Positions 1-64,000 of a DNA stretch of 64,000 nt are shown here, piece after piece. A program made the translations under genes and the position numbers. This DNA is from Klebsiella pneumoniae (GTDB lineage: Bacteria; Pseudomonadota; Gammaproteobacteria; Ga0077536). The notes under the pieces were generated by a model. The model did no database searches. It was given only the letters and a program-made list of their open reading frames with translations, and was not told where the DNA came from. How positions within the stretch are numbered: position 1 is the first letter of the stretch; every line of letters starts with the position of its first letter. The DNA is taken from positions 3,096-67,095 of the forward strand of contig CAMCQE010000004.1 in the NCBI GenBank assembly GCA_945876945.1, given 5' to 3'.

Positions 1-1081
1 AAGCGGTCGCACGCTGGCCTTCTGTCGCCTGCTGCGGGCGGAGGGGCTCCCGATCACGCCGGCCCGGGTGATGGACGCGCTCCGCGCGCTAACGTTCATC
101 GACAGCAGTCAGGTTGACGATTTCCGCCTCGCTCTGCGGATCAATCTGGCGAGCAGCCAGACGCAGGAAGCGACCTTCGACCGGGTGTTCACGCACTACT
201 TCTATGACACGGCAGACGAACGCCGGCTGCCGAGCGGCATTCGCGGCGAGACCATGCGTGGGCAGCTCGGGCATCACTACAAAGCACTGGATCAGGCCGT
301 AGACGCACCGCCCGAAGCATGGGCCCCGGAAGCCAGCGGACATGCGGTTGACCTGCGGGCGCGCTGGGATCCGGATGCCCCGCCGCTCGAACAAATCATT
401 CGGGAACTTGCGCGCCGTTTGGCGACCCGCCCGAGCCGTCGCTTTCAAACCGGCCGCCGCGGCGAAAAAGTCGATTTGCGGCGCTCCGTCCGGCGTAACG
501 CCTGTCATGGTTTCGACCTGCTGGATTTGGCCCGCGCCCGGCGCAAACAGCGCCGGACCCGCCTGGTGATGCTCTGCGATGTCTCCGGGTCGATGGACGC
601 GTTTAATCCTTTTCTGTTGCAGCTGATGTTTGGCCTGCAGCAGGCGCTGAAGTCTTCGCGCACGCTTGTGTTCAGCACCCATGTTACCGAGATCACCGCC
701 GCGCTCCGCCGGCGTTCGGTGGCCGAGACCTTGCGCGAAATTACCCAAATCGTCCGCCACTGGTCGGGCGGCACCGATATCGGTGCCGCGCTGGGCTGCT
801 TGAACCGGGGCGTTATCCGGGAAGGCGCGGCGAGTTCGACAGTTGCCATCATCATCAGCGACGGCTACGACAACGGCAGCATCGAGCGCATTGCCGAGGA
901 GATGAAAGCCTTGCAGCGGCAGGTTTCGAGCGTGGTCTGGATCAATCCCATGTATGGCGCCAGCACGTTCAAGGTGCGCGCGGCGGGCATGCGGGCCGCA
1001 TTGCCGTTTGTGGATCATTTCCTCCCGGCGTTTGACGCTCGCTCTTTGCGAGTGTTGGTCAGAGCGCTGGCACTCATCTAG
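1..1081 (+). CDS. VWA domain protein, CoxE-like (5' end lies outside the window)
   Basis: The frame of the 68..1081 ORF stays open back to the window start (SGRTLAFCRLLRAEGLPITPARV precedes the first ATG). It has a MIDAS-like DVSGSMD motif, and its length and layout fit CoxE/VWA proteins. Confidence 0.75.
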   Translation, partial: SGRTLAFCRLLRAEGLPITPARVMDALRALTFIDSSQVDDFRLALRINLASSQTQEATFDRVFTHYFYDTADERRLPSGIRGETMRGQLGHHYKALDQAVDAPPEAWAPEASGHAVDLRARWDPDAPPLEQIIRELARRLATRPSRRFQTGRRGEKVDLRRSVRRNACHGFDLLDLARARRKQRRTRLVMLCDVSGSMDAFNPFLLQLMFGLQQALKSSRTLVFSTHVTEITAALRRRSVAETLREITQIVRHWSGGTDIGAALGCLNRGVIREGAASSTVAIIISDGYDNGSIERIAEEMKALQRQVSSVVWINPMYGASTFKVRAAGMRAALPFVDHFLPAFDARSLRVLVRALALI

Positions 1082-1224
1082 ATCGCCGTTTCGGCTATTG
1101 ACAGGACGGGTTGTTAAAAAATTTGGTGAAAAACTGCTTTCCTGTTGGTACGCCTTGGCCTGGTTGAATTCGACGGCACCGTCGGACCCGACCGTAAACG
1201 AAACTTGCACCGAAGATTGAAACC

Positions 1225-2037
1225 ATGAAGCGCCCACTACTCGCCTCTGCCATCCTTCTGGCCTGCGCTGGCGCCAACCCGGTCGTTGCGCAGGACGCCG
1301 CCCCTGCTGAAGAAGCCGCCCCTGCTGAAGAAGCCGGCCCGCTGGCCACCCAGAATTTCAGCAGCACCATCTACCTGACAACGGACTTCCGCTTCCGCGG
1401 CATTTCCAACACCGATGGTCCGGCGCTGCAAGGCAGCATCGACTACACCTACGACGGCTTCTTCGTCGGCGTGTGGGGCTCCAACACCCAGTATTCCGAT
1501 GCCGGACTTGAACTCGATTACTACGGCGGCTACCGCTTCAGCTACACCGGCCTCGACTTCACCGTGCAGGGCCTGTACTACACCTACCCGGGTGAAGATA
1601 AAGACTCAACCGAAGGTTTCGACGCGGTCGGCCTCGATGTGAACTACGCCGAAATCAACTTCGGCGTGTCGCACACCTTCGAGGCGCAGTTGTCCCCGAC
1701 CGTCGGCTTTAACTACTACTACTCCCCGAACTTCTACGGTGAAGACGACGCCGCGCACGCCTTCCAGTTCAACGGCGGCCTGACCCTACCGATGGGCATT
1801 GGCGCCTATGTGATGGGCGGCTACCAGACCGTGAAGGGTGACAAATACTCCGGCGAGCTGGGCGGCTACAACTACGCCTACTACCAGGCTGGTACCACCT
1901 ACATGTTGAAGAGCTTCAAGCTGGACGTGAGCTGGACCGGTACGGACATGGACGAATCCTTGAAAGCGTTCTACCCGGACAACTTCCGAAAGCTGGTTGA
2001 AGGGACCTTCCTCTTTACCGTCTCCCGCACGTTCTAA
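1225..2037 (+). CDS. Outer-membrane beta-barrel protein (TIGR02001 / Gcw_chp-like family)
   Basis: It has a signal peptide (MKRPLLASAILLACAGANPVVA), an aromatic-rich alternating beta-strand pattern (IDYTYDGFFVGVWGSNT, YAEINFGVSHTF) and a C-terminal F. Confidence 0.65.
   Translation: MKRPLLASAILLACAGANPVVAQDAAPAEEAAPAEEAGPLATQNFSSTIYLTTDFRFRGISNTDGPALQGSIDYTYDGFFVGVWGSNTQYSDAGLELDYYGGYRFSYTGLDFTVQGLYYTYPGEDKDSTEGFDAVGLDVNYAEINFGVSHTFEAQLSPTVGFNYYYSPNFYGEDDAAHAFQFNGGLTLPMGIGAYVMGGYQTVKGDKYSGELGGYNYAYYQAGTTYMLKSFKLDVSWTGTDMDESLKAFYPDNFRKLVEGTFLFTVSRTF
1297..1332 (+). repeat. Perfect 18-bp tandem duplication (2 copies), in frame
   Basis: gccgcccctgctgaagaa occurs twice back to back. It encodes AAPAEE-AAPAEE just after the predicted signal-peptide cleavage site. 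Confidence 0.9.
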
Positions 2038-2233
2038 GCGGTCATCTGACTGTTCGGTCTACGCCGCGCTCGCGGCGGAGACTTCTCCTCCTCGGCCTGG
2101 TTACCCCAACTGGCCGGTCTGCCCCCGGCTCTGCCCTCGCGAACTCCCGCGCCATACGGTAACTTTCACCTACCGGTGCCCAGCCGTGGCTGCGCCAAAC
2201 CGGTTTCCCTGAGCCTCTACCCGGAAGGTCCCT

Positions 2234-2608
2234 ATGACGTTATTCAATGCGCAAAAATTTCAGAGCGCGCTCAACGAGGATGGCGAATTCAAAATCGCCG
2301 GACGCTTCCTCGATGGCGCCCTCAAGCTCCACTTCGCCGATGATGCCCTGCTCCTCAAATTCAGGGACGGGCAACTGGTATCCATGGTCACGCCGTCGCT
2401 GTTCGATACCGCAGATGTGGTGATCAAAGGTCCGCTCAGCAGCTGGCAGGAATTCCTGAAGCCCATACCGAAGCCGTTTTTTCACGACATGTTTGCGGCC
2501 ATCGTGCGCAATCAGTTTGAGTGGAGCGGCGACTCGGAAACCTTCTTCGCCTACTACGGCGCCTTCCGTCGCATGTTCCAGATCATGCGCGACCACGCGA
2601 TTCACTGA
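2234..2608 (+). CDS. Hypothetical small protein (possibly SCP2-like fold)
   Basis: A GGAAGG Shine-Dalgarno sequence precedes the ATG and GC3 bias is strong. It sits 12 nt upstream of the hydrolase gene. The fold assignment is only a guess. Confidence 0.45.
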   Translation: MTLFNAQKFQSALNEDGEFKIAGRFLDGALKLHFADDALLLKFRDGQLVSMVTPSLFDTADVVIKGPLSSWQEFLKPIPKPFFHDMFAAIVRNQFEWSGDSETFFAYYGAFRRMFQIMRDHAIH

Positions 2609-2620
2609 GAGGAGACCCCC

Positions 2621-3463
2621 ATGGCACGACACGACGAAACGGTGGGTCGCTACGTTTACCTCACCATCAACGACATCGAATATCGCGTTTACTACGAATC
2701 CAGCGGAAGCGGCATTCCGCTGATCTGCCAGCACACCGCCGGCGCGCACGGCTTCCAGTGGCGCCATCTGATGGAAGACAAGGAAATCACCAGCAAGTAC
2801 CGCGTTATCGCCTGGGACCTGCCCTTCCACGGTAAATCACTGCCCCCGATTGGCGACCGTCACTGGGAAAAGCCCTATAACCTCACGCGCGACTTTTTCC
2901 TGAAATTTATTCTGGGATTCTCGGCCGCGCTGGAACTCGACCGCCCGGTGTTTATGGGCTGCTCGATGGGAGGCCAGGTGGCCGTTGACCTCGCCGCCCA
3001 TCATCCCGAGTCTTTCCGCGCCTCGATCGGCGTTGAAGCCTCGCTGACGAGCCCGGGCTACTACCTCGACCAGTTCTATCACCCGCGGATTAGCAACGAA
3101 GCCAAGCCGGCCACCATGTATGGCCTCTGCGCGCCGTCCAGCCCCGAGCCCCATGTGCGCGAAACCGTTTTTGGCTACAGCCAGGGCGCGCCCATGGTGT
3201 TCAAGGGCGACCTTTACTACTACTCGGTGGAATACAACGCGGAGTCCTACGCGGACACTATCGACACCGCTAAATGCCCGCTGTATCTGCTGACCGGTGA
3301 ATACGATTTCGCTACCGGGCCGGAAGAAACCAAGGCGCTGGCAGCCAGAATCAAGGGCGTTAAATTCACCGAAATGCGCGACAACGGGCATTTCCCGATG
3401 AGCGAAAATCCGCAGAAATTCCGTGAATACCTGCTGCCCATCCTGAAGGAAATTGCCGGCTAG
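2621..3463 (+). CDS. Alpha/beta-fold hydrolase
   Basis: It has the nucleophile elbow GCSMGG and a C-terminal GHF catalytic-His context. A GAGGAG Shine-Dalgarno sequence precedes the start. Confidence 0.8.
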   Translation: MARHDETVGRYVYLTINDIEYRVYYESSGSGIPLICQHTAGAHGFQWRHLMEDKEITSKYRVIAWDLPFHGKSLPPIGDRHWEKPYNLTRDFFLKFILGFSAALELDRPVFMGCSMGGQVAVDLAAHHPESFRASIGVEASLTSPGYYLDQFYHPRISNEAKPATMYGLCAPSSPEPHVRETVFGYSQGAPMVFKGDLYYYSVEYNAESYADTIDTAKCPLYLLTGEYDFATGPEETKALAARIKGVKFTEMRDNGHFPMSENPQKFREYLLPILKEIAG

Positions 3464-3526
3464 CGTTTGGCCTCCACTATCGCTCCCGCAGCCGTGCGCG
3501 GCGGGAGCGATTTCAAACTTCACGCC

Positions 3527-4534
3527 TTAAGCGTTCAGCAACACCAGCTTGCCCATTTGCTCGCCGGCTTCCATGCGGCGATAGGCTTCGACCGCGTCTT
3601 CCAGCTTGAAGATTTGATCGACCACCGGCTCGATTCGATGCTTGTTAATGAACTCCACCATGGCAGCAAACTCGGCTGGCGTGCCCATGGTTGAGCCCTG
3701 AATGCGGATCTGGCGGAAAAACAGCTTGGCCATTTCGAGCCCATCGGGCGGATTGCCCAAGGTCGCGCCAAAGAACACAAACCGTCCGCCGTTGTTCAAG
3801 GCGTTCAAGGCCGTATTCACCACCGCACCACCAGCACTGTCGATCACCAGATCAAACCCGCCGCACAGTTCACGCAGGGATTTGCCCCAACCGTCCTGCC
3901 GATAGTTCACGCCGCCCAAGGCACCCAGTGCCTTGGCTTGTTCCAGTTTCTCGTCGCTGCCGCTGGTGACGTAGACCTCAGCGCCCAGATATTTCGCCCA
4001 CAGCAGCGCGAAGGTGGCGACGCCACCGCCGATCCCGGTGACGAGCACTTTCTGGCCCCGGGAGACTTCACCGTGCGTGACCACCGCACGCCAGGCGGTA
4101 AGCCCCGCCAGCGGAAACGCCGCAGCCTGCAGCCATGACAGGTGCGCGGGCTTGTCGACAACGTCGCTGGCCGGCGCGCAGATGAATTCGGCAAACGTGC
4201 CTTGGTCAGGCATCCCCAGCACGCGGAACTGGGCACCGCCGCAGCGCGGGTCATCGCCCCAATCGCGCGCGGGGTAAATCACCACCTCACGCCCGATGAG
4301 GGCGGCGTCAACGCCCTCGCCTACCGCATCCACGACGCCGGCGCCGTCGGAGCCGCTGGTTGCCGGGAACTTGATGCGGGGATAGGCGCCGCGAGTAATC
4401 CAGACGTCCCGGCGATTGAGCGCGCTGGCCTTCAGGGCCACGCGTACCTCGCCAGCCTTGGGCGCTGGCGTTGGGATCTCTTCGATGACGAGTTTGTCGG
4501 GACCGCCCACTTCATGCAGAACGACGGCCTTCAT
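3527..4534 (-). CDS. MDR-family NAD(P)H quinone oxidoreductase / zinc-type alcohol dehydrogenase-like
   Basis: The start MKAVVLHEVGGPDKLVIEE is typical of the family, and a GxGGGVG Rossmann motif (GIGGGVATF) is present. I chose the internal ATG at 4534 because it abuts the stop of the upstream gene at 4536. Confidence 0.8.
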   Translation of the reverse strand: MKAVVLHEVGGPDKLVIEEIPTPAPKAGEVRVALKASALNRRDVWITRGAYPRIKFPATSGSDGAGVVDAVGEGVDAALIGREVVIYPARDWGDDPRCGGAQFRVLGMPDQGTFAEFICAPASDVVDKPAHLSWLQAAAFPLAGLTAWRAVVTHGEVSRGQKVLVTGIGGGVATFALLWAKYLGAEVYVTSGSDEKLEQAKALGALGGVNYRQDGWGKSLRELCGGFDLVIDSAGGAVVNTALNALNNGGRFVFFGATLGNPPDGLEMAKLFFRQIRIQGSTMGTPAEFAAMVEFINKHRIEPVVDQIFKLEDAVEAYRRMEAGEQMGKLVLLNA

Positions 4535-4535
4535 C

Positions 4536-5324
4536 TCACTTGCCCTCGAAGCTGGGTTTGCGTTTTTCGGTAAAGGCCTTGAAACCCTCTTTGGAGTCCT
4601 TTGAATAGCAGGCGAGCCCGGCAATCGCGCGGGTTTCGAGTTCCATCTGGGTTTCCAGCGAGTTGGAGAAGCTGTCGACCAACAGGCGCTTGGTCTCGCC
4701 GTACGCGGCAGTCGGGCCGCTCGCGAACTGCTTGGCGAGCGTCTGGGCGCGAGTCATCAGGGCGTCGTCCGCCACCACCTCGGTCACCATGCCGAAGGAT
4801 TTCGCTTCTTCGGCGGTATAGACCGGGTTGAGCAATATCATTTCCTTGGCTTTGGCCATGCCCACCAGGCGCGGCAGATAGAAGGTGCTGCTACCGTCGG
4901 GCGAGACGGCGATCTTGGTGTAGGCCATGGTGAACTTGGCGGAACTGGCGGCCAGAATTACGTCGCCGGTGATCGCCATGCTCAGACCTGCGCCGGCGGC
5001 GGTGCCGTTGATCGCGGTAATCAGCGGCGCATTCATGCGCGCAAATCGCGCGATCGCACCGTGCAGGAAGCACGTCATATTGCGCATCAGTTCGGTCACG
5101 CCATCGCCCGCGGCAGCAAAGGAGGTCACGTCACCGCCGGCGCAGAACATCTTGCCCGTGCCGGTCAGAATCACCGCGCGAACGTCCGCGCTATCGCAGC
5201 GCGAGGCCACTGCCAGCAGATCCTGCGACATCTTGAGATCGAGCGCGTTGGCGGCATCGGGTCGATTCAGCGTGATAGTGGCGATGTGGTCGGTGAGATC
5301 AAAAGTCATCGTGGTCAGATTCAT
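4536..5324 (-). CDS. Enoyl-CoA hydratase/isomerase (crotonase) family
   Basis: Crotonase hallmarks are present: ITLNRPDAANAL, FCAGGD, and GxAAGAG in the oxyanion region. Confidence 0.85.
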   Translation of the reverse strand: MNLTTMTFDLTDHIATITLNRPDAANALDLKMSQDLLAVASRCDSADVRAVILTGTGKMFCAGGDVTSFAAAGDGVTELMRNMTCFLHGAIARFARMNAPLITAINGTAAGAGLSMAITGDVILAASSAKFTMAYTKIAVSPDGSSTFYLPRLVGMAKAKEMILLNPVYTAEEAKSFGMVTEVVADDALMTRAQTLAKQFASGPTAAYGETKRLLVDSFSNSLETQMELETRAIAGLACYSKDSKEGFKAFTEKRKPSFEGK

Positions 5325-5506
5325 GGGACTCCCCCTGTGCTGGTTGATTTAATTCGTGCTGGCAGGTCATTCATGATGTGGCGGCGCTCGGCGGGCGTGT
5401 AAGCGCTCCAGCGGGCGATTTCTTGTAGCGTCCGCCCGCATCCCCGACAGCGCGCGCGCTCGGGATCGATCTGACACAGCTGGATGCAGGGACTTTCGAT
5501 GCTCAT
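5321..5506 (-). CDS. DUF1289-type small Cys-rich protein
   Basis: The sequence SPCIQLCQIDPERARCRGCGRTLQEIARW matches the DUF1289 pattern. It has 4-nt overlaps with both neighbouring genes. Confidence 0.7.
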   Translation of the reverse strand: MSIESPCIQLCQIDPERARCRGCGRTLQEIARWSAYTPAERRHIMNDLPARIKSTSTGGVP

Positions 5507-6357
5507 GCGCAGGCCTCTGGCAGAGCAGCAGGTGCCGCCGCTCGCGTATAAGCCTCCAGATAATCCAGCGCTGCGATGGCGCGGCTGCCGTACCAGGAGG
5601 TCATTTCACCGTCGATCAAGGTCACCGGCACGCCGGGCAAGGCCTGCGCGATTTCTGCCAGATGCCGTTCCCGAAAAGGATAAGGCTCGCTGCTCAGGAG
5701 CACCCGATCGATGCGTCCCGCGTAGTCCTCCAGCCGCACGCAGGGATAGCGGTCTGCGCTCATCGCAGGTTCCGTATGCCAGGCAAACAGGCTGAGCATG
5801 CGAGAGATATAGGTTTCCCGCGCCACGCTCATCCACGGCTCGCGCCAAATGAGATAGAGCACTCGCTGGGGAGGCCCAGACGGCGCACCTCGCAGCCCTT
5901 CCAGCTTCGACAGCAGCGCGTCACTCAGGCGGGCGGCGCTTTCCTCCCGGTCGAACACGCCGCCCAACAAAGCGTAAAGCGGCAAGTTGTCTTCCGGACC
6001 CAGCGGATGGGTAACGATTACAGCGGGCACGAATTCGCGTAAAAGCACCGCGTCTTCGAGCCGGTTCTCATCGATATTGACCACGACGTGGGTGGGATTT
6101 AATGCCCGGATCGCGGCGATATCCACGTCCTTGGTGCCGCCCACCTTGGGCACCTCGCGCAGGGACTCCCTGGGATGAATACAAAAGCCGGTGCGTCCCA
6201 CCAGTTGCTCGCGCAAGCCGAGATCACACAGCAGCTCGGTAACACTCGGCACCAGCGATACGATGCGCGGCGGCGCGGCGGCGCGCGCGTGCGAGGTCCC
6301 TTCGGCATCAAGCCAGCGCGCCACCCTTGCCGCCTTACATATTCCGGCGATATTCAC
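5503..6357 (-). CDS. BtuF/TroA-like 'helical backbone metal receptor' (cobalamin-binding-like), no obvious signal peptide
   Basis: [51 protein letters not shown] matches the class III binding-protein pattern. The start is uncertain: GTG at 6357 overlaps the icmF stop, and an alternative GTG at 6324 is possible. Confidence 0.6.
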
Positions 6358-9300
6358 CGCCGACGTCGTAGAGCGCCCCGGAGATTTGTCCGAGCGAAGC
6401 CACCTTCACCGAGTCCATCAGGCGCGCAAACACGTTGCCGCGCTCACGAGCGATTTGCTGTAGCTGCGCCAGTTCAGCCGGGCGTTCATCGGCCCGCACT
6501 TCCTGATACGCGCGCACAGAGGCAATCTGCGCCTGCTTCTCTTCTTCGGTGGAACGCATGAGTTCGATGGTGGTGACCTGATCTTCCTGACCTTCCTTCG
6601 GCAGGAAGGTGTTCACCCCGATCAGCGGCAGACGGCCATCGTGTTTCAGATGCTCGTAGTACATGCTTTCGTCCTGAATCTTGCCGCGCTGATACATGGT
6701 GTCCATCGCGCCCAACACGCCGCCGCGTTCCGAAATCCGCTCAAACTCGGCATACACGGCTTCTTCGACGAGGTCGGTCATCTCATTGATGATGAACGAG
6801 CCTTGCAGCGGGTTCTCGCAGAAGTTCAAGCCGAGTTCGCGGTTGATGATGAGCTGAATGGCCACCGCACGCCGCACGGATTCTTCCGTCGGCGTAGTGA
6901 TGGCTTCGTCGTAGGCGTTGGTATGCAGGCTGTTGGTGTTGTCGAAAATCGCATACAGCGCCTGCAGCGTGGTGCGGATGTCGTTGAAGCTGATTTCCTG
7001 CGCATGCAGGCTGCGACCGGAAGTTTGAATGTGGTACTTCATCATCTGGCTGCGCGCGCTGGCGCCATAACGGTCGCGCATCGCGCGCGCCCAGATGCGG
7101 CGGGCCACGCGGCCAATCACCGAGTATTCCGGGTCCATGCCGTTGGAGAAGAAGAAGCTCAGATTGGGCGCGAAATCGTCGATCTTCATGCCGCGCGCAA
7201 GGTAGTACTCCACGATCGTGAAGCCGTTCGAGAGCGTGAACGCGAGCTGCGAAATGGGATTCGCCCCGGCTTCTGCGATGTGATAGCCGCTGATCGAGAT
7301 GCTGTAGAAGTTGCGCACATCGTGGGTGACGAAATATTCCTGCACGTCGCCCATCATCTTCATCGCGAATTCCGTCGAGAAAATGCAGGTGTTCTGCGCC
7401 TGATCTTCTTTAAGGATGTCGGCTTGCACGGTGCCGCGCACGGTGGCCAGCGTTTTGGTCTTGATGCGCGCGTAGGTTTCCGCGTCCACCACCTGATCGC
7501 CGGTGATGCCCAGCAGGCCAAGGCCCAAGCCGGTATTGGTTTCCGGTAATTCGCCGGCATAGACGGGACGGGCTTTGCCGCGGGCCTTGAACCAGGCGTC
7601 GATGCGCGGCTGCGCGGCTTCCCACTGGCCGGTTTCACGCAGATGCTTTTCCACCTGCTGGTCAATCGCCGCGTTCATGAAGAACGCGAGAATGATCGGC
7701 GCCGGGCCATTGATCGTCATCGACACCGAAGTCGACGGCGCGCAGAGATCGAAGCCGGAGTAGAGTTTCTTGGCGTCGTCCAGCGTCGCAATCGACACGC
7801 CCGAGTTGCCGATTTTGCCGTAGATATCCGGCCGCTCGTGCGGGTCTTCACCGTAGAGCGTCACGGAGTCGAAGGCGGTCGACAGACGCGCCGCCGGTTG
7901 CCCGACCGACACGTAGTGGAAGCGGCGGTTGGTGCGCTCTGGCGTGCCTTCGCCGGCGAACATGCGGGTGGGGTCTTCGCCCGTGCGGCGGTACGGATAA
8001 ACGCCACCGGTGTAGGGGTAAGCGCCCGGCAGATTTTCCTTCATCAGGAAGCGCAGACGATCGCCCCAGCTGTCGAAGCGCGGCGGCGCAATTTTCGGCA
8101 CGCGATTGTGGCTCAGGGTCTCGCGATAGTTATCGCCTTCCACCAGCTTGTCGCGTACCTGATAGGTGTATTTTTCAGCGGTGATGCCGGCGAGACGTGC
8201 CGGCCACTCGCGCAGGAGCTGCTGCGCTTCCGCGCCGATGGCGGCGAGGCATTCGTTATAGCGACGGCGCAGCTTGCCAATGGCGTCGTCGCCCAGCTGG
8301 ACTTCCGCATAGGGTTCGCCGGCGGCCGGCAGCGTGGGGTCGCCCACGGCTTCGAGCGCACACCAGCAGTGCTGCGCCAGGCTGGCCGCGGCGGCAGCGC
8401 GTTCTACAAACGCGTTGATGCCTCTGCCCTGCTCTACGATCTCGGCCAGATAGCGGGTGCGATTGCCGGGAATGAGCACGGTGGCGCGCGGTTCCTTTAC
8501 CGCCACATTGAGATCGGGCGACCACTTCGCTTCATCGGCGCCAATCTTGGCGGCCAGCGCCTTGCACAGATTGATGAACATCCAGGTTAAGCCTGGATCG
8601 TTGAACTGGCTGGCAATGGTGGGGAACACCGGAATCTCTTCGTCCGGCGTCATGAACGCCTGATGATTGCGTTTCCACTGTTTGCGGATGTCACGCAGCG
8701 CGTCTTCCGCGCCGCGCTTGTCGAACTTGTTCAGCACAATGACGGAGGCGAAATCGAGCATGTCGATTTTTTCCAGCTGGCTCGCGGCGCCGTACTCGCT
8801 GGTCATCACGTACATCGGGAGGTCGACCAGATCCACGATTTCAGAATCGCTCTGGCCAATACCGGCCGTTTCAACGATTACCAAATCGAAGCTCAGCGAT
8901 TTCAGGAAGGCCACGGCATCACCCAGCATGGCGCTGGTCGAGAGATGCTGGCGGCGGGTCGCCATCGATCGCATATATAGCCGATCGTGGCGCAGGCTGT
9001 TCATGCGGATGCGGTCGCCGAGCAGCGCGCCACCGGTACGCCGACGGGTGGGATCAACCGCCAGCACCGCAATGCGCATCTGCGGGAAGTACTGCATGAA
9101 GCGCGACAGGATCTCGTCCGTCACCGAACTCTTGCCCGCGCCGCCGGTGCCCGTGATGCCGATGACCGGCACTTTGCCGCCGGCGATTTTCCATTCGCGG
9201 CGCAGTTTCTCGAGCTGGGTTTCGCTCAGCAGACCGTCTTCAAGGGCGGACAGCATTTGCGCCACCGACAGCGGGTTGCTGGCGTCAACGGTATCGGGAA

Positions 9301-9778
9301 TGGAGGTCGGGCGCCGATGCTTGACGGCGCGCCCCACGAGGTCATCAATCATGCCCTGCAGCCCCATCTTCATGCCGTCGGTCGGGTGATAGATGCGCTC
9401 CACCCCGTAGGCCTGCAGGTCGGCAATTTCTTCTGGCGTGATGGTGCCACCGCCGCCGCCGAACACGCGCACGTGACCGGCGCCGGCTTCGCGCAGCAGA
9501 TCGACCATGTACTTGAAGTACTCGTTGTGGCCGCCCTGATAGGAACTGATGGCGATGCCATCGGCGTCTTCCTGCAAAGCAGCCTGCACGACGTCCGACA
9601 CGCTACGGTTATGACCGAGATGAATCACCTCGGTGCCCGCGCCCTGAATCAGTCGCCGCATCACGTTGATCGCGGCGTCGTGTCCGTCAAACAGTGACGC
9701 GGCGGTCACAAAGCGCAACGGTGCGGTTTGCGGGCTGCTGTCGTGCTCGGTCAGCATTTCGTGGGCGGGTGTGCTCAT
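6335..9778 (-). CDS. icmF: Fused isobutyryl-CoA mutase (B12-binding domain + MeaB-type GTPase + mutase barrel)
   Basis: The N-terminal B12 domain reads [28 protein letters not shown]3E GTPase P-loop ([12 protein letters not shown]) follows, then a long C-terminal acyl-CoA mutase substrate domain. At 1147 aa it fits IcmF. Confidence 0.9.
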
Positions 9779-9791
9779 GTCTGTCTCTCCT

Positions 9792-10430
9792 CTAAGCCTT
9801 GGCCGAAAGCGCCAGGGTCATTTGCTGTTTGAGTCCGATGTGCAGGTCTTGCAGATGATCTGTCGCCTCAGGGCGGACCAACCATTGGTAGACGATGCCG
9901 ATAATGGCGGCGCAGAACTGTTGGGCGACGGCGTTAACCGGGACCTCGGAGGGCACGCTGCCCTGCGCGATGCCGCTGCGGATCCAGGCTTCAATATCGC
10001 GCTGGCGTCGCTCGTGAACGTTGGCAATGGTCAGTTTGAAATCCGCATCCGGCCCGATGGAATCGAACCAGAGGCTGTAAAACGCGCGGATGCGCTCCGC
10101 GCCATCACGCACAAAGCAATAGTGCGCATCGGTGGCCGACAAAATGGCCGGAAGCCCCACCTGATCGCGCACCGCCTCGCGCAAGGTCGCCAACCACTCC
10201 TCGCCCACGGAGCGCACGATGAAGGCAAACAGCGCCGCTTTGTTGCCGAAGCGAACGCTGGCGAGTCCGCGACTGTAGCCCGCCAACTCACCGACCTCTT
10301 TCAGCGTCGTGCCAGCGGCCCCGCGGGTCACGATCAAGCTCACGGCGGCATCCAGCATGCGAGCATCGGACAGGGCCGTGCGCTCCGCATGGCTGCGGCG
10401 AACGGGCAAAGTTTTGACGGCGAGGTTCAT
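9792..10430 (-). CDS. TetR/AcrR-family transcriptional regulator
   Basis: The N-terminal HTH region is [40 protein letters not shown] chose the internal ATG at 10430. It ends 13 nt upstream of icmF. Confidence 0.8.
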
Positions 10431-10436
10431 GGCCGG

Positions 10437-10474
10437 ATTATGCCGGCCGCAAATATTTGCTTGCAACAAGCAAA
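10437..10474 (-). promoter_or_regulatory. Candidate autoregulated, near-leaderless TetR promoter with palindromic operator
   Basis: On the minus strand I read TTGCAA (10461-10466), an 18-nt spacer, CATAAT (10437-10442), then 6 nt to the ATG. There is no Shine-Dalgarno sequence. A perfect 8-bp inverted repeat TTTGCTTG-caa-CAAGCAAA (10456-10474) is centred on the -35 element. Confidence 0.45.
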
Positions 10475-10486
10475 AATCCGAAACCC

Positions 10487-10601
10487 CTAGGCGCAGCCGG
10501 GGAATCGCGCCAATAACGCCGCCTTTACTTCCGCCAGCACCGAGGCCCAATCCCCCAGCGACTGCTGCCGGAACAGGCGCGCGCTGGGGTACCAGGGGCT
10601 G
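10487..10601 (-). repeat. Near-identical 3' coding tract shared with 12716..12830
   Basis: By my hand alignment there are 3 mismatches over about 115 nt starting at the stop codon. Identity drops sharply beyond that point. Confidence 0.8.
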
Positions 10602-12469
10602 TCGGTACGGTCTAGCAACCAGCGCCAATCGGGCGCAAAAGGCAGCAGAATCCAGACTTCCTTGCCCAGCGCGCCAGCGAGATGGGCGACCGAGGTGTCG
10701 ACGGTGATCAGCAGATCCATCAGGCTCAGCACCGCGGCGGTTTCGCCAAAGTCAGTCAGCGATTCCGCGTGGATCCGAAGCTGCGGGAGGGCATCAAGCA
10801 CCGGGCGATCGTCAGCCCGGAATTCCTTCTGCAGCGCGTGAAACTCGATATGCAGGCTCAGCAAGTCCCGCAAATCGCATAAGCGAAGACTTCGCCGCAA
10901 GTCACCTGGATGCGTGATTGACCCGGTCCAAACCAATCCGACGCGCGCCAGATCGACTTTCCCTAAACGCGTTGCCCACGTGGCGACCCGCTCGGGCTTA
11001 ACGTTGATGTAGGGAGTAGGCACGGGAATCGTATCGAGCCGGGTGCCCATGGCATGGGGTAGGCTCATGATCGGGTAGTGGAAGTCGTGCGCCGGCGGCG
11101 TCTCACCGCTGATGTAAACCTGATGCACCCCATCCAGACCGACCAATATCGGCGCAAGCGGCGGCGGCGCTTCAAGCACCACTTTCACACCCTTTGCTGC
11201 CAGCATCTGCGCGTAACGCGAAAACTGGATCACGTCGCCCAATCCCTGTTCGGCATGAACTAAAAGCACGCGACCGGCCAGATCGCGTTGGCCGTCCCAC
11301 TTCGGGCTCAGAAACTCTCGCTGGTCCGCCTTCGCGGTTTCCTGCTCAAGACGCCATTCATACAACGCGAAGCCTTCTTCGTATTCGCCAGCCGTGAGTA
11401 AGGTAAACGCAAGGTTGTATTTGGCTACCCCGAGATTCGGATCTAAATCCAATGCGCGTCGATACGCCGCCGTTGCAAGCTCGTACTCAGCGGTATCACC
11501 GTGAATTGCACCCAGCGTGACGTAGGCTGATGCGATATCGGGCGATAGCCGAAGGCCTTCGCGGACGTCAGTCATGGCCTCGTCAAGTGCGCCCATGCTG
11601 CGAAAAATGGCGGCACGGTCAGTCAGGAGTCCGCCATTCTGTGGCTCAAGCGAGATTGCTCGCCCAATCACTGCCAAAGCCCGGTCGAAATTCCGGCACA
11701 CGGAGAGTCCGAGTGCCACATGCGTCATCAAAGCAGGATCATTTGGCACCATCGCCAGCGCCGCTTCGAACCGCGGTTCCGCCTCCACCCACCGATCCAG
11801 ATTCGCCAGCAATTTGGCTTCTTCCAAAAGAGGCCTGAACCCAAACACTGGCTTCAAGGCCGCCGCCACTTTGAAGCCCTCTGCGGCTTCATCCCGGCGC
11901 CCCGAATCCCATAACAGATTGGCGCGATTGAAATGGGAATCGCCGTGCCCGGGATCTAGCGCCAAGGCCTGCTCGTAGCTGGCGATGGCCTCATCGGCAC
12001 GCCCCATCTTGCGCAGCACGACCCCGCGATTGAAGTAAAAAACAGCGATAGCGCCCTGGCGTTTGATGGCAGCGTCGTAGTGTTCAAGAGCGGCAGGCAA
12101 ATGCCCAAGTTCCACCAGACAATTCGCAGCGCGATAGCAGGCGTTCGCGTGCGTGCTGTCGAGCACCATGGCGCGCTGAAAACTGCTCAGCGCGCTTGCG
12201 ATTTGATTGAGCCTGCGTTGCGCGATCCCTAGCTGATACTGGGCGTCCACCATTTCAGGACTAGCGGCAAGCGCCTTGTGAAAGGCGTTGGCCGCCGCCT
12301 CGTTGGCGTTGATTTTTAGCAGGCATAAGCCGCTTTGCAGCAAGGCCTCCGCCGATTCGGGCATCACGCTGAGTATTTGCACCAGCAACGCCATTGCCTC
12401 TTCAATGTGGCCTGCCTCTCGTAACGAGCTTGCCCGCTGAAGTGTCTTTTGATGCTGCGAACCTGACAT
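10487..12469 (-). CDS. TPR-repeat protein with C-terminal GT9 (heptosyltransferase-like) glycosyltransferase domain, paralog A
   Basis: The N-terminal half is TPR repeats. The C-terminal part reads EQGLGDVIQFSRYA ... ITVDTSVAHLAGALGKEVWILLP. I chose the ATG at 12469 (AGAGG Shine-Dalgarno), which gives 660 aa, close to the 663 aa of the paralog. Confidence 0.75.
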   Translation of the reverse strand: MSGSQHQKTLQRASSLREAGHIEEAMALLVQILSVMPESAEALLQSGLCLLKINANEAAANAFHKALAASPEMVDAQYQLGIAQRRLNQIASALSSFQRAMVLDSTHANACYRAANCLVELGHLPAALEHYDAAIKRQGAIAVFYFNRGVVLRKMGRADEAIASYEQALALDPGHGDSHFNRANLLWDSGRRDEAAEGFKVAAALKPVFGFRPLLEEAKLLANLDRWVEAEPRFEAALAMVPNDPALMTHVALGLSVCRNFDRALAVIGRAISLEPQNGGLLTDRAAIFRSMGALDEAMTDVREGLRLSPDIASAYVTLGAIHGDTAEYELATAAYRRALDLDPNLGVAKYNLAFTLLTAGEYEEGFALYEWRLEQETAKADQREFLSPKWDGQRDLAGRVLLVHAEQGLGDVIQFSRYAQMLAAKGVKVVLEAPPPLAPILVGLDGVHQVYISGETPPAHDFHYPIMSLPHAMGTRLDTIPVPTPYINVKPERVATWATRLGKVDLARVGLVWTGSITHPGDLRRSLRLCDLRDLLSLHIEFHALQKEFRADDRPVLDALPQLRIHAESLTDFGETAAVLSLMDLLITVDTSVAHLAGALGKEVWILLPFAPDWRWLLDRTDSPWYPSARLFRQQSLGDWASVLAEVKAALLARFPGCA

Positions 12470-12715
12470 TGGGGGCCTCTGGAATTCGAAAACCGGCGCC
12501 TTCGCTTGGGCGCGGAGTGCTGCGCATACTTTGGCGCTCACGACGTGCCGGGCACCAAACTTTGCTTGCCTCGTCAGGCGAAGGCTGAGATGCCCACAGC
12601 TATCTACGCAACCGCACCTGAAATTCGAAGAAACAAAATTGACGCGCGGTCGGGGATACCGAGCACGCCCACCCAATGAGCCGCCGAAGTATCCGCCGTC
12701 ATTAACGCTGAAGCC

Positions 12716-12830
12716 CTAGGCGCAGCCGGGGAATCGCGCCAACAACGCCGCCTTTACTTCCGCCAGCACCGAGGCCCAATCCCCCAGCGACGGCTGCCGG
12801 AACAGGCGCGCGCTGGGGTACCAAGGGCTG
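12716..12830 (-). repeat. Near-identical 3' coding tract shared with 10487..10601
   Basis: This is the partner copy of the tract above. Identity includes synonymous positions. Confidence 0.8.
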
Positions 12831-14707
12831 TCGTTACGAGCGAGCAGCCAACGCCAGTCGGGTGAAATGGGCAGCAGTATCCAGACTTCCTTACCCAAGG
12901 CGCCAGCGAGATGGGCAACGGAGGTATCGACGGTGATGATGAGGTCCATGGACTCGACCAGCGCTGCCGTATCGCCAAAGTCATTGAGTTCATGCTCGTG
13001 TCGATGCAAGGCCTGGCATTCGTCGAGCGTCTGGACGTCGTGTGCCCGATATTCCTTCTGCAGGCTGTGCCATTCGAGTTCGCCCCGAAATAAATCGAGC
13101 AATGAACCCAAGCGCAGGCTGCGGCGATGATCGCCCTTGTGTGTGGTCGAACCCGACCAGACCACCCCGACTCGAGGTGCAGAAAGAGTGCCCAATTGCG
13201 CCTGCCACCGCTGTCGATAGCGGGCGGGCACCGAGACATAGGGCACATTCGCCGGCATCGAGTCGGCCCCGGTCTCGAACACTCGCGGGAGGCTCATGAT
13301 GGACAGTTGAGCATCGTAGTGGCCGCGATAGTGGCCGGTAGGAAGCAACGTGATCTGGGCGGGCCACTCTTCAAACAGCGGCAGCAGCACCTTGGGTGCT
13401 TCTAACACAATCTCGGCATTTCCAAACTTTGATTCCAGCGCATAGCGACTGAAGTGAATGAAGTCACCGAGGCCTTGCTCGGGCGTGAGCAACAATACAG
13501 CCCCATCGGCCAAGGGCTCGCCGCGCCAGGATGGCGCCGAAAATTCGCGCTTATGGCGTTTGTGAGCGCGCTCTTCGTGTCGCCATTCGTAGAGCCGAAA
13601 ACCCTCTTCAAACTCGCCAAGCGTCAATAGCAGCAGTGACTTGTTAAACAGCGCGGTGTGCTGCTTCGGATCGCAGGCGATTGCCTGATCGTAAGCGTGC
13701 CGCGCCTCTGCGAACCTGGCGAGATCCCCTAAAACAGCGCCGGCGGCTGTCCATGCCTCCGCGTGAGTCGGCGCGATGCGCTGAGCGTGTTGCAAAATCT
13801 CAAGTGATATTCGGGGATCTCCGAGCTGCCGATAGATTGCCGCCTTGGATAACAAAAACGAAACGTCGTCGGGCACGCTCAGCAGTGCGCGCTCAACGTA
13901 GGCCAGGGCTTTATCGAATTGGCGCATTTCCCGGTAGCCATCTGCGACGCGAGCCAATACCTCGGGCGAGCTTGGGTCTGAGGCCAGCGCGATCTGAAAC
14001 GCCTCTTCTGCATGCTCCCACATTTCAGCCAGCACAAAATCCAGCCCCTGATCGATCACCGCCCGCCACATGAACGCCGGCTTCAGGTCGACCGCCATCC
14101 GATAAGCCGCCAAAGCCTCGGCGGTTCTTTGCTGCTCCGCGAGCAGATTGCCCAGATTGAAATACGCGTCGGCGTACCGGGGATTAACTGCAACAGCGCG
14201 CTGGTAACTCACCATCGCTGCTTCAAGGCGCCCCGACTTCCGCAAGACGACGCCGAGATTGAAAAGGTATTCCGCCGCCTCACCATGCAAGCGAATCGCG
14301 CGCTCGTAGCTCTCGATGGCAGCGTCAAAGTCTTCCAACTCCGCGTAAATATTGCCGCAGCGATACCAGGTGTTGGGGTAATCGGGCTCAATGGCGATCG
14401 TGCGCTGGAAGCTCGATAAGGCTTCCTGCTTTGCCCCGAGTTGGCGCTGGACGATCCCGAGCTGATAGAACGCGGCCGCGCAATGCGGATCCGCGGCTAC
14501 CAGATCGCACAAGGTCTGGCGCGCCTCATCAAAGGCTTTGACGTCGGCAAGACACTTCGCCAGTTCAAGTTTTACCGCGGTCGAAGCTGCCCTTCCCTCC
14601 TGTCGGAGCATGGCGATTGCCTCGGCAAAGTGTTTTTGCTCGCGCAAGCTGCGAGCGGCGGACAGCACTGCCGCGACCTCCGCCGCACCGCGGGAATCCG
14701 GGCTCAT
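12716..14707 (-). CDS. TPR-repeat protein with C-terminal GT9-like glycosyltransferase domain, paralog B
   Basis: It has the same architecture as paralog A (EQGLGDFIHFSRYA ... ITVDTSVAHLAGALGKEVWILLP). Its start overlaps the stop of the upstream CMD gene by 4 nt. Confidence 0.75.
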   Translation of the reverse strand: MSPDSRGAAEVAAVLSAARSLREQKHFAEAIAMLRQEGRAASTAVKLELAKCLADVKAFDEARQTLCDLVAADPHCAAAFYQLGIVQRQLGAKQEALSSFQRTIAIEPDYPNTWYRCGNIYAELEDFDAAIESYERAIRLHGEAAEYLFNLGVVLRKSGRLEAAMVSYQRAVAVNPRYADAYFNLGNLLAEQQRTAEALAAYRMAVDLKPAFMWRAVIDQGLDFVLAEMWEHAEEAFQIALASDPSSPEVLARVADGYREMRQFDKALAYVERALLSVPDDVSFLLSKAAIYRQLGDPRISLEILQHAQRIAPTHAEAWTAAGAVLGDLARFAEARHAYDQAIACDPKQHTALFNKSLLLLTLGEFEEGFRLYEWRHEERAHKRHKREFSAPSWRGEPLADGAVLLLTPEQGLGDFIHFSRYALESKFGNAEIVLEAPKVLLPLFEEWPAQITLLPTGHYRGHYDAQLSIMSLPRVFETGADSMPANVPYVSVPARYRQRWQAQLGTLSAPRVGVVWSGSTTHKGDHRRSLRLGSLLDLFRGELEWHSLQKEYRAHDVQTLDECQALHRHEHELNDFGDTAALVESMDLIITVDTSVAHLAGALGKEVWILLPISPDWRWLLARNDSPWYPSARLFRQPSLGDWASVLAEVKAALLARFPGCA

Positions 14708-15249
14708 GGAGTTTCCTCCCCCGCCATCGTCACCCCGGTGGCGACGAGAAATCGCGACACCATGTTGTAGCTCGCGATTACGCCAATGAGTTCCACCAGT
14801 GCGCGCTCGTCGGGGAGACTGGCGCGCGCGGCCGCCAGCACTGCCGGCGCGATCTTAACTTCGCGTGTCATGGCGAAGGTCAAATCGAGCGTGGCGCGCT
14901 CGGCTGACGACCATGCGGGATCAGTGAGTGCCTCAGCGTCCTGTTCAAGACGACGGAGGGACTCCGCCGTACCACCGACTGCCAGATATTCGGGCGCGTG
15001 CTGCTCGAATTCGTAGGTCGCGCCGTTGAGCAGCGCGATGTGGCAGATCGCGAGTTCCCGCCGCACCGGGTCCAGCGCGAGATTAAGCCGAACCTCGCGC
15101 AGAAACGTATTCCAACCGGCAGCGAACGGTGGGCTGTGCAGCAGCATGCGGTCGAGATTCAACAAGCGCCCACCGCGTCGCGCCCGGATGGCGTCGACCA
15201 ATTCCGAGGTCCCGGGTGCCGGGGTTTCGAGATAGGGGATGGCTGGCAT
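14704..15249 (-). CDS. Carboxymuconolactone decarboxylase (AhpD-like) family protein
   Basis: MPAIPYLETP..LLNLDRMLLHSPPFAAGWNTFL..ELAICHIALLNGATYEFEQH is a CMD-family pattern. I chose the internal ATG at 15249. Confidence 0.7.
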   Translation of the reverse strand: MPAIPYLETPAPGTSELVDAIRARRGGRLLNLDRMLLHSPPFAAGWNTFLREVRLNLALDPVRRELAICHIALLNGATYEFEQHAPEYLAVGGTAESLRRLEQDAEALTDPAWSSAERATLDLTFAMTREVKIAPAVLAAARASLPDERALVELIGVIASYNMVSRFLVATGVTMAGEETP

Positions 15250-15388
15250 GGCAAAACGGCCCCGCAAAAAGTGAATTGGCCGGAGTCTACCCGAGCGAGT
15301 CGAACGCCAATATGTCTGCACAATTCGGTGGCTGTACGGTAACCTCGGCACAGCTTTCGATAACCATAAAATCTTCTGGGGAGATTCC

Positions 15389-17074
15389 ATGTCACGTCTA
15401 ACGCTCACTCTTCTGCTGGCGAGCCTGGGCACCGCCGCCGGCGCCGCCGAAACCACCGCCAAGACGCATCCCGTCACCGCCGAAAAACTGCTGGCTGGCA
15501 CCAGCAACACCAATGAATGGCTGATGTACGGTGGCGACTACAACAACTGGCGCTTCAGCCCCCTGAAAGACATCAACCGCGATAACGTGGGCAAGATTCA
15601 GGCGGCATGGATGTTCCAGACCGGTGTCCCAGGCCAGCTGGAAGCCTCTCCGGTAGTCGCCGATGGCGTGATGTTCCTCTCTGCCGCCTACAACAACCTG
15701 TGGGCGCTCGATGCCACGACCGGCAAGGCCCTCTGGAAGTACAGCCATCAACTCCCCGGCGACATCATGATTTGCTGCGGCCCGGCCAATCGCGGCGTGG
15801 CGATTGCTGGCGACGCGGTCTTTATGGGCACGCTCGACGCGCACCTCGTGGCACTCGATCGCCAAACCGGCAAGGTGCTGTGGAACATCGAGATGGCCAA
15901 ACACACCGATGGTTACAGCGCCACCTCCGCGCCGCTGGTCATCGACAACCTGGTCATCATGGGTATTGCCGGCGGCGAATATGGCGCGCGCGGCTTCATC
16001 GACGCCTACGACGTGAAAACCGGTGAGCGCAAATGGCGCCGTTACACGGTGCCAGTAGCGGGTGAAAAAGGCGTAGAAACCTGGGCCGGCGATTCCTGGA
16101 AGACGGGCGGCGGCCCCGGGTGGGGCACGGGCGTTTATGATCCGGCGTCAAAAACCCTGTTCTGGGCCACCGGCAATCCCTCGCCGGACTGGAACGGCGA
16201 CACCCGCGAAGGCGACAACCTCTACACCAACTCCGCGCTGGCACTCGACGCCAGCACCGGCGAACTGAAGTGGCACTTCCAGTACACCCCGCACGACGTG
16301 TGGGACTACGACGCCACCACGGGCATGTTCCTGATCGACCTGCCAGGCACAGCCGGCAAGGTGAAAAGTCTGGTCCAGCCGAACCGCAACGGCTACATCT
16401 ACGCGCTGGATGCCAGCAACGGCAAGTTCATGCACGGCGCGCAGTACGTGGATCAGCTGAACTGGGCGAAGGGACTTGACCCGAACGGCCGCGCCATCAA
16501 TGACCCCAAGTTCGAACCCGAGGCCGGCGGCAACCCGGAATACATCTGCCCCGGTAACGTGGGCGGGCAGAACGGTTCCTACACGGCGGCCTACAGCCCG
16601 CAGACCGGCCTCATGTACGTGCCGGTAGTCGAGAGCTGCGGAAAAATGGAGAAGCAGGCGGCCGTCTTCCAGAACGGTCAGCCTTTCTGGGGCGGCGGCC
16701 CGGGCGTCATGCAGTCGGAAGAAGGCAAAGCTTACGGCCACTTCTCCGCCTACGACCCGGCCACCGGCAAGCGCAAGTGGACCTGGAAGGACGAATACCC
16801 GATGGCGGGTGGCACCTTGGCCACTGCCGGCGGCGTAGTCTTCACCGGGAGCCAGACCGGACACGTCATGGCGTTTGACGACAACACCGGCAAGCAGCTC
16901 TGGAAGTTCCAGACCGGTTCCGCCGTGCGCGGTCAGCCCATCACCTGGAAAGCCGGCAAACGCCAGTTCGTGGCGTTTGGTAGCGGCGGCGGCGGTATCG
17001 CCGTGCAGATCGTGGGCACCCCGCCGCTCGACACCCCTGGCAGTACGCTGGTGGTGTTCGCGCTGCCCGAATGA
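15389..17074 (+). CDS. PQQ-dependent alcohol dehydrogenase (methanol/ethanol family quinoprotein)
   Basis: It has a signal peptide, the vicinal Cys pair CCGPANRG (15773-15778), W-rich propeller repeats and the catalytic region TPHDVWDYDA (DYD at 16304-16312). A GGGGAGA Shine-Dalgarno sequence precedes the start. Confidence 0.85.
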   Translation: MSRLTLTLLLASLGTAAGAAETTAKTHPVTAEKLLAGTSNTNEWLMYGGDYNNWRFSPLKDINRDNVGKIQAAWMFQTGVPGQLEASPVVADGVMFLSAAYNNLWALDATTGKALWKYSHQLPGDIMICCGPANRGVAIAGDAVFMGTLDAHLVALDRQTGKVLWNIEMAKHTDGYSATSAPLVIDNLVIMGIAGGEYGARGFIDAYDVKTGERKWRRYTVPVAGEKGVETWAGDSWKTGGGPGWGTGVYDPASKTLFWATGNPSPDWNGDTREGDNLYTNSALALDASTGELKWHFQYTPHDVWDYDATTGMFLIDLPGTAGKVKSLVQPNRNGYIYALDASNGKFMHGAQYVDQLNWAKGLDPNGRAINDPKFEPEAGGNPEYICPGNVGGQNGSYTAAYSPQTGLMYVPVVESCGKMEKQAAVFQNGQPFWGGGPGVMQSEEGKAYGHFSAYDPATGKRKWTWKDEYPMAGGTLATAGGVVFTGSQTGHVMAFDDNTGKQLWKFQTGSAVRGQPITWKAGKRQFVAFGSGGGGIAVQIVGTPPLDTPGSTLVVFALPE

Positions 17075-17889
17075 AGCCCCTGGTCGCGCTATTGAGCTTG
17101 CTCGCCGCCTGCAGTGTTTCTGCGGCGGCGAGTGAGCCACTCAAAGTGTGCCTGCTCACGCACAACGCGCCTTATTCCGAGCAGGCCAGCAACAGCGGTT
17201 TCGATCTGGCCACCGCGCAGGCGGTGGCCACCGAAATGCAGCGCCCGCTCGAAATCGTGTGGGTGAACAACGCCACCAAAGTGATCGAACTTGAGGACAG
17301 CGACTTCCCGGCTCGCAAGCTGCAAAAAGGCGTTTGCGATGTGTTGTTCAGTATCCCCGGGCCAGCCCGCGACAGCTTGCGGGAGACCCCCAGTCTGGCC
17401 TTGGGTAGCGCTTACTACGGCGCAAGTTTTCAGCTGTATGGCGCGGCCGGCGAGACCCGGCGCGAACTGCGGCAACTGCGCGATGTGCCCGTCGCCGTCC
17501 AGGCGGCAACCGTAGGCGCCTTCGCACTCCGTCTGGTTGGCGCCAAAATCAAAACTTGCCTGTCTGCCGAAGAAGTCTTGCGGCAAGCAGCGAACCGTGA
17601 GGCAGAACTGGGATTGGCATGGGGCCCGGCAGCAGGGGCGGCGCTGAAGGGCAAGAAAGACATCGTGATCAGCCCGGTGGCGGGCTATGAGGCGCCGGCG
17701 GCGCTGGCCTGGAACGAGCACGCGGCCACCCGCGGAAAAGATGAGGCATTGCGCAGCGCAATCGATGCCGCGATCGCCAAGTTGACGCGTTCAGGGCGCC
17801 TGCCCGAGCTCGCCGCCGAAGCCGGCATTCCGTGGCACGCGCCTTTCGCCAAGACCTACTCGCTGGGTGAGATGAACAACCTGCGCTGA
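17071..17889 (+). CDS. Quinoprotein-dehydrogenase-associated periplasmic substrate-binding protein (MoxJ/XoxJ-like)
   Basis: It has a signal peptide and an EPLKVCLLTHNAPYS..GFDLATAQAVA pattern. It overlaps the dehydrogenase by 4 nt (ATGA). Confidence 0.7.
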   Translation: MKPLVALLSLLAACSVSAAASEPLKVCLLTHNAPYSEQASNSGFDLATAQAVATEMQRPLEIVWVNNATKVIELEDSDFPARKLQKGVCDVLFSIPGPARDSLRETPSLALGSAYYGASFQLYGAAGETRRELRQLRDVPVAVQAATVGAFALRLVGAKIKTCLSAEEVLRQAANREAELGLAWGPAAGAALKGKKDIVISPVAGYEAPAALAWNEHAATRGKDEALRSAIDAAIAKLTRSGRLPELAAEAGIPWHAPFAKTYSLGEMNNLR

Positions 17890-18657
17890 TCAGTCCTGTG
17901 CCGGTTTATCTGGCTCGGGGGCATAGGACTCCCTCAAATGAACCGGCGCACGGCGCCGGGTGCGATAGCGCAAGTTCAGCCACTCCACCATCAACGAAAA
18001 CGCGAGCGCCGAGTAAATATAGCCCTTAGGCACGTGATGGCCGAAGCCGTCGGCCATCAGCACGGTACCAATCACGAACAGAAACGACAGCGCCAACATC
18101 TTGATGGTCGGGTGGGCCGAGACGAAGCGGCCAATCGCGCTCGCGAAGCACAACATCAGGCCCACCGACAGCACCACGGCCGCCACCATGATCGCCACCT
18201 CGTCCACCATCCCTACCGCCGTAATAATGGAATCCAGCGAGAACACCAAATCGATGAGGATGATCTGAAAGATCACCGCGCCGAATTTGGCCTTCACCCC
18301 GCTTGAGGCCTCGCCCTCCTCCCCTTCCAACAGCTGGTGAACTTCCTTGGTGCTTTTCCAGATCAGGAACAGACCGCCAGCAATGAGGATCAGATCGCGA
18401 CCGGAGATGGGATGCTCGAGTACCGAGAACATTGGTGCAGTCAGCCCGACAATCCAGGACAACAGAAACAGCAGCGCGATGCGCATGAACATCGCCAGAA
18501 AAAGCCCGATGCGCCGAGCCCTCTCACGCTGATGAGGCGGCAGTTTGTCGACGAGGATCGAAATAAAAATCACGTTATCGATGCCGAGCACCAGTTCCAG
18601 TGCAGTCAGTGTGAGCAGCGCCAGCCAGGTCGCGGGTTGCATCAAGAGTTCAAGCAC
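17890..18657 (-). CDS. TerC-family integral membrane protein
   Basis: LTALELVLGIDNVIFISILVDKLP and a second DSIITAVG motif are present. I chose the GTG at 18657, preceded by a GGGAGA Shine-Dalgarno sequence. Confidence 0.8.
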   Translation of the reverse strand: MLELLMQPATWLALLTLTALELVLGIDNVIFISILVDKLPPHQRERARRIGLFLAMFMRIALLFLLSWIVGLTAPMFSVLEHPISGRDLILIAGGLFLIWKSTKEVHQLLEGEEGEASSGVKAKFGAVIFQIILIDLVFSLDSIITAVGMVDEVAIMVAAVVLSVGLMLCFASAIGRFVSAHPTIKMLALSFLFVIGTVLMADGFGHHVPKGYIYSALAFSLMVEWLNLRYRTRRRAPVHLRESYAPEPDKPAQD

Positions 18658-18784
18658 AACATCTCTCCCTTCAGTGAGCGAGTGCCGGGTCGCCCGCGCG
18701 CCCGGCACCTCAGATAAATCTCAGTCTGTATTAATTGCCCGGCGGCGACTACGCTCAAGGCTTCAACCCTACGGAGTGTCCCCT

Positions 18785-19813
18785 ATGAAAAAGATCTCTC
18801 GTGGCAAAGTTCAAAAGTACGCCTTCGATAACCGCGACAAACCTTGCTTGAGAGTCAAACAAGGCGAAAAGTTCCAAATCGAAACGGACGACGCCTTGAG
18901 CGGCCTGATTGCCGACGACAGTGACCACCCGGTGGTGCACAGTATGACCGGCGAGCACATGGCAAAACTACAATCCTGTCACCCGCCGCTGTACAACCCG
19001 GTGGTCGGCCCTATCTACGTCGAGGGATGTGAAGACGGCGATGTGCTCGCGGTCACCATCGACTGGATTGATCCGTGGCGCTACGGCTTCTCCGGCATTC
19101 TGCCCGGGATGGGGCCGCTCACCGACTCCCTCAAATATGCGGAATGCGCCGAACCTGATGTTCACGTCATCGAGCATATTCCGGGACCGAGCGGCTATAC
19201 CCGCGATGGCACCGCCAAATACTCCGACACACTTTCCTGGCCGCTCGAACCGTTTATTGGCACCCTTGCTACCGCCTCACAGCGCGAAGTGTTTACCTCG
19301 GTGCTCGGACAAGGCTCGTTCGGCGGCAATATCGACTGTCGGGATATCCGGGCGGGTCACACGATCTATCTCAATTCGTTCAATAAAGGCGGCCTGCTGT
19401 ACATCGGCGACGTGCACGGTGGTCAGGGCGACACAGAATTTACCGGTATCGCGGACGAAACTCGCGCCACCGTGCAACTGTCTTGCACCGTGATCAAGAA
19501 CAAGCGCCTGCCCTGCGTGCGCATCGATAAACCGGACAGCGTGGTCGCGGTGGGCATCAACCTGCCGATGGAGCAAGCCCTGTTCGACGCCACCAGTAAT
19601 CTTATGGCCTGGCTGGCGGAAGACTACGGCGTGCCACCCAAAGATTTATACGTGCGGATGTCCTGCGACCCTGCGTTCAGAATCAGAACCTATCAGGTGG
19701 TGCGGGCGCTGACGCTGCAACATGTCGTGGGTGCCGAGTATCCCAAAAACCGGCTCTTCAACGCGCTGGGCGCCGGCAAAGGCACCAGCAAAAAACGCAA
19801 GAAATCCGCTTAA
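18785..19813 (+). CDS. Acetamidase/formamidase (FmdA/AmdA) family amidohydrolase
   Basis: I chose the internal ATG at 18785 (MKKISRGKVQKYAFDNRDKPCLRV...). The length and a CRDIRAGHTIYLNSF..GGLLYIGDVHGGQGDTEF region are typical of the family. Confidence 0.7.
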   Translation: MKKISRGKVQKYAFDNRDKPCLRVKQGEKFQIETDDALSGLIADDSDHPVVHSMTGEHMAKLQSCHPPLYNPVVGPIYVEGCEDGDVLAVTIDWIDPWRYGFSGILPGMGPLTDSLKYAECAEPDVHVIEHIPGPSGYTRDGTAKYSDTLSWPLEPFIGTLATASQREVFTSVLGQGSFGGNIDCRDIRAGHTIYLNSFNKGGLLYIGDVHGGQGDTEFTGIADETRATVQLSCTVIKNKRLPCVRIDKPDSVVAVGINLPMEQALFDATSNLMAWLAEDYGVPPKDLYVRMSCDPAFRIRTYQVVRALTLQHVVGAEYPKNRLFNALGAGKGTSKKRKKSA

Positions 19814-19828
19814 GGGCGCACAGCCTTC

Positions 19829-19878
19829 GCGATGACTTCAGACACGCCCGGCTCGCTGTGTATGATTGAAGTCATCGC
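19829..19878. repeat. 12-bp perfect inverted repeat with 26-nt spacer (possible terminator or operator)
   Basis: GCGATGACTTCA (19829-19840) pairs with TGAAGTCATCGC (19867-19878). It lies in the gap between the amidase and the rhodanese gene. Confidence 0.5.
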
Positions 19879-19914
19879 CACTGTGGCACCTCAACCCAGA
19901 GTCGGAAGCACCGC

Positions 19915-20274
19915 ATGCGCCGTTTAACACTGTTGAGCCTTGGCCTGTTGCTGGGAATGCTCGCCCCGTTGGTGCGGGCCGCTGATGCGGCGCTGTGGAT
20001 TGACGTCCGGGCGCCAGAGGAATTTGCCGCCGGCCACCTGCCGGGCGCGATCAACATTCCCTATCAAAACATCGCCCTTGAGATCGGTCGCATTGAAGCC
20101 CACAAGACACGCCCCATCAAACTCTATTGCGGGATTGGCGTGCGCGCCCAAATGGCCAAACTCTCGCTCGAATCCCAGGGCTATCAACACGTCAGCAACG
20201 AGGGCGGATTCGCCACTCTCGCACGCACGCTGGGCAGCGAACACGGCGCATCGGAATGCACCGGCCGCTGCTAG
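19915..20274 (+). CDS. Periplasmic single-domain rhodanese (sulfurtransferase-like)
   Basis: It has a signal peptide, a WIDVRAPEEFAAGHLPGAINIP segment and the active-site loop CGIGVR. Confidence 0.8.
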   Translation: MRRLTLLSLGLLLGMLAPLVRAADAALWIDVRAPEEFAAGHLPGAINIPYQNIALEIGRIEAHKTRPIKLYCGIGVRAQMAKLSLESQGYQHVSNEGGFATLARTLGSEHGASECTGRC

Positions 20275-20324
20275 GCGCACAAACCCAATCGCCTCAACAC
20301 ACAACAACGCAAGGGGAGACCTCG

Positions 20325-20852
20325 ATGAACACCAACGCTACTGCCGATTATGTCCAGATTAACGATTTGCCCTGGATGCCGTTTCCAGCCGCCCTCTCGG
20401 CCGGCGGCATCCGCTGGAAACTACTCCATGTATCGCCTGAAATGGGCGCGTGGACCGCGATTTTTGATTGCCCGAAAGGCTCTTCCTTCAATCGTCACGT
20501 CCATCTCGGCCCGGGCGAATACCTGCTGACCAAGGGCAAAATGGAAGTGCGCGGCGGCGTTGACGACGGTGGCGCGACCGCCCTGTCGCTCGGTTACGGC
20601 TACGAAGCCTGCAACGCCCGCCACGACAAAACCTTTTTCCCGGTCGCCAGCGAGTTCTACATGACCTTCCTCGGCCCGCTTGAATTCATCCACGAAGATG
20701 GCAGCCCGCTGGCCGTTGTCGGCTGGGCACAGGCGCAAGGCTTGTGGGAAGTGCAGATGGCAGAACACGCCGGGGCTGCCAAGAAGGCCGCCAAAGCCGC
20801 CGCGAAAAAAGCCCCCGCCAAGCCGGCGGCCAAGAAAAAGGCCAAAGGCTAA
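20325..20852 (+). CDS. Cupin-fold protein (ChrR-like / 2,4'-dihydroxyacetophenone-dioxygenase-like) with Lys/Ala/Pro-rich C-terminal tail
   Basis: The ATG at 20325 follows an AAGGGGAGA Shine-Dalgarno sequence. A cupin metal motif NRHVHLGPGEY is present, and the C-terminus reads AAKKAAKAAAKKAPAKPAAKKKAKG. Confidence 0.6.
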   Translation: MNTNATADYVQINDLPWMPFPAALSAGGIRWKLLHVSPEMGAWTAIFDCPKGSSFNRHVHLGPGEYLLTKGKMEVRGGVDDGGATALSLGYGYEACNARHDKTFFPVASEFYMTFLGPLEFIHEDGSPLAVVGWAQAQGLWEVQMAEHAGAAKKAAKAAAKKAPAKPAAKKKAKG

Positions 20853-22651
20853 GTCAGGTCTCCTGACAGACCGCGCTGCGCGATCTGCGGCTCGCGCAGC
20901 GCGGCCACAAAGGTCAGTGCGCGCTGACAAAAACCGCTGCTCGCCGCGTCCACGCCCAGCGAGGGCGCCACGGCCAGGAATTTCTCCAAGGCCGCGTTAA
21001 GCAGATCGGCCAGTGCGTGCGGAGACAGACGCATGGAATTCCGATACCGGAAGGCAAGGTCTTCGGTGTCCGCCAAAGGCTCTGCCTGCGGGCGATAAGC
21101 CGCTTCACATAGCTCATTGGCCAATTGCGCAATCAGCCGCAACTGCAGGGCGTCGTCCAGCGGCGGCTCGCGCGGCTCGCTCAATACCGGCGCCATGCTT
21201 TCCACAATCGCCGCCGGGAACTTCCACAATCTCGCCACCGCCGCGCCCATCGTCGCACAGGTGCTTCCCAGCACCTGGCGCTCAGCCTGCAAGGGCAGCA
21301 CGTCGTTGTTCACCAGCCCGGCAATCTCACTCCACTCCTCTGGCAGGTAGTACATCACCAGATTTCGGCCCAATCGGTTGAAGAGCCCGCAGATAAAGGC
21401 CTCTTCGGCCAATTCCCGCCGGTACAACAGGCCCAGATTCCGCGCCATCAAGCCCGCGACGAAACAACTGACCAGCGCATCCTGTAACTCTGCCTGCCCG
21501 TTTTGCAGACGCTCAAACACCAGCAGGCCGTTGCACAGCAAACGAATCAGGCGTGTCCCGACCATGCCAATGGCTTGCGCTACCGTGGTCACGCCCGCCC
21601 CGCCCCGATCAAAAAACGCCGAGTTGGCAATCTTCATCAAGCGGTTGGTGAGGCTGAAGTCGCGTTGAATCACTTCAGCCAGTTCGTGGAGATTGGTGAG
21701 GCTGCCCTCACCGGTCATTCGGTTAATTTCGAGAATATTGCTGGAAAAAGCCGGAAACTCCGGACGCCGCTGCAAGCGTCGCAAGAGAAATTGCACGGCG
21801 ACGTCCTGTCTGGCGGATTCCGTCTGGCTGGCAAGCGTTGCCGCCAGCATCTGGGCGAACTCGCGTGCGGTCTGGAAGCGCGCCACGGGTTCCCTGGCCA
21901 GCGCATCACGGAGCAACTGAATCAGGCCCGGAGAAACACCCCTTGTGCGCAGTCCTTCCCAATCAAATTTGCCTTGCAGGATGACGCTCCGCACCCGCGT
22001 TAGCCCGTCGCCTTGTGCCGCCGCCTCGCCGGTCAGCAACTCGAACAGGATGAGCCCCAGGGCGAAGACATCGGTTCGTTGGTCAAGCTTGCCGGCGGAA
22101 AAATGCTCGGGGCTCATATAGCGCGGCGTGCCGTGCATGCGCTCTTCGCCGGCGTCGCTGCCGGTGCGCGACACGAAGCGCGCCAGACCGAAGTCCATGA
22201 TGCGCACCCGCCCATGGCGGTCGAACATAAGATTGTTGGGGGAAAGATCGAGATGGACGACGTCTTGCTCATGCGCGACCGCCATGCCGTCGAGAATCTG
22301 GACAAACAAACCCACAGCCTCCGCCTCCGGGATGCGTTCCCGCTGCAGAATCTCCTGCTTGAGCGGAATGCCTTGCACGTACTCAAACACCAGAAACGGC
22401 ATTTTGCCGTGCATACCCACTTCGTACAGCGGGATGATGTTGGGATGGGCGAGACGCGCCACCGCGCGGGCTTCGGTCATGAACTGCGCCCGACTTGCGT
22501 CGTCGCTCTGGCGTGCGCCAAGCAGCCATTTAATGGCCACTTCGCGTTCCAACTGGGGATCCCAGGCCAGGAAAACCCGGCCATGGAAGCCGCGCCCCAG
22601 CTCTTTTTTGAGTTCAAATCGTCCGAGTTGGGTTTTCTTCGCCTCGCTCAT
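20849..22651 (-). CDS. Ser/Thr protein kinase domain fused to a C-terminal HDOD domain
   Basis: Hanks kinase motifs are present: GRGFHGRVF, VAIKWL, HLDLSPNN, MDFGLA and MSPE. The C-terminal half carries an HDOD-like FPAFSSNILEINRM..VIQRDFSLTNRLMKIANSAFF region. Confidence 0.8.
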   Translation of the reverse strand: MSEAKKTQLGRFELKKELGRGFHGRVFLAWDPQLEREVAIKWLLGARQSDDASRAQFMTEARAVARLAHPNIIPLYEVGMHGKMPFLVFEYVQGIPLKQEILQRERIPEAEAVGLFVQILDGMAVAHEQDVVHLDLSPNNLMFDRHGRVRIMDFGLARFVSRTGSDAGEERMHGTPRYMSPEHFSAGKLDQRTDVFALGLILFELLTGEAAAQGDGLTRVRSVILQGKFDWEGLRTRGVSPGLIQLLRDALAREPVARFQTAREFAQMLAATLASQTESARQDVAVQFLLRRLQRRPEFPAFSSNILEINRMTGEGSLTNLHELAEVIQRDFSLTNRLMKIANSAFFDRGGAGVTTVAQAIGMVGTRLIRLLCNGLLVFERLQNGQAELQDALVSCFVAGLMARNLGLLYRRELAEEAFICGLFNRLGRNLVMYYLPEEWSEIAGLVNNDVLPLQAERQVLGSTCATMGAAVARLWKFPAAIVESMAPVLSEPREPPLDDALQLRLIAQLANELCEAAYRPQAEPLADTEDLAFRYRNSMRLSPHALADLLNAALEKFLAVAPSLGVDAASSGFCQRALTFVAALREPQIAQRGLSGDLT

Positions 22652-22715
22652 GGCATTGATGTCGGCAGGATCGGCGCGGGCTTCATCTGCGGCATGAGCG
22701 GCGAGAGTGCGAGCT

Positions 22716-23573
22716 TCAATCCAGCACTCGCATCAAGCCTTCCTGCGCAACGCTCACCACCAGTTCGCCCTCCCGGGTATAAAAGCTGCCGCGCGCCAGG
22801 CCTCTTGCGCCGGCAGACGCCACCCCTTCGCAGTGATAAAGCAACCAGTCGTCCACCCTGAAAGGCCGGTGGAACCACATCGCGTGATCGAGACTCGCCA
22901 CCACCAGATTGGTATTGCCCAAGGTGAAGCCATGGTGAGCCAGCAAGGTCCAGATCAATCCGTAGTCGGACAGATAGGCGAGCACCGCGCGGTGCATATC
23001 CGGTTCATCCGGCAGACGCTCCAGCGTGCGCACCCAGGTGCGCCGAAACGGATTGCCAAAGGCGTCTTTCGCACCTTCCGGCCCATCAATCGGCCGCGAC
23101 TCGAAGGGCGCGACGATCGTCATCATGCGTTGGATTCTGGGCGACTGCTGGTCGAAAGCGGACCAGTCCCAGACCTGCGGGGCGACCGCTTCCGGCGGCG
23201 GCGCCTCCGGCATTTTGCCCTGGTAGGCAATGCCCGCTTCCTCCCGATGAAACGAGGCTTCCATCGTGAAGATCGGTTGACCGTGCTGAATCGCAGTCAC
23301 CCGCCGGGCCGAGAAACTGCGTCCGTCCCGGCTCCGGTCCACGGTGTAAATGACCGGATGAAAGGCATCGGCTTCACGTAAAAAATAGGCATGTAGTGAA
23401 TGCGCCGGGCGGTCGTCTTCGACCGTTAACTGCGCGGCTTCCAGCGCCTCGCCCAGCACCTTGCCCCCGTAGACGCGTTTGACATGGGTGTCTCCCACCG
23501 CGCCCCGAAAAAGATTTTCCTCGAGTTTCTCGAGCCGCAGTCCGTTGACGAGTTGTTGCAGGGCGCCGGTCAT
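22716..23573 (-). CDS. tesB: Acyl-CoA thioesterase II
   Basis: LEKLEENLFRG ... VYGGKVLGEAL and a double-hotdog length of 285 aa match TesB. Confidence 0.85.
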   Translation of the reverse strand: MTGALQQLVNGLRLEKLEENLFRGAVGDTHVKRVYGGKVLGEALEAAQLTVEDDRPAHSLHAYFLREADAFHPVIYTVDRSRDGRSFSARRVTAIQHGQPIFTMEASFHREEAGIAYQGKMPEAPPPEAVAPQVWDWSAFDQQSPRIQRMMTIVAPFESRPIDGPEGAKDAFGNPFRRTWVRTLERLPDEPDMHRAVLAYLSDYGLIWTLLAHHGFTLGNTNLVVASLDHAMWFHRPFRVDDWLLYHCEGVASAGARGLARGSFYTREGELVVSVAQEGLMRVLD

Positions 23574-23582
23574 TGGTGGCGC

Positions 23583-24401
23583 TCAGGTAAACGCGTAATC
23601 GGCGGTGGGGAATTCACGCTCACGCACTTCGCGTACGTAACGCGCGGCGGCGGCGTGGATGGAATCAGCGCCTTCCATGTAATTTTTAGAGAATCGGGTG
23701 CGCTTGCCGGGCGCGATATCGAGGATGTCGTAGAGCACCAGAATCTGGCCGTCGACCTGCGGGCCCGCGCCGATGCCAATTACCGGCACCGCGGCACTGG
23801 CGGTAATTTTCGCCGCCAAATCCATCGGCACACATTCCAGCAGCAGCATGTCGGCGCCGGCGGCTTCCAGCGCGCGGGCGTCTTCCATCATTTTGGCGGC
23901 CGTCGCGTGCTCGCGACCCTGCACGCGATAGGCGCCAATTTTGTGAATGGCCTGGGGCGTCAGGCCCAGATGCGCACACACCGGAATGCCGCATTCGGTG
24001 AGTCGAGTCACCATATCGAGCTGCAAAGCGCCCCATTCCAGTTTGACCATTTCCGCCCCGCCCTCTTTCATCAGGCGGGCCGCGTTGCGCAGGCAGTCCT
24101 CAGCCGAGGAGTAGCTCATGAAGGGCATGTCTGCCATCACCAGCGCGCGTTGCACGCCGCGCGTCACCATCTGCGTGTGGTAGATGATGTCTTCCACGCT
24201 GACCGGAATGGTGGTCGATTGCCCCTGGACCACCATGCCCAGCGAATCACCCACGAGCAGAAAGTCGCATCCCGCCTCGTCCAGCACGCGGGCAAACGCG
24301 GCGTCGTAGGCGGTCAGCGAGACGATCGGCGTACCGGCGGTCTTCATTTGTTTCAGGGTGGAAACGGTCACCTTGCGGTGAGATTGTTGATGCGAACTCA
24401 T
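23583..24401 (-). CDS. panB: 3-methyl-2-oxobutanoate hydroxymethyltransferase
   Basis: LKQMK..G.PIVSLTAYDAAFARVLDEAGCDFLLVGDSLGMV and the rest of the protein match the PanB pattern. Confidence 0.9.
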   Translation of the reverse strand: MSSHQQSHRKVTVSTLKQMKTAGTPIVSLTAYDAAFARVLDEAGCDFLLVGDSLGMVVQGQSTTIPVSVEDIIYHTQMVTRGVQRALVMADMPFMSYSSAEDCLRNAARLMKEGGAEMVKLEWGALQLDMVTRLTECGIPVCAHLGLTPQAIHKIGAYRVQGREHATAAKMMEDARALEAAGADMLLLECVPMDLAAKITASAAVPVIGIGAGPQVDGQILVLYDILDIAPGKRTRFSKNYMEGADSIHAAAARYVREVREREFPTADYAFT

Positions 24402-24411
24402 AGCGTTTTAC

Positions 24412-24828
24412 TCAAGCTCCGGTCTGCGCTGCCTGTTTTCGTGCGCAGCCAGCAAGAAATCGGTTTAATTCAACAGGGGCCCGGGCATGCCGGCCGCGCC
24501 CGATAAGGTCCACGCCATCGTGGGCCTCCACTTCAAAAGTCACCAGCGATTTGGAGACCTCAAGCACTCTCGCCGTCGCCGTCACGGTCATGCCCACCGG
24601 GGTTGCCGCCAGATGCCGAACATCCACCAGCGCGCCCACCGACACCCAGCCCGCGGGCAGATACGGGCGAATGAGATCGGCGCACACAATTTCCATGAAG
24701 AGAATCATGTTCGGCGTGGAATACACCGGCGGCAGATCCGGCACGGTAGCTTGCACGGTCAGCGCCTGCGTGACGTGCTGCGTCTGGCTCAGGCGGATAT
24801 CGAGCGGGATGAATTGCGGCCACTCCAT
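24412..24828 (-). CDS. Hotdog-fold thioesterase-like protein
   Basis: At 138 aa, with YSTPNMILFMEIVCADLIRPYL..G..SVGALVDVRHLAATPVG, it resembles small hotdog thioesterases. Confidence 0.55.
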   Translation of the reverse strand: MEWPQFIPLDIRLSQTQHVTQALTVQATVPDLPPVYSTPNMILFMEIVCADLIRPYLPAGWVSVGALVDVRHLAATPVGMTVTATARVLEVSKSLVTFEVEAHDGVDLIGRGRHARAPVELNRFLAGCARKQAAQTGA

Positions 24829-24837
24829 CTCGAAGCC

Positions 24838-25719
24838 TCAGCGCGCCAGGCCTGGTAGCCAACCCGCAATGGCTGAGGCAATAGCGTCCGGCGAATCTTC
24901 CTGAATGAAATGCAGTCCGGGCACGGTCACTTCCTGTTGGTTCCTGAACGTCCGGCACACCTCGCGCACGCGGCCGGCGATGACCATCCCCGGTTCGGCA
25001 TTAATGAACAGCTTCGGCGTTTCGCTCGCGGCCAGCCACGCGCTGTAGCGGGCCACGATGGCGCAGGACTCGGGCGGTTGATCGTCGATGGGGATTTGCC
25101 GAGGCCAGGTCAACGTGGGCCGCCGCGCTTCGCCGACTTCGGCAAACGGCGCGCGATAGGCGTCCATTTCTTCGGCAGTAAGTTCGCGCAGGATGGACTT
25201 CGGCAGCACACGCTCCACAAAAATGTTTTTGTTGAGGATGAGGTCTTCGCCAGCGTCCGAGCGAAACGCCTGAAAGATCCCCCGCGCGGATTCCGGCCAA
25301 TCGTCCCAGCTGAGTGCGATGGGAATGCCTTCCATATAGCAGATTCCCGCCACCGACCCCGCGTGCCGCGAGGCCCAGTCGAAACCGAGCGCCGTGCCCC
25401 AGTCGTGCAACACCAGCGTCACGGCCTCGGTCACGCCGAGCGCGGCCAGTGCCGCGTCGAAATACCCTTGATGCTCGGCCAGCGTGTAGCGCCCGGGACC
25501 TGAGTCCGGCAATTTTTCCGAGTCGCCCATGCCTATCAAATCCAGCGCGATACACCGGCCTTGCGTGGCCAACTGCGGCAGGATGTTCCGCCACAGATAG
25601 GACGAGGTGGGGTTGCCATGCTGAAAGACAATCGGCGCGCCCTGCCCCTGCTCGACGTAGGCCATGCGCCGGCCCAGCACCTCAATGAAGCGCTTTTGCG
25701 CCACCCAGGAATTGCTCAT
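24838..25719 (-). CDS. Haloalkane dehalogenase, HLD-II type
   Basis: Key motifs are HGNPTSSYLWRNILPQL, the nucleophile in LVLHDWG, YMEG (acid) and GLHFIQEDSP (His). I chose the ATG at 25719 (GAGGG Shine-Dalgarno), 10 nt after the upstream stop. Confidence 0.85.
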   Translation of the reverse strand: MSNSWVAQKRFIEVLGRRMAYVEQGQGAPIVFQHGNPTSSYLWRNILPQLATQGRCIALDLIGMGDSEKLPDSGPGRYTLAEHQGYFDAALAALGVTEAVTLVLHDWGTALGFDWASRHAGSVAGICYMEGIPIALSWDDWPESARGIFQAFRSDAGEDLILNKNIFVERVLPKSILRELTAEEMDAYRAPFAEVGEARRPTLTWPRQIPIDDQPPESCAIVARYSAWLAASETPKLFINAEPGMVIAGRVREVCRTFRNQQEVTVPGLHFIQEDSPDAIASAIAGWLPGLAR

Positions 25720-25729
25720 GACTTTGCCC

Positions 25730-26860
25730 TCATGCCACGACGCCATTGGCTTTCAGCGCCGCGTAGTCGCCGGCGCTGATCCCGACGGCCAGCAGCACGG
25801 ACTCGGTATCCGAGCAATCGGACGATTTCGGACGCGGGCTTGGCGCCGGGGTCCCGCTGAAGCGCGGCGAAGGTGCCGGTTGGAGTTCCCCCGCCACATC
25901 GATAAAAGTGCCGCGCGCCACGTTGTGCGGATGCAACGGGGCTTCCGCCAAATCGAGCACCGGGCCGTAACAGACATCGGTGCCTTCAAAGATGCCCGAC
26001 CATTCGTCGCGGGTTTTGGTTTTGATGATCGCGCCAATGTGCGCTTTGAATTCGGGCCATCGCTCGGGCACGTGCTGTTCGCCGAACACCGCATCGGTCA
26101 GCCCGAGTTTCTCGCGCAGGATGGCGTAGAACTGCGGCTCGATTGAACCAAAAGCCACGTATTTGCCATCGGCACACTCGTAGCACCCGTAGTAGTGCGC
26201 GGCGCCGGCCAGCGCGTTACTGCCGCGCACGTTGCTCCATTGTCCCTTGGCGTACACGCCGTAAATCATGCTCATGAGGCTGGCAGCGCCATCCACCATC
26301 GCCGCATCCACCACCTGACCACGACCGGTGCGCGAGGCCGAGAACAGTGCGCAGACCATGCCGTAGGCCAGGAGCAGTCCGCCGCCACCGAAATCGCCCA
26401 CCAGATTGAGCGGCGGGAACGGCGGGCGATCCGCCTCACCCATCGCGTGGAGCGCGCCGGTGATGGCGATGTAGTTGATGTCGTGACCGGCCGCGTTCGC
26501 CAGCGGGCCATCCTGCCCCCAACCGGTCATGCGCCCATAGACCAAACGCGGGTTGCGCGCGAGACAGACATCCGGCCCCAAGCCCAGACGCTCCATCACA
26601 CCCGGCCGGAAGGGCTCGAACAGGCCGTCGGCCTTGGCCACCAGCGTGAGCGCGAGTTCCACGCCGCGCGGGTCTTTGAGATTCAAACCGATCGAACGGC
26701 GATTGCGCGACAGGGCGCCATCGGCCCCCAGCGGCGGTCCGCCCTGCGGGCGGTCGATGCGAATAACGTCGGCGCCCAAATCGCCCAAAAATGTGCCCGC
26801 CAGTGGTCCGGGACCGATACCGGCAAACTCGATAATCGACAGACCTTCCAGCGGGCCCAT
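25730..26860 (-). CDS. Family III CoA-transferase (CaiB/BaiF; racemase-like)
   Basis: It begins MGPLEGLSIIEFAGIGPGPLAGTFLGDLGADVIRIDRP. The internal ATG at 26860 overlaps the upstream stop by 4 nt. Confidence 0.85.
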   Translation of the reverse strand: MGPLEGLSIIEFAGIGPGPLAGTFLGDLGADVIRIDRPQGGPPLGADGALSRNRRSIGLNLKDPRGVELALTLVAKADGLFEPFRPGVMERLGLGPDVCLARNPRLVYGRMTGWGQDGPLANAAGHDINYIAITGALHAMGEADRPPFPPLNLVGDFGGGGLLLAYGMVCALFSASRTGRGQVVDAAMVDGAASLMSMIYGVYAKGQWSNVRGSNALAGAAHYYGCYECADGKYVAFGSIEPQFYAILREKLGLTDAVFGEQHVPERWPEFKAHIGAIIKTKTRDEWSGIFEGTDVCYGPVLDLAEAPLHPHNVARGTFIDVAGELQPAPSPRFSGTPAPSPRPKSSDCSDTESVLLAVGISAGDYAALKANGVVA

Positions 26861-26862
26861 GC

Positions 26863-27741
26863 TCAGCGCCCCGCCCGGCCGACCATCGCCAGGATGCGTT
26901 CGGCCTGTTTGAGATGCGGCATGTCGATCATCTTGCCGTTGAGATTGAGCGCGCCCGCGTCCGGGTTGGCCGCGAAGGCATCCACCACCGCCTGCGCATG
27001 CTCGATTTCGGCCGCCGAAGGCGTAAACGCTTCGTTGATGATGGCCACCTGGTCCGGATGAATCGCAATCTTGCCGAGGTAGCCATCGCGGCGACCGTCT
27101 TCGCATTCCCGCTTCAGCAGCGTGGGATTGCGGAAATCCGGGCATACCGTGTCCAGCGGTTGCACGCCGGCGGCGTGGGCGCCGAACAGGCACAGCGAGC
27201 GCGCCAGCACATAGGGCGCGGTGTATTCGCCGTCAGACCCTTTGTTGGACGACGCGCCCAGCGCGGCGGCGAGGTCTTCTGCGCCCCAGGTCAACACGCG
27301 CAGACGCGGGGCGCCTTTGTACTGGCCAAGGCTGAACGGCGCGATGGCCGTCTCAGTCGCAATCGCGCAAATCGCGATACTGCCCTGCGGAATACCGTGT
27401 TCGATTTCCATCGCGTCGAGGTAGTGGCTCAACTGCTGAATGTGATGCGGCCCGTCGCACTTCGGTAGCGCGATGCCATCGGGGCGGGCTTTGGCGACCG
27501 CCGTGATGTCGCGCAGGGAATCCGCCGTATCGAGCGGATTAATCCGCACCCACAGCTCGCCCTCGGAGCGGTCGGCGGCGCGCAGGTATTCCTGAATCAT
27601 GTCGCGCGCGACCGGACGGCGCGAGGCGGCCACCGCGTCTTCCAGATCGAGAATCAGGGCGTCGGCGCCAACGCTGGCGCCTTTGGCGAGCTTCTTTTCG
27701 CTATCGCCGGGGACAAACAACATGGAACGTAAGACGGTCAT
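26863..27741 (-). CDS. HpcH/HpaI aldolase / citrate-lyase beta-subunit-like (CitE-like) acyl-CoA lyase
   Basis: MLFVPGDSEKKLAKG..ADALILDLEDAV is the CitE-like signature. The ATG at 27741 overlaps the MaoC gene stop by 4 nt. Confidence 0.8.
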   Translation of the reverse strand: MTVLRSMLFVPGDSEKKLAKGASVGADALILDLEDAVAASRRPVARDMIQEYLRAADRSEGELWVRINPLDTADSLRDITAVAKARPDGIALPKCDGPHHIQQLSHYLDAMEIEHGIPQGSIAICAIATETAIAPFSLGQYKGAPRLRVLTWGAEDLAAALGASSNKGSDGEYTAPYVLARSLCLFGAHAAGVQPLDTVCPDFRNPTLLKRECEDGRRDGYLGKIAIHPDQVAIINEAFTPSAAEIEHAQAVVDAFAANPDAGALNLNGKMIDMPHLKQAERILAMVGRAGR

Positions 27742-28193
27742 GCGGGCTTCCTCAGCATCAGGCCGGTGCGTTTGCACGCGGCGACGAGTTCATTGCGCTG
27801 GTTGTAGGCGCGGTGGGCAAAAATCACGATGCCGTTGGTGGGTCGGGATTTGGTGTCGCGCAATTCCACGACCTCGGTCTGAAAATGCAGGGTGTCCCCG
27901 TGAAAAACGGGCTTGGGGAAGCGCACTTCGTCCCAGCCGAGGTTGCCCACCGTGGTCCCCAGCGTGGTGTCGTAAACGGACACGCCCACCATCACCGACA
28001 GCGTAAAGCAGCTGTTAACGATGCGTTGGCCGAACTCGGTCTGCGTGCGGCAATACTCTTCGTCGAGATGCAGCAGCGCCGGGTTGTGGGTCATGGTGGT
28101 GAACAGCACGTTGTCCGTTTCGGTGACGGTGCGACGGATGGGATGGTCAAACGTCTGTCCGACGTAAAATTCTTCGTAGTAAAGTCCGGGCAT
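27738..28193 (-). CDS. MaoC-like (R)-specific enoyl-CoA hydratase/dehydratase
   Basis: The YEEFYVGQTFDHPIRRTVTETDNVLFTTMTHNPALLHLDEEY pattern fits single hotdog MaoC hydratases. Confidence 0.8.
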   Translation of the reverse strand: MPGLYYEEFYVGQTFDHPIRRTVTETDNVLFTTMTHNPALLHLDEEYCRTQTEFGQRIVNSCFTLSVMVGVSVYDTTLGTTVGNLGWDEVRFPKPVFHGDTLHFQTEVVELRDTKSRPTNGIVIFAHRAYNQRNELVAACKRTGLMLRKPA

Positions 28194-28218
28194 GTTGCCG
28201 CGCTCCCCTGTTGGTGGT

Positions 28219-28250
28219 TTGAAAATTGGCAGGCGTCCGCATTATACGGA
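28219..28250. promoter_or_regulatory. Candidate overlapping divergent promoters
   Basis: On the minus strand, a perfect TATAAT (complement of 28241-28246) lies about 47 nt upstream of the MaoC start. On the plus strand, TTGAAA (28219-28224), an 18-nt spacer and TATACG lie upstream of the 28326 gene. Confidence 0.3.
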
Positions 28251-28325
28251 TTTGATCCGGCGCGGCTTCCGCAAACCTGAGCTCCCGATTAGCATGGCCG
28301 CACCCTCATTTTCCGGAACACGCCC

Positions 28326-28769
28326 ATGCCGCACGCCGCCTTTGACGACAGTCTGATCCAGTGGCAGCCCTTCGGGCGCTATCAGGGTTTTCAGTACGCC
28401 CTGCTCCACGTCGACAGCACGACCCGCACAATGGACATGCTCTTCCGCTTTGAACCCAACGCGGACTGTTTCTATCACCGCCACGTGGCTGCCTCGCGCA
28501 CGCTGGTGCTGGCCGGCGAATATCGGGTCCGCGAGCCGCAGGCGGATGGCACCGAAGTTCTGAAAATTCGCCAGCCCGGCAGCTATGCCGCCGGAGAACC
28601 CGGCGACGTTCACATTGAAGGCGGCGGCCCCACCGGCTGCATCCTGCACATTTCCATCACCGCCCCCACCGACCACGTCTACGACATTCTCGACGAGCAA
28701 CTGCAAATCAAACGCTCGATCGGGATTGCCGACTTTGAAAACACTTTCAAGGCGCTGCAGGCGGCCTGA
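28326..28769 (+). CDS. Small cupin-like hypothetical protein
   Basis: GC3-biased coding. FYHRHVAASRTLVLAGEY ... GDVHIEGG resembles a cupin two-motif pattern. Confidence 0.5.
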   Translation: MPHAAFDDSLIQWQPFGRYQGFQYALLHVDSTTRTMDMLFRFEPNADCFYHRHVAASRTLVLAGEYRVREPQADGTEVLKIRQPGSYAAGEPGDVHIEGGGPTGCILHISITAPTDHVYDILDEQLQIKRSIGIADFENTFKALQAA

Positions 28770-30639
28770 GGGCGTTCCCGGATTCGCGCGCCTGCGCCAG
28801 CAGGCCTCGAACCCTCTTGAGTAGCTCGTCGTACGCCAGCGGTCGCGCGCTGGCTCGGGCCTCCGCCAGGGTTAATGATTCCGCGGCGGCAGTCAGCTCG
28901 CCCCGTGTGATCTGCCATTCTGCGCCGAGCAGCAGCGGCACCGGGCTGGCCGGGTTTTTATCCGCCGCGTCCTTCACTGCGGCAAACGCGATCTCCACCT
29001 CTCCCGCCTGCCAGGCCAACTGCGCGCGATAAAGGCGCAGTTTGTCGTAGCTGTCGCCCAGAGTCGTTGGCTTGGTGAGGGCGAGGTCTATGAGATCGCG
29101 CAAGTCGCGCCCCGGCAACTCACAGGCGCCTTCCAGCTTGAGTCGCGAGAGTTCCAACAAGCCGACAACGGCGTAGGTGGTGAGTGTGCGCTCCACCGCG
29201 AGCATCCCGGTTTCCAGCCTGACTTCCTTCACCGAGTGCGATTCCATGCACTCGATATGAGCCCGCTGCAACAGGGATCCGGCGCCGGGCAAGCCGCTGA
29301 GCAGCGCCCTGGCTGCAGCATATTGGCCCTGGGAGGACAGCCGCTCCGCCAACTGTGCGGCGGCGGTGGGCGAGCGGGGATGCAATTCATACAGGGCGAG
29401 GTCGAGCCGGGTCTGTTCACTCCAGTCGTAGACGATGGCGCGGGCGACCAGCAGGTTCAGGCACAACACCGCGACCAGCGCGGCTGCCCCGATGCGCCCG
29501 TAGACCCAAGGTCTGGCCAGCGCCATGGCGCTAAGCAGAATGCCAAACGACGGCAGATAGTTGCGATGCTCAAACATCAATTCCAGCGGGATGACGCTCG
29601 ACTCCAGCGACTGTCCCACCAGAAACCAGAGCAGGCCCAGCGCCACCAGCGGCTGGCGACGCCGCAAGCCCCAGCCGGCAAGTCCCAGCGCGCCCACTGT
29701 CAGACAGGCGGGCAAAGTGGTAACAGGGATCCAGAGCGATTGGGAAACGGCAATGTCGTCGTGCAAAAAACCGAGGCGGGCACGACTTGGCGCGAGGATT
29801 TCTGCGAGATACAGGCACAGCACGCGCGCCTCTGTCAGCAAGCGCTGCGCCAGCGTAAAGCCGCGCCGCGTGTAGGCAGCCGACAAGCCATCGTCCAGAT
29901 GCCGCAGCCAGTACACCCCGCCCAGCGCGAGCGCTGAACCCCCTAAAGCGAGCAGCAGGATCCGGGAGAAACGCCGCAGGCCGGCGTCACCTTTGCCGGC
30001 GAGCACCGTGAACTCGAGCGCGCCGAGGAATCCCGGCAGCAGCAGGCCGTTTTCCTTGGCACCGGCCGCGAGCGGCAAGCACAGCAAGTACACCAGCAGG
30101 ATCCGCAGGCGCGCGGGCCATCCGTCGGGCCGGTGCAGGCGAGTGTCGAGATAAAGCAGCATGCCGCAGACGCTGAACAGCGCCGAGAGTTGGGTCATGC
30201 GCTGTACCGTGTACAGCACGGTCGACACCCACAAAGGATGCAACAGCCACCAGGCGCCCAGCGCCACGCTGAGCACCGCGACCGCGCGCGACGAGAGTTC
30301 ACGCTGCGTGCTGAACACCAATCTCGCCAAGCCCACCAGCGCGATCCCGATCAGGCAATGCAGCAGCACATTGCTCAGCTTCCAGGCCCATAGCGCGTTG
30401 CCGAACAGGCTTGCGTTGGCGAGGAAACTCAGCATCGACACCGGCCGCCCCAGCGGCCCGGTAGGGCTCATCACCCATTGCGGCCAATCGGGTGGGAGCC
30501 CGTCCGCTTCAAGCAAACCCTCTAGCGCATGGTAGTCGTCAAACACCAGCGGGCCGTGCAGCCCCGGCAGATACAGCCACAGCGTGAGCGCGCAGAGCCC
30601 CGCCAGCGCGACCATGCACGGCAGGCGACGCTCGCTCAT
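28747..30639 (-). CDS. Polytopic membrane protein with GT-C-like (TMTC/PMT-type) N-terminal domain and C-terminal TPR-like repeats
   Basis: PLVFDDYHAL follows the first TM segment, more than 10 hydrophobic segments follow, and the tail is a helical repeat. I prefer the ATG at 30639 (GAAGGA Shine-Dalgarno) over the GTG at 30666. Confidence 0.55.
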   Translation of the reverse strand: MSERRLPCMVALAGLCALTLWLYLPGLHGPLVFDDYHALEGLLEADGLPPDWPQWVMSPTGPLGRPVSMLSFLANASLFGNALWAWKLSNVLLHCLIGIALVGLARLVFSTQRELSSRAVAVLSVALGAWWLLHPLWVSTVLYTVQRMTQLSALFSVCGMLLYLDTRLHRPDGWPARLRILLVYLLCLPLAAGAKENGLLLPGFLGALEFTVLAGKGDAGLRRFSRILLLALGGSALALGGVYWLRHLDDGLSAAYTRRGFTLAQRLLTEARVLCLYLAEILAPSRARLGFLHDDIAVSQSLWIPVTTLPACLTVGALGLAGWGLRRRQPLVALGLLWFLVGQSLESSVIPLELMFEHRNYLPSFGILLSAMALARPWVYGRIGAAALVAVLCLNLLVARAIVYDWSEQTRLDLALYELHPRSPTAAAQLAERLSSQGQYAAARALLSGLPGAGSLLQRAHIECMESHSVKEVRLETGMLAVERTLTTYAVVGLLELSRLKLEGACELPGRDLRDLIDLALTKPTTLGDSYDKLRLYRAQLAWQAGEVEIAFAAVKDAADKNPASPVPLLLGAEWQITRGELTAAAESLTLAEARASARPLAYDELLKRVRGLLAQARESGNALRPPAAP

Positions 30640-30690
30640 GCGCGTTCCTTCAAGCGGCGGCCGCACAACGGTGAGCGGGCCGCAGCCGGT

Positions 30691-32199
30691 TCAACCGCCG
30701 TTCTGGAACTGCTGACGCAGCAGATTCTTCTGCACTTTGCCCATAGTGTTGCGCGGCAAGGCGTCGACCAGCAGATAAGACTTGGGCAGCTTGTAGCCCG
30801 CCAGTTCGGTTTTGACCGCCGCTCTCGCCTGTGCTTCGTCGAACTCGCCGGCGACGCGCGGCACGATCACCGCTGCCACCTGCTCGCCAAAATCAGGATG
30901 AGGCAGGGCAATCACCGCCGATTCCAGCACCTGCGGCAGGCGATCGAGCACGGCTTCCACTTCGCTCGGATAGACGTTCAGACCGCCGGTAATGATGAGA
31001 TCTTTCGAGCGTCCGACGAGATAAAGATAGCCGTCTGCATCCAGACGGCCGTCGTCACCGGTGTTAAAAAAGCCCTCGGGCGAGATGTCTTCACGGGTTT
31101 TTTCGGGCATCCGCCAGTAGCCCCGAAACACGCTCTCCCCGCGCACCTGCACGTGGCCGACTTCGCCGTCGGCCACCGGCATGCCCGCGTCGTTCACCAA
31201 ACGGAGCTGCATGCCTGCCACAGTCGGCCCCACCGCGCTGGCGCGGCGTTCGCCGTGCAAGGGGTTAGAGGCGATAACGCTGGTTTCGGTCATGCCGTAG
31301 CGTTCGAGAATGCGTTGGCCGATGCGGTCTTCAAAGGCGCTAAAGGTCTCGCTCAACAAGGGCGCAGAGCCTGAAATGAACACGCGAATAGTGCCGGTGA
31401 GGTCGGCGGTAAACGCCGGATCGGCGAGCAGCCGGGTGTAGAACGTGGGCACGCCCATCATCACCGTACAACGGGGCAAGGCCGCCAGTACGGCCGCATT
31501 CTCGAAGCGCGGCAGCCACACCGCGCGCGAACCCGACATCAGCGTGCAGCCCAGCGCGATAAAGAGTCCGTGCACGTGGAATACGGGCAGGGCGTGGAGC
31601 AAGACGTCGTCCGCCGTAAACGCCCAGGCTTGCGCCAGGGCCCGCGCATTCGCCGCCAGATTGGCGTGACTCAGCATGATGCCTTTGGGTCGGCCCGTCG
31701 TGCCGGAGGAATACAGCAAGGCCGCCATATCGTCCGGCGCGACCGCTACCGTTTCAAACTCAGCGGGCAGCGACTCGGCCGCCGCCGCCAAACTGCCCTC
31801 GCCCAAGGCATCCATGGTGTAGCGGTGCGGGATGTTCAGGGTCTCGGCCAGCGCCAGGGCCGCGCTCGCCGCCGGATCGCCCACGAACAGCGCCGGTTCG
31901 GCATTCTCCAGAAAGTACTGAAGTTCCGCCGGCGTGTAGCCCGGATTGAGCGGATGGAAAGCAAACCCGCCGCGCAAACACGCCAGATAGAGCAGCAGGA
32001 AGTTCACGCTCTTCTCGGCCTGCACGCTCACGCGGTCGCCGCGCTGGAGGCCGAGGCCGGTGAGCAGCGTGGCGAAGCGGCCGCTACCGGCCAGCATCCC
32101 GGCGTAAGTCAGGCGCGCACCATCTGGCAATTCCAGCAAGGTCGAGTCGAGCTTGGCCGGAAAGTGGTCGGCAAACGCCGCAAACAAATTGGAACTCAT
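30691..32199 (-). CDS. AMP-forming acyl-CoA synthetase (MatB/malonyl-CoA-synthetase-like)
   Basis: It starts MSSNLFAAFADHF. The AMP-binding motif is LLYSSGTTGRPKG, followed by GDDGRLDADGYLYLVGRSKDLI. Confidence 0.8.
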   Translation of the reverse strand: MSSNLFAAFADHFPAKLDSTLLELPDGARLTYAGMLAGSGRFATLLTGLGLQRGDRVSVQAEKSVNFLLLYLACLRGGFAFHPLNPGYTPAELQYFLENAEPALFVGDPAASAALALAETLNIPHRYTMDALGEGSLAAAAESLPAEFETVAVAPDDMAALLYSSGTTGRPKGIMLSHANLAANARALAQAWAFTADDVLLHALPVFHVHGLFIALGCTLMSGSRAVWLPRFENAAVLAALPRCTVMMGVPTFYTRLLADPAFTADLTGTIRVFISGSAPLLSETFSAFEDRIGQRILERYGMTETSVIASNPLHGERRASAVGPTVAGMQLRLVNDAGMPVADGEVGHVQVRGESVFRGYWRMPEKTREDISPEGFFNTGDDGRLDADGYLYLVGRSKDLIITGGLNVYPSEVEAVLDRLPQVLESAVIALPHPDFGEQVAAVIVPRVAGEFDEAQARAAVKTELAGYKLPKSYLLVDALPRNTMGKVQKNLLRQQFQNGG

Positions 32200-32209
32200 C
32201 GGTAGCGCC

Positions 32210-33355
32210 TTACAGTGAGCGAGCAATCAGTTCCTTCATGATTTCGTTACTGCCGCCGTAAATCATCGACACCCGGTTGTCGGCGAAGTAATGCGCGATC
32301 GGATAATCCATGATGTAGCCGTAGCCGCCGTGCAACTGCAGGCAGCGGTGGATCGCTTCCTGCGCTTTCTCCGAGCACCAGTACTTGGCCATAGAGGCGG
32401 TGGCCGAATCGAGCTTGCCCTCAATGAGCCGGGTAATGCAGTCGTCTACGAACACGCGCGCGATGTGGGCTTCGGTCGCGCATTCCACCAGCGTGAAGCG
32501 GGTGTTCTGGAAATCAAACAGCTTTTGGCCGAAGGCCTCGCGCTGACGCACATATTCCAGCGTGTGATGCACGGCGCTTTCCATCGCACTGACCGACTGC
32601 AGGCCGATCATCAGACGCTCGCGACCCAACTGGCTCATCAGCTGATAGAAGCCCTGCCCTTCCACCCCGCCCAGCACATTGCCGACCGGCACGCGGCAAT
32701 CGTCAAAAAAGAGTTCGCTGGTGTCCTGCGCCTTCATGCCGATTTTTTTCAACGGCTTGCCGCGACGAAAACCTTCCAGCCCATCGGTTTCGACCAGCAG
32801 CAGGGAAATGCCTTTGGCGCGTTCGGCGGGGTTGGTCTTGCACACCAGCACGATGAGGTTGGCGTTGTAGCCATTGGTGATAAAGGTCTTGGAGCCGTTC
32901 ACCACGTAGTGGTCGCCGTCGCGCACCGCGCGGGTTTTCACCGACTGCAAATCCGATCCCGTGCCGGGTTCGGTCATCGCAATCGAGGTGATGATTTCGC
33001 CGCTCGCCATCCGCGGCAGGTACTTCTGCTTTTGATCTTCGGTGGCGTAGGCCATGAAGTAATGCGCCACGATGCTCTGGATCGCGCAGCCAAAACCCGA
33101 CACGCAGGCCCGGCCCATTTCCTCGTAAACAATGGCGTCAAAGCCAAAATCCGCCCCGCCACCGCCGTACTCGGTGGGGATGTCCGGGCACAGCAGACCC
33201 GCCTCACCGGCCTGACGCCAGGCGCTCGGATCGGAATGTCCTTGTTCGATCCAGCGCTCGCGCGCCGGCACGAATTCGGTTTCAACGAAGCGACGTACGT
33301 TATCGCGATAGAGATCGTGTTCGGCGGTGAGCCAGGAGGAACGATAGCCTTGCAT
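32210..33355 (-). CDS. Acyl-CoA dehydrogenase
   Basis: AMTEPGTGSD, the C-terminal GGSNEIMKELIARSL and overall ACAD organisation are present. I chose the internal ATG at 33355. Confidence 0.9.
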   Translation of the reverse strand: MQGYRSSWLTAEHDLYRDNVRRFVETEFVPARERWIEQGHSDPSAWRQAGEAGLLCPDIPTEYGGGGADFGFDAIVYEEMGRACVSGFGCAIQSIVAHYFMAYATEDQKQKYLPRMASGEIITSIAMTEPGTGSDLQSVKTRAVRDGDHYVVNGSKTFITNGYNANLIVLVCKTNPAERAKGISLLLVETDGLEGFRRGKPLKKIGMKAQDTSELFFDDCRVPVGNVLGGVEGQGFYQLMSQLGRERLMIGLQSVSAMESAVHHTLEYVRQREAFGQKLFDFQNTRFTLVECATEAHIARVFVDDCITRLIEGKLDSATASMAKYWCSEKAQEAIHRCLQLHGGYGYIMDYPIAHYFADNRVSMIYGGSNEIMKELIARSL

Positions 33356-33422
33356 GGGATGAACTCCGTAAGGATGCCGCAGGGACACCCCTGCGCCGGG
33401 TTGAATAATTCGGGGCTGATGA

Positions 33423-34625
33423 TCAGGTGGCGTGCAGACCGAACAGCGACACGCTCGCCACATTGCGGAACGGATGACCGCCCAGATTGTGGGTCAGGCC
33501 AATCGTCGGATTGCTAATCTGGCGGTCGCCGGCGCGACCCAGCAGCTGCAGGTACATTTCATACGCCATGCGCAGGCCCGTGGCGCCAATCGGATGGCCA
33601 AAGCATTTCAGCCCGCCGTCGACCTGACACGGCACCTTGCCGTCGCGGTCGAACACGCCGTCGAGGATATCCTTGCTCGCGCCACCTTCAGGCGACACGC
33701 CGAGGTCTTCCATCACCACCAGTTCGGTCACGGAGAAGCAGTCGTGCACTTCCATCATGCTGATTTCTTCGCGCGGATTGGTGATGCCCGCTTCCTGATA
33801 CGCCTTCTGTGCGGCCACGCGGGTGGTAAGAAAATAAGAGCCGTCCCAACCGGTATTCGACATTTCGTAGCCGTTGCTCGGCGCGAGCTGCATGGCTTTC
33901 ACGGTGACCACATCGGTGAAGCCCATCTCGCGGGCTTTTTCCACGGTAGTCACTATCGCGCAGGCCGCGCCATCGCTCACGCCGCAGCAGTCGAGCAAGC
34001 CGAGCGGATAGGCCACGGTGGAGGCTTTGAGTGCTTCTTCTTCGGTAATGCGCTTGCGCAGATGCGCTTTGGGGTTGAGCACGCCGTTTTCGTGGCTTTT
34101 CACCGATACATGCGCCATTGCGCGTTTGAGATCTTCCATCGGAATCTTGTGCTTGGCGGCGTAGGCGCTGGCCAACTGGGCAAACGCGCCGGGCGCGGTG
34201 GCGTTGGGCAGCCAGAGGTCGTCGAACGTGCCCTTGGTGCGCTCCGGCAAGCCGGCGTAGCCGGTGTCTTTCAGTTTTTCCACGCCCACCGCGAGCGCGA
34301 TATCACAAGCCCCCGCCGCTACCGCGTAGACCGCGCCGCGCAAGGCTTCGGTGCCGGTGGCGCACATATTTTCGACCCGCGTCACCGGAATATTCGGCAG
34401 GCGCAGGCTTAAGGCCAGCGGCAGTGCCGACTTTCCCGTGCTTTGTTCCTGATAGAACAGGCCCAGCCAGGCCATTTCAATGTCTTCACGCGCAATGCCG
34501 GCGTCGGCCAACGCTTCTTTGAAGGCTTCGAGAATGAGTTCCTCCGGCCCGCAGTCCCAGCGCTCGCCAAACCGCGAACAGCCCATCCCGATAATGGCAA
34601 CCTTGTCCTTAATACCCTTGGCCAT
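33423..34625 (-). CDS. SCP-x-type thiolase (lipid-transfer-protein-like)
   Basis: It begins VAIIGMGCSRFGERW. The nucleophile context is NMCATGTEAL, with HDCF and HNLGG motifs. Confidence 0.85.
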   Translation of the reverse strand: MAKGIKDKVAIIGMGCSRFGERWDCGPEELILEAFKEALADAGIAREDIEMAWLGLFYQEQSTGKSALPLALSLRLPNIPVTRVENMCATGTEALRGAVYAVAAGACDIALAVGVEKLKDTGYAGLPERTKGTFDDLWLPNATAPGAFAQLASAYAAKHKIPMEDLKRAMAHVSVKSHENGVLNPKAHLRKRITEEEALKASTVAYPLGLLDCCGVSDGAACAIVTTVEKAREMGFTDVVTVKAMQLAPSNGYEMSNTGWDGSYFLTTRVAAQKAYQEAGITNPREEISMMEVHDCFSVTELVVMEDLGVSPEGGASKDILDGVFDRDGKVPCQVDGGLKCFGHPIGATGLRMAYEMYLQLLGRAGDRQISNPTIGLTHNLGGHPFRNVASVSLFGLHAT

Positions 34626-34646
34626 AGTGAATTCCTCTTAATCGGT

Positions 34647-36083
34647 TCATTGGGCCAGCGGGGGCGCCGGCTTCCAGAAATAACGCCGAAAGTTACGGCG
34701 CGTATCGAAATCCTTGATGCGGAAGACCATCCGCACTTCGCTGCCCACCTGCACCGCGCCGGGCGCGAAGTCGGTGAATTCCAGCATGCAGTTGGCGCCG
34801 TCAGGAAACTCCACGTTGCCGTAGATGTACGGCGGCAAGGGCGTGAAGGCCAGCCAGTCTTCGGTATACGACTTCACCCGGCCGAGCAGATCGGACAGGC
34901 TCTCCGGCTGCTGCGTGTCCATCTCCCCGCACTTCACGCACACCTGACTGCGCGGATATTGCAGCGTATTACACGCGCTGCAACGGCCGCCCACCATGCC
35001 GGTGATATCCTGCCGGCGGCGATAAAACGCCGATTGCGAAGTGCGGTTATCGCGCTCGGCGCGCATCCCGAAATCGAATTCAATCCGCTCGCGGAGCGAG
35101 AGGAACATCGTGTAGTTCTCGACCACCCGCTTGGCGGCGATGTAGCGCGCCGGGCCGCGGGAGCTCTGCAAGGCGGCGAGCTGTGGGGTGGTTTCGATCA
35201 CCAGCGCGTCCGCGCCCTGCCCGAAACCCACCACCATCAGGGTTTCGCCAGGCACGGCGGTTTCCAGTGCGAGACTCAACATGAGCAAGGAATGCGCGGC
35301 GCCACAGTCGCCCACTTGGCCGGCGAGGGGATCCACCAGACGGTCCTCCCCCACCTTCAGGATTTTCGCCAAGCCCTTGGCGATGCTGGCAGAGGTGGGG
35401 ATGATGAAGCGGTGCACTTCGGCCAGCGCGATGCCGGCGGCATCGGCTGCGGCCTGCACCGCGCGCGGTACGATTTTGTTGTAGCCCTCTTCGCGGATCC
35501 AACGCTCCTCAAGGGAGTAGTCGTAATCGGTGTCGTTGGCGCGGTACTGGTCCACCATGTCTTCGTGCACCGAGGCGGCGCCGCGAATGAGCGCCACCGG
35601 ATCGCCTTCGCCCAACAACAACGCGGCGGCGGCATGGCCGTACAGCATTTCCTGCGCGCTGCCGGGCCGGGTCTCCCGGGTATCGGCCGCCAGCAACAGC
35701 GTGGTGGGGGCGCCTTGCGTGAACCGGCTCATCCGCACCAGCGCACTGGTCGCTGCCCGGCGACTCCCGGCAAGGTCTTCGGTGCTTACCGTGCCGGCCA
35801 GTTGTAAGGCGTCTGCCACCACCCCGCTATTGCTGCGGTCGGCGAACGGCAAAGTGGTGGAAGCCAGTTGCACCTGCTCGATCGAGCGCGGCAGGCCGCT
35901 CAGGCAGTTCCGCGCGGCCTCCACTGACAGCGTGATGCTGTCTTCATCCCAGTTCGCAAAAGACCGCTCGCCTTTCTGGCTTTTAGCGCCGGGCGAGGCC
36001 CAGCTGATCGCCTGCGCGATGGCCTGACGGGTAATTCTGAAAGTGGGCACATAGGCCCCAAAGGACAGGATTCCGAAACTCAT
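34647..36083 (-). CDS. HMG-CoA-synthase/KAS-III-like domain fused to a DUF35 (zinc ribbon + OB-fold) domain
   Basis: The N-terminal part has GAYVPTFRI and DEDSITLSVEAA (HMGCS-like). The C-terminal part has CSACNTLQYPRSQVCVKCG followed by an OB-fold-like tail. I chose the internal ATG at 36083. Confidence 0.7.
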   Translation of the reverse strand: MSFGILSFGAYVPTFRITRQAIAQAISWASPGAKSQKGERSFANWDEDSITLSVEAARNCLSGLPRSIEQVQLASTTLPFADRSNSGVVADALQLAGTVSTEDLAGSRRAATSALVRMSRFTQGAPTTLLLAADTRETRPGSAQEMLYGHAAAALLLGEGDPVALIRGAASVHEDMVDQYRANDTDYDYSLEERWIREEGYNKIVPRAVQAAADAAGIALAEVHRFIIPTSASIAKGLAKILKVGEDRLVDPLAGQVGDCGAAHSLLMLSLALETAVPGETLMVVGFGQGADALVIETTPQLAALQSSRGPARYIAAKRVVENYTMFLSLRERIEFDFGMRAERDNRTSQSAFYRRRQDITGMVGGRCSACNTLQYPRSQVCVKCGEMDTQQPESLSDLLGRVKSYTEDWLAFTPLPPYIYGNVEFPDGANCMLEFTDFAPGAVQVGSEVRMVFRIKDFDTRRNFRRYFWKPAPPLAQ

Positions 36084-36150
36084 AGTCAGGTATTCCCAAT
36101 GCTGGAATGGAGACCGCGCCGGGGCGCGTGGCCGGATTATACGGAGCAAG

Positions 36151-36170
36151 GCCAGACTGGCGAGTCTGGC
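36151..36170. promoter_or_regulatory. 8-bp perfect inverted repeat in a divergent promoter region
   Basis: GCCAGACT-ggcg-AGTCTGGC lies between the thiolase operon and ettA, next to a minus-strand TATAAT (complement of 36136-36141). Confidence 0.35.
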
Positions 36171-36252
36171 GTGCGGGCGGTGACGGCGCGTTGGTTGTGC
36201 GGGTGGCGACGATGGGGATAATACCGGCCACCTCCCCTTCGCGAAGTCCCCC

Positions 36253-37929
<1,677 letters not shown>

Positions 37930-37937
37930 GAGATGCC

Positions 37938-39425
37938 ATGAGCAGTTCGCCGACCATCCCGCTTGGCGTCAGTGTCGCCGGCAAGGAAAGCACCCAGCTC
38001 GCCGGCATGATGAATCGCCACGGGCTGGTGGCGGGCGCTACCGGCACCGGCAAGACCGTGACCCTGCAGGTGCTGGCCGAAGGGCTGTCGCGCATCGGGG
38101 TGCCGGTCTTTACCGCCGACATCAAAGGGGATTTGTCCGGGCTGGCGGAGACGGGCAAATCGTCGGCCCGGCTGGAGGAGCGCCTCGCCGCCACCGGCAT
38201 TCTTGACCATCGGTTCGAGAGTTTTCCGGTGGCGTTCTGGGATTTGTTCGGTGAGGCCGGCACCCCGGTGCGCATGACCATCTCCGAGATGGGGCCGCTG
38301 GTGCTGGCGCGCCTGCTACAGTTGAACGACACGCAAACCGGCGTGCTCTACGCCGCGTTCAAAATTGCAGACGACCAGGGGCTGCTGCTGCTCGATCTGG
38401 ACGACCTCCGCTCGCTGCTCACCTTCGTGGGCCAACACGCGGCGGAACTCAAGCTCACCTACGGCAATCTGTCGGCCACCAGCATCGGGGCGATTCAGCG
38501 CAATCTGCTGGTGCTGGACACCCAGGGCGCGAACCAGGTGTTTGGTGAACCGGCGCTGGGGCTGAAAGACCTGATGCAGGTCTCGCCCGACGGCCGCGGC
38601 GTGATCAACCTGCTCGACGCCACCAAGCTCGTCACCGCTTCACCCGACCTCTACGCCTGCTTTCTGTTTTGGCTCTTATCCGAACTGTTTGAAGAACTGC
38701 CGGAGCGCGGCGATGCGGAGAAGCCGCTGCTGGTGTTGTTCTTCGACGAAGCGCATCTGTTGTTTCGCGACACCCCCAAACCGCTGGTCGACAAGATCGA
38801 ACAGGTGGTGCGCTTGATTCGCTCGAAGGGCGTGGGCGTGTTCTTTGTCACGCAAAGCCCGCTTGATGTGCCGCAAGGCATTCTTGGCCAGTTGGGCCTG
38901 AAAATTCAGCACGCGCTGCGCGCCTTCACGCCGCGGGAACAGAAGGCCGTGCAGGTGGTGGCGGAATCCTTCCGCGCCAATCCGGGCCTGAATACCGCGA
39001 CCGCCATCACGGAACTCGGCACCGGCGAAGCGCTGATTTCCACGCTCGATGCCAAAGGTCAGCCAACCCCGGTCGAACTCGTGCTGATTCGCCCGCCCTC
39101 CGCACAAATTGGGCCGGCCAGCGCCGAACGGCGCCGCGAGATCATGGAAGCGAGTCCGCTGCAGGAGCGCTACGCCACGGCGATTAATCGTGAATCCGCG
39201 CACGAGAAACTGACCCAACGCGCCACGGCCCGGGTGGAGGTGAACGCCGAACGGGAGGCGCCCGCAGCGCCCGAAGAGGCGGCGCCAAGCCGCGGCGCAG
39301 GCCGCATCCGCGAGACGCCGACCGAAGCGCTCGTGAAAAGCGTGCTCCGCGCGGCCGGCAGCCAAATCGGTCGCCAGATCGTGCGCGGCATTCTCGGCTC
39401 CCTGCTCGGCGGCGGTCGCCGCTAA
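37938..39425 (+). CDS. HerA-like/DUF853 P-loop ATPase (YjgR type)
   Basis: Walker A is GATGTGKT and Walker B is LLVLFFDEAH. At 495 aa with a basic C-terminal tail, it fits YjgR. Confidence 0.8.
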   Translation: MSSSPTIPLGVSVAGKESTQLAGMMNRHGLVAGATGTGKTVTLQVLAEGLSRIGVPVFTADIKGDLSGLAETGKSSARLEERLAATGILDHRFESFPVAFWDLFGEAGTPVRMTISEMGPLVLARLLQLNDTQTGVLYAAFKIADDQGLLLLDLDDLRSLLTFVGQHAAELKLTYGNLSATSIGAIQRNLLVLDTQGANQVFGEPALGLKDLMQVSPDGRGVINLLDATKLVTASPDLYACFLFWLLSELFEELPERGDAEKPLLVLFFDEAHLLFRDTPKPLVDKIEQVVRLIRSKGVGVFFVTQSPLDVPQGILGQLGLKIQHALRAFTPREQKAVQVVAESFRANPGLNTATAITELGTGEALISTLDAKGQPTPVELVLIRPPSAQIGPASAERRREIMEASPLQERYATAINRESAHEKLTQRATARVEVNAEREAPAAPEEAAPSRGAGRIRETPTEALVKSVLRAAGSQIGRQIVRGILGSLLGGGRR

Positions 39426-39456
39426 TCAACGCTCTCGGCAATCAGAAGGAACTCCG

Positions 39457-39813
39457 ATGCTCAGCAACGCGCAAATCATTGACGGTCATGACCTCACTTT
39501 CGATCCAGGCGACAAGCGCAACGGCAGCCTGTATCTCGGCACCGCTCGCGACGGCAGCAGCAGCCTCGATGTCGCAGCCACCCTCGGCGCGCTGCGCGCG
39601 GCGGGCTTGTGGTCCGACACCGAAGCCAAGACCGTGCCCGACGAGCACCGGCAAGCCTACAAAGACCAGCTCGTGCTGGTCGATTGCGCCCGCTTTGGCG
39701 GCGCCAGCGGCTTTATCATCGCCCGCTTCGATCACCCCAAATTTCCATCCGATGCCGAGCGCTGGGGCGCCTGGCGCGCGTTCTTTACCCAACATCACGG
39801 CGCCGCCGAATAA
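39457..39813 (+). CDS. Hypothetical protein (118 aa)
   Basis: Strong GC3 bias and a GAAGGAA Shine-Dalgarno sequence support coding. I recognise no family. Confidence 0.55.
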   Translation: MLSNAQIIDGHDLTFDPGDKRNGSLYLGTARDGSSSLDVAATLGALRAAGLWSDTEAKTVPDEHRQAYKDQLVLVDCARFGGASGFIIARFDHPKFPSDAERWGAWRAFFTQHHGAAE

Positions 39814-39828
39814 TTCAGGAGCCTGCCC

Positions 39829-40728
39829 ATGAGCCACGCAACCCGTCCCCTCGAACAAGGCAATGTCCGCGCGAATGGCGTGGATTTTCACTTTCTGGCC
39901 TGCGGCACGGGTCCGCTGGCGCTTTGCGTCCACGGTTTTCCGGACTCAGCCCACACCTATCGCTATCTGTTACCCGCGTTGGCCGATGCCGGCTTCCGCG
40001 CCGTGGCGCCGTTTCTGCGCGGCTTTGCCCCGACCTCGGTCCCGGCCGACGCGCGTTACGACATGAAAACCATTGGCGACGATTTCAACGCCCTGCACGG
40101 CGCCCTCGGCGGCGACGGTGAGGCGGTGCTGATTTCGCATGACTGGGGCGCCGTAGCGGCCTACGCGGCGCTTATCGACCAGCCTCAGAATTGGCGTCGT
40201 ACCGTCATCAGCAATATCCCGCCCATGCCGGTGTTCGGTCAGGTCGCTTTTACCTATGAACAGCTGAAGCGTTTCTTCTACATCTGGTTTTTCCAGATGG
40301 ATTGCGCTGAAGAAGTATTGAAAGCCAACGATTTCGCCATGCTGGACGGCCTGTGGGCCGACTGGTCACCGGGCTACGACGCGAGCTTCGACTTGGCGCA
40401 GACCAAAGCCTGCCTGCGCGATCCGGCGCATCTCGACGCCGCCCTCGGCTACTACCGCACGGTGTTCAATCCGCGCCTACACGGGACCACCGCCTACGGC
40501 GAGCGGCAGGCGCAGGTCTGGGGCCAAGCGCTCACCATGCCTACCCTTTACTTCCACGGCTTGCGCGATGGCTGTGTGGCGATCACGCCCGAACTCGCGA
40601 AGGAAATCCCGGCCTGCTTTGGCCCGGGAAGCCGGGTGGAACTGATTCCCGATGCCGGTCACTTTTTGCTAGTGGAGAAGCCTGATCTGGTGAACCCGCA
40701 GATTGTCGAATTTCTGCGCGCACGCTGA
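39829..40728 (+). CDS. Alpha/beta hydrolase, epoxide-hydrolase-like
   Basis: HGFPDSAHTYRYLLPALADAGFRAVAPFLRGF, the nucleophile context SHDWGA and a C-terminal GHF are present. Confidence 0.8.
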   Translation: MSHATRPLEQGNVRANGVDFHFLACGTGPLALCVHGFPDSAHTYRYLLPALADAGFRAVAPFLRGFAPTSVPADARYDMKTIGDDFNALHGALGGDGEAVLISHDWGAVAAYAALIDQPQNWRRTVISNIPPMPVFGQVAFTYEQLKRFFYIWFFQMDCAEEVLKANDFAMLDGLWADWSPGYDASFDLAQTKACLRDPAHLDAALGYYRTVFNPRLHGTTAYGERQAQVWGQALTMPTLYFHGLRDGCVAITPELAKEIPACFGPGSRVELIPDAGHFLLVEKPDLVNPQIVEFLRAR

Positions 40729-40737
40729 TCAAGACCG

Positions 40738-42072
40738 ATGTCACTTAAGCGCAAGGCGCTGTGGCTGGGTCTGGGTTTGAGCCTGGCGCCGCTGGCCGGC
40801 GCCTATGAACTCTTTCACCTTGAGCGTTTCAAGCTTGAAGCCGACGCCAAGGTGATGGCGGGCTTCCGCCACGGTGAGAACATTAATTTCGGGCTCGGCG
40901 CGGTGGAGGGCTTCGGCTCGCTCAAGTCCACCGGGGAGCAAAGCCGCAACGACCTCCAGATGGCGTTCAAACCCGGACTCAAATTCGATTACACCCGGCC
41001 GGACTACACCGTTTACGGCGGCGGCACCGGGGTGTTTTCCACCACGACACTCGACGGTGAACTCTCCGGGCAGTTCGCCCGCAGCGGCGACCATGCCACC
41101 AACGTCGATTCCGCCTATGTGGGTTGGCGCAACGAGTGGCTGGACTTCTCCTACGGCGCGCGGGAATTTACGGTGGGCGACGGCTTTATCATTGGCGACG
41201 GCAACTTCAACCAGGGCCACGACAACGGCCAGTACTGGACCGGCGCCTTCACCGCCTGGCGCAATACCGGAGTGGTGAAGATCAACACCAAGCCCGTGCG
41301 CGCCGACCTGTTCTGGCTGCGGACAGATGGTGACCTCGGCGACAGCCGCGTCGCCGGGATCAGCATTGAGAACAGCGAGATTGAGCGCTTCGGGCAGCTT
41401 GGCTTTTTGTATTTCGAAGTCTTCGACGATAACGGTCGCAACGGCTTCGCCGGCGCCAAAGTCACCGGCGTGCGCGCCGCCGGCCTGCATTGGCCCTCAC
41501 TGCCCGAGCTAAAGTTCTTTGGCGAATTCGTGGCCCAGCGCGGGCGCGACGACCGCACCGGGGCCAAGGTGGAGGCCAATGCCTGGTACACGGAAGTGAA
41601 CTATCAGTTCAAGCAACTCCCGTGGACGCCTCGGCTTTATTACCGCTATGCCTACTTCTCCGGCGACGACCAGCGAACGCCACAGTTGGAAGAATACCGG
41701 GGTATGTTCTTCACCATCTTCAAGCGTGACTGGGATACCTGGTATCAGGGCGAGATCGCCGGCGAGTTTTTCCTGTTCAACCAAAACCAGATCACCAATA
41801 TGGCGAAGGTGAAGGTATTTCCCAGCCAACGCACGGCGCTTGGCTTTTGGTACTACCACCACGAACTCGCCACCGCGCAGTACTTTGGGCTGCCGACCCA
41901 GCACCTCGAATGGACCGACGAACTGAACTGGTCCTTCGAGTTTTTTGCTAGCGATCGACTCTATTGGTACGTGGGCGCGGCATGGGCGACGCCGGGTGCT
42001 GCGGCCCGCGAAGTCTTTGGCAATGAAGACCAGACGGTGGTCCAGACCTTTATTTCCTACACGTTCCGGTAG
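40738..42072 (+). CDS. Outer-membrane beta-barrel porin (alginate-export-like?)
   Basis: It has a signal peptide, abundant aromatic/Gly strand pattern and the C-terminal sequence ISYTFR. It begins 9 nt after the hydrolase gene. Confidence 0.55.
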   Translation: MSLKRKALWLGLGLSLAPLAGAYELFHLERFKLEADAKVMAGFRHGENINFGLGAVEGFGSLKSTGEQSRNDLQMAFKPGLKFDYTRPDYTVYGGGTGVFSTTTLDGELSGQFARSGDHATNVDSAYVGWRNEWLDFSYGAREFTVGDGFIIGDGNFNQGHDNGQYWTGAFTAWRNTGVVKINTKPVRADLFWLRTDGDLGDSRVAGISIENSEIERFGQLGFLYFEVFDDNGRNGFAGAKVTGVRAAGLHWPSLPELKFFGEFVAQRGRDDRTGAKVEANAWYTEVNYQFKQLPWTPRLYYRYAYFSGDDQRTPQLEEYRGMFFTIFKRDWDTWYQGEIAGEFFLFNQNQITNMAKVKVFPSQRTALGFWYYHHELATAQYFGLPTQHLEWTDELNWSFEFFASDRLYWYVGAAWATPGAAAREVFGNEDQTVVQTFISYTFR

Positions 42073-42168
42073 GCCTCGCGAGGCAGCCCTGCCCGGGTTG
42101 ATCGTGTTACTCTCGCGGCCCTGCTTGGTTCAATTTCACGTTTACTTTCAGTCCCGGAGGACCTGTTC

Positions 42169-43254
42169 ATGAAGGCTGTGGTCGCCAATAAACTCAACGA
42201 ATACGCTGTCGTCAACGTCGATCTAGACCCGCCGAAAATGGGCGAAGTCCTGATCAAGATGAAAGCCACCGGCGTGTGTCACTCCGACCTCTCCGTGGTG
42301 AACGGCACCATTCCCAGCCCCTTCCCGGTCGTGTTGGGCCATGAAGGCGCCGGCATCGTGGACCAGGTTGGCGAAGGCGTGACCAACGTCAAACCCGGCG
42401 ACCACGTGGTGATCTCCTTCATTCCGCACTGCGGCCACTGCTTCTACTGCGACCATCAGGAGCCTTACCTCTGCTCCGGCGCCAAGCAGGACGGCAATCT
42501 GTTTGACGGCACCACCCGCGTGAGCAAAGACGGCCAGCGCATTTTTGTGATGTCCTTCGTGGGGATCATGGCCGAATACGCCGTCGTCCCCGCCGCCTGC
42601 GTGGTGGCGATCGACAAATCCTTCGATTTCAAAGCCGCCGCCCTCGTCGGCTGCGGCGTGACCACCGGTGTGGGTGCCGCCATCCGCACGGCGGAAGTGA
42701 AACCCGGCAGCACCGTGGCCGTGTTCGGTTGTGGCGGCGTGGGGCTCAACGTCATTCAGGGCGCGCGTATTGCGGGCGCCAAGCAAATCATCGCCTGCGA
42801 CCTCTCCGCCGAGAAAATGGAAATGGCGAAGTCCTTCGGCGCCACCCACACGGTGGACCCGGCCGGCGATTTCGTGAAGCAGATTCAGGGCATGACCAAC
42901 GGCATCGGCGCGGATTACGCGTTTGACGTGGTCGGACACAGCAAGGTCATCGAACAGTGCATCAAGGCGACCCGCAAGAACGGCGTGTCCGTGCTGGTAG
43001 GCGTGGGTCGGATGGACGATCGTTTCTCCGTCAACGCCGCGATCCTTCCGTTCACGGCCAAGACCATCAAAGGGTGCATGTACGGCAGCGCCAACTTCAA
43101 GGCCGATTTCCCGATGTACCTTGACCTCTACAAGGCCGGCAAACTGGATCTGGATCGACTGATTACCAAGACCTATTCGCTGGATGAGGCCCCGGCCGCA
43201 TTCGAGGACATGGAAAAAGGTCGCAACGCCCGCGGCGTGATCGTTCACGCCTGA
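42169..43254 (+). CDS. Zinc-dependent alcohol dehydrogenase (class-III-like MDR)
   Basis: [20 protein letters not shown], the structural-zinc Cys cluster [15 protein letters not shown] and a GCGGVG Rossmann motif are present. Confidence 0.85.
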
Positions 43255-43263
43255 GGCGCCTGA

Positions 43264-43302
43264 CCGGGCGGCGGCAAAGCCGCTGCCCGGTTCCCAATTT
43301 TT
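43264..43302 (+). terminator. Rho-independent terminator candidate
   Basis: A 12-bp stem CCGGGCGGCGGC-aaa-GCCGCTGCCCGG (one G-U pair) is followed by TTCCCAATTTTT. Confidence 0.6.
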
Positions 43303-43343
43303 GATGCCCCGCCTATAGTAGGCGGGCTACCGCCACACCGGCA

Positions 43344-44285
43344 TTGCCGCACGAGGTCGCTCCGTTACGCATGGGCTGGGAACTTCTTTTGACCGATTTG
43401 CCGCGGGGTGAAACCAGCGGCCGCACGTATGCGCAGTCGACGGTGAGAATCGGCCGCAACCCGGACTGCGAACTCATCCTCAAGCACAATCAGGTTTCCC
43501 GCCTGCACCTCACGCTGAGCAAAGAAGGCGAGAAGTATTTCGCCGAAGACTCCAGCAGTAATGGCACGTTTCTGAAAGACGGCACCGGCTGGCAGCGCTT
43601 ACAGGGCAAGAGCGAACTCCAACTCCCCACCACGCTGCGGCTCGCCGACTGGACGTTGCGCGTAGATTACGAAGCGGAGGCAGATTGGGACCGTTCGGTC
43701 ATTATCCCGGCCGGCCATCTCGCCAAAAAAGTTGAGGCCATTCTGGTCTTTGACCTCTGCGAGTCGTCCAAACTGGCCAATCAGGACGACCAGATGGCGC
43801 TGCATCTCAAAAATCGCCTCATGCAAATCGCCGAGCCGCTGCTCAACGAGCACGGCAAGACCTTCATCAAGAGCACGGGCGATGGTTTCCTCGCCACGCT
43901 GGCGTCACCGACCAAGGCGCTGGTGGCGGCACTGGAGCTAGAGCGCCGCATTCAAGCCCGCAATGCCAAAACAGATAACGCCCCGATTCACTACCGCATC
44001 GCGCTTCACCATGGCGACGTCTGGGGTGTGGCCGGGAGCGAGCAGGACATTCACGGCAACGACATCAACATCACCTTCCGGATTGAAGGGGTGCAAGCCG
44101 AAGCCTTCCCGAACGCCAGCACGGAGTTCCCGCGCATGGACCGCGTGCTGTGCTCCGCCTCAATGCTGGCAACCGTGAGCGCCGAAAGCCTCCTGCCATC
44201 AGGTTTCGAAGCAATCGAAATTGGCGAGGCCAATCTGAAAGGCATCGCGGATCCCACCCGCATCGTCTGGTTAAAAACCCGCTAG
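43344..44285 (+). CDS. FHA domain fused to a class III nucleotidyl (adenylate-type) cyclase domain
   Basis: The FHA part reads VRIGRNPDCELILKHNQVSRLHL...SSNGTFL. The cyclase part has VFDLCESS, FIKSTGDGF and GNDINITFRIEG. The start is either TTG at 43344 or ATG at 43371. Confidence 0.75.
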   Translation: MPHEVAPLRMGWELLLTDLPRGETSGRTYAQSTVRIGRNPDCELILKHNQVSRLHLTLSKEGEKYFAEDSSSNGTFLKDGTGWQRLQGKSELQLPTTLRLADWTLRVDYEAEADWDRSVIIPAGHLAKKVEAILVFDLCESSKLANQDDQMALHLKNRLMQIAEPLLNEHGKTFIKSTGDGFLATLASPTKALVAALELERRIQARNAKTDNAPIHYRIALHHGDVWGVAGSEQDIHGNDINITFRIEGVQAEAFPNASTEFPRMDRVLCSASMLATVSAESLLPSGFEAIEIGEANLKGIADPTRIVWLKTR

Positions 44286-44307
44286 GCTCGGCCTCCGGAA
44301 AATCCCG

Positions 44308-44335
44308 AAAAAAAGGCCCTTTAGCGGGCCTTTTT
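44308..44335. terminator. Bidirectional-looking intrinsic terminator
   Basis: AAAAAGGCCC-tttagc-GGGCCTTTTT lies 23 nt after the cyclase stop. Confidence 0.6.
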
Positions 44336-44489
44336 CACACAAGCTTCACGCAACTTTCCGCCGACTGAAAAATCCGGCGCCGACACTCCTGCTTGCCCTC
44401 AAGCAACCTTGAATCGATCGCGGCCGCGCGGGTGGGCGAGGCCGGATTGGAAACGAGGAAATTCCCTTTTACCCTCAGGAGTGAGATCC

Positions 44490-46055
44490 ATGATTAGTAA
44501 GATTAAGACCCCGCTGGCGGCCGCGATTGCGTTGGCGCTGAGCGGTTCTGCGTTTGCGGCAACCGGCCCGAGTTCTTCAGCAGCCCCCTACATGGTCGGG
44601 GTGGCTCCGGGCGTAAGCTTCACCTCCATTCTGACCGCCGGCGACTCCGTTGGCGGCTACACCATGGGCGGTATCCCGGACGGGATGGGCGCCTATGACA
44701 ACAACGACGGGACGTTCACCGTCCTCATCGCCCACGAATGGGGTGCGACCGCGGGCACCACACACGCCCACGGTGCCAAGGGCTCCTATATCTCAAAGTG
44801 GACCGTGAACAAGTCGAACCTTGCGGTGACCGCCGGCAGCGACCTCATCACCTCCGTGCAGAACTACAGCGGCGGCGCGTTCTCCGCTGCCACCGCTAAC
44901 GCTTTCGCGCGCTTTTGCTCGGCCGATCTGCCGAAGACGTCCGCCCTCTACAACGCCGTCTCCGGCAAGGGCTACAACGGCAAGATCTTCATGGCCGGTG
45001 AAGAAGCCGGCGCCGAAGGCCGGGCCTATGGTGTCGACGTCAGCAGCGGTACCGCCTATCAGTTGGCCCACCTGGGCCGCTTCAGCTGGGAAAACGCGCT
45101 GGCCAATCCCTACGCTCAGGACAAGACCGTCGTCATCGGCACCGATGACAGCTCGCCGGGTCAGGTCTACCTCTACGTCGGTGACAAGCAGAGCACCGGC
45201 AACGCGGTTGAGAAAGCCGGCCTTGTGGGCGGCAACCTCTTTGGCATCAAGGTGAACGGCTTCGCTGCGGACGAAACCCGCGCACTGGGCTTCGGCAATG
45301 GCGCTACCTTTACCGCTGAAGCGCTCGGGGATGTTTCTGCCAAAACCGGTGCGCAGGTTCAAGCCGCCAGCGAAACCGCCGGCGTGACCGAATTCCTGCG
45401 CCCGGAAGACGGCGTGTGGAGCACCATTGACCCGTCGAAGTTCTACTTTGTGACCACCGACCGCGCCTCCGCCACCGGCACCGGCACGGGTGCGCAAACC
45501 ACGCAGGCTGCGGCCAGCCGCCTGTATCGCCTCAACTTCAGCGACATCACCAACCCAAGCGCCGGCGGCACGATTGACCTGCTGATCGACGGTGCGGCCG
45601 GTGGCGTCAACGGCGTGCGCCCGGAAATGATGGACAACATCGCTTTTGACGACGTCACGGGCGACCTCATCATCTCGGAAGACGCGGGCAACAACGCCCG
45701 CAGCGGCCGGGTCTGGAGCTACAACCCGGGCAGCGGTCAGCTGGTTGAGTTGGCGAAACACTTCGCCGGTAACGGGGACGTCGGCGTCAACGCCGCCGCC
45801 GGGTTCAGCCAGGACGAAGAGATTTCCGGCCAGATCGACGTCTCCGCGCTGTTTGCCGGCGTGGCGGGCTACGACACCAGCGCCTATCGCTACTACCTGA
45901 TGGTTGACCAGCAGCACATCGCCACCGGCGACCCGCTGACCGTAGAAAAAGGTCAGCTGATGCTGATGGCGAAGCCCGTGCCGGTCCCGGCCGCCATGTG
46001 GCTGTTTGGCTCCGCGATGGCTGGCTTCGCCGCTCTGCGTCGCAAGCGCGCCTAA
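44490..46055 (+). CDS. Secreted protein with N-terminal signal peptide and PEP-CTERM-like (VPxPA-type) C-terminal sorting tail
   Basis: The ATG at 44490 follows a CAGGAG Shine-Dalgarno sequence. The signal peptide ends LALSGSAFA. The C-terminus is VPVPAAMWLFGSAMAGFAALRRKRA (motif, TM helix, basic end). The body may be beta-propeller-like (GGIPDGMGAYDNNDGTFTV). Confidence 0.7.
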   Translation: MISKIKTPLAAAIALALSGSAFAATGPSSSAAPYMVGVAPGVSFTSILTAGDSVGGYTMGGIPDGMGAYDNNDGTFTVLIAHEWGATAGTTHAHGAKGSYISKWTVNKSNLAVTAGSDLITSVQNYSGGAFSAATANAFARFCSADLPKTSALYNAVSGKGYNGKIFMAGEEAGAEGRAYGVDVSSGTAYQLAHLGRFSWENALANPYAQDKTVVIGTDDSSPGQVYLYVGDKQSTGNAVEKAGLVGGNLFGIKVNGFAADETRALGFGNGATFTAEALGDVSAKTGAQVQAASETAGVTEFLRPEDGVWSTIDPSKFYFVTTDRASATGTGTGAQTTQAAASRLYRLNFSDITNPSAGGTIDLLIDGAAGGVNGVRPEMMDNIAFDDVTGDLIISEDAGNNARSGRVWSYNPGSGQLVELAKHFAGNGDVGVNAAAGFSQDEEISGQIDVSALFAGVAGYDTSAYRYYLMVDQQHIATGDPLTVEKGQLMLMAKPVPVPAAMWLFGSAMAGFAALRRKRA

Positions 46056-46097
46056 GGGTTCTCGCGCGGCATCTGTCCGCGCGTCCCATCACCGCGT

Positions 46098-46119
46098 CGG
46101 ACGGCCTTCGGGCCGTCCG
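46098..46119. terminator. 9-bp GC stem with TTCG tetraloop between convergent genes
   Basis: The sequence is CGGACGGCC-ttcg-GGCCGTCCG. Neither strand has a U-tract, so function is uncertain. Confidence 0.35.
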
Positions 46120-46151
46120 GCGTCGGTTCCAGTCCTCCCCGATCTTCGCGT

Positions 46152-46769
46152 CTAGCGCGCATTGCCCCAGTACAAATAGCCCATCGGCTTCGGCGTGCTG
46201 CTCGCGTATTCCTGATTGAGCGACTCAATCGAAAACCCCGCGTCTTCGATAATCCCGGGCATATTGCGGTTGAGATTGCAGCCGCAGGCCAGCACCTTCC
46301 ACATCCCGTTGAGACGGTCTTGCCAGGTAGCGACGCCGGCGTCTGGCGCCCGCCCATGTTCCAGAAAGAGCAAGGCGCCGCCAGGTTTCAATACACGCTT
46401 GGCGGCCTTGAGCGCCCGCACCGGATCAGGAATCGTGCACAGACTGAAGGTCACGACCACGGTGTCGACGCTCGCGGGCGGCAAGGCAATGTCTTCACCG
46501 GCGAGCCCGATGCACTCCACCGGAAACTGGGCCGCCGCAATCCGCGACGCGCCGAGTTCGCGCATGCGCTCGCTGGGATCAACCCCCGTGACCCGGTTGA
46601 CCTGCGCCGCCGTGTACAGCGGCAGATTGAGGCAGGAGCCGATGCCTAGCTCCAGCACTTCCCCGCTGGCCTGTGGCACCACGCGCTCGCGATAGGCCTT
46701 GATGAAACTTGCGCCACAAATCGCATTGATCATCGGGGCGCCGATCAAACGTTCATAGAGACTCGCCAT
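46152..46769 (-). CDS. Class I SAM-dependent methyltransferase
   Basis: Motif I is VLELGIGSCLN. A post-I acidic residue is present, and the LKPGGALLFLEH region fits Methyltransf_11-like proteins. Confidence 0.8.
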   Translation of the reverse strand: MASLYERLIGAPMINAICGASFIKAYRERVVPQASGEVLELGIGSCLNLPLYTAAQVNRVTGVDPSERMRELGASRIAAAQFPVECIGLAGEDIALPPASVDTVVVTFSLCTIPDPVRALKAAKRVLKPGGALLFLEHGRAPDAGVATWQDRLNGMWKVLACGCNLNRNMPGIIEDAGFSIESLNQEYASSTPKPMGYLYWGNAR

Positions 46770-46871
46770 CTGCTTACTCCTGTTGGGTAGACCGGACTCG
46801 CGGCGGATTGTGCGCTAGCATGCCGACCCTGCCCAGCGTGGGGCCTCGCTCACCCAATTCCGGAACTCCCT

Positions 46872-48101
46872 ATGAGCAATGCACATCAGCAGCGCGCCAT
46901 CATCATCGGTGGCTCCATGGCCGGCCTGTTCTGCGGCGTGTTGTTACGCGCCGCCGGTTGGGAGGTCGAAATCTTTGAGCGCGCCGGCGAAGAACTCGCG
47001 AGTCGCGGCGCAGGGATCGCCACTCACAACGAGCTCTATGACGCGTTTCGCGTCGCCGGCATCGAGATGCGCCCCGAGATGGGCGTCGCGTCCAAAGGTC
47101 GTTTGGTGTTTGCCCCGGACGGCAGCCTGCTCGGCACCTGCGAGATGCCACAGATCATGACGTCATGGGGTTTTATCTATCGCTTTCTCCGCCAGCAGTT
47201 TCCAGACGGGACCTATCACAACGGCTACACGCTGGAGTCCCTCACGCAAACATCGACTGGCGTCGAGGCCTGCTTCAGCAATGGCCATGTGGCCCGCGGC
47301 GACTGGCTCATCGGCGCCGACGGCACGCGCTCTACGGTGCGCGCCTGTGTAGCGCCAGACATTCAGGCGCGCTACTGCGGTTATTTTGCCTGGCGCGGTC
47401 TGGTCGATGAGGCCCTACTCTCGCCTGCGGTGCGCGACCTGCTGGATGGCCAGTTTGCCTTGAACCCGGCCGACCACGGCCATCTGCTCGGCTACATGGT
47501 GGCGGGCCCGAACGACGACCTCCGGCCCGGCCATCGCTGGTACAACTGGGGCTGGTATCGCCGCGGCGATGAGCAGGCGCTCCGCGATCACCTCACCGGC
47601 ACCGACGGCCAGCATTACCCGCAAGGCATTCCACACCATCTCATTCGCCCCGAGCTGGTGGCGATATTACGCGAGCAGTCGGCGCGCGACCTCGCGCCCT
47701 GCATTCAGGAAGTCATCGCGCGCACGGTGCGCCCCTTCCTGCAGCCGATTTACGAAGTGGAGTCGATGCGTATGGTGCACGGCCGGGTGGCGCTGATTGG
47801 CGACGCCGCCTTCACCGCTCGACCGCACGTGGGGCTGGGGGTTTCCAAAGCGGCCGAAGACGCCACCACGCTGGCCACTGCGTTGACCACCAATACCGTA
47901 GACGCCTGGGAAAAAGACCGCCTGCGTTACGGACGCGCGGCGGCCGCCTGGGGACAACGCCTGGGGAGCTACATCGAGACCCCAAGAGAAAACGATCCCG
48001 AGCACCGGCGCGAGGCCGTGCGCAATCGCGAGCCAGAGGTGTTGATGGTCGAGACCGCCGCGCACGAACCGCATCGCTATCTGGAACTCGACAGGTTCTA
48101 G
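46872..48101 (+). CDS. FAD-dependent aromatic-ring-hydroxylase-like monooxygenase
   Basis: The dinucleotide fold is AIIIGGSMAGLFCGVLL..EIFER. GADGTRSTVR and the GDAAF motif are present. Confidence 0.8.
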   Translation: MSNAHQQRAIIIGGSMAGLFCGVLLRAAGWEVEIFERAGEELASRGAGIATHNELYDAFRVAGIEMRPEMGVASKGRLVFAPDGSLLGTCEMPQIMTSWGFIYRFLRQQFPDGTYHNGYTLESLTQTSTGVEACFSNGHVARGDWLIGADGTRSTVRACVAPDIQARYCGYFAWRGLVDEALLSPAVRDLLDGQFALNPADHGHLLGYMVAGPNDDLRPGHRWYNWGWYRRGDEQALRDHLTGTDGQHYPQGIPHHLIRPELVAILREQSARDLAPCIQEVIARTVRPFLQPIYEVESMRMVHGRVALIGDAAFTARPHVGLGVSKAAEDATTLATALTTNTVDAWEKDRLRYGRAAAAWGQRLGSYIETPRENDPEHRREAVRNREPEVLMVETAAHEPHRYLELDRF

Positions 48102-48132
48102 GCGGAGACCAAAGGCCGTGTGGTGAACGCGC

Positions 48133-48380
48133 TGCCGGCCCATTCATTCATCCTTCGACTGGCTCAGCACGAACGGGCTTTGGAATTTGCGGTCAGGAAT
48201 TTGGGGTCAGAGTAAAAACTCAAAGAAGCCTTTAGGGTCGTCGTAAGTTCAAACAATTTTTACTCTGACCCCAAATTCGCTAGCCAAAGACCGAGACCCG
48301 GCCGGGAAGCGTGTGCCGGCCCGTTCATGCTTCGAAAAGCTCAGCACGAACGGGCTTTGGAATTTGGGTTCAGAAATTTG
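48133..48380. repeat. Composite intergenic repeat: two direct copies of about 70 bp flanking a long hairpin
   Basis: TGCCGGCCC..TTCGA..GCTCAGCACGAACGGGCTTTGGAATTTG occurs at about 48133-48200 and 48313-48380. The 28-nt core is exact at 48162-48189 and 48339-48366. The region is visibly AT-richer than its flanks. Confidence 0.75.
48197..48278. repeat. Perfect 22-bp inverted repeat with 38-nt loop
   Basis: GAATTTGGGGTCAGAGTAAAAA (48197-48218) pairs with TTTTTACTCTGACCCCAAATTC (48257-48278). Confidence 0.9.
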
Positions 48381-48476
48381 AATTTGATGCCTCGCAGCCC
48401 TCGCTACCGTTCGCGCCTCCGCTTGTCGAAGGGCGCGCCGAAGGCACCGCTGCAAACACCTACGGTTACCGGCGCC

Positions 48477-49094
48477 CTACTCCGGCGGCAAGCGATACAG
48501 CGGCAAGGAGATATCCCACGCGATCGCCGCAAGGCGAATCAACGCGATGATCGCCATGCCGCTCAGGGCTGCCGCCTCACGCGTCACGCCCAAGCCTTGC
48601 AAGCCCAGATAGAGCACCACACCGATCACGGCAGCGGTGGCATACACCTCGCCCTCACGAATGATCATCGGAATATCGTTCACCAGCACGTCGCGCAGCA
48701 TGCCGCCCGCGACGCCGGTCATGGTCCCCATCACCACCACGATAATGGCGTGTAACTGTTGGGCCTCGGCGATCTGCGCGCCAGACACGGCAAACAACGC
48801 GAGCCCGAGCGCGTCAGCCACCAGCAGCGTGCGCTGGGGCGCAGCGCGGTATTGGGTATAGAGCACCGTCAACGCGGCCGCGAACACACTCACCACCAGA
48901 TAAGCCGGATCGGCCATCCAGAACACCGGATGCCGACTCAGCAGCAGATCGCGCAGCGTGCCGCCCCCCACCGCAGTCACCACTGCTAACACCAGCACGC
49001 CCATCAAGTCGAGATGTTTGCGCCCGGCCGCTAGCGCGCCGCTGACGGCAAATACCGCCACCCCCAGCAAATCGAGCAGGCGAAAGAGGTTCAT
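48477..49094 (-). CDS. TRIC/UPF0126 (YadS-like) cation-channel family membrane protein
   Basis: It has two internal repeats, each with a GGGTLRD / GGMLRD motif, and seven hydrophobic segments. Confidence 0.8.
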   Translation of the reverse strand: MNLFRLLDLLGVAVFAVSGALAAGRKHLDLMGVLVLAVVTAVGGGTLRDLLLSRHPVFWMADPAYLVVSVFAAALTVLYTQYRAAPQRTLLVADALGLALFAVSGAQIAEAQQLHAIIVVVMGTMTGVAGGMLRDVLVNDIPMIIREGEVYATAAVIGVVLYLGLQGLGVTREAAALSGMAIIALIRLAAIAWDISLPLYRLPPE

Positions 49095-50260
49095 CCGCGA
49101 CCGAAGCGCGTGATGGCGGGACTGTTGCGCAACCAGAGGCCCAGCAGCCCGACCATCACCCCGGCGCCTCCGAGCGCCAGCGGATAGCCGTAGGCATCGA
49201 CCAAGTGCCCCAGCAAGATCACCCCAATGCTTTGCCCGGCGAACAACGCGAACGCAAAAATGGCAAAGGAAGTGCCGCGCGCGCCCGGCAACAGCTCGGT
49301 GGCGAGGGTCTGCAACGTGCTATGCATCATGTAGAACCCAAGCCCCATCAAGGCGATGAGCGGCGGCGCGCCCCACCACACCGGCAACCAGGTGAGCGTG
49401 ATCAAGCTCCACGCCACAACCGCGCCGCCAAACATCACCATGCCCTGTCGGCCCAGCAGTTTCAGCATGCGTCCGGCGGTGAAGCTGTAGCAGAGCCCAC
49501 CCACCCCGTAGGCGATGAGAATCAGGCCAATCAGGGTAAAGCTCAGATGGTGTTGGGCATGAAGCAAAGCGCCGATGTAGGCCAGGCTGCCAAAAATACA
49601 CAGGCCTTCAATAAACGCCGCCGTCATCAGATCGGCGGCCATCGGGTCGCGGGTGAGGGTCCAGTAGCGACGCAGCGTTTGCATGAGCGAAATCGCCGGC
49701 CCCAGCGGCAGAGATACCTCTTGCTGCGCCAGCCGCCAGAGCATGAGCGCGATCCCGCTCACCGCGATCCCGAACACCACAAAAATCGCGCGCCAGCCAA
49801 TGAGGTCGGAGAGGATCCCGCCGAGGCCCGCGCCAAACATCTGGCCGAAAATGACGCCGCTCATGTAGCGGGCAATCGTGGCCTGACGACTTTCCAGCGG
49901 CACATGATCACCAATGTAGGCCAGCGAAAGCGGGACGGTGGCGGCGGTGGTCACGCCGGTGAGAAAACGCCACAGCGCCAACATGGGCAAAGAGGTGGCG
50001 AAGGCGCAGGCGGTTACGCAAAAGGCAGCCGCCATCAGGGTGAGCGCGATGATCCGCAGCTTGCCGTAGCGATCGCCCAGCGGCCCGTACAGCAGCAGAA
50101 AAAGGCCATAGCCGATCGCAAAGCTCGTCACCACCACGCCCGCCTGACCCGCGGTAACGTGGAACTCCTGCGCGAGCACCGGCACTAGCGGGTCGCTCAC
50201 GCGCATGATGGCAATCACCACAAAGCCGGCAAGACTCAAGGCAGGAATAAGAACGGTCAT
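49091..50260 (-). CDS. MFS transporter
   Basis: It has about 12 hydrophobic segments and a GPLGDRYGK loop motif. It overlaps the downstream gene by 4 nt. Confidence 0.8.
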   Translation of the reverse strand: MTVLIPALSLAGFVVIAIMRVSDPLVPVLAQEFHVTAGQAGVVVTSFAIGYGLFLLLYGPLGDRYGKLRIIALTLMAAAFCVTACAFATSLPMLALWRFLTGVTTAATVPLSLAYIGDHVPLESRQATIARYMSGVIFGQMFGAGLGGILSDLIGWRAIFVVFGIAVSGIALMLWRLAQQEVSLPLGPAISLMQTLRRYWTLTRDPMAADLMTAAFIEGLCIFGSLAYIGALLHAQHHLSFTLIGLILIAYGVGGLCYSFTAGRMLKLLGRQGMVMFGGAVVAWSLITLTWLPVWWGAPPLIALMGLGFYMMHSTLQTLATELLPGARGTSFAIFAFALFAGQSIGVILLGHLVDAYGYPLALGGAGVMVGLLGLWLRNSPAITRFGRG

Positions 50261-50392
50261 CGGCGGCTCAATTCAGATAGGCCGCCGGATGATAAACAGT
50301 GGTGCCACCCGCCGCGAGCGATTTGCTTGCGGTCTCCGCATGCGCCTGCGTACCCTGCCCCACCTTTCACGCCCCCCCCATTGGAGTTGCCC

Positions 50393-51175
50393 ATGAGCGC
50401 ACGACTGCTTGGTAAAACCGCCCTGATTACCGGCGCCTCCCGCGGCATCGGCCTCGCTATTGCCGAGGCCTTCGCGCGTGAAGGCGCCAACCTCGCGCTC
50501 AACGCGCGCGACCCCGTCAAACTGCAAGAAACCGCCGACGCGCTGGCTGCCGCCCACGGTGTGCGCGTGACGGCCCATGCTGCCGACGTGACCGACCGCG
50601 ACGCCATGCAGCGCATGGTCCAGAACGTGGAAGCCGAAGGAAACATCGACGTGCTGGTGAACAACGCCGGCATCCACAAGGCGCGCCCGTTTCTGGAATA
50701 CACGTTTGAAGATTTCCGCGACGTGCTGGAAACCAACGTCTACGGCGTCCTTCACGTCACGCAGTTCGTGCTGCCGGCGATGATTGCGCGCAAGCACGGG
50801 CGCGTCATCAATCTCGCCTCCACGGCCGGCAAAGGCGGCACGCGCAATCAAAGCGCCTACAACGCCTCCAAGCACGCGGTGGTCGGTTTAACCCGCTGCC
50901 TCGCGCTGGAGATGTCTGCCCACAACGTGCTGGTGAACGCCATCTGCCCGTGGGTGGTGGATACCGACATGGCCACCGGCTTCATCAGTGAGCACGCCAA
51001 AAATCTGGGGATTGATGTGGAACAGGCCACCAGGAACTTCCTGTCGATGGTGCCGATCAAGCGCTTCATTCGCCCGGAAGAAGTGGCGAATCTCGCGGTG
51101 TTCCTGGCCTCGGATGAATCGAGCTATGTGAACGGCCAAAGCTGGGCCGTGGATGGCGGGTATTCGATGATCTGA
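50393..51175 (+). CDS. SDR-family oxidoreductase
   Basis: TGASRGIG, NNAG and YNASK catalytic motifs are present. I chose the internal ATG at 50393. Confidence 0.85.
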   Translation: MSARLLGKTALITGASRGIGLAIAEAFAREGANLALNARDPVKLQETADALAAAHGVRVTAHAADVTDRDAMQRMVQNVEAEGNIDVLVNNAGIHKARPFLEYTFEDFRDVLETNVYGVLHVTQFVLPAMIARKHGRVINLASTAGKGGTRNQSAYNASKHAVVGLTRCLALEMSAHNVLVNAICPWVVDTDMATGFISEHAKNLGIDVEQATRNFLSMVPIKRFIRPEEVANLAVFLASDESSYVNGQSWAVDGGYSMI

Positions 51176-51188
51176 GGCAATCGCCGCG

Positions 51189-51896
51189 CTAGTAGTCGCG
51201 CCGCCGCGGTCGCCGGTAGCCGTCGGTGGCGCCGCGGAACGCGGGGGTGCGCCCCACCAGACTCTCAATCAGCGTGAGTTCGGCGTCGGTATGGTTTTTG
51301 AAGCTGGCCTTGCGGATGCGCTGCCCAACAGGGCCCTCGCGCAAGATGTAGCGCGACTCGTGATGGCCGGCTTCCACAGTGGCCTGTGAGCTGGCATCGT
51401 CCAGCGCGGCCAGATCGGTGATGCCATAGCAAGTGCAGATGTAATCCCGGTCGGGCTCGACTTCGCAATAAACGCCGGTGCCCCGGATCCCGATCTGTGC
51501 GGTAACGGTCCGGATGCGGTGCGGCCGATGCGCGAACACCGACAGCAGTGCCCCGGTGAGCAGACGCAATCCCTGCGCCAGCGTGTTGTCGCCCGGTGGC
51601 GGATTGATTTGCAGGCGCGAGTTGGGGCGCAGGATGAAAGCGTCGCTTTCAATGCGAAACACGATTTCGCCGTCGGCGCCGGTTTCGATGAGATCACTGC
51701 CAAAAATTCGCATGGTGGGTGCTGCGGGCTTGCCGTTGACCAGTACCGTGCCTCTCAGCAGATAGATCGAGCGACCGGCGATCATCTCTGCCGCTTCCAC
51801 CACGCCGGCCGGTGCCCAGCCGCTGGCCATCGCCCCCAGCGCGGCAAGCAGCAGCTGGCGGCGAGCCGGATCGACTTCTTCATCGTGAGCGCGCAT
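51189..51896 (-). CDS. Periplasmic FecR-domain-like protein with Tat-like leader
   Basis: The leader is RRQLLLAALGAMA. A FecR-like segment GTVLVNGKPA..FGSDLIETGADGEIVFRIESDAFILRPNSRLQI follows, and the C-terminal part is Cys-containing. Confidence 0.45.
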   Translation of the reverse strand: MRAHDEEVDPARRQLLLAALGAMASGWAPAGVVEAAEMIAGRSIYLLRGTVLVNGKPAAPTMRIFGSDLIETGADGEIVFRIESDAFILRPNSRLQINPPPGDNTLAQGLRLLTGALLSVFAHRPHRIRTVTAQIGIRGTGVYCEVEPDRDYICTCYGITDLAALDDASSQATVEAGHHESRYILREGPVGQRIRKASFKNHTDAELTLIESLVGRTPAFRGATDGYRRPRRRDY

Positions 51897-51984
51897 CTAA
51901 CTCCCTCAACTACTCCGCCGCTTCAAATCGCGGCGCTCGAACCTTCATAATTGAAGCCCCAAGCATAGCCGGAGGCCCCCCGTT

Positions 51985-52839
51985 TTGCGCCTTGCTATTC
52001 CACTTTTCTTCGCCGTCGCGGCGCTGCCGCCCGCCACCCTGGCCGCCTATGAATCCGACCTCGGCCTTGCGGTCCATTACGACGACAACCTCTCCCGCGC
52101 CGAGCGCAGCGGCGACCGCATCCCCGACACTGCCTTTGAGCTCAGCGCTCACCTCAGCGCCCCGGCACTGGAAACGTCTCGCAGCACGCTGCGCTGGGAT
52201 GTGGGGCTCACCGCTCAAATCTGGACCCAACACGCGGCACTCAGCGAGTTCGCGCCGTCCGCAGGGCTCCGCTATCGCTATCGAATGGGGCCTGATTTCA
52301 GCGCGCCCTGGGTCGAAGCCGGCTTCTCGGCCCGCGCGCTACAGCACGCAGACAGCGTGATGCGGGATGGCGGCGAAGTGCTGGGCGGACTGACGCTCGG
52401 GCAACGCCTTACCGAGCAGCTGGACGCGCGGCTTGGCTATCGCTGGCGGGTACGGCGGGCGGAAAAAGAAGCGGTGTTCGATCTCGAAAACCACGAAGGC
52501 TTTGTGCAACTCGACTTCCAGCTGGACGAGCGCTGGCTGGTCTACGGTGGATTTACCGCCCGCAGCGGGGATTTGGTCACGGTCAGCAAGGTGCCCAATC
52601 GCAAGGCCTTAAGCAGCGCCAGCGCCATCAGCCGGGGTTTCGATTTTGCCTTCGGCGACACGCCACGGCGCGCTTATCGCATCGACGGACTCACGCTAAG
52701 CCCGGCGCTTGGGCTCAATTATTTGTTGGCAGAAGGCTGGTCGCTGGATCTGGTCGGCGATGGCCTGGTGGCGCTAGCAGACGGGGATAACACCTATCAC
52801 CAGTTCAGCCTGACGCTCAGCCTGCTCTGGCAGTTCTAG
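51985..52839 (+). CDS. Hypothetical outer-membrane beta-barrel protein
   Basis: It starts at TTG with the signal peptide MRLAIPLFFAVAALPPATLAA. It shows an alternating strand pattern and a terminal LLWQF. Confidence 0.5.
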   Translation: MRLAIPLFFAVAALPPATLAAYESDLGLAVHYDDNLSRAERSGDRIPDTAFELSAHLSAPALETSRSTLRWDVGLTAQIWTQHAALSEFAPSAGLRYRYRMGPDFSAPWVEAGFSARALQHADSVMRDGGEVLGGLTLGQRLTEQLDARLGYRWRVRRAEKEAVFDLENHEGFVQLDFQLDERWLVYGGFTARSGDLVTVSKVPNRKALSSASAISRGFDFAFGDTPRRAYRIDGLTLSPALGLNYLLAEGWSLDLVGDGLVALADGDNTYHQFSLTLSLLWQF

Positions 52840-52926
52840 ACTCACGCCACCCGCCGCCGCGTCAGCGGATCCGCCTTGATTGCCGGGCAACGATTAACAA
52901 GTCCAGCCTGAAGCTTCGCCGCTGTC

Positions 52927-52955
52927 GGAAAGCAAAACGGTGGGTTTTGCTTTCC
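52927..52955. terminator. 12-bp perfect hairpin between convergent genes
   Basis: The sequence is GGAAAGCAAAAC-ggtgg-GTTTTGCTTTCC. There is no clear U-tract. Confidence 0.4.
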
Positions 52956-53037
52956 TCCATTGTCGATGCCTGAGGCGCATCGACGTTAATGGCACGTCCC
53001 TGTGCCGCAGAAAGCGCTGCCTGTTGGCGGCGTTCCC

Positions 53038-56000
53038 CTAGTGCGCCAACAAGCGATCCAGCCACTGGTTGGAAAGCTTTTCCTGCACCGTGTTCTGACG
53101 CAGGCGCGCCCGCAGGTGGTCGAAGTCCACGAGATCGAGCGGCTGATCCTGATTGAAGCAGGAATACACAAAGCTCTCTTCGCCGGTCTTCGGATCCACC
53201 TGTCGGCACATGCACTGCGCGCAAACGCCTTTCATCATGCACTGCATCGGCGAGTTGATAGACCCAATCGCCTGATGACCCTCTTTGAGGTAGGGCGCCA
53301 ACATGCCGCTGCGAGCTTTCTTCACGGCGTTCATCATGCCGTCGGAGCCAATGACCACCATTTCCTCGGCGTCCGACAGCGGGATCGTCACCTCACCCAG
53401 CGCGCCGCTGGCGTAGGCCACCATCGTCTCGAGGATATTGCCCACAAAGGTCTTGTCCTGCGGACGATTGGGGGTGATGGCTTCCACGCCCGGACCCGGG
53501 TCGCAGCACCACACCACCACGTCGGCGGCGGCTTCGATATCGCTGACCTTGAAGACGTCGATCGCCTTCTTGTAGCCCGCGAAATACACCACCTTGTTGC
53601 CGGCCGCACGCAGCGCCTTGCCGATGGAGAACAACACCGCGTTGCCCAGACCACCGCCGACCATCGCCACCGTGGTGTTCTGCGGGATGTGCGTCGGCGC
53701 ACCGGTCACGCCCATCACCACCAGCTGTTCGCCCGGCTTGAAGTGCATGAGGAGGCGCGAAGAGGTGCCCATTTCGAGCGCGATCAGCGACACCAGACCT
53801 TCTTCCGGGTTGACCCAGGCGCCGGTCAGGGCGAGGCCTTCGGTGGAGAGTTTGGTGTCACCCACCAGCTGGGCGCGCGAATCGAAGTTCTGCACGCGAT
53901 AGAACTGGCCGGGCTCAAAGCGACGCGCGGCATATGGCGCACGCGCGATGACTTCGACGATAGTCGGGGTGAGGCGATTCACCTCCACCACCCGCGCAAT
54001 CAGTGCGTCGTCGAGGATGCCGAAGAACTGCTGCATGGCCGCGTCGCGACCCGGCTGCTCAGCCGGCGCCAGACCTGCGCGCTCTTCCGCAAACAGATTG
54101 GCGATGTAGGGATAGCCATCCTTCGCGCTCGCCATGGCCTTCACCACGTTGCCGGCGTACACCGGGTGGTTATCGCCGTAGAAGCTCACGTAACGGCCGT
54201 GCTTCTGGTAGGAGGTGAACGGCGCGGGTTCGCCGAGTTTCGGCCCGCCATCGCCGGTACCGGGACGCAGCGTCGGCTGGGCGCCGGCGGTTTCCGGTTC
54301 GTAATGGGCGAAGAACTTGCCGTTGAGTTCAAAGGTGCCGGGGTTTTCGGACTGATAAATGGTGTTGGGCGAAGTGCCCGCCGCCACGAACAGGCCGCGC
54401 AAGGCAACTTCCACCCTGGACTTGCTGCCGTCGGCTTCGAGCTTCTCGAAAATCACCCCGCGCAGCGCGCTGAATTCATCCGTCAGGGTTTCCAGCGGAT
54501 TCATGTTCGGCGCGAGCTGAATGCCTTCGGTCAGCGCTTCGTTAATTTCTTCATGGTTCTGGCGATAGGCCGGCGAGTCGGCGATGGTCTTGCGATAGAA
54601 CATCGTCACGCCGCCCCAGCCGTTGATTAAGGGCGCGAAGTCAGGCGCCTCTCCGGCGGCAGCGGCGCGCGCCCGTTCGGCGCGCAGGGCCTTACCGTGG
54701 CTCAGGAACTCATCAAGAATCCCCAGTTCTTCCTTGTCGAAGCGCGCCCGCACTTTCTCTTCGCCCTGATCCTGCACCAGAATTTCGTAGCGCTTGAGGA
54801 TCTTGTCGACCTGACGCGGGTAATAGGCCATCAGTTCGGTGGTGGTATCAATGGCGGTCAGACCGCCGCCGATGACGCCACAGGGCAGGCGCACCTGCAG
54901 ATTGGCCATGGAGTCGTCCTTGGCCGCGCCGGTGAGCTGCAAGCCCATCAGGAAGTCCGACGCCTTGCGCACGCCGCGCACCAGATTGCCCTTCAGCCCA
55001 ATGACCGAAGGCTTGCCCGCACCGGTGGCCAGCGCCACATGGTCGAAGCCAAAGTCCCAGGCATCTTCCAGCGTCATGGTGCCGCCAAAGCGCACGCCGC
55101 CGAACACGCGGAACGACTGACGGCGCAGCAGCGTGAGGTAGATGACCTTCAGGAAGTTCTTGTCCCAGCGCACCGTGATGCCGTATTCGGCCACGCCGCC
55201 AAAACCGCTCACGACGCGGCTGTCGAGTTCCTCATACAAGGTTTTGAATTTGGCCACCGGATTTGGCGCCTGATCGACCGTGCCCGTGAGGCTTTCCGGC
55301 AGCGGCTCAAGCTTGAGCGCGTCAATGCCTACCACCGCAAAGCCTTCGTTCAGCAGGTAATGCGAAAGCGTGTATCCGGCCGGGCCCATGCCCACCACCA
55401 GCACCTTGCGGCCATTGAACGGCAGCATGTAGGGGCGCTTCACATTGAGTGGATTCCAGCGCGTGAGCAGACCATAGATTTCGAAACCGTAGGGCAGGTC
55501 CAGCACGTCGGTCAGGACGTTGGTTTCGATTTGCGGAATGTTGACCGGCTCGGTCTTCTGGTAGATGCAGCCCTTCATGCAGTCGTTGCAAATACGGTGA
55601 CCGGTGCCCGGGCACATCGGGTTGTCGACCACCACCAGCGCCAGCGCGCCGATGTTGTCGCCCTGCCGCTTCAGCACGTGCATCTCGGAAATCTTTTCGC
55701 CCAGCGGACAGCCGGCGGCGGTCACGCCCAGCGCGTTGACCTTGAAGCTGTTGTCTTTCTTGTTGCGCATGCCCTTCGAGCAGGAATCGGCGTCGCGGTC
55801 ATGGCAGTAAATGCAGTGATCCACTTCGTACAGCACGTGGCGCTGGCCATAGCGCTGGTCGGTGAGCTTGAAACCATCGCGACGGCGGCGATGATTCTCC
55901 GGGCCCATCCAGGTGCTGAAGCCGCTGCGCTGGTTTTCGATGAAATGCACCAGATGCTGCACATCGGTCTTGGCCGGTTCTTTGAAAATCACCCAGTGCG

Positions 56001-56652
56001 CGGCAGTCGGCCAGGTCACCGCGCCGGTGGAGATGAGGAAACCCCACTCGGCGAAGGACTGTTCGGCGGCGGCCAACTGCGCGGTGGTGTCGCCGCCTTC
56101 GGGCAAATTGGCGAGAAAGGTGGTGGAGGCCTCAAGCAGGCCGGCGCTCATCAGACCGGCACGGGCAATCGCGTATTCCTCGTCACCCGGACGGCGGCCG
56201 TCGCTGGTGGCAGCGGCGCCGAGTTTGCGCACCAGGGCCGTGAGGCTGTCGAAGCGCGAAGCGTCAACGATCTGGCCTTTGAAGCGCTTGGCCAGCGTCG
56301 CCACAAATTCGTTGCGGAACTTGAGCACCGTGTCGTCTTCGTCCCGAATGGCGGCACGCTGCCCGCCCCAGGCCTGTTCGATCCCGAAGAGTTTGGCCAC
56401 GAAACTGCCCACGTGCGGGGCGGTGTCGGTCAGTACGGCGGAGATGTCTTCCGGCGTCATGCCGGTGCCCTGATTGGCGCAGTACGTGGCATAGCGGGCG
56501 GAGAGTTCGGGATCGGCGGCCTGCAGTTGCGACTTGAAGTCACCGTAGAGTCGGGCCAGCGCCGCGGGGTCGTACAGATCGGCATAGCCATAGCCCGACA
56601 GGCCGAGGGTCAAGGGGGACGCAGCGTTTGCGTCAGCATGAGTGGCAGTCAT
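53038..56652 (-). CDS. Large fused iron-sulfur flavoprotein: novel N-terminal domain + GltD/NfnB-like domain + PyrK/NfnA-like ferredoxin-reductase domain
   Basis: The ATG at 56652 follows a GGAGAC Shine-Dalgarno sequence. Cys clusters are HCIYCHDRDADSC, GCPLGEKISEM and CPGTGHRICNDCMKGC. Rossmann motifs are KVLVVGMGPAGYT and VIGGGLTAIDT. An FNR-like RFEPGQFYRVQNF and MVGGGLGNAVLFSIGKAL follow. The C-terminal cluster is CMMKGVCAQCMC....SC. Confidence 0.75.
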   Translation of the reverse strand: MTATHADANAASPLTLGLSGYGYADLYDPAALARLYGDFKSQLQAADPELSARYATYCANQGTGMTPEDISAVLTDTAPHVGSFVAKLFGIEQAWGGQRAAIRDEDDTVLKFRNEFVATLAKRFKGQIVDASRFDSLTALVRKLGAAATSDGRRPGDEEYAIARAGLMSAGLLEASTTFLANLPEGGDTTAQLAAAEQSFAEWGFLISTGAVTWPTAAHWVIFKEPAKTDVQHLVHFIENQRSGFSTWMGPENHRRRRDGFKLTDQRYGQRHVLYEVDHCIYCHDRDADSCSKGMRNKKDNSFKVNALGVTAAGCPLGEKISEMHVLKRQGDNIGALALVVVDNPMCPGTGHRICNDCMKGCIYQKTEPVNIPQIETNVLTDVLDLPYGFEIYGLLTRWNPLNVKRPYMLPFNGRKVLVVGMGPAGYTLSHYLLNEGFAVVGIDALKLEPLPESLTGTVDQAPNPVAKFKTLYEELDSRVVSGFGGVAEYGITVRWDKNFLKVIYLTLLRRQSFRVFGGVRFGGTMTLEDAWDFGFDHVALATGAGKPSVIGLKGNLVRGVRKASDFLMGLQLTGAAKDDSMANLQVRLPCGVIGGGLTAIDTTTELMAYYPRQVDKILKRYEILVQDQGEEKVRARFDKEELGILDEFLSHGKALRAERARAAAAGEAPDFAPLINGWGGVTMFYRKTIADSPAYRQNHEEINEALTEGIQLAPNMNPLETLTDEFSALRGVIFEKLEADGSKSRVEVALRGLFVAAGTSPNTIYQSENPGTFELNGKFFAHYEPETAGAQPTLRPGTGDGGPKLGEPAPFTSYQKHGRYVSFYGDNHPVYAGNVVKAMASAKDGYPYIANLFAEERAGLAPAEQPGRDAAMQQFFGILDDALIARVVEVNRLTPTIVEVIARAPYAARRFEPGQFYRVQNFDSRAQLVGDTKLSTEGLALTGAWVNPEEGLVSLIALEMGTSSRLLMHFKPGEQLVVMGVTGAPTHIPQNTTVAMVGGGLGNAVLFSIGKALRAAGNKVVYFAGYKKAIDVFKVSDIEAAADVVVWCCDPGPGVEAITPNRPQDKTFVGNILETMVAYASGALGEVTIPLSDAEEMVVIGSDGMMNAVKKARSGMLAPYLKEGHQAIGSINSPMQCMMKGVCAQCMCRQVDPKTGEESFVYSCFNQDQPLDLVDFDHLRARLRQNTVQEKLSNQWLDRLLAH

Positions 56653-56851
56653 GAGTCTCCGGGCGCAGTCTTGCGCAGCTGAGGGTTGAACCATACGGTA
56701 ACGTATGGAATTGTAAGGACACGACCGCAAGCCCGCAACGCGCGCGGGCCACGGCCAGTGTCGGCAGCCGCCTGTCGTCAAACAATTGCGCGCGAAAGCC
56801 GCCGCCGGGACTGGTATCACGCGCCCGGCACAACAGAGAGAGAGTCATCCC

Positions 56852-57925
56852 ATGGATTTCGGCATCACGTTTCCGACCTATATCCGCTGCTGGCAAGACG
56901 CCCAAATGGCGGAGGACTACGGCTTCACGCACGCCTGGTTCTACGATTCCCAGATGTGCTACAGCGACGTCTATGCCAGCATGGCGCTGGTCGCGCACCA
57001 CACCAAAACCCTCAAAATCGGCACGCTGGTGTCGATCCTCGGCAACCGCATTGCGCCGGTCACCGCGCACTCCATTGCGACCATTAACGAACTTGCTCCC
57101 GGGCGAGTGATTCTGGGGGTGGGGACGGGCTTCACCGGTCGCAACGTCATGGGCATGCCGCCCATCTCGCTCAAGACCATGCGCGAACACATCGAGATCA
57201 TTCGCGACCTGCTATCCGGGCGCGAAGCCGTGTATCGCGAGGGCAGCCGCGAGCGCCACATCAAGTTCATCCACCCGGACCTCGGCTATATCAACGTCAA
57301 GGACCACATCCCGATCCACATGGCCTCCAACGGCCCGAAGGCCATTGAGATGACCGGCCAACTGGCGGAGGGCTGGGTTACGATTGGGCTTGATCCGGGC
57401 TACATCTCGCACAACATCCAGCAGATCAAGGCCGCCGCCAAGGCGGCCGGACGCGAGATGGGCGAGGTGTATTGCACCAATCTGACTTCGGCTTGCGTGC
57501 TGCGGCCGGGCGAATCCATTCTTTCAGACCGCGTCGCCAAACAGATCGGGCCAATGGCCATCCTGCTGCTGCACACCAACTGGGATCCGACCGACATCAA
57601 GGTCGGCCCGTTTGCACCGCCCTCAGTCGCGGGACAGGCCAAGGCCTACTTCGACAATCACATCATGAACATGAAAACCGCCATGGACCGGCGCTTCCAG
57701 GAAATGCACCTCGGACATCTGGTGTTTATGCGGGAAGGCGAACGGGCTTATCTCACACCGGAACTGATCAAAGCTGGCACGCTCACCGGTTCTGGCCCGG
57801 AAATCATCGACCGTATCCGCGAACTGGAAGCCGCCGGGGTGACCAACATCGCGTTGAATGTGTGCGGGACCGATGCTCGCGAATTGATTCGCGAATTTGG
57901 CCGGGAGGTCATCGATAAGTACTGA
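56852..57925 (+). CDS. Luciferase-like (LLM class) flavin/F420-dependent oxidoreductase
   Basis: MDFGITFPT......AEDYGFTHAWFYDSQM and GVGTGFTGRN fit the LLM family. I chose the internal ATG at 56852. Confidence 0.8.
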   Translation: MDFGITFPTYIRCWQDAQMAEDYGFTHAWFYDSQMCYSDVYASMALVAHHTKTLKIGTLVSILGNRIAPVTAHSIATINELAPGRVILGVGTGFTGRNVMGMPPISLKTMREHIEIIRDLLSGREAVYREGSRERHIKFIHPDLGYINVKDHIPIHMASNGPKAIEMTGQLAEGWVTIGLDPGYISHNIQQIKAAAKAAGREMGEVYCTNLTSACVLRPGESILSDRVAKQIGPMAILLLHTNWDPTDIKVGPFAPPSVAGQAKAYFDNHIMNMKTAMDRRFQEMHLGHLVFMREGERAYLTPELIKAGTLTGSGPEIIDRIRELEAAGVTNIALNVCGTDARELIREFGREVIDKY

Positions 57926-58024
57926 GGCCAGTGCGGCGCGCGCGCCCGACGCCCGGCCATCCTGACCCCGCAGCACGCCAATCACGGCCGCTGCAGGGAT
58001 TGGACTTCACCAGCCGGCCAGCCC

Positions 58025-58951
58025 TTAAAAGTCGACGTTATCGCGCCCTTTCAGCTTGAGCATTTGCCGCGCTTCCGCCGGCGTCGCCACTTCCAGCGAC
58101 AGCGCTTCGATCACCGTGCGAATCCGGCGTACCTGCGCCGCGTTGGTTTGCGCAAGATTACCGGGACCATCCCACAGCGAGTCTTCGAGCCCTACCCGCA
58201 CCATGCCACCCATTGCGGCCGACATCGTGGCGATCGGGATCTGGTTGCGCCCGGCGCCCAACACCGACCAGAGATAGTCATCGCCGAACAGCCGATCGGC
58301 GGTGCGCCGCATGTGCACCACATCTTCAAAATGTCCGCCGATCGCGCCGCGCAGACCAAACACCGACTGAATCAGCAGCGGCGGTTTGATCAACTGGCGG
58401 TCGAGGAAATGCGCGGCGGTGTACAAATGCCCGATGTCGTAGCACTCGATTTCAAATCGCGTCTGGTTATCGCTGCAGGACTCGAGGATGTAGGCGATGT
58501 CGCGGAAAGTATTGCGAAACACCCGGTCTTCGCTGCCGGCGAGATACGGCTTCTCCCAGTCGTATTTGAATTCCTTGTGGCGCCCGATCATCTCGTAGAG
58601 CCCGAAATTCATCGAACCCATATTGAGCGAAGCGACTTCGGGCTTGAGTTGTAGCGCCGGCAGCAGGCGTTCCTCGACCAGCATGGTCGGCGCGCCGCCG
58701 GTGGTGAGATTGATCACCACATCCGACGCTGCCTTGATCTGCGGGCAAAACTCGCGGAACAGGGCCGGGTCTTGCGAGGGCAGTCCATCTTCCGGCTTGC
58801 GCGCATGCAGATGCACGATGGCCGCGCCGGCTTCGGCGGCGCCCAAGGCAGCGGCGGTGATTTCCTCCGCCGTGATCGGCAGATACGGTGACATGGTGGG
58901 CGTGTGGATCGCGCCGGTCACCGCGCAGGTAATGATGACTTTTCTCGACAT
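58025..58951 (-). CDS. BKACE-family (3-keto-5-aminohexanoate cleavage enzyme-like, DUF849) protein
   Basis: VIITCAVTGAIHTPTMSPYLPITAEEI..AGAAIVHLHAR is the typical BKACE N-terminus. Confidence 0.85.
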   Translation of the reverse strand: MSRKVIITCAVTGAIHTPTMSPYLPITAEEITAAALGAAEAGAAIVHLHARKPEDGLPSQDPALFREFCPQIKAASDVVINLTTGGAPTMLVEERLLPALQLKPEVASLNMGSMNFGLYEMIGRHKEFKYDWEKPYLAGSEDRVFRNTFRDIAYILESCSDNQTRFEIECYDIGHLYTAAHFLDRQLIKPPLLIQSVFGLRGAIGGHFEDVVHMRRTADRLFGDDYLWSVLGAGRNQIPIATMSAAMGGMVRVGLEDSLWDGPGNLAQTNAAQVRRIRTVIEALSLEVATPAEARQMLKLKGRDNVDF

Positions 58952-58963
58952 TGCGGGGCTCGC

Positions 58964-59602
58964 TTACTTGGCGGACATCGCAGCAAATGCCGCCTGTTGG
59001 GCCGCATCGACCTGCTGAGTCGTGGCGCGCGCCTTGATGCGCTCCAGCACCGCGCCGAGACCCGGCACTTCCGCCACGATGTCCCAACCATACACGGCCT
59101 TCAGCGCGATCGCCGCATAGCCCAGCGTGTAGTAAGCATAGATGTCGACCAGCGAGAACCGATCCCCACACAGCCACTCGCCCTCCCCCATCAACTGCTG
59201 GACGGCGACGAGCCCTTTTTCCACCGTCGGCCGCACTTCTTCCACGGCGGCGTCAGACTTGGGACCGCCAAAGAACACGTGACCGAAATGACGCCGACCC
59301 GGTAGCTCGATGTAGAGCTCCAGTACGCGCATCAACTCGCGCGCCTTGGCGCGCGCGAACGCTGACTGCGGCAAATGCCCCGGCTGCTGTTCTTCCAGAT
59401 AGTCGAGGATGACGCCGGTCTCCGAAATAAAGCCTTCTGCCACTTCAATGCACGGCACTTTGCCCATCGGGCTCTTGGCCTTGTACGCGCCTTCCTGACT
59501 CGGTCTGGCCGCGACTTCCTCGAACGCGAGCCCCTTCTCCAGCAGCGCAAGTTTGACCATGTTGAAATAGTTACTGACCGGGAAACCGTAGAGCTTGATC
59601 AT
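58964..59602 (-). CDS. Glutathione S-transferase
   Basis: It starts MIKLYGFPVSNYFNMVKLALLEKGL and has the GST N- and C-domain organisation. Confidence 0.85.
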   Translation of the reverse strand: MIKLYGFPVSNYFNMVKLALLEKGLAFEEVAARPSQEGAYKAKSPMGKVPCIEVAEGFISETGVILDYLEEQQPGHLPQSAFARAKARELMRVLELYIELPGRRHFGHVFFGGPKSDAAVEEVRPTVEKGLVAVQQLMGEGEWLCGDRFSLVDIYAYYTLGYAAIALKAVYGWDIVAEVPGLGAVLERIKARATTQQVDAAQQAAFAAMSAK

Positions 59603-59632
59603 GAGTTGTTCCTCTCTTTTAACGAATCAATT

Positions 59633-62254
59633 TCAGGACTTGTGGTGCCGCGCCTGCCACCGCTCCACGGCGGCCATCAAGGCCGGCAGCATGATGAGCG
59701 CACTCAGGAGCGCGTAGGCCAAAGACAGCGAAATGAGCACGCCCATCCCGCCCATGCCCGGATGTTTGGAAACCGCGAGCGTGCCGAACGACGCGACCGC
59801 CGTCAGGCCGCTAAACCACACCGCGCGTGGCGTGCTGCTTTCCAGCAGCGGATTCACGCCCTCGGTGTGCTTGCGGCGCACGACCAGATAAGCGCCGTAG
59901 GCGTTGTTCAAGCCAATCAACAGCGGCAAGGCAATGATGTTGGCAAAATTGAGCGGGAAATGGCTCAACACCGAGGTAGCCAGCGTGAGCAGCATGGCCA
60001 GCACCAGCGGCGCAGCCACCAGCAGTGCGTCCACCCAACCGTGCAGCACCAGCGCGTGGAGCAGAATGGTGAGAATGAGCGCACCCAGCGAGGCCTTGAC
60101 GCAGGCATCGATCACCACATCGCTGCCGATCACGAGCTCCACCGGCCCGCCGGTGGCCCCAGCGTCCGCGCCCTGCACTTCCTGCACAAACTGGCGCATG
60201 GCGGCGGTGTCATTCAGGTTCTGGCGCGGATAAACCTCGACACGGGCACGCCCGTCGGGGGCGAGATAGCGGGCCTGCAGGTCGTCGGGCAAATCGTTCA
60301 CGGTGACCGCGCTGGCGTCGAGCAGTTTGCGCAAACGCTGGAGCGTCTGGGGCAAATCGCCCAACAGCTGCGCGCGCAAGGCCGGCATTCGCGCTTCGAG
60401 TTGCGCCGGCTCGGCGTTCACCTGCTTGAGCGCGTCGGCCAACCGACTCGCCGCCGCCTGCGCTTTGGCGTCGCTCAAACTCGACTGCCGCTCGGCCAGT
60501 GTGCGCATGAACGCCTGCAGCGCGGCCGCTTCCGCTTGCGCCGAGGGCTGCGCCGCCGGCGCCACGTCAATCACCCCGGTCATCGCGGTGCGCATGCCGT
60601 CGATGATGTCCAGCTTTTCGGTCTGCCCTTCGGGCACCAGGCTGTTGAGCGTGATGACTTTGTCCACGCTTGGCAGCTCGGCAATTTTGGCCGCGCTGGC
60701 ATCGGCGGCGGCCAGCGAGGGACTCAGGATTTCAATCGTGTACGGCGTGCTGATGGGATCGTTCGCCAACGCCAGAAAGGCCTGTACGGAAGGACTGTTG
60801 CGATCCTTCAAATTGGCGGGATTGGGATCGAATACCACCTGCGGCATCAAGGCCGCGCTCAACAGTGCGAGCAGGCCCGAGCCCACCAGCACCGTGGTGC
60901 CGTGCCGCCCCAGCAGCGCGGCCAGCCGACTTGGGCGGGCGTCGTCCCGCCGCAGACGAAAGCGCGGCACGCCCACCAGCGACAGCAGCGCCGGCAGCAG
61001 TGTGATATTGGCCACCAGCGCCAGCGCCATGCTGAAACTCGAAATCACGCCCAACTGCGCGAGCCCGCGATAGCTGGTGGGCACAAAGGCCGCGAAACTG
61101 ATCGCAGCCCCCACCGCCGCCAGCACCAGCGCCCCGCCGGCCCCATCGCCCGCCGCGCTTAATGCCTCGGTACGGCGCTTCCCATGCCCGCACTCCTCCA
61201 GATAGCGCATGGCGAACTGGATCCCGAAATCTACGCCCATCCCGATAAACAGCACCGCAAAACACACCGAGATGATGTTGAGACTGCCGACCAACCAGGT
61301 CGCCAGCGCCGCGGTCCACACCAGACCACAGGCCAGCGTGACCAACACCGCGACCACCAACACCGGCGAGCGCAGGCCCCAAATCAGCACCAGCGCGACG
61401 GCGCCAAATGACAACACGGTGGTCAGCCCCGCGTCGTCGGCCACTGTGACCAGTTCTTCGCCGTCCATCGGCACCGGACCGGTCACATGGAATGACACCT
61501 CGGGCCAGTCTTTGGCCATTTGGCCCAGCAGCACGTGCAGCGCGTCGACCGCGTCTTGCTCGGGCTGGAAAGAAGTCTTGGCGCGGGCGGGGTCGATCAG
61601 CACGAAGGCGCGTTGCGGGCCGCCCCGGTCTGGAAAGAGTTCGTCCTGCCAATGCACCGCCCGCCCGCCGGGGGCCTCGAGGGTCGTCGCCAGACGGTCG
61701 AACATCCGCCGCAACAGCTGCTGCTGGCCGGCGTCGAGGGGCTGATCCAGCGCGGTGCGCATGGTCTGGAAAAGCCCGCTCAGGCTTTGGTCGTGGGCCA
61801 GCGAGCCGAGCAGCGGCGCGGCTTGCGCCAGGCGTTCATCGATTGTCCAGAGTTCGTCCGGCGAGAGATAGAGCAGACCGTGGGTAGCGAAGTACTCGCC
61901 GCCACCGGGCTGCGAAAGCGCGTGGGCGATATCCGGACGCTTACGCAAGGTGGCGACCAGCGCGTCTGCCGCGTCTTCGGCGAGTCCGGCGTGGGCGGAC
62001 TCCGCATAGACCACGACATCGCCGGGCAGATGCGGGAAGGCCTTGGCGAGTGCGATATTGGCCTGCCGATGCGGCAGGCGCACGTCGATCATGTCGCTGG
62101 TATCGGTATCGATGCTGATGTTGTTCGCGGTGTAGTACAGCGCGTAGGCCGTCAATAACACGCCGCCCAACAGCACCAGCCAGGCCTGTCGGACCGACCA
62201 CGTCACCGTGGCGTGAACCAATTTTCGCGGGAGATTTTTCAGCGTGGGTGACAT
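59633..62254 (-). CDS. MMPL/RND-superfamily exporter, HpnN-like
   Basis: At 873 aa it has two six-helix bundles separated by large periplasmic domains. The N-terminal pattern (...YYTANNISIDTDTSDMI) resembles hopanoid-transporter-type MMPL proteins. Confidence 0.7.
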   Translation of the reverse strand: MSPTLKNLPRKLVHATVTWSVRQAWLVLLGGVLLTAYALYYTANNISIDTDTSDMIDVRLPHRQANIALAKAFPHLPGDVVVYAESAHAGLAEDAADALVATLRKRPDIAHALSQPGGGEYFATHGLLYLSPDELWTIDERLAQAAPLLGSLAHDQSLSGLFQTMRTALDQPLDAGQQQLLRRMFDRLATTLEAPGGRAVHWQDELFPDRGGPQRAFVLIDPARAKTSFQPEQDAVDALHVLLGQMAKDWPEVSFHVTGPVPMDGEELVTVADDAGLTTVLSFGAVALVLIWGLRSPVLVVAVLVTLACGLVWTAALATWLVGSLNIISVCFAVLFIGMGVDFGIQFAMRYLEECGHGKRRTEALSAAGDGAGGALVLAAVGAAISFAAFVPTSYRGLAQLGVISSFSMALALVANITLLPALLSLVGVPRFRLRRDDARPSRLAALLGRHGTTVLVGSGLLALLSAALMPQVVFDPNPANLKDRNSPSVQAFLALANDPISTPYTIEILSPSLAAADASAAKIAELPSVDKVITLNSLVPEGQTEKLDIIDGMRTAMTGVIDVAPAAQPSAQAEAAALQAFMRTLAERQSSLSDAKAQAAASRLADALKQVNAEPAQLEARMPALRAQLLGDLPQTLQRLRKLLDASAVTVNDLPDDLQARYLAPDGRARVEVYPRQNLNDTAAMRQFVQEVQGADAGATGGPVELVIGSDVVIDACVKASLGALILTILLHALVLHGWVDALLVAAPLVLAMLLTLATSVLSHFPLNFANIIALPLLIGLNNAYGAYLVVRRKHTEGVNPLLESSTPRAVWFSGLTAVASFGTLAVSKHPGMGGMGVLISLSLAYALLSALIMLPALMAAVERWQARHHKS

Positions 62255-62343
62255 GGGTTTCCGCTAGGAGAGCAGCACAGGAGGCGCTGGACGCAGCGCA
62301 TTCTGGCGGAAGCCGGGCCGGGACGCGACCCGGCCTATCAGGA

Positions 62344-63501
62344 CTAGAGCACGCGGTCGGCCTGCAGCGCCGCTAACTCGGCTTCTGAATAGCCCAGCGC
62401 GCGCGCGATTTCCGCCCCGTGCTCACCAATGCCCGGCACGTGCGCACCTGGCTTGCCCGGCTCGTGGCGATACATCACCGGCACGCCCAGCATGGGCATC
62501 CCGGCTTCGTCTTCGACCAGCATGCCGCGCGCGGCCGTGGCCGGGTCATACAAGCCTTCATAGAGGGTGCGCAGCGGCGCGTAGCAGACATCGATATCTG
62601 CCAGCCAGTCCAGCCAGTGGGCCAACGTCTCCTGCGCAAAAAACGATTCGAGGAATTCCCGGACCGGCTGCTGCGCCGGTCCCGGCACTTCGTGGGTCAG
62701 CGGCAGGAGGTCTGGCCGACCGGCCTTATTCAGCAAATTGGCGCAGAAATGATGTTCCATGCCGCCCAGCACCAGATGCTTGGCGTCGGCCGTGGCGTAA
62801 ATGTTGTAGAACGCCGCGCCGCCCCAGTTACGCTCCATGGGCACATCGTGACCGCGCTGCTCCACAAACGCAGGTCCGGCGTAGTTGCTGGTCCATGCCA
62901 GCACCGAGTCGTGCAGGGCGATGTCGACGTAATCGCCCTGCCCGGTCTGCCGCTGGCGGAGCAAGGCCATCAGCACGCCCGAGAAGGCGATGAGCGAACC
63001 CGCCATATCGGCCGCCGGCATGCCGGGGTTGGTCGGTTTGCCGTCGCGTCCGCGATGGAAGTCGAGCGTACCCGCCAGCGCTTCAATGGCGATGTCGTGC
63101 GCGGGCTTATCGCGATAGACACCGGTCTGGCCGAAGGCAGAAATCGAGCAATACACAATCTGCGGGGCGTGCGCGCGAACCGTGTCGTAGTCTAACCCCA
63201 GGCGCTTCATCACGCCGGGCCGAAAACCCTCCACCAGCACGTCGGCGTCGGCCAGCAGCTTGAACAGGAATTCCCGGCCGCGCGGGTCTTTGAGGTTCAG
63301 CTGCACGCTGCGCTTGCCGCGATGGGTGTTACGGAACCACACGCTGTGGCCGCCCTGACTCAAGCCCAGCTGTCGCGCGGGCTCACCACCGGGGGGCTCG
63401 ATGCGGATCACGTCCGCACCGTGGTCGGCCATCATCATCGTGAAATGGGGCCCGGGCAAAAACATGGAAAGGTCGACGACTTTAACGCCCGCAAGCTTCA
63501 T
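62344..63501 (-). CDS. Family III CoA-transferase (CaiB/BaiF)
   Basis: MKLAGVKVVDLSMFLPGPHFTMMMADHGADVIRIEPPGG is the typical N-terminus. The catalytic Asp region is present. Confidence 0.85.
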   Translation of the reverse strand: MKLAGVKVVDLSMFLPGPHFTMMMADHGADVIRIEPPGGEPARQLGLSQGGHSVWFRNTHRGKRSVQLNLKDPRGREFLFKLLADADVLVEGFRPGVMKRLGLDYDTVRAHAPQIVYCSISAFGQTGVYRDKPAHDIAIEALAGTLDFHRGRDGKPTNPGMPAADMAGSLIAFSGVLMALLRQRQTGQGDYVDIALHDSVLAWTSNYAGPAFVEQRGHDVPMERNWGGAAFYNIYATADAKHLVLGGMEHHFCANLLNKAGRPDLLPLTHEVPGPAQQPVREFLESFFAQETLAHWLDWLADIDVCYAPLRTLYEGLYDPATAARGMLVEDEAGMPMLGVPVMYRHEPGKPGAHVPGIGEHGAEIARALGYSEAELAALQADRVL

Positions 63502-63534
63502 GCGGCTGTACTCCAGAACAAAACGAGGTTGGGA

Positions 63535-64000
63535 TCAGGACAGCGCCCAGGTGCTCCATACCGGGGTGAGGTCTTCGGGGAACGGGCCGGGTTGGCCCAG
63601 CCGGGCATGGTCCTGCGGACCGCCGTGGTAGTCGGAACCGGCCGAGGCGCTCAGGTCGTAGCGCCGGCAGAGTTCAGCCAGCTGGCGGGTGGTGGCCGGC
63701 GTTTGCATGCCGCAGGCCACTTCCAGTCCGCTGCCGCCGGCTTCTTTGAAACATTCAATCAACTCGCGCAGTTTGGAATGCGTGAACTGGTATTTGGCCG
63801 GATGCGCGAGCACTGCAGTCCCGCCGTCTTCCACAATCCAGCGCACCGCATCTTCCACCGGCGCCCAGGTGAGCGCGCTATTGCTCATCGCGGTGTCGCC
63901 GAGCCAGCGGCGAAAGGCATCGTCAACGGTGCGCGCTTTCCCGGTCTCCACCAGAAACCGCGCGAAGTGCGGCCGGCCCAATACCCCCTGGCCCGCGATG
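63535..64000 (-). CDS. PHP-domain phosphoesterase (TrpH/YciV-like), 5' end outside the window
   Basis: The frame stays open to the window edge (..IAGQGVLGRPHFARFLV). C-terminal AHP and GSDYHG motifs are typical of PHP. Confidence 0.75.
   Translation of the reverse strand, partial: IAGQGVLGRPHFARFLVETGKARTVDDAFRRWLGDTAMSNSALTWAPVEDAVRWIVEDGGTAVLAHPAKYQFTHSKLRELIECFKEAGGSGLEVACGMQTPATTRQLAELCRRYDLSASAGSDYHGGPQDHARLGQPGPFPEDLTPVWSTWALS

Follow-up and report, generated by a model that had tools for sequence, protein, structure and literature searches.

Organisation of the gene block

The window is the whole stretch of DNA that was analysed, with a length of 64,000 nucleotides. Seven genes on its minus strand form a tightly packed block. 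They are listed below in gene order together with the element upstream of the first gene, the gene downstream of the last and the hairpin that follows.

28241..28246, minus strand: -10 element TATAAT within TCCGTATAATGC, 47 nt before the MaoC ATG
27738..28193, minus strand: gene 1, MaoC-type single-hotdog enoyl-CoA hydratase, 151 aa (Pfam PF01575, E 1e-22)
26863..27741, minus strand: gene 2, CitE-like acyl-CoA C-C lyase, 292 aa (Pfam PF03328, E 1e-29)
25730..26860, minus strand: gene 3, alpha-methylacyl-CoA racemase homologue with the family-III CoA-transferase fold, 376 aa (PDB 1x74)
24838..25719, minus strand: HLD-II haloalkane dehalogenase, 293 aa (NCBIfam NF002938)
24412..24828, minus strand: FlK-family hotdog thioesterase, 138 aa (Pfam PF22636, E 5e-33)
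23583..24401, minus strand: PanB, ketopantoate hydroxymethyltransferase, 272 aa (TIGR00222)
22716..23573, minus strand: TesB-type acyl-CoA thioesterase II, 285 aa (Pfam PF02551, PF13622 and PF20789)
20849..22651, minus strand: Ser/Thr kinase-HDOD gene (Pfam Pkinase and HDOD), 64 nt downstream of TesB
20815..20829, minus strand: terminator-like hairpin, 6-bp stem with 5 G-C pairs, then a T-run, GGGCTTTTTT

All seven ORFs were confirmed by reading the sequence, in agreement with the seven chained genes described in an earlier sequence-only reading. That reading had given all junctions as 4-nt overlaps or 9-10-nt gaps. In gene order the junctions are -4 (the ATGA overlap of MaoC and CitE), 2, 10, 9, 10 and 9 nt, so the description holds for every junction except that of CitE and gene 3, where the gap is 2 nt. 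The HLD gene has an alternative in-frame upstream ATG at 25746, which is the less likely start: alignments with the relatives begin at residue 7-12, and a GAGGG stands 7 nt upstream of 25719. Six of the seven products are enzymes of CoA esters or of CoA-precursor synthesis.

Transcription of the block

The perfect TATAAT that had been noticed about 47 nt upstream of the first gene is present at 28246..28241. It was not called a promoter by the promoter scan because no -35 element fits. The 3.8-Mb genome has only 46 perfect TATAAT sites when both strands are counted, compared to about 310 expected from base composition. Of 18 relatives, 13 also carry the element, mostly as CCGTATAATGC, ahead of MaoC, in flanking sequence that has diverged. 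The 10-mer TCCGTATAAT, shared upstream of two operons, has 2 genome copies compared to 1.8 expected and is not significant alone. The terminator scan identified no terminator-like site on the minus strand within the seven-gene block, and the first such site after the promoter is the hairpin at 20829-20815, which lies 3' of the kinase-HDOD gene.

Contigs from river metatranscriptomes (95-99% identity) span MaoC/CitE/racemase/HLD-5', FlK/PanB, PanB/TesB and TesB/kinase, the last in three runs. These RNA-library contigs cover six of the seven junctions (TesB/kinase counted; HLD/FlK is the one uncovered), and they may include DNA and are not proof of one single transcript. Contigs from three runs end at 28213-28225, which is 16-28 nt downstream of TATAAT, and the divergent promoter gap (28225-28304) is without RNA contig cover in three of the four runs. 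The four runs gave no cover over 24715-25270 (the 3' half of HLD and the HLD/FlK junction), and one contig departs from the window sequence at 25327. The missing cover over 24715-25270 is probably due to strain divergence.

The conserved -10 element, the lack of internal terminators in the scan, the family-wide synteny described below and the RNA contigs over six of seven junctions support the single transcription unit that had been proposed. The kinase-HDOD gene is a probable eighth gene of this unit. Transcription of the operon probably starts at the conserved TATAAT and continues past the kinase gene as far as the hairpin at 20829-20815.

Conservation of the block

The order MaoC, CitE-like lyase, (gene 3), HLD-II, FlK-type thioesterase, PanB and TesB is shared by about 13 genera that belong to a single family of uncultured freshwater Gammaproteobacteria. 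It is kept in all 17 family loci that were fetched (PanB identity of 66-90%) and in 12 further loci. The break-up of the block in relatives, which the sequence-only reading had named as the outcome that would count against it, was not seen.

Several genes are absent from the block in the family loci, namely the racemase (12 of 17), FlK (4 of 17), TesB (2 of 17) and HLD (1 of 17). One of the four loci without FlK carries a 26-aa FlK remnant, and FlK has been lost in at least eight block-bearing loci overall. CitE is absent from the block in locus L076. Only MaoC and PanB are never missing, and every other gene is absent in some relative. HLD and the racemase show no change in their catalytic residues among orthologues with 48-89% identity, and FlK shows almost none. 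Among the flanking genes, which do not stay with the block, a cupin gene was found in one of the 17 family loci and the kinase gene follows TesB in 10 of 17.

Outside the family, 18 HLD loci and 19 FlK loci of Pseudomonadota were examined, and no HLD-FlK, HLD-PanB or FlK-PanB pairing was found in them. The association came about only once, within one family, and its synteny therefore counts as a single evolutionary event. Nothing relevant was found in the literature on this gene combination.

This single origin bears on one possible explanation, to which we give limited credence, where the genes are co-transcribed yet functionally unrelated and are kept by descent and shared promoter use only. 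In the family ancestor, a stand-alone MaoC-CitE pair would then have fused by chance with an HLD gained by horizontal transfer, with a hotdog gene and with the relocated panB-tesB. The free loss of individual genes, the many unrelated contexts of HLD-II genes outside the family and the insertion of unrelated genes into the block of some relatives (a gene for an NnrU membrane protein separates HLD from FlK in five loci, and G024 has a mechanosensitive-channel gene) are consistent with this explanation. However, the core order and tight spacing persist at 52-75% protein identity while both flanks are reshuffled, and the six CoA-related products of seven appear to exceed what chance neighbours would yield, which is our inference.

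The hydratase-lyase pair and gene 3

The best solved relatives of MaoC are the beta-methylmalyl-CoA dehydratase 8hgn and 4e3e. Asn38 of MaoC lies at the position of the catalytic Asp561 of PaaZ, and His43 is kept. Its orthologues show 71-97% identity across Alpha-, Beta- and Gammaproteobacteria. The Protein Atlas returned only 'MaoC family dehydratase'. The CitE-like lyase scores 164 bits to citE, which is below the equivalog cut-off, and its best solved relatives are human CLYBL 5vxc (5e-36), Rv2498c and RipC. The E values of both proteins to their solved relatives are only 1e-23 to 1e-36. Without the rest of the block, the MaoC-CitE pair also occurs in about 45 loci from Alpha-, Beta- and Gammaproteobacteria. 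No fixed neighbours were identified in those loci; the neighbours are variable (NADPH oxidoreductase, acyl-CoA synthetase, acyl-CoA dehydrogenase, family-III transferase and BKACE).

Gene 3 had been read as a CoA-transferase, which is not borne out. It matches MCR of M. tuberculosis (PDB 1x74) with 400 bits and E 7e-119 over residues 2-356, compared to at most 135 bits and E of about 1e-38 at best for family-III CoA-transferases. It also keeps the racemase residues H126, D127, D156 and E241, which are invariant in 10 orthologues. Judged from these matches, gene 3 is an alpha-methylacyl-CoA racemase homologue and not a CoA-transferase. With gene 3 being a racemase homologue, the profile and structure matches of the seven genes include no CoA-transferase or ligase.

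The first three genes had also been likened to the enzymology of RipABC and Ict-Ich-Ccl. MaoC scores 123.2 bits to the RipB/Ich equivalog NF038241 (cut-off 340) and the CitE-like lyase scores 157 bits to the RipC/Ccl equivalog NF038242 (cut-off 375). By these scores, the relation of genes 1 and 2 to RipB and RipC does not go beyond the family level. The three genes do not travel jointly either, since gene 3 is optional in the family and only MaoC and CitE are conserved together outside it. The itaconate pathway is ruled out by the racemase match of gene 3 and the sub-cut-off scores of genes 1 and 2. The identification of gene 3 corrects an easy annotation error, where a racemase read as a CoA-transferase would suggest an itaconate pathway.

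PanB and TesB

PanB scores 333.6 bits to TIGR00222 (cut-off 207.55). It is the single match in a genome that is 97% complete, and panC is on another contig. The panB gene is regarded as a housekeeping gene because it is the only copy of the genome, and this single copy rules out a pathway paralogue. In sister families panB stands with panD nearby. The only panB of this family has left the usual panBCD cluster. A search for PanD (PF02261) was negative for G000 and for all 12 genomes of its genus. The block was also considered as a PanD substitute for beta-alanine supply; PanD is present in the block-bearing G014, G017 and G024, and there is no clean link.

TesB is a full-length match to TesB of Y. 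pestis (4qfw) and E. coli (1c8u) with E of about 1e-76, and tesB is also a single match in the genome. It scores 264.7 bits to TIGR00189, under the cut-off of 292.85, with all three Pfam domains present. In the alignment with 4qfw, two motif residues match, namely the Asp of SD(Y/F) and the Gln of QEG. We take these to be the catalytic Asp204 and Gln278 of E. coli TesB, with Ser in the block TesB at the position that would be Thr228.

The dehalogenase and the FlK-type thioesterase

HLD scores 401.5 bits to NF002938 (cut-off 241) and is LinB/DmbA-like with E of about 1e-110 to 1e-121. The pentad is N45/D115/W116/E139/H279 (positions of the 302-aa ORF with its start at 25746), and none of the 29 orthologues departs from it. 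The family score and the full catalytic pentad assign the protein to HLD-II and point to an active-looking enzyme. For most genomic haloalkane dehalogenases, neither the natural substrate nor the role is known, and HLD is not known to be linked to CoA chemistry. A type-II haloacid dehalogenase was rejected for this genome, where the best match reaches 118 bits (below the cut-off of 125.4) and is on another contig.

The FlK homologue scores 113.7 bits to PF22636 (cut-off 27) and aligns without gaps to FlK of S. cattleya with E 5e-20. Its T38, E46, G65, H72 and R116 correspond to T42, E50, G69, H76 and R120 of FlK, and they are kept among 22 orthologues with the sole change of Thr in one (T to P). 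The roles of these residues (the Thr-His(-water) triad, Glu50, Gly69 and Arg120) were taken from PMC2903362, where Arg120 and Gly69 are tied to fluorine recognition (Dias et al., 2010). The equivalents of Thr42, Glu50 and His76 are family-wide in FlK homologues and are not markers of halo-specificity (PMC2903362). The gate residue Phe36 of FlK is Leu in the block protein, and among the orthologues it is Leu in 17 and Met in five. A fluorinase was rejected for the genome, since the only SAM_HAT protein resembles the SAM hydrolase PH0463 (7e-42 compared to 2e-11 for FlA).

The neighbourhood of these two genes raises a second explanation, which we consider unlikely, where the whole block serves a single route, dedicated to the catabolism or detoxification of a natural compound that is halogenated and/or methyl-branched; halogenated lipids and haloalkanes from freshwater are examples. 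HLD would remove the halide; the branched acyl-CoA intermediates would be handled by the racemase with MaoC and CitE; toxic or dead-end products, for example haloacetyl-CoA, would be hydrolysed by the FlK-type enzyme and TesB; and the co-expressed panB would replace sequestered CoA. The near-invariance of MaoC-CitE-HLD-PanB across the family, the racemase that points to 2-methyl-branched CoA esters and an FlK homologue with the Arg120 and Gly69 equivalents placed 9 nt after an active-looking dehalogenase argue for such a route. Against it, the block is without a CoA ligase or transferase, an alcohol or aldehyde dehydrogenase and a regulator. The losses of FlK, of the racemase in most loci and of HLD in one, the pairing repeated in none of the other HLD and FlK loci, the FlK residues that mark no halo-specificity and the replaced gate also speak against it. 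As one pathway, the novel route that had been suggested for a branched or halogenated organic acid is weak, given the single-copy panB, the genes missing in relatives and the HLD and FlK partnerships confined to one family.

A more specific proposal, which we hold to be very unlikely, is that the HLD-II and FlK-type pair allows freshwater bacteria to feed on or survive natural organohalides (halogenated lipids, haloalkanes). HLD would take off the halide, and the thioesterase would destroy haloacetyl-CoA derived from beta-oxidation before it reaches the citrate cycle. Branched or dead-end CoA esters would be cleared by the racemase, MaoC, CitE and TesB, and the co-expressed panB would restore the CoA pool. 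If true, the pair would provide a physiological role for a genomic HLD and for an FlK homologue outside the producers of fluorometabolites.

A proposed composite operon

The explanation that we favour, at middling confidence, is a family-specific composite operon for the upkeep of acyl-CoA and the CoA pool in which the dehalogenase is embedded, and not one linear pathway. The separable modules (MaoC-CitE alone elsewhere and panB with panD in sister families) are consistent with this explanation. The modules would act on different substrates with the upkeep of acyl-CoA thioesters and the CoA pool as the common theme. MaoC and the CitE-like lyase, as the widespread pair, would hydrate an unsaturated (methyl-)dicarboxylyl-CoA of the mesaconyl, itaconyl or methylglutaconyl type and split the hydrated product into an acyl-CoA and a 2-oxo acid. 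The optional AMACR-type racemase would epimerise 2-methylacyl-CoA. The HLD-II, predicted to be active, would hydrolyse an alkyl halide. The FlK-type thioesterase would hydrolyse a small polar alpha-substituted acetyl-CoA with haloacetyl-CoA as the leading candidate. The sole panB would supply the CoA precursor and tesB would free CoA from stray acyl-CoAs. The data show the identities of the genes with their catalytic residues, their synteny, the kept -10 element and the RNA cover; we infer the substrates, the logic of CoA upkeep and any cooperation of HLD and FlK. The CoA theme may simply reflect the commonness of CoA enzymes, and the invariant core MaoC-CitE-HLD-PanB may form a pathway to which the other genes are dispensable additions.

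The block places an active-looking HLD-II in a fixed and expressed operon context throughout a whole family, near a close FlK homologue and enzymes of CoA esters. This conserved context is a concrete and testable setting for the function of the HLD-II dehalogenase.

Comparison with known systems

RipABC of Yersinia and Ict-Ich-Ccl of Pseudomonas aeruginosa resemble the block in a MaoC-type hydratase that is directly followed by a CitE-type lyase, both being family-level homologues. However, those operons have an itaconate CoA-transferase that the block is without, and HLD, FlK, PanB and TesB are absent from them. The pair of Mch (mesaconyl-CoA hydratase) and Mcl (malyl-/beta-methylmalyl-CoA lyase) is also comparable, as the solved relatives 8hgn and 4e3e of MaoC indicate. 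The second Mch domain has the same Asn...His variant of the hydratase motif as MaoC of the block, whereas Mch has two fused hotdogs and a length of about 350 aa and the block MaoC is a single domain of 151 aa. The lyase is similarly related to the citramalyl-/HMG-CoA lyases human CLYBL and M. tuberculosis Rv2498c (5vxc and 6aq4).

Gene 3 shows full-length similarity to MCR (Rv1143) of M. tuberculosis and human AMACR and shares their catalytic His126, Asp156, Asp127 and Glu241. Its context differs from theirs, with a CitE-like lyase and a dehalogenase as its neighbours, and relatives can dispense with it. The FlK homologue shares the five residue equivalents with the fluoroacetyl-CoA thioesterase of Streptomyces cattleya. 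That enzyme has the Phe36 gate and belongs to a fluorometabolite cluster, whereas the block protein has a Leu or Met gate and a dehalogenase neighbour in a genome without a fluorinase. LinB of Sphingobium and DmbA (Rv2579) have the same full Asn-Asp-Trp-Glu-His pentad as HLD of the block. LinB belongs to the lindane pathway and DmbA is without an assigned role, whereas HLD of the block belongs to a family-wide operon with enzymes of CoA esters and panB.

Gene content of the block

The seven open reading frames claimed by the sequence-only reading all exist, and all are on the minus strand. The block genes and the kinase gene that starts 64 nt after TesB are listed below.

28193..27738, minus strand: MaoC hydratase (family match)
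27741..26863, minus strand: CitE/HpcH-type lyase (family match)
26860..25730, minus strand: gene 3, family-III CoA-transferase fold (family match)
25719..24838, minus strand: HLD-II haloalkane dehalogenase, HLD (NF002938, 401.5 bits vs cut-off 241)
24828..24412, minus strand: FlK-family hotdog thioesterase (PF22636, E 5e-33)
24401..23583, minus strand: PanB (family match)
23573..22716, minus strand: TesB-type thioesterase II (family match)
20849-22651, minus strand: Ser/Thr kinase fused to HDOD domain

The block junctions read from the sequence are, in order, an ATGA overlap and gaps of 2, 10, 9, 10, and 9 nt. The HLD start is placed at the ATG of 25719 for two reasons: GAGGG lies 7 nt ahead of it, and in the longer ORF the alignment with orthologues begins only at residue 7-12. 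All of the genes belong to known families and are ordinary representatives of them. CoA thioesters or a CoA precursor are the business of six of the seven products.

Gene 3 is, on sequence comparison, an alpha-methylacyl-CoA racemase homologue. Its match among solved structures is the M. tuberculosis racemase MCR (E 7e-119, 400 bits, residues 2-356), whereas true family-III CoA-transferases reach only ~1e-38. Gene 3 has the full set of racemase residues, His126, Asp127, Asp156, and Glu241, and they are invariant in 10 orthologues. The earlier assignment of gene 3 as a CoA-transferase is therefore replaced, and an Ict/RipA-type identity is ruled out by the same match and residues. The block is thus without a CoA-activating enzyme. 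The likeness drawn earlier to the itaconate systems RipABC and Ict-Ich-Ccl does not hold either, since gene 3 is not a transferase and the first two genes exhibit family-level kinship only (gene 1 to RipB/Ich, 123 vs 340 bits cut-off; gene 2 to RipC/Ccl, 157 vs 375 bits cut-off).

Conservation within and outside the family

The source family is a gammaproteobacterial family known from MAGs only, from lakes and rivers. The surroundings of panB were compared in 17 other family genomes (~13 genera, PanB identity 66-90%). All of them retain MaoC-CitE-...-PanB in this order on one strand. HLD is found in 16 of the 17 loci, TesB in 15, FlK in 13 (a 26-aa remnant in one more), and the gene-3 protein in only 5. 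The cupin gene upstream of the block is found in 1/17. Twelve more block-bearing contigs from a species-representative genome collection exhibit the same pattern, one of them (L076) without CitE. The FlK remnant (L010 of genome G021, 9322-9399, between HLD and PanB) matches residues 20-45 at 81% identity; as a decayed copy, it shows recent loss. Break-up of the block in related genomes, which the sequence-only reading had named as speaking against it, was not found. The core stays together while both flanks are reshuffled, which supports the block as a unit.

Five relatives (L030, L033, L037, L043, and L017 of genome G024) have an NnrU-family membrane protein gene (186-191 aa) between HLD and the FlK homologue. 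G024 also has a mechanosensitive-channel-like gene between FlK and PanB (L017:1880-3379). Another gene of family-III CoA-transferase fold, 28-34% identical to gene 3, lies at a constant distance of ~6.8 kb upstream of MaoC in L029, L031-L034, L048, and L099. Most carriers are without the block racemase, and L033 has both.

At ~45 of 55 loci outside the family, among Alpha-, Beta-, and Gammaproteobacteria, CitE comes after a MaoC of 71-80% identity. The neighbours of these pairs are variable and include no HLD, FlK, PanB, or TesB. Three loci fetched from sister families have no block genes within ~9 kb of panB, and in several other sister-family genomes panB and panD share a contig and lie 1-2 kb apart. 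Among 401 sampled Pseudomonadota genomes, 20 have FlK-family genes and 19 have HLDs above cut-off. Outside the family, 19 FlK loci and 18 HLD loci were inspected to ~8 kb and none has a block partner; the association therefore arose once. The block is a unit made of separable modules. Modules except MaoC and PanB can drop out and the rest does not disperse; that unrelated genes were merely co-transcribed through history is a rather unlikely account of it. The combination is confined to one uncultured family, and no description of it was found in the literature searched.

Promoter and RNA cover

A TATAAT is located at 28246..28241, 47 nt ahead of the MaoC ATG. It was not called by a consensus promoter scan and has no fitting -35 element. 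The perfect motif occurs at only 46 sites on both strands of the 63%-GC, 3.8-Mb genome, and 13/18 relatives retain it 5' of MaoC, mostly as CCGTATAATGC, while the adjoining sequence diverges. This rarity and conservation make it credible as a promoter element. The 10-mer TCCGTATAAT (28241-28250 and 36136-36145) has two genome copies only, both in the window 5' of acyl-CoA operons; CG directly precedes 8 of the 46 sites, and by simple expectation the pair did not reach significance.

Contigs from river metatranscriptomes (four runs) with 95-99% identity to the window were mapped on 20500-28900. MaoC, CitE, gene 3, and the 5' part of HLD lie together on individual contigs 2.4-3.8 kb long. The FlK/PanB, PanB/TesB, and TesB/kinase junctions are spanned by others. 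Contig evidence of this kind is not proof of one transcript. In 3/4 runs, the long contig stops at 28213-28225, 16-28 nt downstream of the TATAAT, and contigs of the divergent cupin gene start at 28304-28319. The promoter gap of ~80 nt is uncovered in 3/4 runs, which fits two back-to-back promoters. This gap and 20-fold depth differences between adjacent genes point to RNA as the source and speak against DNA carry-over. The 3' half of HLD and the HLD/FlK junction have no contig cover in the four runs; strain divergence is the likely cause, because one contig departs from the window at 25327.

No terminator-like sites were found on the coding strand within the block. A good hairpin with a T-run first comes at 20829-20815, after the kinase gene. 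The transcription unit probably ends with the kinase gene, because contigs of three runs bridge TesB/kinase and the kinase keeps its position in 10/17 family loci.

Pantothenate genes

PanB is the sole copy in the 97%-complete source genome (G000). The pantothenate genes are scattered there, with panB in the block and panC on another contig (G000:C10:9363-10190, locus L122). PanD (PF02261) was not found in G000 or in 12 other genomes of its genus, whereas in most sister families it is encoded beside panB. The sole group-II PLP decarboxylase (L123:1318-2796), considered as a source of beta-alanine, scores 107 vs the PanP cut-off of 606 bits and is far below the DABA-decarboxylase cut-off too.

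Interpretation and comparison with known systems

A composite operon fits the evidence best. We give about even chances to an operon for the upkeep of acyl-CoA and the CoA pool in which a dehalogenase is embedded and whose enzymes act on separate substrates. The analysis establishes gene identities, residues, synteny, promoter element, and RNA cover, while every substrate and any joint action of the modules is inferred. A shared promoter would serve the ancestral module MaoC-CitE(-racemase), the pair HLD-FlK, and the relocated pair panB-tesB. MaoC-CitE would cleave an unsaturated dicarboxylyl-CoA, the racemase would epimerise a 2-methylacyl-CoA, and HLD would hydrolyse an alkyl halide. The thioesterases would hydrolyse a small polar acetyl-CoA analogue and stray acyl-CoAs, and PanB would supply ketopantoate. 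We consider a single route for an organohalide or branched compound quite unlikely. What the gene combination chiefly offers is a setting, conserved and expressed, for an HLD-II and for a close homologue of FlK; it is a lead and not a mechanism.

Among solved structures, the nearest relatives are beta-methylmalyl-CoA dehydratase and mesaconyl-CoA hydratase for MaoC, and human CLYBL, Rv2498c, and RipC for CitE. The PaaZ catalytic Asp is replaced by Asn in MaoC while the conserved His is kept, and this Asn and His pattern is common to the second domain of mesaconyl-CoA hydratases. These relatives and this pattern make a pair that hydrates and cleaves a dicarboxylyl-enoyl-CoA, as candidate substrate class, a fair reading. 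TesB is single-copy in the genome, with E. coli and Yersinia TesB as full-length homologues. HLD resembles LinB/DmbA, and 29 orthologues carry its Asn-Asp-Trp-Glu-His pentad without variation.

A fluorinase was searched for in G000 and none was found; the sole SAM_HAT protein resembles the SAM hydrolase PH0463. The block hotdog protein aligns without gaps with Streptomyces cattleya FlK. It retains the equivalents of Thr42, Glu50, Gly69, His76, and Arg120, whereas the gate Phe36 is Leu or Met. Thr42, Glu50, Gly69, and His76 are conserved among FlK homologues generally, whereas Arg120, which with Gly69 makes the fluorine contact of FlK, varies among them (Dias et al. 2010, PMC2903362).

Follow-up and report, generated by a model that had tools for sequence, protein, structure and literature searches.

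Among the systems closest to the locus described here, the PhlACB complex carries its catalytic residues in PhlC only, with PhlA and PhlB being needed for assembly and the N-terminal tail of PhlB buried between the two other subunits (PMC6392133). In this complex and in the archaeal assembly of thiolase, HMG-CoA synthase (HMGS, HMGCS) and DUF35 protein, the pockets on the HMGS side and on the thiolase side join in one shared chamber (PMC6392133; PMC12960953). A fused HMGS-DUF35 protein from P. fluorescens, described by Liao et al. in 2026, lacks the Glu-Cys-His-Asn tetrad (PMC12960953), and an HMGS-like subunit without activity is also known from PhlACB and MucABC. The P. fluorescens HMGS-DUF35/ACAT complex cleaves acetoacetyl-CoA, it makes neither HMG-CoA nor acetoacetyl-CoA and yields no condensation product from acetyl-CoA, and the mutation H294Y in its thiolase nearly abolishes cleavage (PMC12960953). 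DUF35 domains also partner the thiolase-fold aldolases Ltp2 and Sal, which contain YDHF or YDCY instead of HDCF and use the Tyr as catalytic base (PMC12329534).

The window, a stretch of 64,000 nucleotides, encodes a related fusion, which we regard, with a probability of roughly 75%, as a dead HMG-CoA-synthase homologue joined to DUF35 that serves as non-catalytic partner of the adjoining thiolase in a catabolic thiolytic module. Although a preliminary description of the locus had implied novelty, the fused architecture and the loss of catalytic residues were already published in January 2026 (PMC12960953), and what is new here concerns the size of the family, its strict pairing with a thiolase, the conservation of vestigial loops and linker, and the conserved catabolic cluster. 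The initially described order of fusion, SCP-x thiolase, acyl-CoA dehydrogenase (ACAD) and MatB-like ligase is confirmed, with all four genes residing on the minus strand (36083..30691; Table 1). The start of the fusion, with the N-terminus MSFGILSF, was set at 36083 rather than at 36254, to which the reading frame could be extended, since homologues begin at this position and a promoter-like element is found at 36163..36136, where 10 of 12 positions agree in what is a consensus match only. The start codon of the thiolase follows the stop codon of the fusion after 21 nucleotides in the same frame.

Table 1. Coordinates of the fusion, its parts and the neighbouring genes in the window.
Feature	Position	Strand	Size and evidence
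Fusion gene, HMG-CoA-synthase-like putative pseudo-enzyme domain, linker and DUF35 (zinc ribbon plus OB fold)	34647..36083	-	478 aa; Pfam, NCBIfam, PDB, AF2, Foldseek
HMGS-like domain, residues 1-335, vestigial active site	35079..36083	-	alignments
Linker, residues 336-362	34998..35078	-	conservation, AF2 monomer pLDDT
DUF35, four-Cys zinc ribbon and OB fold (about residues 391-472)	34650..34997	-	PF12172, PF01796
SCP2-type thiolase	33423..34625	-	400 aa; PRK06157
Acyl-CoA dehydrogenase, LCAD-like	32210..33355	-	381 aa; three ACAD Pfam domains
MatB-like AMP-forming (di)carboxylate-CoA ligase	30691..32199	-	502 aa; PRK07514, 4fuq
Membrane/TPR ORF	28747..30666	-	639 aa; weak TPR matches only
MaoC-type (R)-enoyl-CoA hydratase	27738..28193	-	151 aa; PF01575, MC_hydratase
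CitE/HpcH-type acyl-CoA lyase	26863..27777	-	PF03328, PF15617
Family III CoA-transferase	25730..26860	-	PF02515 at 6e-79
LinB-type haloalkane dehalogenase	24838..25746	-	NF002938
FlK-family hotdog thioesterase, last gene of conserved cluster	24412..24828	-	PF22636 at 5e-33
Promoter-like element upstream of fusion start	36136..36163	-	TCGCCA-16-TATAAT, consensus match

The proposed combination of an HMGS-like domain with DUF35 is borne out by both profile and structure comparisons. The archaeal-type HMGS model PRK04262 matches residues 2-335 with E = 1.2e-47 and 162.7 bits, below its cutoff of 244 bits; the HMGS equivalog scores of the fusion in NCBIfam fall under cutoff, and Pfam places zf-ChsH2 at residues 364-386 and OB_ChsH2_C at residues 401-455. 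Among PDB sequences, the HMGS-like domain is best matched by PhlA (4e-23), followed by the archaeal HMGCS (9e-18), and the DUF35 part matches the chains 6ok1_B, 6esq_E and 5m3k_B. An AF2 monomer model (pLDDT 88.2, pTM 0.90) finds 6et9_I as its best match in Foldseek (E = 3.8e-23, TM 0.83), with the top 10 consisting of HMGS-like subunits of DUF35-containing complexes (6et9, 9skh, 5mg5, 9vbo) and free HMGS and FabH ranking lower. The modelled similarity to the HMGS-like fold is far above chance, and the nearest solved structures are subunits, HMGS-like or DUF35, of tripartite complexes with a thiolase.

The catalytic columns of the HMGS-like domain were assigned from pairwise and multiple alignments to HMGCS of M. 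thermolithotrophicus (6esq_I) and PhlA. In this comparison with the archaeal enzyme, none of the canonical positions of the fusion holds the Glu, Cys, His or Asn: the Glu is replaced by Thr76 (35856-35858), the nucleophile Cys114 of 6esq_I by Arg108 (35760-35762) and Asn270 by Asp259 (35307-35309), whereas the His column is occupied by Ile227 in phmmer or Pro229 in MAFFT alignments and thus by a residue other than His in either case. The motifs quoted in the preliminary description, LAGSRRAATSAL (residues 104-115), FIIP (226-229) and GDCGAAHS (258-265), are all present, and its claims of a missing His at the second and a missing Asn at the third hold. It was also correct in finding no Cys in the first, but the Cys column corresponds to Arg108 and not to Ser107. 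The triad of Cys, His and Asn that it had invoked is that of FabH, whereas the set in HMGS comprises Glu, Cys and His plus Asn, and the loss of the Glu at Thr76 had been missed. Across 90 relatives, position 76 is Thr throughout, position 108 is Arg in 62, Gln in 18, Leu in eight and Met and Ala in one each, and position 259 is Asp in 70 and His, Gln, Asn, Tyr, Phe or Leu in the remainder; the His column is variable across the family, and none of the 90 carries either the Glu or the Cys of HMGS. On the basis of these alignments, the HMGS-like domain is most likely catalytically dead.

The thiolase, in contrast, appears intact. With PRK06157 (NCBIfam) it reaches 670 bits, where the cutoff is 403, and its best solved relative is 6esq_A, the thiolase of the archaeal complex with HMGCS and DUF35 (2e-54). 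As noted before, CATG (with Cys88), HDCF (294-297) and NLGG (380-383) are all preserved, as is G-H344-P, and eight motif residues (Cys88, H294-D-C296-F, G-H344-P) are invariant in 83 of 83 partner thiolases. The thiolase gene directly follows the fusion gene wherever a locus provides sufficient sequence, over a range of hosts extending from Gammaproteobacteria to Rhodococcus, and the distances vary from a gap of 21 nucleotides to frequent overlaps. These features bear on the idea of a biosynthetic C-acyltransferase or condensing complex, which would catalyze a Friedel-Crafts acylation as in PhlACB and MucABC or make acetoacetyl-CoA. This idea draws on PhlA as top sequence match of the HMGS-like domain and on the Asn to Asp change that the window fusion and PhlA have in common, but we consider it highly improbable: HDCF is invariant here, whereas Friedel-Crafts enzymes have lost the His of HDxF in their thiolase subunit (PMC12960953), the match of PhlC to the thiolase is weak (3.6e-16 compared to 2e-54 for the archaeal protein), no PKS or NRPS genes are found nearby, where the neighbours are catabolic, and the fused Pseudomonas complex gave no condensation product (PMC12960953).

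Despite the loss of its catalytic residues, the fusion is well conserved. Its identity of 53-87% among syntenic loci is about that of the ACAD and exceeds that of the ligase, and conservation peaks in the vestigial loops, in the DUF35 core and in the linker, a pattern that suggests purifying selection. The zinc-ribbon cysteines C368, C371, C382 and C385 are invariant in 90 of 90 relatives. In the linker, whose pLDDT in the monomer model is below 50, the near-invariant motif DFGxRAERDNRT is mostly invariant across 85 sequences, with R347 being near-invariant. Since the linker aligns immediately upstream of PhlB residue 26, it would lie where PhlB has its N-terminal tail, and by this analogy we infer a role at the interface.

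The most conserved 15-mers of the fusion, loops 73-87 and 101-115, belong to the vestigial active site, and since Arg108, Arg109 and Asp259 are extremely conserved in the window's clade, the role of the remnant site could exceed scaffolding. It might have acquired a new function, as a pocket for ligand binding or specificity in which Arg108, Arg109 and Asp259 hold the substrate of the thiolase by its distal carboxylate or its CoA phosphates or, with lower likelihood, as a new catalytic centre such as a decarboxylase resembling the Cys to Gln 'KSQ' ketosynthases. We view this as unlikely, though deserving appreciable weight. It would agree with the conserved loops, with the shared chamber of PhlACB and the archaeal complex, with a MatB-like and hence dicarboxylate-activating ligase, and with R108 and D259 being fixed in 44 of 45 loci with ACAD and MatB-like ligase. 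However, these loci form one tight clade, so that phylogeny confounds the association of R108 with context; in the SDR-context clade position 108 is Gln, Leu, Arg or Met. Arg109 aligns with the Lys following the Cys in true HMGS and merely maintains this feature, the His and Asn required for a KSQ-type decarboxylase are missing, and thiolysis is the sole activity shown for the P. fluorescens complex (PMC12960953). The variation among R, Q, L, M and A in the Cys column is a poor fit to a catalytic residue, which, together with the absent condensation product of the Pseudomonas complex, disfavours the condensing enzyme with new chemistry that had initially been considered.

A survey of the distribution places the fusion in a family of 447 clusters at 50% identity (E ≤ 1e-30), with strict gene pairing across phyla and with some members containing extra SDR and SCP2 domains. 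Its contexts are consistently beta-oxidation-like (ACAD, MaoC, SDR, CoA-transferase, AMP-ligase, Rieske oxygenases). In the window's clade, the order is fusion, thiolase, ACAD, MatB-like ligase, MaoC hydratase, CitE-like lyase, often CoA-transferase III, LinB-type haloalkane dehalogenase and often FlK-like thioesterase, broken only by variable membrane-protein genes. The ACAD, syntenic in about 45 loci, best matches 2pg0 (2e-109) and human LCAD (2e-102), with just 2e-40 for methylsuccinyl-CoA dehydrogenase, and the ligase exceeds the cutoff of the malonyl-CoA synthase model PRK07514 (703 versus 558 bits) and aligns over its full length with the malonyl-CoA synthetase MatB of R. palustris (4fuq, E = 2e-152). 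The hydratase is the best-conserved cluster gene (72-96% identity in about 40 loci) and scores 123 bits with the RipB/Ich model, under its 340-bit cutoff; the syntenic lyase, with scores under cutoff for citE (164 bits) and RipC/Ccl (157 bits), is closest to human CLYBL (5vxc, 3.5e-36). The CoA-transferase, whose start codon was read in the sequence, occupies the window position in some related loci only; in many others its place is taken by a family III transferase of approximately 27% identity, located immediately upstream of the fusion. The dehalogenase (NF002938, 401 bits versus a cutoff of 241; 7pw1 2.6e-121; LinB 1cv2 3.6e-116) keeps the Asn, Asp-Trp, Glu and His residues in alignments, is 52-79% identical in about 40 loci and is an unusual member of such a CoA-dependent catabolic cluster. 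The thioesterase is syntenic in about 25 loci. The 639-aa ORF found no tblastn match across 86 related loci, where ligase and MaoC genes adjoin or are separated by other membrane proteins, and is a window-specific insert outside the conserved cluster; the resulting split of the window cluster was counted against our main reading.

Liao et al. read the P. fluorescens complex as an evolutionary leftover (PMC12960953), which would have lost its function in the mevalonate pathway and not been recruited to any other. No pathway is known, and the sole activity known in vitro is generic acetoacetyl-CoA thiolysis (PMC12960953). Nevertheless, this appears to be the least credible of the alternatives in light of the strong conservation that includes the dead site, the retention, in about 40 species-level genomes, of synteny with a defined group of at least seven catabolic genes and a second conserved context with SDR and Rieske oxygenases. 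The large family, the strict thiolase pairing, the conserved vestigial loops and linker and the conserved cluster instead argue for an active catabolic module.

Across 32 loci from the window's clade, no gene for a 3-hydroxyacyl-CoA dehydrogenase, SDR or HADH is found within 10 kb, which leaves the source of a 3-oxoacyl-CoA unexplained. This would be accounted for if the thiolase-like protein were a retro-aldolase akin to Ltp2 or Sal, cleaving the 3-hydroxyacyl-CoA produced by the well-conserved MaoC hydratase, and a DUF35 partner would be in line with such a role. Still, we deem it quite improbable, as the window protein, like each of the 83 relatives, keeps Cys88 and has HDCF rather than YDHF or YDCY, the cluster already contains a dedicated CitE-type hydroxyacyl-CoA lyase, and in vitro the homologue from Pseudomonas acts as a thiolase (PMC12960953).

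Collectively, the pseudo-enzyme scaffold for the thiolase envisaged in the preliminary description is supported by the missing Glu and Cys in relatives, the intact thiolases, their constant adjacency, the structures of tripartite complexes and the activity of the P. fluorescens protein, whose orthology was judged by matching description and H294 numbering. The fusion would most likely assemble in a 1:1 ratio with the SCP2-type thiolase, the product of the next gene downstream, although both the complex in this organism and the role of the conserved loops are inferred. The chemistry would be carried out by the thiolase alone, which would cleave a 3-oxoacyl-CoA using CoA, with Cys88 as acyl-accepting nucleophile, Cys296 of HDCF as acid/base and His294 and His344 polarising the thioester. 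The dead synthase domain and DUF35 would confer folding, solubility and quaternary structure, and the conserved vestigial loops and linker would probably form one wall of a shared CoA/substrate chamber. In a CoA-dependent catabolic cluster, the complex would perform the thiolysis and may serve the breakdown of a (di)carboxylic acid that is small, branched or halogen-derived, and the dicarboxyl or branched acyl-CoA suggested before is plausible in light of the MatB-like ligase, the co-conserved RipB/Ich-like hydratase, the CitE/CLYBL-like lyase and the frequent family III CoA-transferase. The predicted assembly would resemble the archaeal thiolase/HMGCS/DUF35, PhlACB and MucABC complexes, and its HDCF motif places a His at position 294, as in the P. 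fluorescens thiolase where H294 is essential.

The region comprises four genes, all of them on the minus strand, which encode the fusion of an HMG-CoA synthase (HMGS)-like domain with a DUF35 module, a thiolase, an acyl-CoA dehydrogenase (ACAD) and an AMP-forming ligase, in the order already given in the preliminary description of the sequence. The thiolase starts 21 nucleotides past the stop codon of the fusion and in the same frame. An alternative start of the fusion ORF at 36254 is possible, but all homologues instead begin at the methionine of the motif MS(F/Y)GILSFG, and a promoter-like sequence (TCGCCA-16-TATAAT, 36163..36136) is located within the putative extension. A scan for terminators did not yield a signal above shuffled expectation, and no riboswitch or other RNA family was detected by Rfam in the whole window. 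The operon is preceded by a divergent EttA-type ABC-F gene, which is followed by one for a HerA/DUF87-like ATPase. In the closest relatives, a 75-97% identical EttA is often found 1.8-7.8 kb upstream of the cluster, thus illustrating that its chromosomal position is conserved.

Features of the fusion-thiolase locus (window coordinates)
Feature	Position	Strand	Basis or remark
EttA-type ABC-F gene, then HerA/DUF87-like ATPase gene	36253-39425	+	divergent from the operon
HMGS-like/DUF35 fusion gene, 478 aa	36083..34647	-	Pfam and NCBIfam domains
Thiolase gene, 400 aa	34625..33423	-	PRK06157, 670 bits
ACAD gene	33355..32210	-	closest solved relatives 2pg0 and human LCAD
AMP-forming MatB-like ligase gene	32199..30691	-	passes the PRK07514 'malonyl-CoA synthase' cutoff; 4fuq match
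Membrane/TPR ORF, 639 aa, multi-pass	28747-30666	-	splits cluster between ligase and MaoC
Small cupin ORF	28326-28769	+	also interrupts cluster
MaoC hydratase (RipB/Ich-like), CitE/CLYBL-like lyase and family III CoA-transferase	25730-28193	-	all below equivalog cutoffs
LinB-type haloalkane dehalogenase	24838-25746	-	NF002938, 401 bits vs cutoff 241
FlK-family (fluoroacetyl-CoA thioesterase family) hotdog thioesterase	24412-24828	-	adjoins dehalogenase

The domain composition of the fusion is defined by the Pfam families ACP_syn_III_C, zf-ChsH2 (residues 364-386) and OB_ChsH2_C (401-455), and by the archaeal HMG-CoA synthase model PRK04262 of NCBIfam, which covers residues 2-335 (E = 1.2e-47). 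Its scores stay below the HMGS equivalog cutoffs (162.7 vs 244 for PRK04262, 109 vs 353 for TIGR00748 and 19.9 vs 360 for TIGR01835), and although the protein contains the thiolase-fold domain of HMG-CoA synthases (EC 2.3.3.10), it lacks their catalytic residues. The latter were mapped in three pairwise and two multiple alignments, which agree with each other and of which the multiple alignments included the HMGCS of M. thermolithotrophicus, two PhlA proteins and both closely and distantly related members of the fusion family. In these alignments, Glu82 of HMGCS (GSESHPY) corresponds to Thr76 of the fusion (ASTTLPF), Cys114 (EFACKAGT) to Arg108 (AGSRRAAT) and Asn270 (LGNTYSG) to Asp259 (VGDCGAA), whereas the His column is occupied by either Ile227 (phmmer) or Pro229 (MAFFT) and thus in neither case by a histidine. 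Among 90 fusion relatives taken from genomes and plasmids, none contains the catalytic Glu or Cys of HMGS: position 76 is invariably Thr (90/90), position 108 is Arg in 62, Gln in 18, Leu in 8 and Met and Ala in one sequence each, and position 259 is mostly Asp. The four cysteines of the zinc ribbon are invariant. The preliminary description had proposed a loss of the catalytic triad next to an intact thiolase, based on three motifs of the fusion. These motifs are real and the loss is confirmed by the alignments, so that the feature had been read correctly except for two details. The equivalent of the nucleophilic Cys is Arg108 and not Ser107, as implied by a register shifted by one residue, and the triad was incomplete, since the catalytic set of HMGS consists of Glu, Cys and His plus Asn, with the Glu being lost in the fusion as well.

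A model of the fusion obtained with AlphaFold2 from 85 homologues is of high confidence (pLDDT 88.2, pTM 0.90). When the model is compared with the PDB by Foldseek, the first ten places are all taken by HMGS-like subunits from complexes that contain DUF35, namely the archaeal HMGCS (6et9_I, TM 0.83), CsATase (9skh), PhlA (5mg5/5m3k) and MucA (9vbo/9vbt), with free-standing HMGS and FabH ranking below. The sole long stretch of low confidence (340-354) is part of the linker connecting both halves, which despite this low confidence carries the near-invariant motif DFGxRAERDNRT and is in sequence register with PhlB's N-terminal tail. Since this tail is buried between PhlA and PhlC (PMC6392133), we infer that the linker is an interface element that becomes ordered upon binding. 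A role of the inactive domain as a KSQ-type decarboxylase was considered and rejected, as the required His and Asn are absent.

In contrast to the synthase-like domain, the adjacent thiolase has retained the motifs of SCP2-type thiolases, namely Cys88 (CATG), His294-Asp-Cys296-Phe and Gly-His344-Pro, of which the first two had been noted in the preliminary description. All eight motif residues are invariant in 83 of 83 partner thiolases. The best solved relative of the protein is the thiolase of the archaeal tripartite complex (6esq_A, 2e-54); the match to PhlC is weak (3.6e-16). The same motifs bear on two alternative activities that could be envisaged for an enzyme of this fold. A function as retro-aldolase fails at the level of these motifs, since the aldolases Ltp2 and Sal contain YDHF or YDCY at the position of HDCF, with the Tyr acting as catalytic base (PMC12329534), whereas the protein of the window carries HDCF and Cys88. 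A Friedel-Crafts acyltransferase of the Phl type, which is characterised by the loss of the His in HDxF, is excluded by the retention of this residue and by the genomic neighbourhood, which instead of a PKS/NRPS cluster contains genes for an ACAD, a ligase, a hydratase, a lyase, a CoA-transferase and a dehalogenase.

In the model that is best supported by these observations, the fusion would form the non-catalytic half, A and B, of a complex with the composition (A-B)n(C)n, as in 6ESQ/5MG5, in which the SCP2-type thiolase would catalyse the CoA-dependent cleavage of a 3-oxoacyl-CoA. The equimolar ratio of A and B in the solved complexes makes their covalent connection unproblematic. The conserved vestigial loops would probably line a shared chamber next to the active site of the thiolase, as found for the pockets of PhlA and HMGCS. 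The remnant of the HMGS site may have acquired a new function, as R108 and D259 are fixed in 44 of the 45 loci with an ACAD/ligase context and variable elsewhere. However, phylogeny confounds this link between R108 and context, and the variation at position 108 across the family speaks against catalysis.

The fusion belongs to a large family. A survey of its distribution, as proposed in the preliminary description, has shown that the fusion is widespread, with 447 clusters (50% identity) identified in an exhaustive HMMER search at E <= 1e-30 and at least 1,897 matches in a word-index search. Almost all of the top 150 clusters are 460-500 residues long and match from end to end, and full-length versions are present on plasmid records of Sphingobium, Novosphingobium, Variovorax, Azoarcus, Paraburkholderia, Tistrella and Rhodococcus. 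A look-up of the cluster members of 10 distant representatives did not reveal a cultured or characterised one. The clade of the window is almost wholly composed of uncultured Gammaproteobacteria of lakes, groundwater and sea water. Several environmental MAG contigs carrying the cluster (loci L010, L018, L078, L014 and L028 of our set) have 'Klebsiella pneumoniae', 'Klebsiella sp.' or 'Enterobacteriaceae' in their titles, which looks like mislabelled taxonomy in light of their closest relatives, which are gammaproteobacterial MAGs from lakes and groundwater.

In every locus with sufficient downstream sequence, the fusion gene is directly followed by, and often overlaps with, a gene coding for a thiolase of about 400 residues. 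The homologues of the fusion share a mean identity of 64% with the protein of the window in an alignment of 85 sequences, and the most conserved 15-residue segments comprise residues 73-87 and 101-115, which are the two vestigial loops of the active site, residues 401-415 in the core of DUF35 and residues 337-351 in the linker. This pattern fits a protein selected for its contacts near the former active site rather than a decaying relic. It was suggested that a fused complex from P. fluorescens is an evolutionary intermediate that was not recruited to a pathway (PMC12960953). For the family described here, this proposal is contradicted by synteny and conservation, as illustrated by at least two conserved catabolic contexts and the tight pairing with the thiolase. 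A connection to metabolism is also apparent in family members with additional domains, which include a 911-residue protein with the arrangement pseudoHMGS-DUF35-SDR-SCP2 (P0150), an 800-residue protein with an extra C-terminal SDR (P0160) and a 722-residue protein with two extra C-terminal SCP2 domains (P0143). Such Rosetta-stone links tie the module to an MFE-2/SCPx-style beta-oxidation of bulky or branched acyl-CoAs. In public databases, family members are named 'hydroxymethylglutaryl-CoA synthase' or '3-hydroxy-3-methylglutaryl CoA synthase'. Judged from their sequences, these proteins cannot make HMG-CoA, and their labels are thus a likely source of false calls of the mevalonate pathway in metagenome-assembled genomes.

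The first of the two contexts is that of the window. In its clade, where the fusion is 53-87% identical, most of one gene series is retained in about 40 species-level genomes. The series starts with the fusion, thiolase, ACAD and MatB-like ligase and, after a variable insert of 0-3.5 kb coding for membrane proteins, proceeds with a MaoC hydratase, a CitE/HpcH-type lyase, in some cases a family III CoA-transferase, and an alpha/beta hydrolase, to which about 25 loci add an FlK-family thioesterase. The window contains the part from MaoC to FlK in complete form (24412..28193). There is no counterpart of its 639-residue ORF in 86 related loci, and the cupin ORF is matched in a single one (L042), with other loci carrying different membrane proteins at the same site, either DUF2306-like or an uncharacterised protein of 525 residues. 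The best-conserved gene of the cluster is the MaoC hydratase (72-96% identity). The ligase scores 703 bits against the PRK07514 cutoff of 558, a subfamily-level model that leaves its substrate unfixed, and matches MatB of R. palustris over its full length (4fuq, 2e-152), thus qualifying as MatB-like. The ACAD was considered as a methylsuccinyl-CoA or glutaryl-CoA dehydrogenase and rejected, since its best matches are LCAD-like, Mcd (8ciw) is found at only 2e-40 and all NCBIfam equivalogs score far below cutoff. The trio of MaoC, CitE-like and family III CoA-transferase genes resembles systems for the degradation of itaconate or C5-dicarboxylates. The itaconate-pathway equivalogs RipB/Ich and RipC/Ccl are related, with both scores well below cutoff. 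In the window's clade, a small, branched or dicarboxylic acid is the probable substrate, since the ligase is MatB-like and the Ich-like, CLYBL-like and often present family III CoA-transferase genes are similar to those of C5-dicarboxylate routes. No SDR or hydroxyacyl-CoA dehydrogenase is located within 10 kb in any of 32 loci of this clade. Either this enzyme is encoded elsewhere, or the substrate is already a 3-oxo compound, or the product of the hydratase is passed to the CitE-like lyase while the thiolase acts on a different intermediate.

A pronounced feature of this cluster concerns its hydrolase. Besides its score for NF002938, the protein has characterised haloalkane dehalogenases as its nearest relatives, with matches to 7pw1 (2.6e-121) and LinB (3.6e-116), and has the full catalytic pentad, with Asn, Asp-Trp, Glu and His in place, which by sequence marks it as a genuine LinB-type haloalkane dehalogenase. 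About 40 related genomes have kept the dehalogenase along with the fusion-thiolase cluster, and about 25 the FlK-family thioesterase; both enzymes hint at a halogenated precursor. The linkage may bear on what LinB-type enzymes do in nature and offers a concrete lead to it. Also considered was an OleABCD-like olefin/beta-lactone pathway, which combines a thiolase-superfamily enzyme with an AMP-ligase and a hydrolase of the haloalkane dehalogenase family. It was ruled out since the hydrolase is a true LinB-type dehalogenase (401 bits, full pentad) and the ligase is MatB-like and not OleC-like.

The second context is found in a more distant clade, where the fusion shares 45-55% identity and a conserved SDR (59-81% identical) follows the thiolase. 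In these loci (L004, L006, L057-L087 and L088, a Niveispirillum plasmid), the order is Rieske oxygenase, fusion, thiolase, SDR, CMD-family protein, Rieske oxygenase and TonB-dependent receptor, and the surroundings also include glutathione S-transferases and a CoA-transferase. Cultured carriers of this clade include Eilatimonas milleporae DSM 25217 (L067) and Niveispirillum cyanobacteriorum TH16 (L088). The arrangement may resemble the ipf cluster for ibuprofen degradation, with its CoA ligase, dioxygenase and thiolase plus DUF35. Further combinations are found in Variovorax, where the fusion is accompanied by an SDR, MaoC, ACAD and CoA-transferase, and in Rhodococcus, where it is accompanied by an ECH, ACAD, Rieske oxygenase and AMP-ligase.

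Collectively, the remaining interest is in the pathway, in what the conserved dead site may do and in the conserved linkage to a haloalkane dehalogenase. These aspects could be united in a reading to which we assign a probability of somewhat less than one in five, namely that the cluster encodes an undescribed CoA-dependent pathway in which the dead HMGS site is re-used as a wall for substrate recognition that sets the specificity of the thiolase. The cluster is conserved in many Gammaproteobacteria that are uncultured and stem from freshwater, groundwater and the sea, and the pathway could degrade a natural halogenated or C4-C6 (di)carboxylic compound. Thr76, Arg108, Arg109 and Asp259 would in this case not be a mere relic, serving for example in the binding of a distal carboxylate. 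If true, this reading would provide bacteria without pollutant degradation with a physiological context for their LinB-type haloalkane dehalogenases. The widespread, strongly conserved and tightly paired fusion-thiolase module is a good system to study what a pseudo-enzyme gives its active partner.

Features of the module are found in several known systems. Peroxisomal beta-oxidation by MFE-2 and SCPx shares the combination of an (R)-specific MaoC hydratase with an SCP2-type thiolase, and some members of the fusion family carry SDR and SCP2 domains, whereas the system of the window is bacterial and its cluster lacks an SDR. To our knowledge, the pseudo-HMGS/DUF35 partner has no eukaryotic counterpart. 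In the steroid side-chain aldolases Ltp2-ChsH2 and Sal-Shy, whose pathway also contains a MaoC hydratase, a thiolase-fold enzyme is similarly docked on a fused DUF35 domain, although DUF35 is in this case joined to a hydratase instead of an HMGS-like domain and the enzymes are aldolases. The benzoylsuccinyl-CoA thiolase BbsAB (7PXP) pairs DUF35 with an SCP2-type HDxF thiolase that cleaves a bulky 3-oxoacyl-CoA, in a pathway which, as in the window, includes an ACAD, a hydratase and a family III CoA-transferase. However, it lacks an HMGS-like component, and the proteins of the window remain far from the NCBIfam equivalogs (142 bits vs 750 for BbsB and 18.6 vs 250 for BbsA).

The archaeal thiolase/HMGCS/DUF35 complex of M. 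thermolithotrophicus (6ESQ/6ET9), with its DUF35 scaffold and a thiolase containing HDCF and GHP, supplies both the top match in structure for the HMGS-like domain (TM 0.83) and, for the thiolase, the top match in sequence (2e-54). Its HMGCS is active (Glu82, Cys114, His and Asn) and channels acetoacetyl-CoA into HMG-CoA for the mevalonate pathway, whereas the synthase half in the window is dead and fused to DUF35. PhlACB of P. protegens (5M3K/5MG5), CsATase (9SKH) and MucABC of S. macacae (9VBO/9VBT), which are the best sequence matches of the fusion and among its best structure matches, combine equimolar inactive HMGS-like, DUF35 and SCP2-type thiolase-fold subunits. As in the fusion, their HMGS-like subunit lacks the Glu and Cys and carries Asp in place of Asn, a change that is thus common to the fusion and PhlA, with PhlA containing Cys83 and Gly115 at the former two positions (PMC6392133). 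In all three systems, the inactive subunit is required for assembly and the chemistry is carried out by the thiolase-fold subunit (PMC6392133, PMC12960953). In contrast to the window, where HDCF is retained in a catabolic context, they consist of three separate polypeptides, have lost HDxF and catalyse Friedel-Crafts C-acylation in antibiotic clusters.

The closest precedent was described by Liao et al. (Nat Commun 2026), who analysed 1,030 bacterial loci in which genes for HMGS, ACAT and DUF35 occur together. Of these, 1,001 had no neighbours of secondary metabolism, and one locus, from P. fluorescens, was characterised (PMC12960953). In this complex, the fused HMGS-DUF35 is devoid of the E-C-H-N tetrad and the ACAT retains Cys, HDxF and GHx; it does not produce HMG-CoA, nor acetoacetyl-CoA from acetyl-CoA, and it cleaves acetoacetyl-CoA in a reaction that is nearly abolished by the mutation H294Y (PMC12960953). 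The window shares the single polypeptide of HMGS-like domain and DUF35 without the tetrad, the adjacent thiolase with Cys, HDxF (His294) and GHx, and the absence of PKS/NRPS neighbours. Orthology would rest on the published description and on the identical numbering of H294 in a thiolase of 400 residues. By analogy, we infer that the complex of the window would have the same activity, with thiolysis and no synthesis of HMG-CoA. A pseudo-enzyme scaffold for the thiolase, the first of two alternatives offered in the preliminary description, is thus supported but not new, as the architecture has been known since 2026 and the window contributes a further member. What distinguishes this member is its origin in an uncultured gammaproteobacterial clade and its location, in a context that the paper does not describe, within a conserved catabolic cluster.

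Follow-up and report, generated by a model that had tools for sequence, protein, structure and literature searches.

In E. coli and Pseudomonas, electrons are passed between NADPH and ferredoxin by Fpr, a small flavoenzyme that, together with flavodoxin or ferredoxin, forms the textbook proteobacterial electron supply to Fe-S cluster assembly, to radical-SAM enzymes, and to the final steps of isoprenoid biosynthesis. Proteins of a different build also act on ferredoxin and NADPH. CAC0764 of C. acetobutylicum, a stand-alone NfnB/GltD-like protein, is a true NADPH-specific ferredoxin:NADP+ oxidoreductase (PMC9365771), as are NfnB proteins and related Fnors (PMC12221290). In assays, the module common to CAC0764, the Fnor clusters (Huang et al., 2025), and Xfn (5VJ7), which holds two [4Fe-4S] clusters and an FAD, acts as an NADPH-specific ferredoxin reductase and does not bifurcate (PMC9365771; PMC12221290). 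These proteins come from anaerobes, and an NfnA-like module is missing from all of them except Xfn. In NfnAB, NfnA and NfnB are separate subunits, while the "Pattern C" homologues of Proteobacteria and Actinobacteria, uncharacterised to date, are single chains of about 950 aa in B-then-A order (Liang et al., 2019; PMC6405883). A B-A fusion in Proteobacteria was already on record.

The protein described here is encoded in the window, meaning the whole 64,000-nucleotide stretch of DNA that was analysed. It shares with CAC0764, the Fnors, and Xfn the module of two [4Fe-4S] clusters and FAD, and it matches the fold of P. furiosus NfnII/Xfn. At 1204 aa it is longer than the Pattern C proteins, and the corresponding profile, PRK12779, matches its C-terminal module only (104.6 bits against a cut-off of 1519). 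The gene encodes a cytoplasmic, self-sufficient iron-sulfur flavoprotein with both Nfn halves on one chain, preceded by a helical domain. We favour, at a probability of roughly 0.55, a role as a general housekeeping NAD(P)H:ferredoxin oxidoreductase that replaces Fpr in this bacterium.

Gene, Family, and Genomic Setting

The coding sequence lies on the minus strand at 53038..56652, within an open frame spanning 53038..56820, and by the ORF list and its translation encodes 1204 aa followed by a TAG stop at 53038-53040. A Shine-Dalgarno-like GGAG read from the sequence (56657..56660, minus strand) stands 6 bases upstream of the start ATG at 56652, and homologue N-termini begin at this start in the alignment. 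The open reading frame is confirmed as real, and an identical protein of 1204 aa is on record as the cluster representative P0002, in agreement with the single chain of about 1200 aa read in the initial annotation. The gene is single copy: a tblastn search of its own genome with the full protein returned just itself and no paralogue.

Homologues sharing 50-86% identity fall into more than 8000 clusters and come from several phyla, among them Acidobacteriota, Myxococcota, and Planctomycetota, besides Gammaproteobacteria. The architecture is neither rare nor unusual, and the window gene is an ordinary member of its family. Some carriers belong to lineages that have aerobic members in culture (Methylococcales, Myxococcus, and other myxobacteria), and others are uncultured Acidobacteriota. 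Judged by profile matches, the protein belongs to the catalogued, uncharacterised RP005/PRK06567-type family, which has the same domain order. The best profile is NF005128 (PRK06567), at 603.9 bits, short of the equivalog cut-off of 1072 bits that none of 43 gammaproteobacterial relatives reach; these relatives match the model from about position 5 to about 925, and the best stretch of the window protein covers model positions 207-689 only. The sub-cut-off score and this limited stretch point to a sister subfamily and not to the Rickettsiales equivalog, PRK06567 being modelled on Rickettsiales proteins.

NF005128/PRK06567 is the sole full-length family, together with Pfam PF27156 by precomputed annotation, where PF27156.1 appears for P0002 and for nearly all of 120 homologues among the matches listed. 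Its "putative" name was guessed from the names of its domains, and papers repeat it without testing, and a literature search found no experimental characterisation of any family member. The original reading would have been contradicted by a well-characterised family spanning the whole protein, and none was found.

The surroundings of the gene were surveyed by clustering open reading frames from 80 related loci in at least six phyla. It stands alone, with no conserved neighbour in these loci except lineage-level synteny with unrelated housekeeping genes (rfbB/rfbD-like, recN, lipA, ABC ATPase, and asparaginase-like genes). Neither an adjacent redox partner gene nor an adjacent small ferredoxin gene (motif scan of open reading frames of at least 50 aa) was found in any of the 80 loci; gltB is not adjacent here or in those loci, and pyrD is absent among the neighbours of the window gene. 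A luciferase-like monooxygenase gene (56786-57925) is divergently oriented on the opposite strand, 133 bp upstream; it is not a recurrent neighbour among the related loci and on that ground was rejected as a partner.

These surroundings bear on the idea that the enzyme is a dedicated donor to one partner, such as a ferredoxin-type sulfite or nitrite reductase, a GltB-like or DHOD-like protein, or the luciferase-like monooxygenase, and not a general ferredoxin reductase. The closeness of the monooxygenase gene would fit such an arrangement, but no adjoining partner gene is conserved in the 80 loci, the monooxygenase does not recur, and the genome encodes a CysJ-type flavoprotein to serve sulfite reductase. 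Rickettsiales, with their very small genomes, retain a related PRK06567 protein, and such retention fits a general role better. We regard a dedicated donor as unlikely.

Domain Architecture and Cofactor Sites

An AF2 model of the protein (pLDDT 83.5, pTM 0.85) and the sequence profiles give the same domain order: a helical N-terminal domain, an NfnB/GltD-like portion, and an NfnA/SudB/PyrK-like portion. HMMER mapping and structure prediction, both suggested at the outset, support the B-A reading, and the initial proposal of an unassigned N-terminal region followed by B-like and A-like parts holds in its order, its domains, and its cofactor motifs.

The family-specific, all-helical N-terminal domain comprises residues 1-250 (55903..56652, minus strand; PF27156 in the precomputed annotation). 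In an AF2 model of residues 1-280 (mean pLDDT 85, with most of the helical core above 90) it forms eight long helices. Foldseek against the PDB gave no match to the fold, the lowest E-value being 0.67 and no TM-score exceeding 0.2, and local Pfam and NCBIfam models contain nothing for the first 270 or so residues apart from partial NF005128 coverage. When all 1.84 billion representatives were searched with HMMER, 835 matched, and all eight of the short ones inspected were fragments that continue into the CIYCHDRD motif. On this evidence the domain is found solely joined to the Fe-S domain, and a stand-alone or otherwise fused form was discarded. It aligns across phyla and is the least conserved part of the protein (mean identity 32%). 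Its net charge is acidic, about -9, and the idea that it offers a basic surface on which acidic ferredoxins dock was rejected for that reason. The domain is followed by a junction motif, RRRDGFxLTDxR (residues 256-267; 55852..55887, minus strand), conserved in alignments; R256, R258, G260, F261, L263, T264, D265, and R267 are invariant in a 30-sequence cross-phylum alignment, and R257 is invariant only in a 25-sequence alignment.

Residues 276-400 (55453..55827, minus strand) form the most conserved segment (mean identity 78%) and are predicted to be a two-[4Fe-4S] domain, with a weak Fer4_20 match at 312-380. The candidate ligands are C280, C283, C291, C315, C355, C358, C362, and E376; these seven Cys and one Glu, invariant in 30 sequences from several phyla, are predicted to ligate both clusters. 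C355, C358, C362, and E376 align by HMMER with the C..C..C...E of P. furiosus NfnI-L, and a further cysteine, C347, is conserved at about 90%. The FAD and NADPH domains of the NfnB/GltD-like type follow at residues 401-860 (54073..55452, minus strand; mean identity of the B-like module 64%), with the motifs GMGPAGY (421-427), GGGLTAID (595-602), and FYRKT (685-689) and, in the model's secondary structure, a family-specific helical insert at about 600-675. Pyr_redox_2 matches at 416-629, and TIGR01316, PRK12778, and NF005128 also match this middle region. In Foldseek comparisons the module gives target-normalised TM-scores of 0.79 to 5jfc_L and 0.73 to 4ylf_B, with 5jca_L within that range.

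The C-terminal module, residues 880-1204 (53041..54015, minus strand), is of the NfnA/SudB/PyrK-like, FNR-type FAD/NAD(H) kind, with the motifs LALTGAW (940-946) and GGGLGNA (999-1005). PRK06222 matches residues 887-1053 at 70.6 bits, the PDB sequence matches are 5jca_S and 4ylf_A, and the target-normalised Foldseek TM-scores to these are 0.83 and 0.82. The middle and C-terminal assignments of the initial annotation are thereby borne out. Near the end lies a predicted all-Cys [2Fe-2S] site, C1138-x5-C1144-x2-C1147-x17-C1165 (53158..53241, minus strand), whose four cysteines are invariant across phyla; a terminal four-Cys site had been correctly recognised, but with a C-x4-C-x2-C spacing that the sequence does not have. 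P. furiosus NfnI-S carries D-x4-C-x2-C at the aligned position.

Two more familiar identities were rejected. The GltD models score far below their cut-offs (33.6 bits with TIGR01317 and 20.6 bits with TIGR01318, where the cut-offs lie near 450-480), and gltB is not adjacent. The PyrK models give 19-34 bits against cut-offs of 219-314, pyrD is not a neighbour, and only the all-Cys cluster spacing is PyrK-like. With TIGR01316 at 83.7 bits and TIGR01317 at 33.6 bits, the profile scores place the two modules nearer to NfnB/SudA and NfnA/SudB than to true GltD and PyrK.

Likeness to NfnAB and NfnI extends to the folds (TM 0.73-0.79 for NfnB/NfnI-L and 0.82-0.83 for NfnA/NfnI-S), the seven Cys and one Glu predicted for two [4Fe-4S] clusters, two FAD sites, two nicotinamide-nucleotide motifs, and the terminal [2Fe-2S] cluster. 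Sequence identity, however, is only about 18-24%, and the window protein differs from NfnAB in being one chain in B-then-A order, in its extra 250-aa helical N-terminal domain (lacking also in CAC0764, the Fnors, and Xfn), in helical inserts in the NADPH domain, in an all-Cys [2Fe-2S] site where NfnA has Asp and three Cys, and in belonging to a gene that stands alone in lineages including aerobic cultured members.

Mutual Exclusion With Fpr

Genomes carrying this gene were compared with those carrying an Fpr-like ferredoxin-NADP reductase, defined by NF008178. Among 201 gammaproteobacterial genomes, each of a different family, 43 carry the gene and 69 an Fpr-like gene, and none carries both (14.8 expected; P about 8e-10, genomes counted as independent). 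Among 301 genomes sampled across the phylum, each at least 90% complete, the gene occurs in 30 (23 of them outside the window's class) and Fpr in 159, with a single genome having both (15.8 expected; P about 1e-9, again counting genomes as independent). Within the window's order the gene is present in 50 of 81 genomes, and the five with a true Fpr, from three genera, all lack it; the genus-level exclusion there is weak (P about 0.10). In family f227, some genera have the gene and others Fpr. The two genes do occur together in one alphaproteobacteria-side genome and in four large Myxococcota or Planctomycetota genomes, and the pattern in Myxococcota is consistent with exclusion but has no statistical power. 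PntB, taken as a control, overlaps with the gene at the chance rate (23 against 22.7 expected), and a substitution for PntAB was ruled out on that count.

The mutual exclusion with Fpr, a new observation of the present analysis, is thus near-complete by statistics that carry no phylogenetic correction. Since genomes carry either this gene or Fpr and almost never both, the protein is probably the route of NADPH electrons to ferredoxin in these aerobic bacteria. The exclusion might instead be a by-product of phylogeny or ecology, the real acceptor being something else, perhaps an Xfn-like third substrate bound with the aid of the N-terminal domain. That domain and the RRRDGFxLTDxR junction have no assigned role, the statistics count each genome as an independent case, and neither gene is present in 89 (44%) of the 201 genomes in the class sample, so that other reductases must exist. 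Yet the exclusion is seen again in two classes and repeats inside two single families whose sister genera differ, and the PntB control has no such pattern, which makes a by-product improbable.

The proposed likeness to Fpr is one of role and not of family: the window protein has no NF008178-type homology, Fpr is a 250-aa, FAD-only protein that differs from it in size and cofactors, and a distant likeness to FNR is confined to the C-terminal module of the window protein. In about one fifth of the sampled gammaproteobacterial families, Fpr is absent and the large enzyme is present instead.

Electron Transfer and Possible Bifurcation

The genome that contains the window is 97% complete and encodes FdxA, a YfhL-type 2[4Fe-4S] ferredoxin, PaaE, CysJ, and PntB. 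Fpr is absent from it by both an NF008178 search and tblastn with an Fpr probe, as is an FldA-like flavodoxin; an FNR of the TrxR type or adrenodoxin-reductase type may also be present. YfhL-type ferredoxins have very low potentials.

For the role of Fpr replacement, we infer the substrates, the direction of electron flow, and any bifurcation as follows. NADPH would reduce the FAD of the NfnB-like module, from which the two [4Fe-4S] clusters would pass single electrons onto a small ferredoxin, either the encoded FdxA or the YfhL-type protein. The NfnA-like module, with its own FAD, all-Cys [2Fe-2S] cluster, and second nucleotide site, would give the central flavin a second gate for electrons. 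Its conservation is on a par with that of the rest (mean identity 66%, against 64% for the B-like module), so the module is probably in use, with entry of NADH as one option. A plain NADPH:ferredoxin task would need neither this module nor the N-terminal domain.

Alternatively, the NfnA-like module could be a high-potential exit in a true bifurcating Nfn run in reverse, in which two NADPH, NAD+, and two oxidised ferredoxins yield two NADP+, NADH, and two reduced ferredoxins. A high NADPH/NADP+ ratio and a low NADH/NAD+ ratio would then push ferredoxin to about -450 mV or lower. Such a scheme refines the proposed ferredoxin reductase role and does not contradict it. It would draw on a single chain with the full predicted Nfn cofactor set, down to the Glu ligand characteristic of NfnB, on the invariance of the A-like module and its GGGxG nucleotide motif, on a PntB that could hold NADPH reduced, and on the YfhL-type ferredoxin. 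The cofactor set is not predictive, however, as P. furiosus NfnII/Xfn has both subunits and does not bifurcate with NAD(H) (PMC12221290). The all-Cys [2Fe-2S] cluster, in place of the Asp and three Cys of NfnA, has probably shifted the potential of the high-potential branch, and PntB co-occurs with the gene at the background rate only. We consider reverse bifurcation a tentative possibility for this protein. Still more tentative is its extension to the whole RP005-type family as single-chain, oxygen-compatible enzymes that split NADPH electrons between NAD+ and ferredoxin; Fpr-less aerobes, and probably Rickettsiales too, would then obtain ferredoxin more reducing than NADPH, and electron bifurcation would be a housekeeping device in aerobic bacteria, beyond anaerobes.

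The classical transhydrogenase direction of anaerobes, with reduced ferredoxin and NADH yielding NADPH, appears very unlikely, even though the nearest solved relatives are NfnAB and NfnI. Some carriers come from lineages with cultured aerobes, and such organisms are not known to have any obvious large source of reduced ferredoxin. Gene presence is independent of PntAB, to which a substitute source of NADPH should show some relation, and strong exclusion with Fpr points to a ferredoxin reductase and not to a transhydrogenase.

The protein is a target for biochemistry and not a new kind of enzyme. Were it also bifurcating, no such enzyme before it would have had a general role in aerobic organisms. 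As a ferredoxin reductase it would supply a function missing from the metabolic maps of methanotrophs, myxobacteria, Acidobacteriota, and many lineages not in culture, and correct the misleading, long-standing annotation "glutamate synthase beta / 2-polyprenylphenol hydroxylase".

Architecture of the single-chain protein

The 1204-aa Nfn-like protein is encoded by a single open frame covering window 53038..56820 on the minus strand, in which translation from an ATG at 56652, preceded six bases 5′ by GGAG, yields 1204 residues and a TAG stop (gene at 53038-56652). An identical protein stands as a cluster representative in the database record, and the open reading frame described in the initial annotation is real. 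The gene is present in one copy in its 3.8 Mb, 97% complete genome and is an intact, ordinary member of a widespread, catalogued but uncharacterised family. It is not rare; all of the 8000 candidates scored matched, so that the family numbers at least 8000.

In the local Pfam copy, the sole matches are Pyr_redox_2 at residues 416-629 and a weak Fer4_20 at 312-380, and the protein scores 603.9 bits with the equivalog model NF005128, under the cut-off of 1072 bits. The middle region scores 83.7 bits with TIGR01316 (NfnB/SudA-type) vs 21-34 bits with true GltD models, and the C-terminus scores 70.6 bits with PRK06222 (NfnA/SudB-type) vs 19-34 bits with PyrK models; on these scores, identity as GltD or as PyrK was rejected. 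Matches in a PDB sequence search were limited to NfnI and NfnAB chains and their relatives. An AlphaFold2 model built from 30 cross-phylum sequences was confident (pLDDT 83.5, pTM 0.85), and Foldseek placed its middle onto NfnI-L/NfnB (TM 0.73-0.79) and its C-terminal end onto NfnI-S/NfnA (TM 0.82-0.83). Profile scores, PDB matches and predicted fold thus agree with the initial proposal of an NfnB-like middle followed by an NfnA-like end.

Residues 1-250, labelled PF27156 in the precomputed annotation, are confidently predicted to form a helical bundle for which the PDB offered no fold match (best E-value 0.67). Searching 1.84 billion representatives exhaustively recovered this N-domain in 835 proteins, and it is seen in this architecture alone, since all eight of the short matches inspected proved to be fragments continuing into the CIYCHDRD Fe-S motif. 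It is acidic and the least conserved segment of the protein (32% identity vs 78% in the Fe-S domain), which argues for a structural role over a catalytic or ferredoxin-docking one. The RRRDGFxLTDxR junction at residues 256-267 is conserved.

Cofactor ligands and a putative electron path

Thirteen of the 17 cysteines fall within three motifs. Among 30 sequences of 50-86% identity, C280, C283, C291, C315, C355, C358, C362 and E376 are invariant, as are C1138, C1144, C1147 and C1165. Judged by sequence, the first seven Cys and one Glu are the NfnB pattern, and a HMMER alignment pairs E376 with the motif Glu of NfnI-L. The terminal cluster motif is C-x5-C-x2-C...C, and because the first ligand position is Asp in NfnI-S but Cys here, the protein lacks the [2Fe-2S] ligand feature of NfnA. 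The FAD and nucleotide motifs GMGPAGY, GGGLTAID, FYRKT and GGGLGNA are likewise conserved. Identity with NfnAB itself was rejected, as this protein is a single chain with an all-Cys [2Fe-2S] site and an additional domain. Fused B-A homologues of Nfn have been described as the uncharacterised ‘Pattern C’ (Liang et al., 2019; PMC6405883), although the ‘Pattern C’ model PRK12779 fits only the C-terminus of the present protein. Literature on a Rickettsiales protein reuses the database name without testing it, and literature searches found no characterisation of any family member; profiles, fold and ligands all accord with the overall reading first given to the protein.

An NfnB-type module alone, that of CAC0764, is a competent NADPH-specific ferredoxin:NADP+ oxidoreductase (PMC9365771), as are NfnB and related Fnors, whereas NfnII/Xfn, although possessing both subunits, shows no bifurcation with NAD(H) (PMC12221290). 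On these precedents, the core path would run from NADPH to FAD, through two [4Fe-4S] clusters and on to ferredoxin, and the protein would work much like Nfn, Xfn and Fnor. The A-like module, which is as conserved as the B-like module (66% vs 64%), is for that reason probably functional. It may serve as an NADH gate or, in a bifurcation that runs Nfn in reverse, as the high-potential branch, and the sequence is compatible with both. Candidate partners encoded in the window’s genome are a YfhL-family 2[4Fe-4S] ferredoxin (131 bits, cut-off 86) and FdxA (171 bits, cut-off 135).

Mutual exclusion with Fpr

The likeness of the protein to Fpr, the small ferredoxin/flavodoxin-NADP+ reductase, lies in genome distribution. 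Neither FldA flavodoxin nor Fpr was found in the window’s genome by a search with approximate probe sequences, the Fpr probe having been checked against the NF008178 model. The FNR-type NAD-binding proteins of this genome number only three (PaaE, CysJ and a BenC-like oxygenase reductase), and Fpr is not among them. In a class sample of 201 genomes, one per family, 43 carry the Nfn-like gene and 69 an Fpr-like gene, and none carries both (14.8 expected); 89 have neither. With genomes taken as independent of kinship, the probability is ~8e-10, and still ~1e-7 with Fpr restricted to its 55 strong matches. A phylum sample of 301 genomes at least 90% complete gave 30 with the Nfn-like gene (23 outside the class), 159 with an Fpr-like gene and one with both, vs 15.8 expected (~1e-9, kinship again ignored).

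The pattern holds at finer scale. Among 81 genomes of the gene’s own order (one family, 18 genera), 50 carry the Nfn-like gene and five a true Fpr (258-284 aa, 127-165 bits), with no overlap (3.1 expected), and these five are confined to three genera, all without the Nfn-like gene. The same genus-by-genus alternation is seen in a family of another class (f227). As a control, 106 of the 201 genomes in the class sample have PntB, which coincides with the Nfn-like gene in 23 vs 22.7 expected; this overlap at chance level indicates that the exclusion is specific, and a role as stand-in for the PntAB transhydrogenase was rejected on the same count. The two genes occur together in four large genomes of Myxococcota or Planctomycetota and in one further genome; those with an RP005-type (Nfn-like) gene and a convincing Fpr are G437, from the phylum sample, and G207, G210, G215 and G220, with G207 and G215 very large (~12 Mb). 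The Myxococcota sample had too little power for the exclusion test. The exclusion of Fpr is a new result and gives the family a concrete, testable role.

Separately, a gammaproteobacterial genome of 1.7 Mb holds a full-length PntB match (G038:C3:17785-19086; model positions 13-455, 457.7 bits) with three in-frame TAA stops, which could mean that the gene is a pseudogene, that the assembly is wrong there or that the stop codon is reassigned.

Distribution and gene neighbourhood

Full-length gammaproteobacterial relatives, including those of Methylococcus, Methylocaldum and Methylomagnum, share 60-86% identity with the protein, and relatives at 50-57% occur in Acidobacteriota, Myxococcota, Planctomycetota, Nitrospirota, Ignavibacteriota and Gemmatimonadota. 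Clustering of the ORFs of 80 related loci revealed no conserved partner gene, and no ferredoxin gene adjoins the Nfn-like gene in them; it behaves as a stand-alone housekeeping gene. Its neighbours in the window, among them a luciferase-like monooxygenase, are unrelated to it. A run of genes on one strand, 58025-63501 (-), codes for BKACE (beta-keto acid cleavage enzyme), GST, an MMPL-family transporter of 873 aa and a family III CoA-transferase; these perhaps form a small cluster for catabolism, of no relation to the Nfn-like gene. Just downstream of the latter, at 50257-51896 (-) and 51985-52839 (+), lie a weak FecR-like protein, a weak DUF481-like protein and two ORFs unmatched in Pfam.

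Elsewhere in the window, an FHA domain and a weak adenylate/guanylate cyclase catalytic domain occur together in an ORF of 313 aa at 43344-44285 (+). At the orthologous locus of a Methylovulum MAG (L018), the [2Fe-2S] motif region is encoded again at 10745-10865, ~1.1 kb 3′ of the orthologue; this second stretch matches query residues 1133-1176 at 71-81% identity and may be a duplication remnant or another gene that carries this cluster motif.
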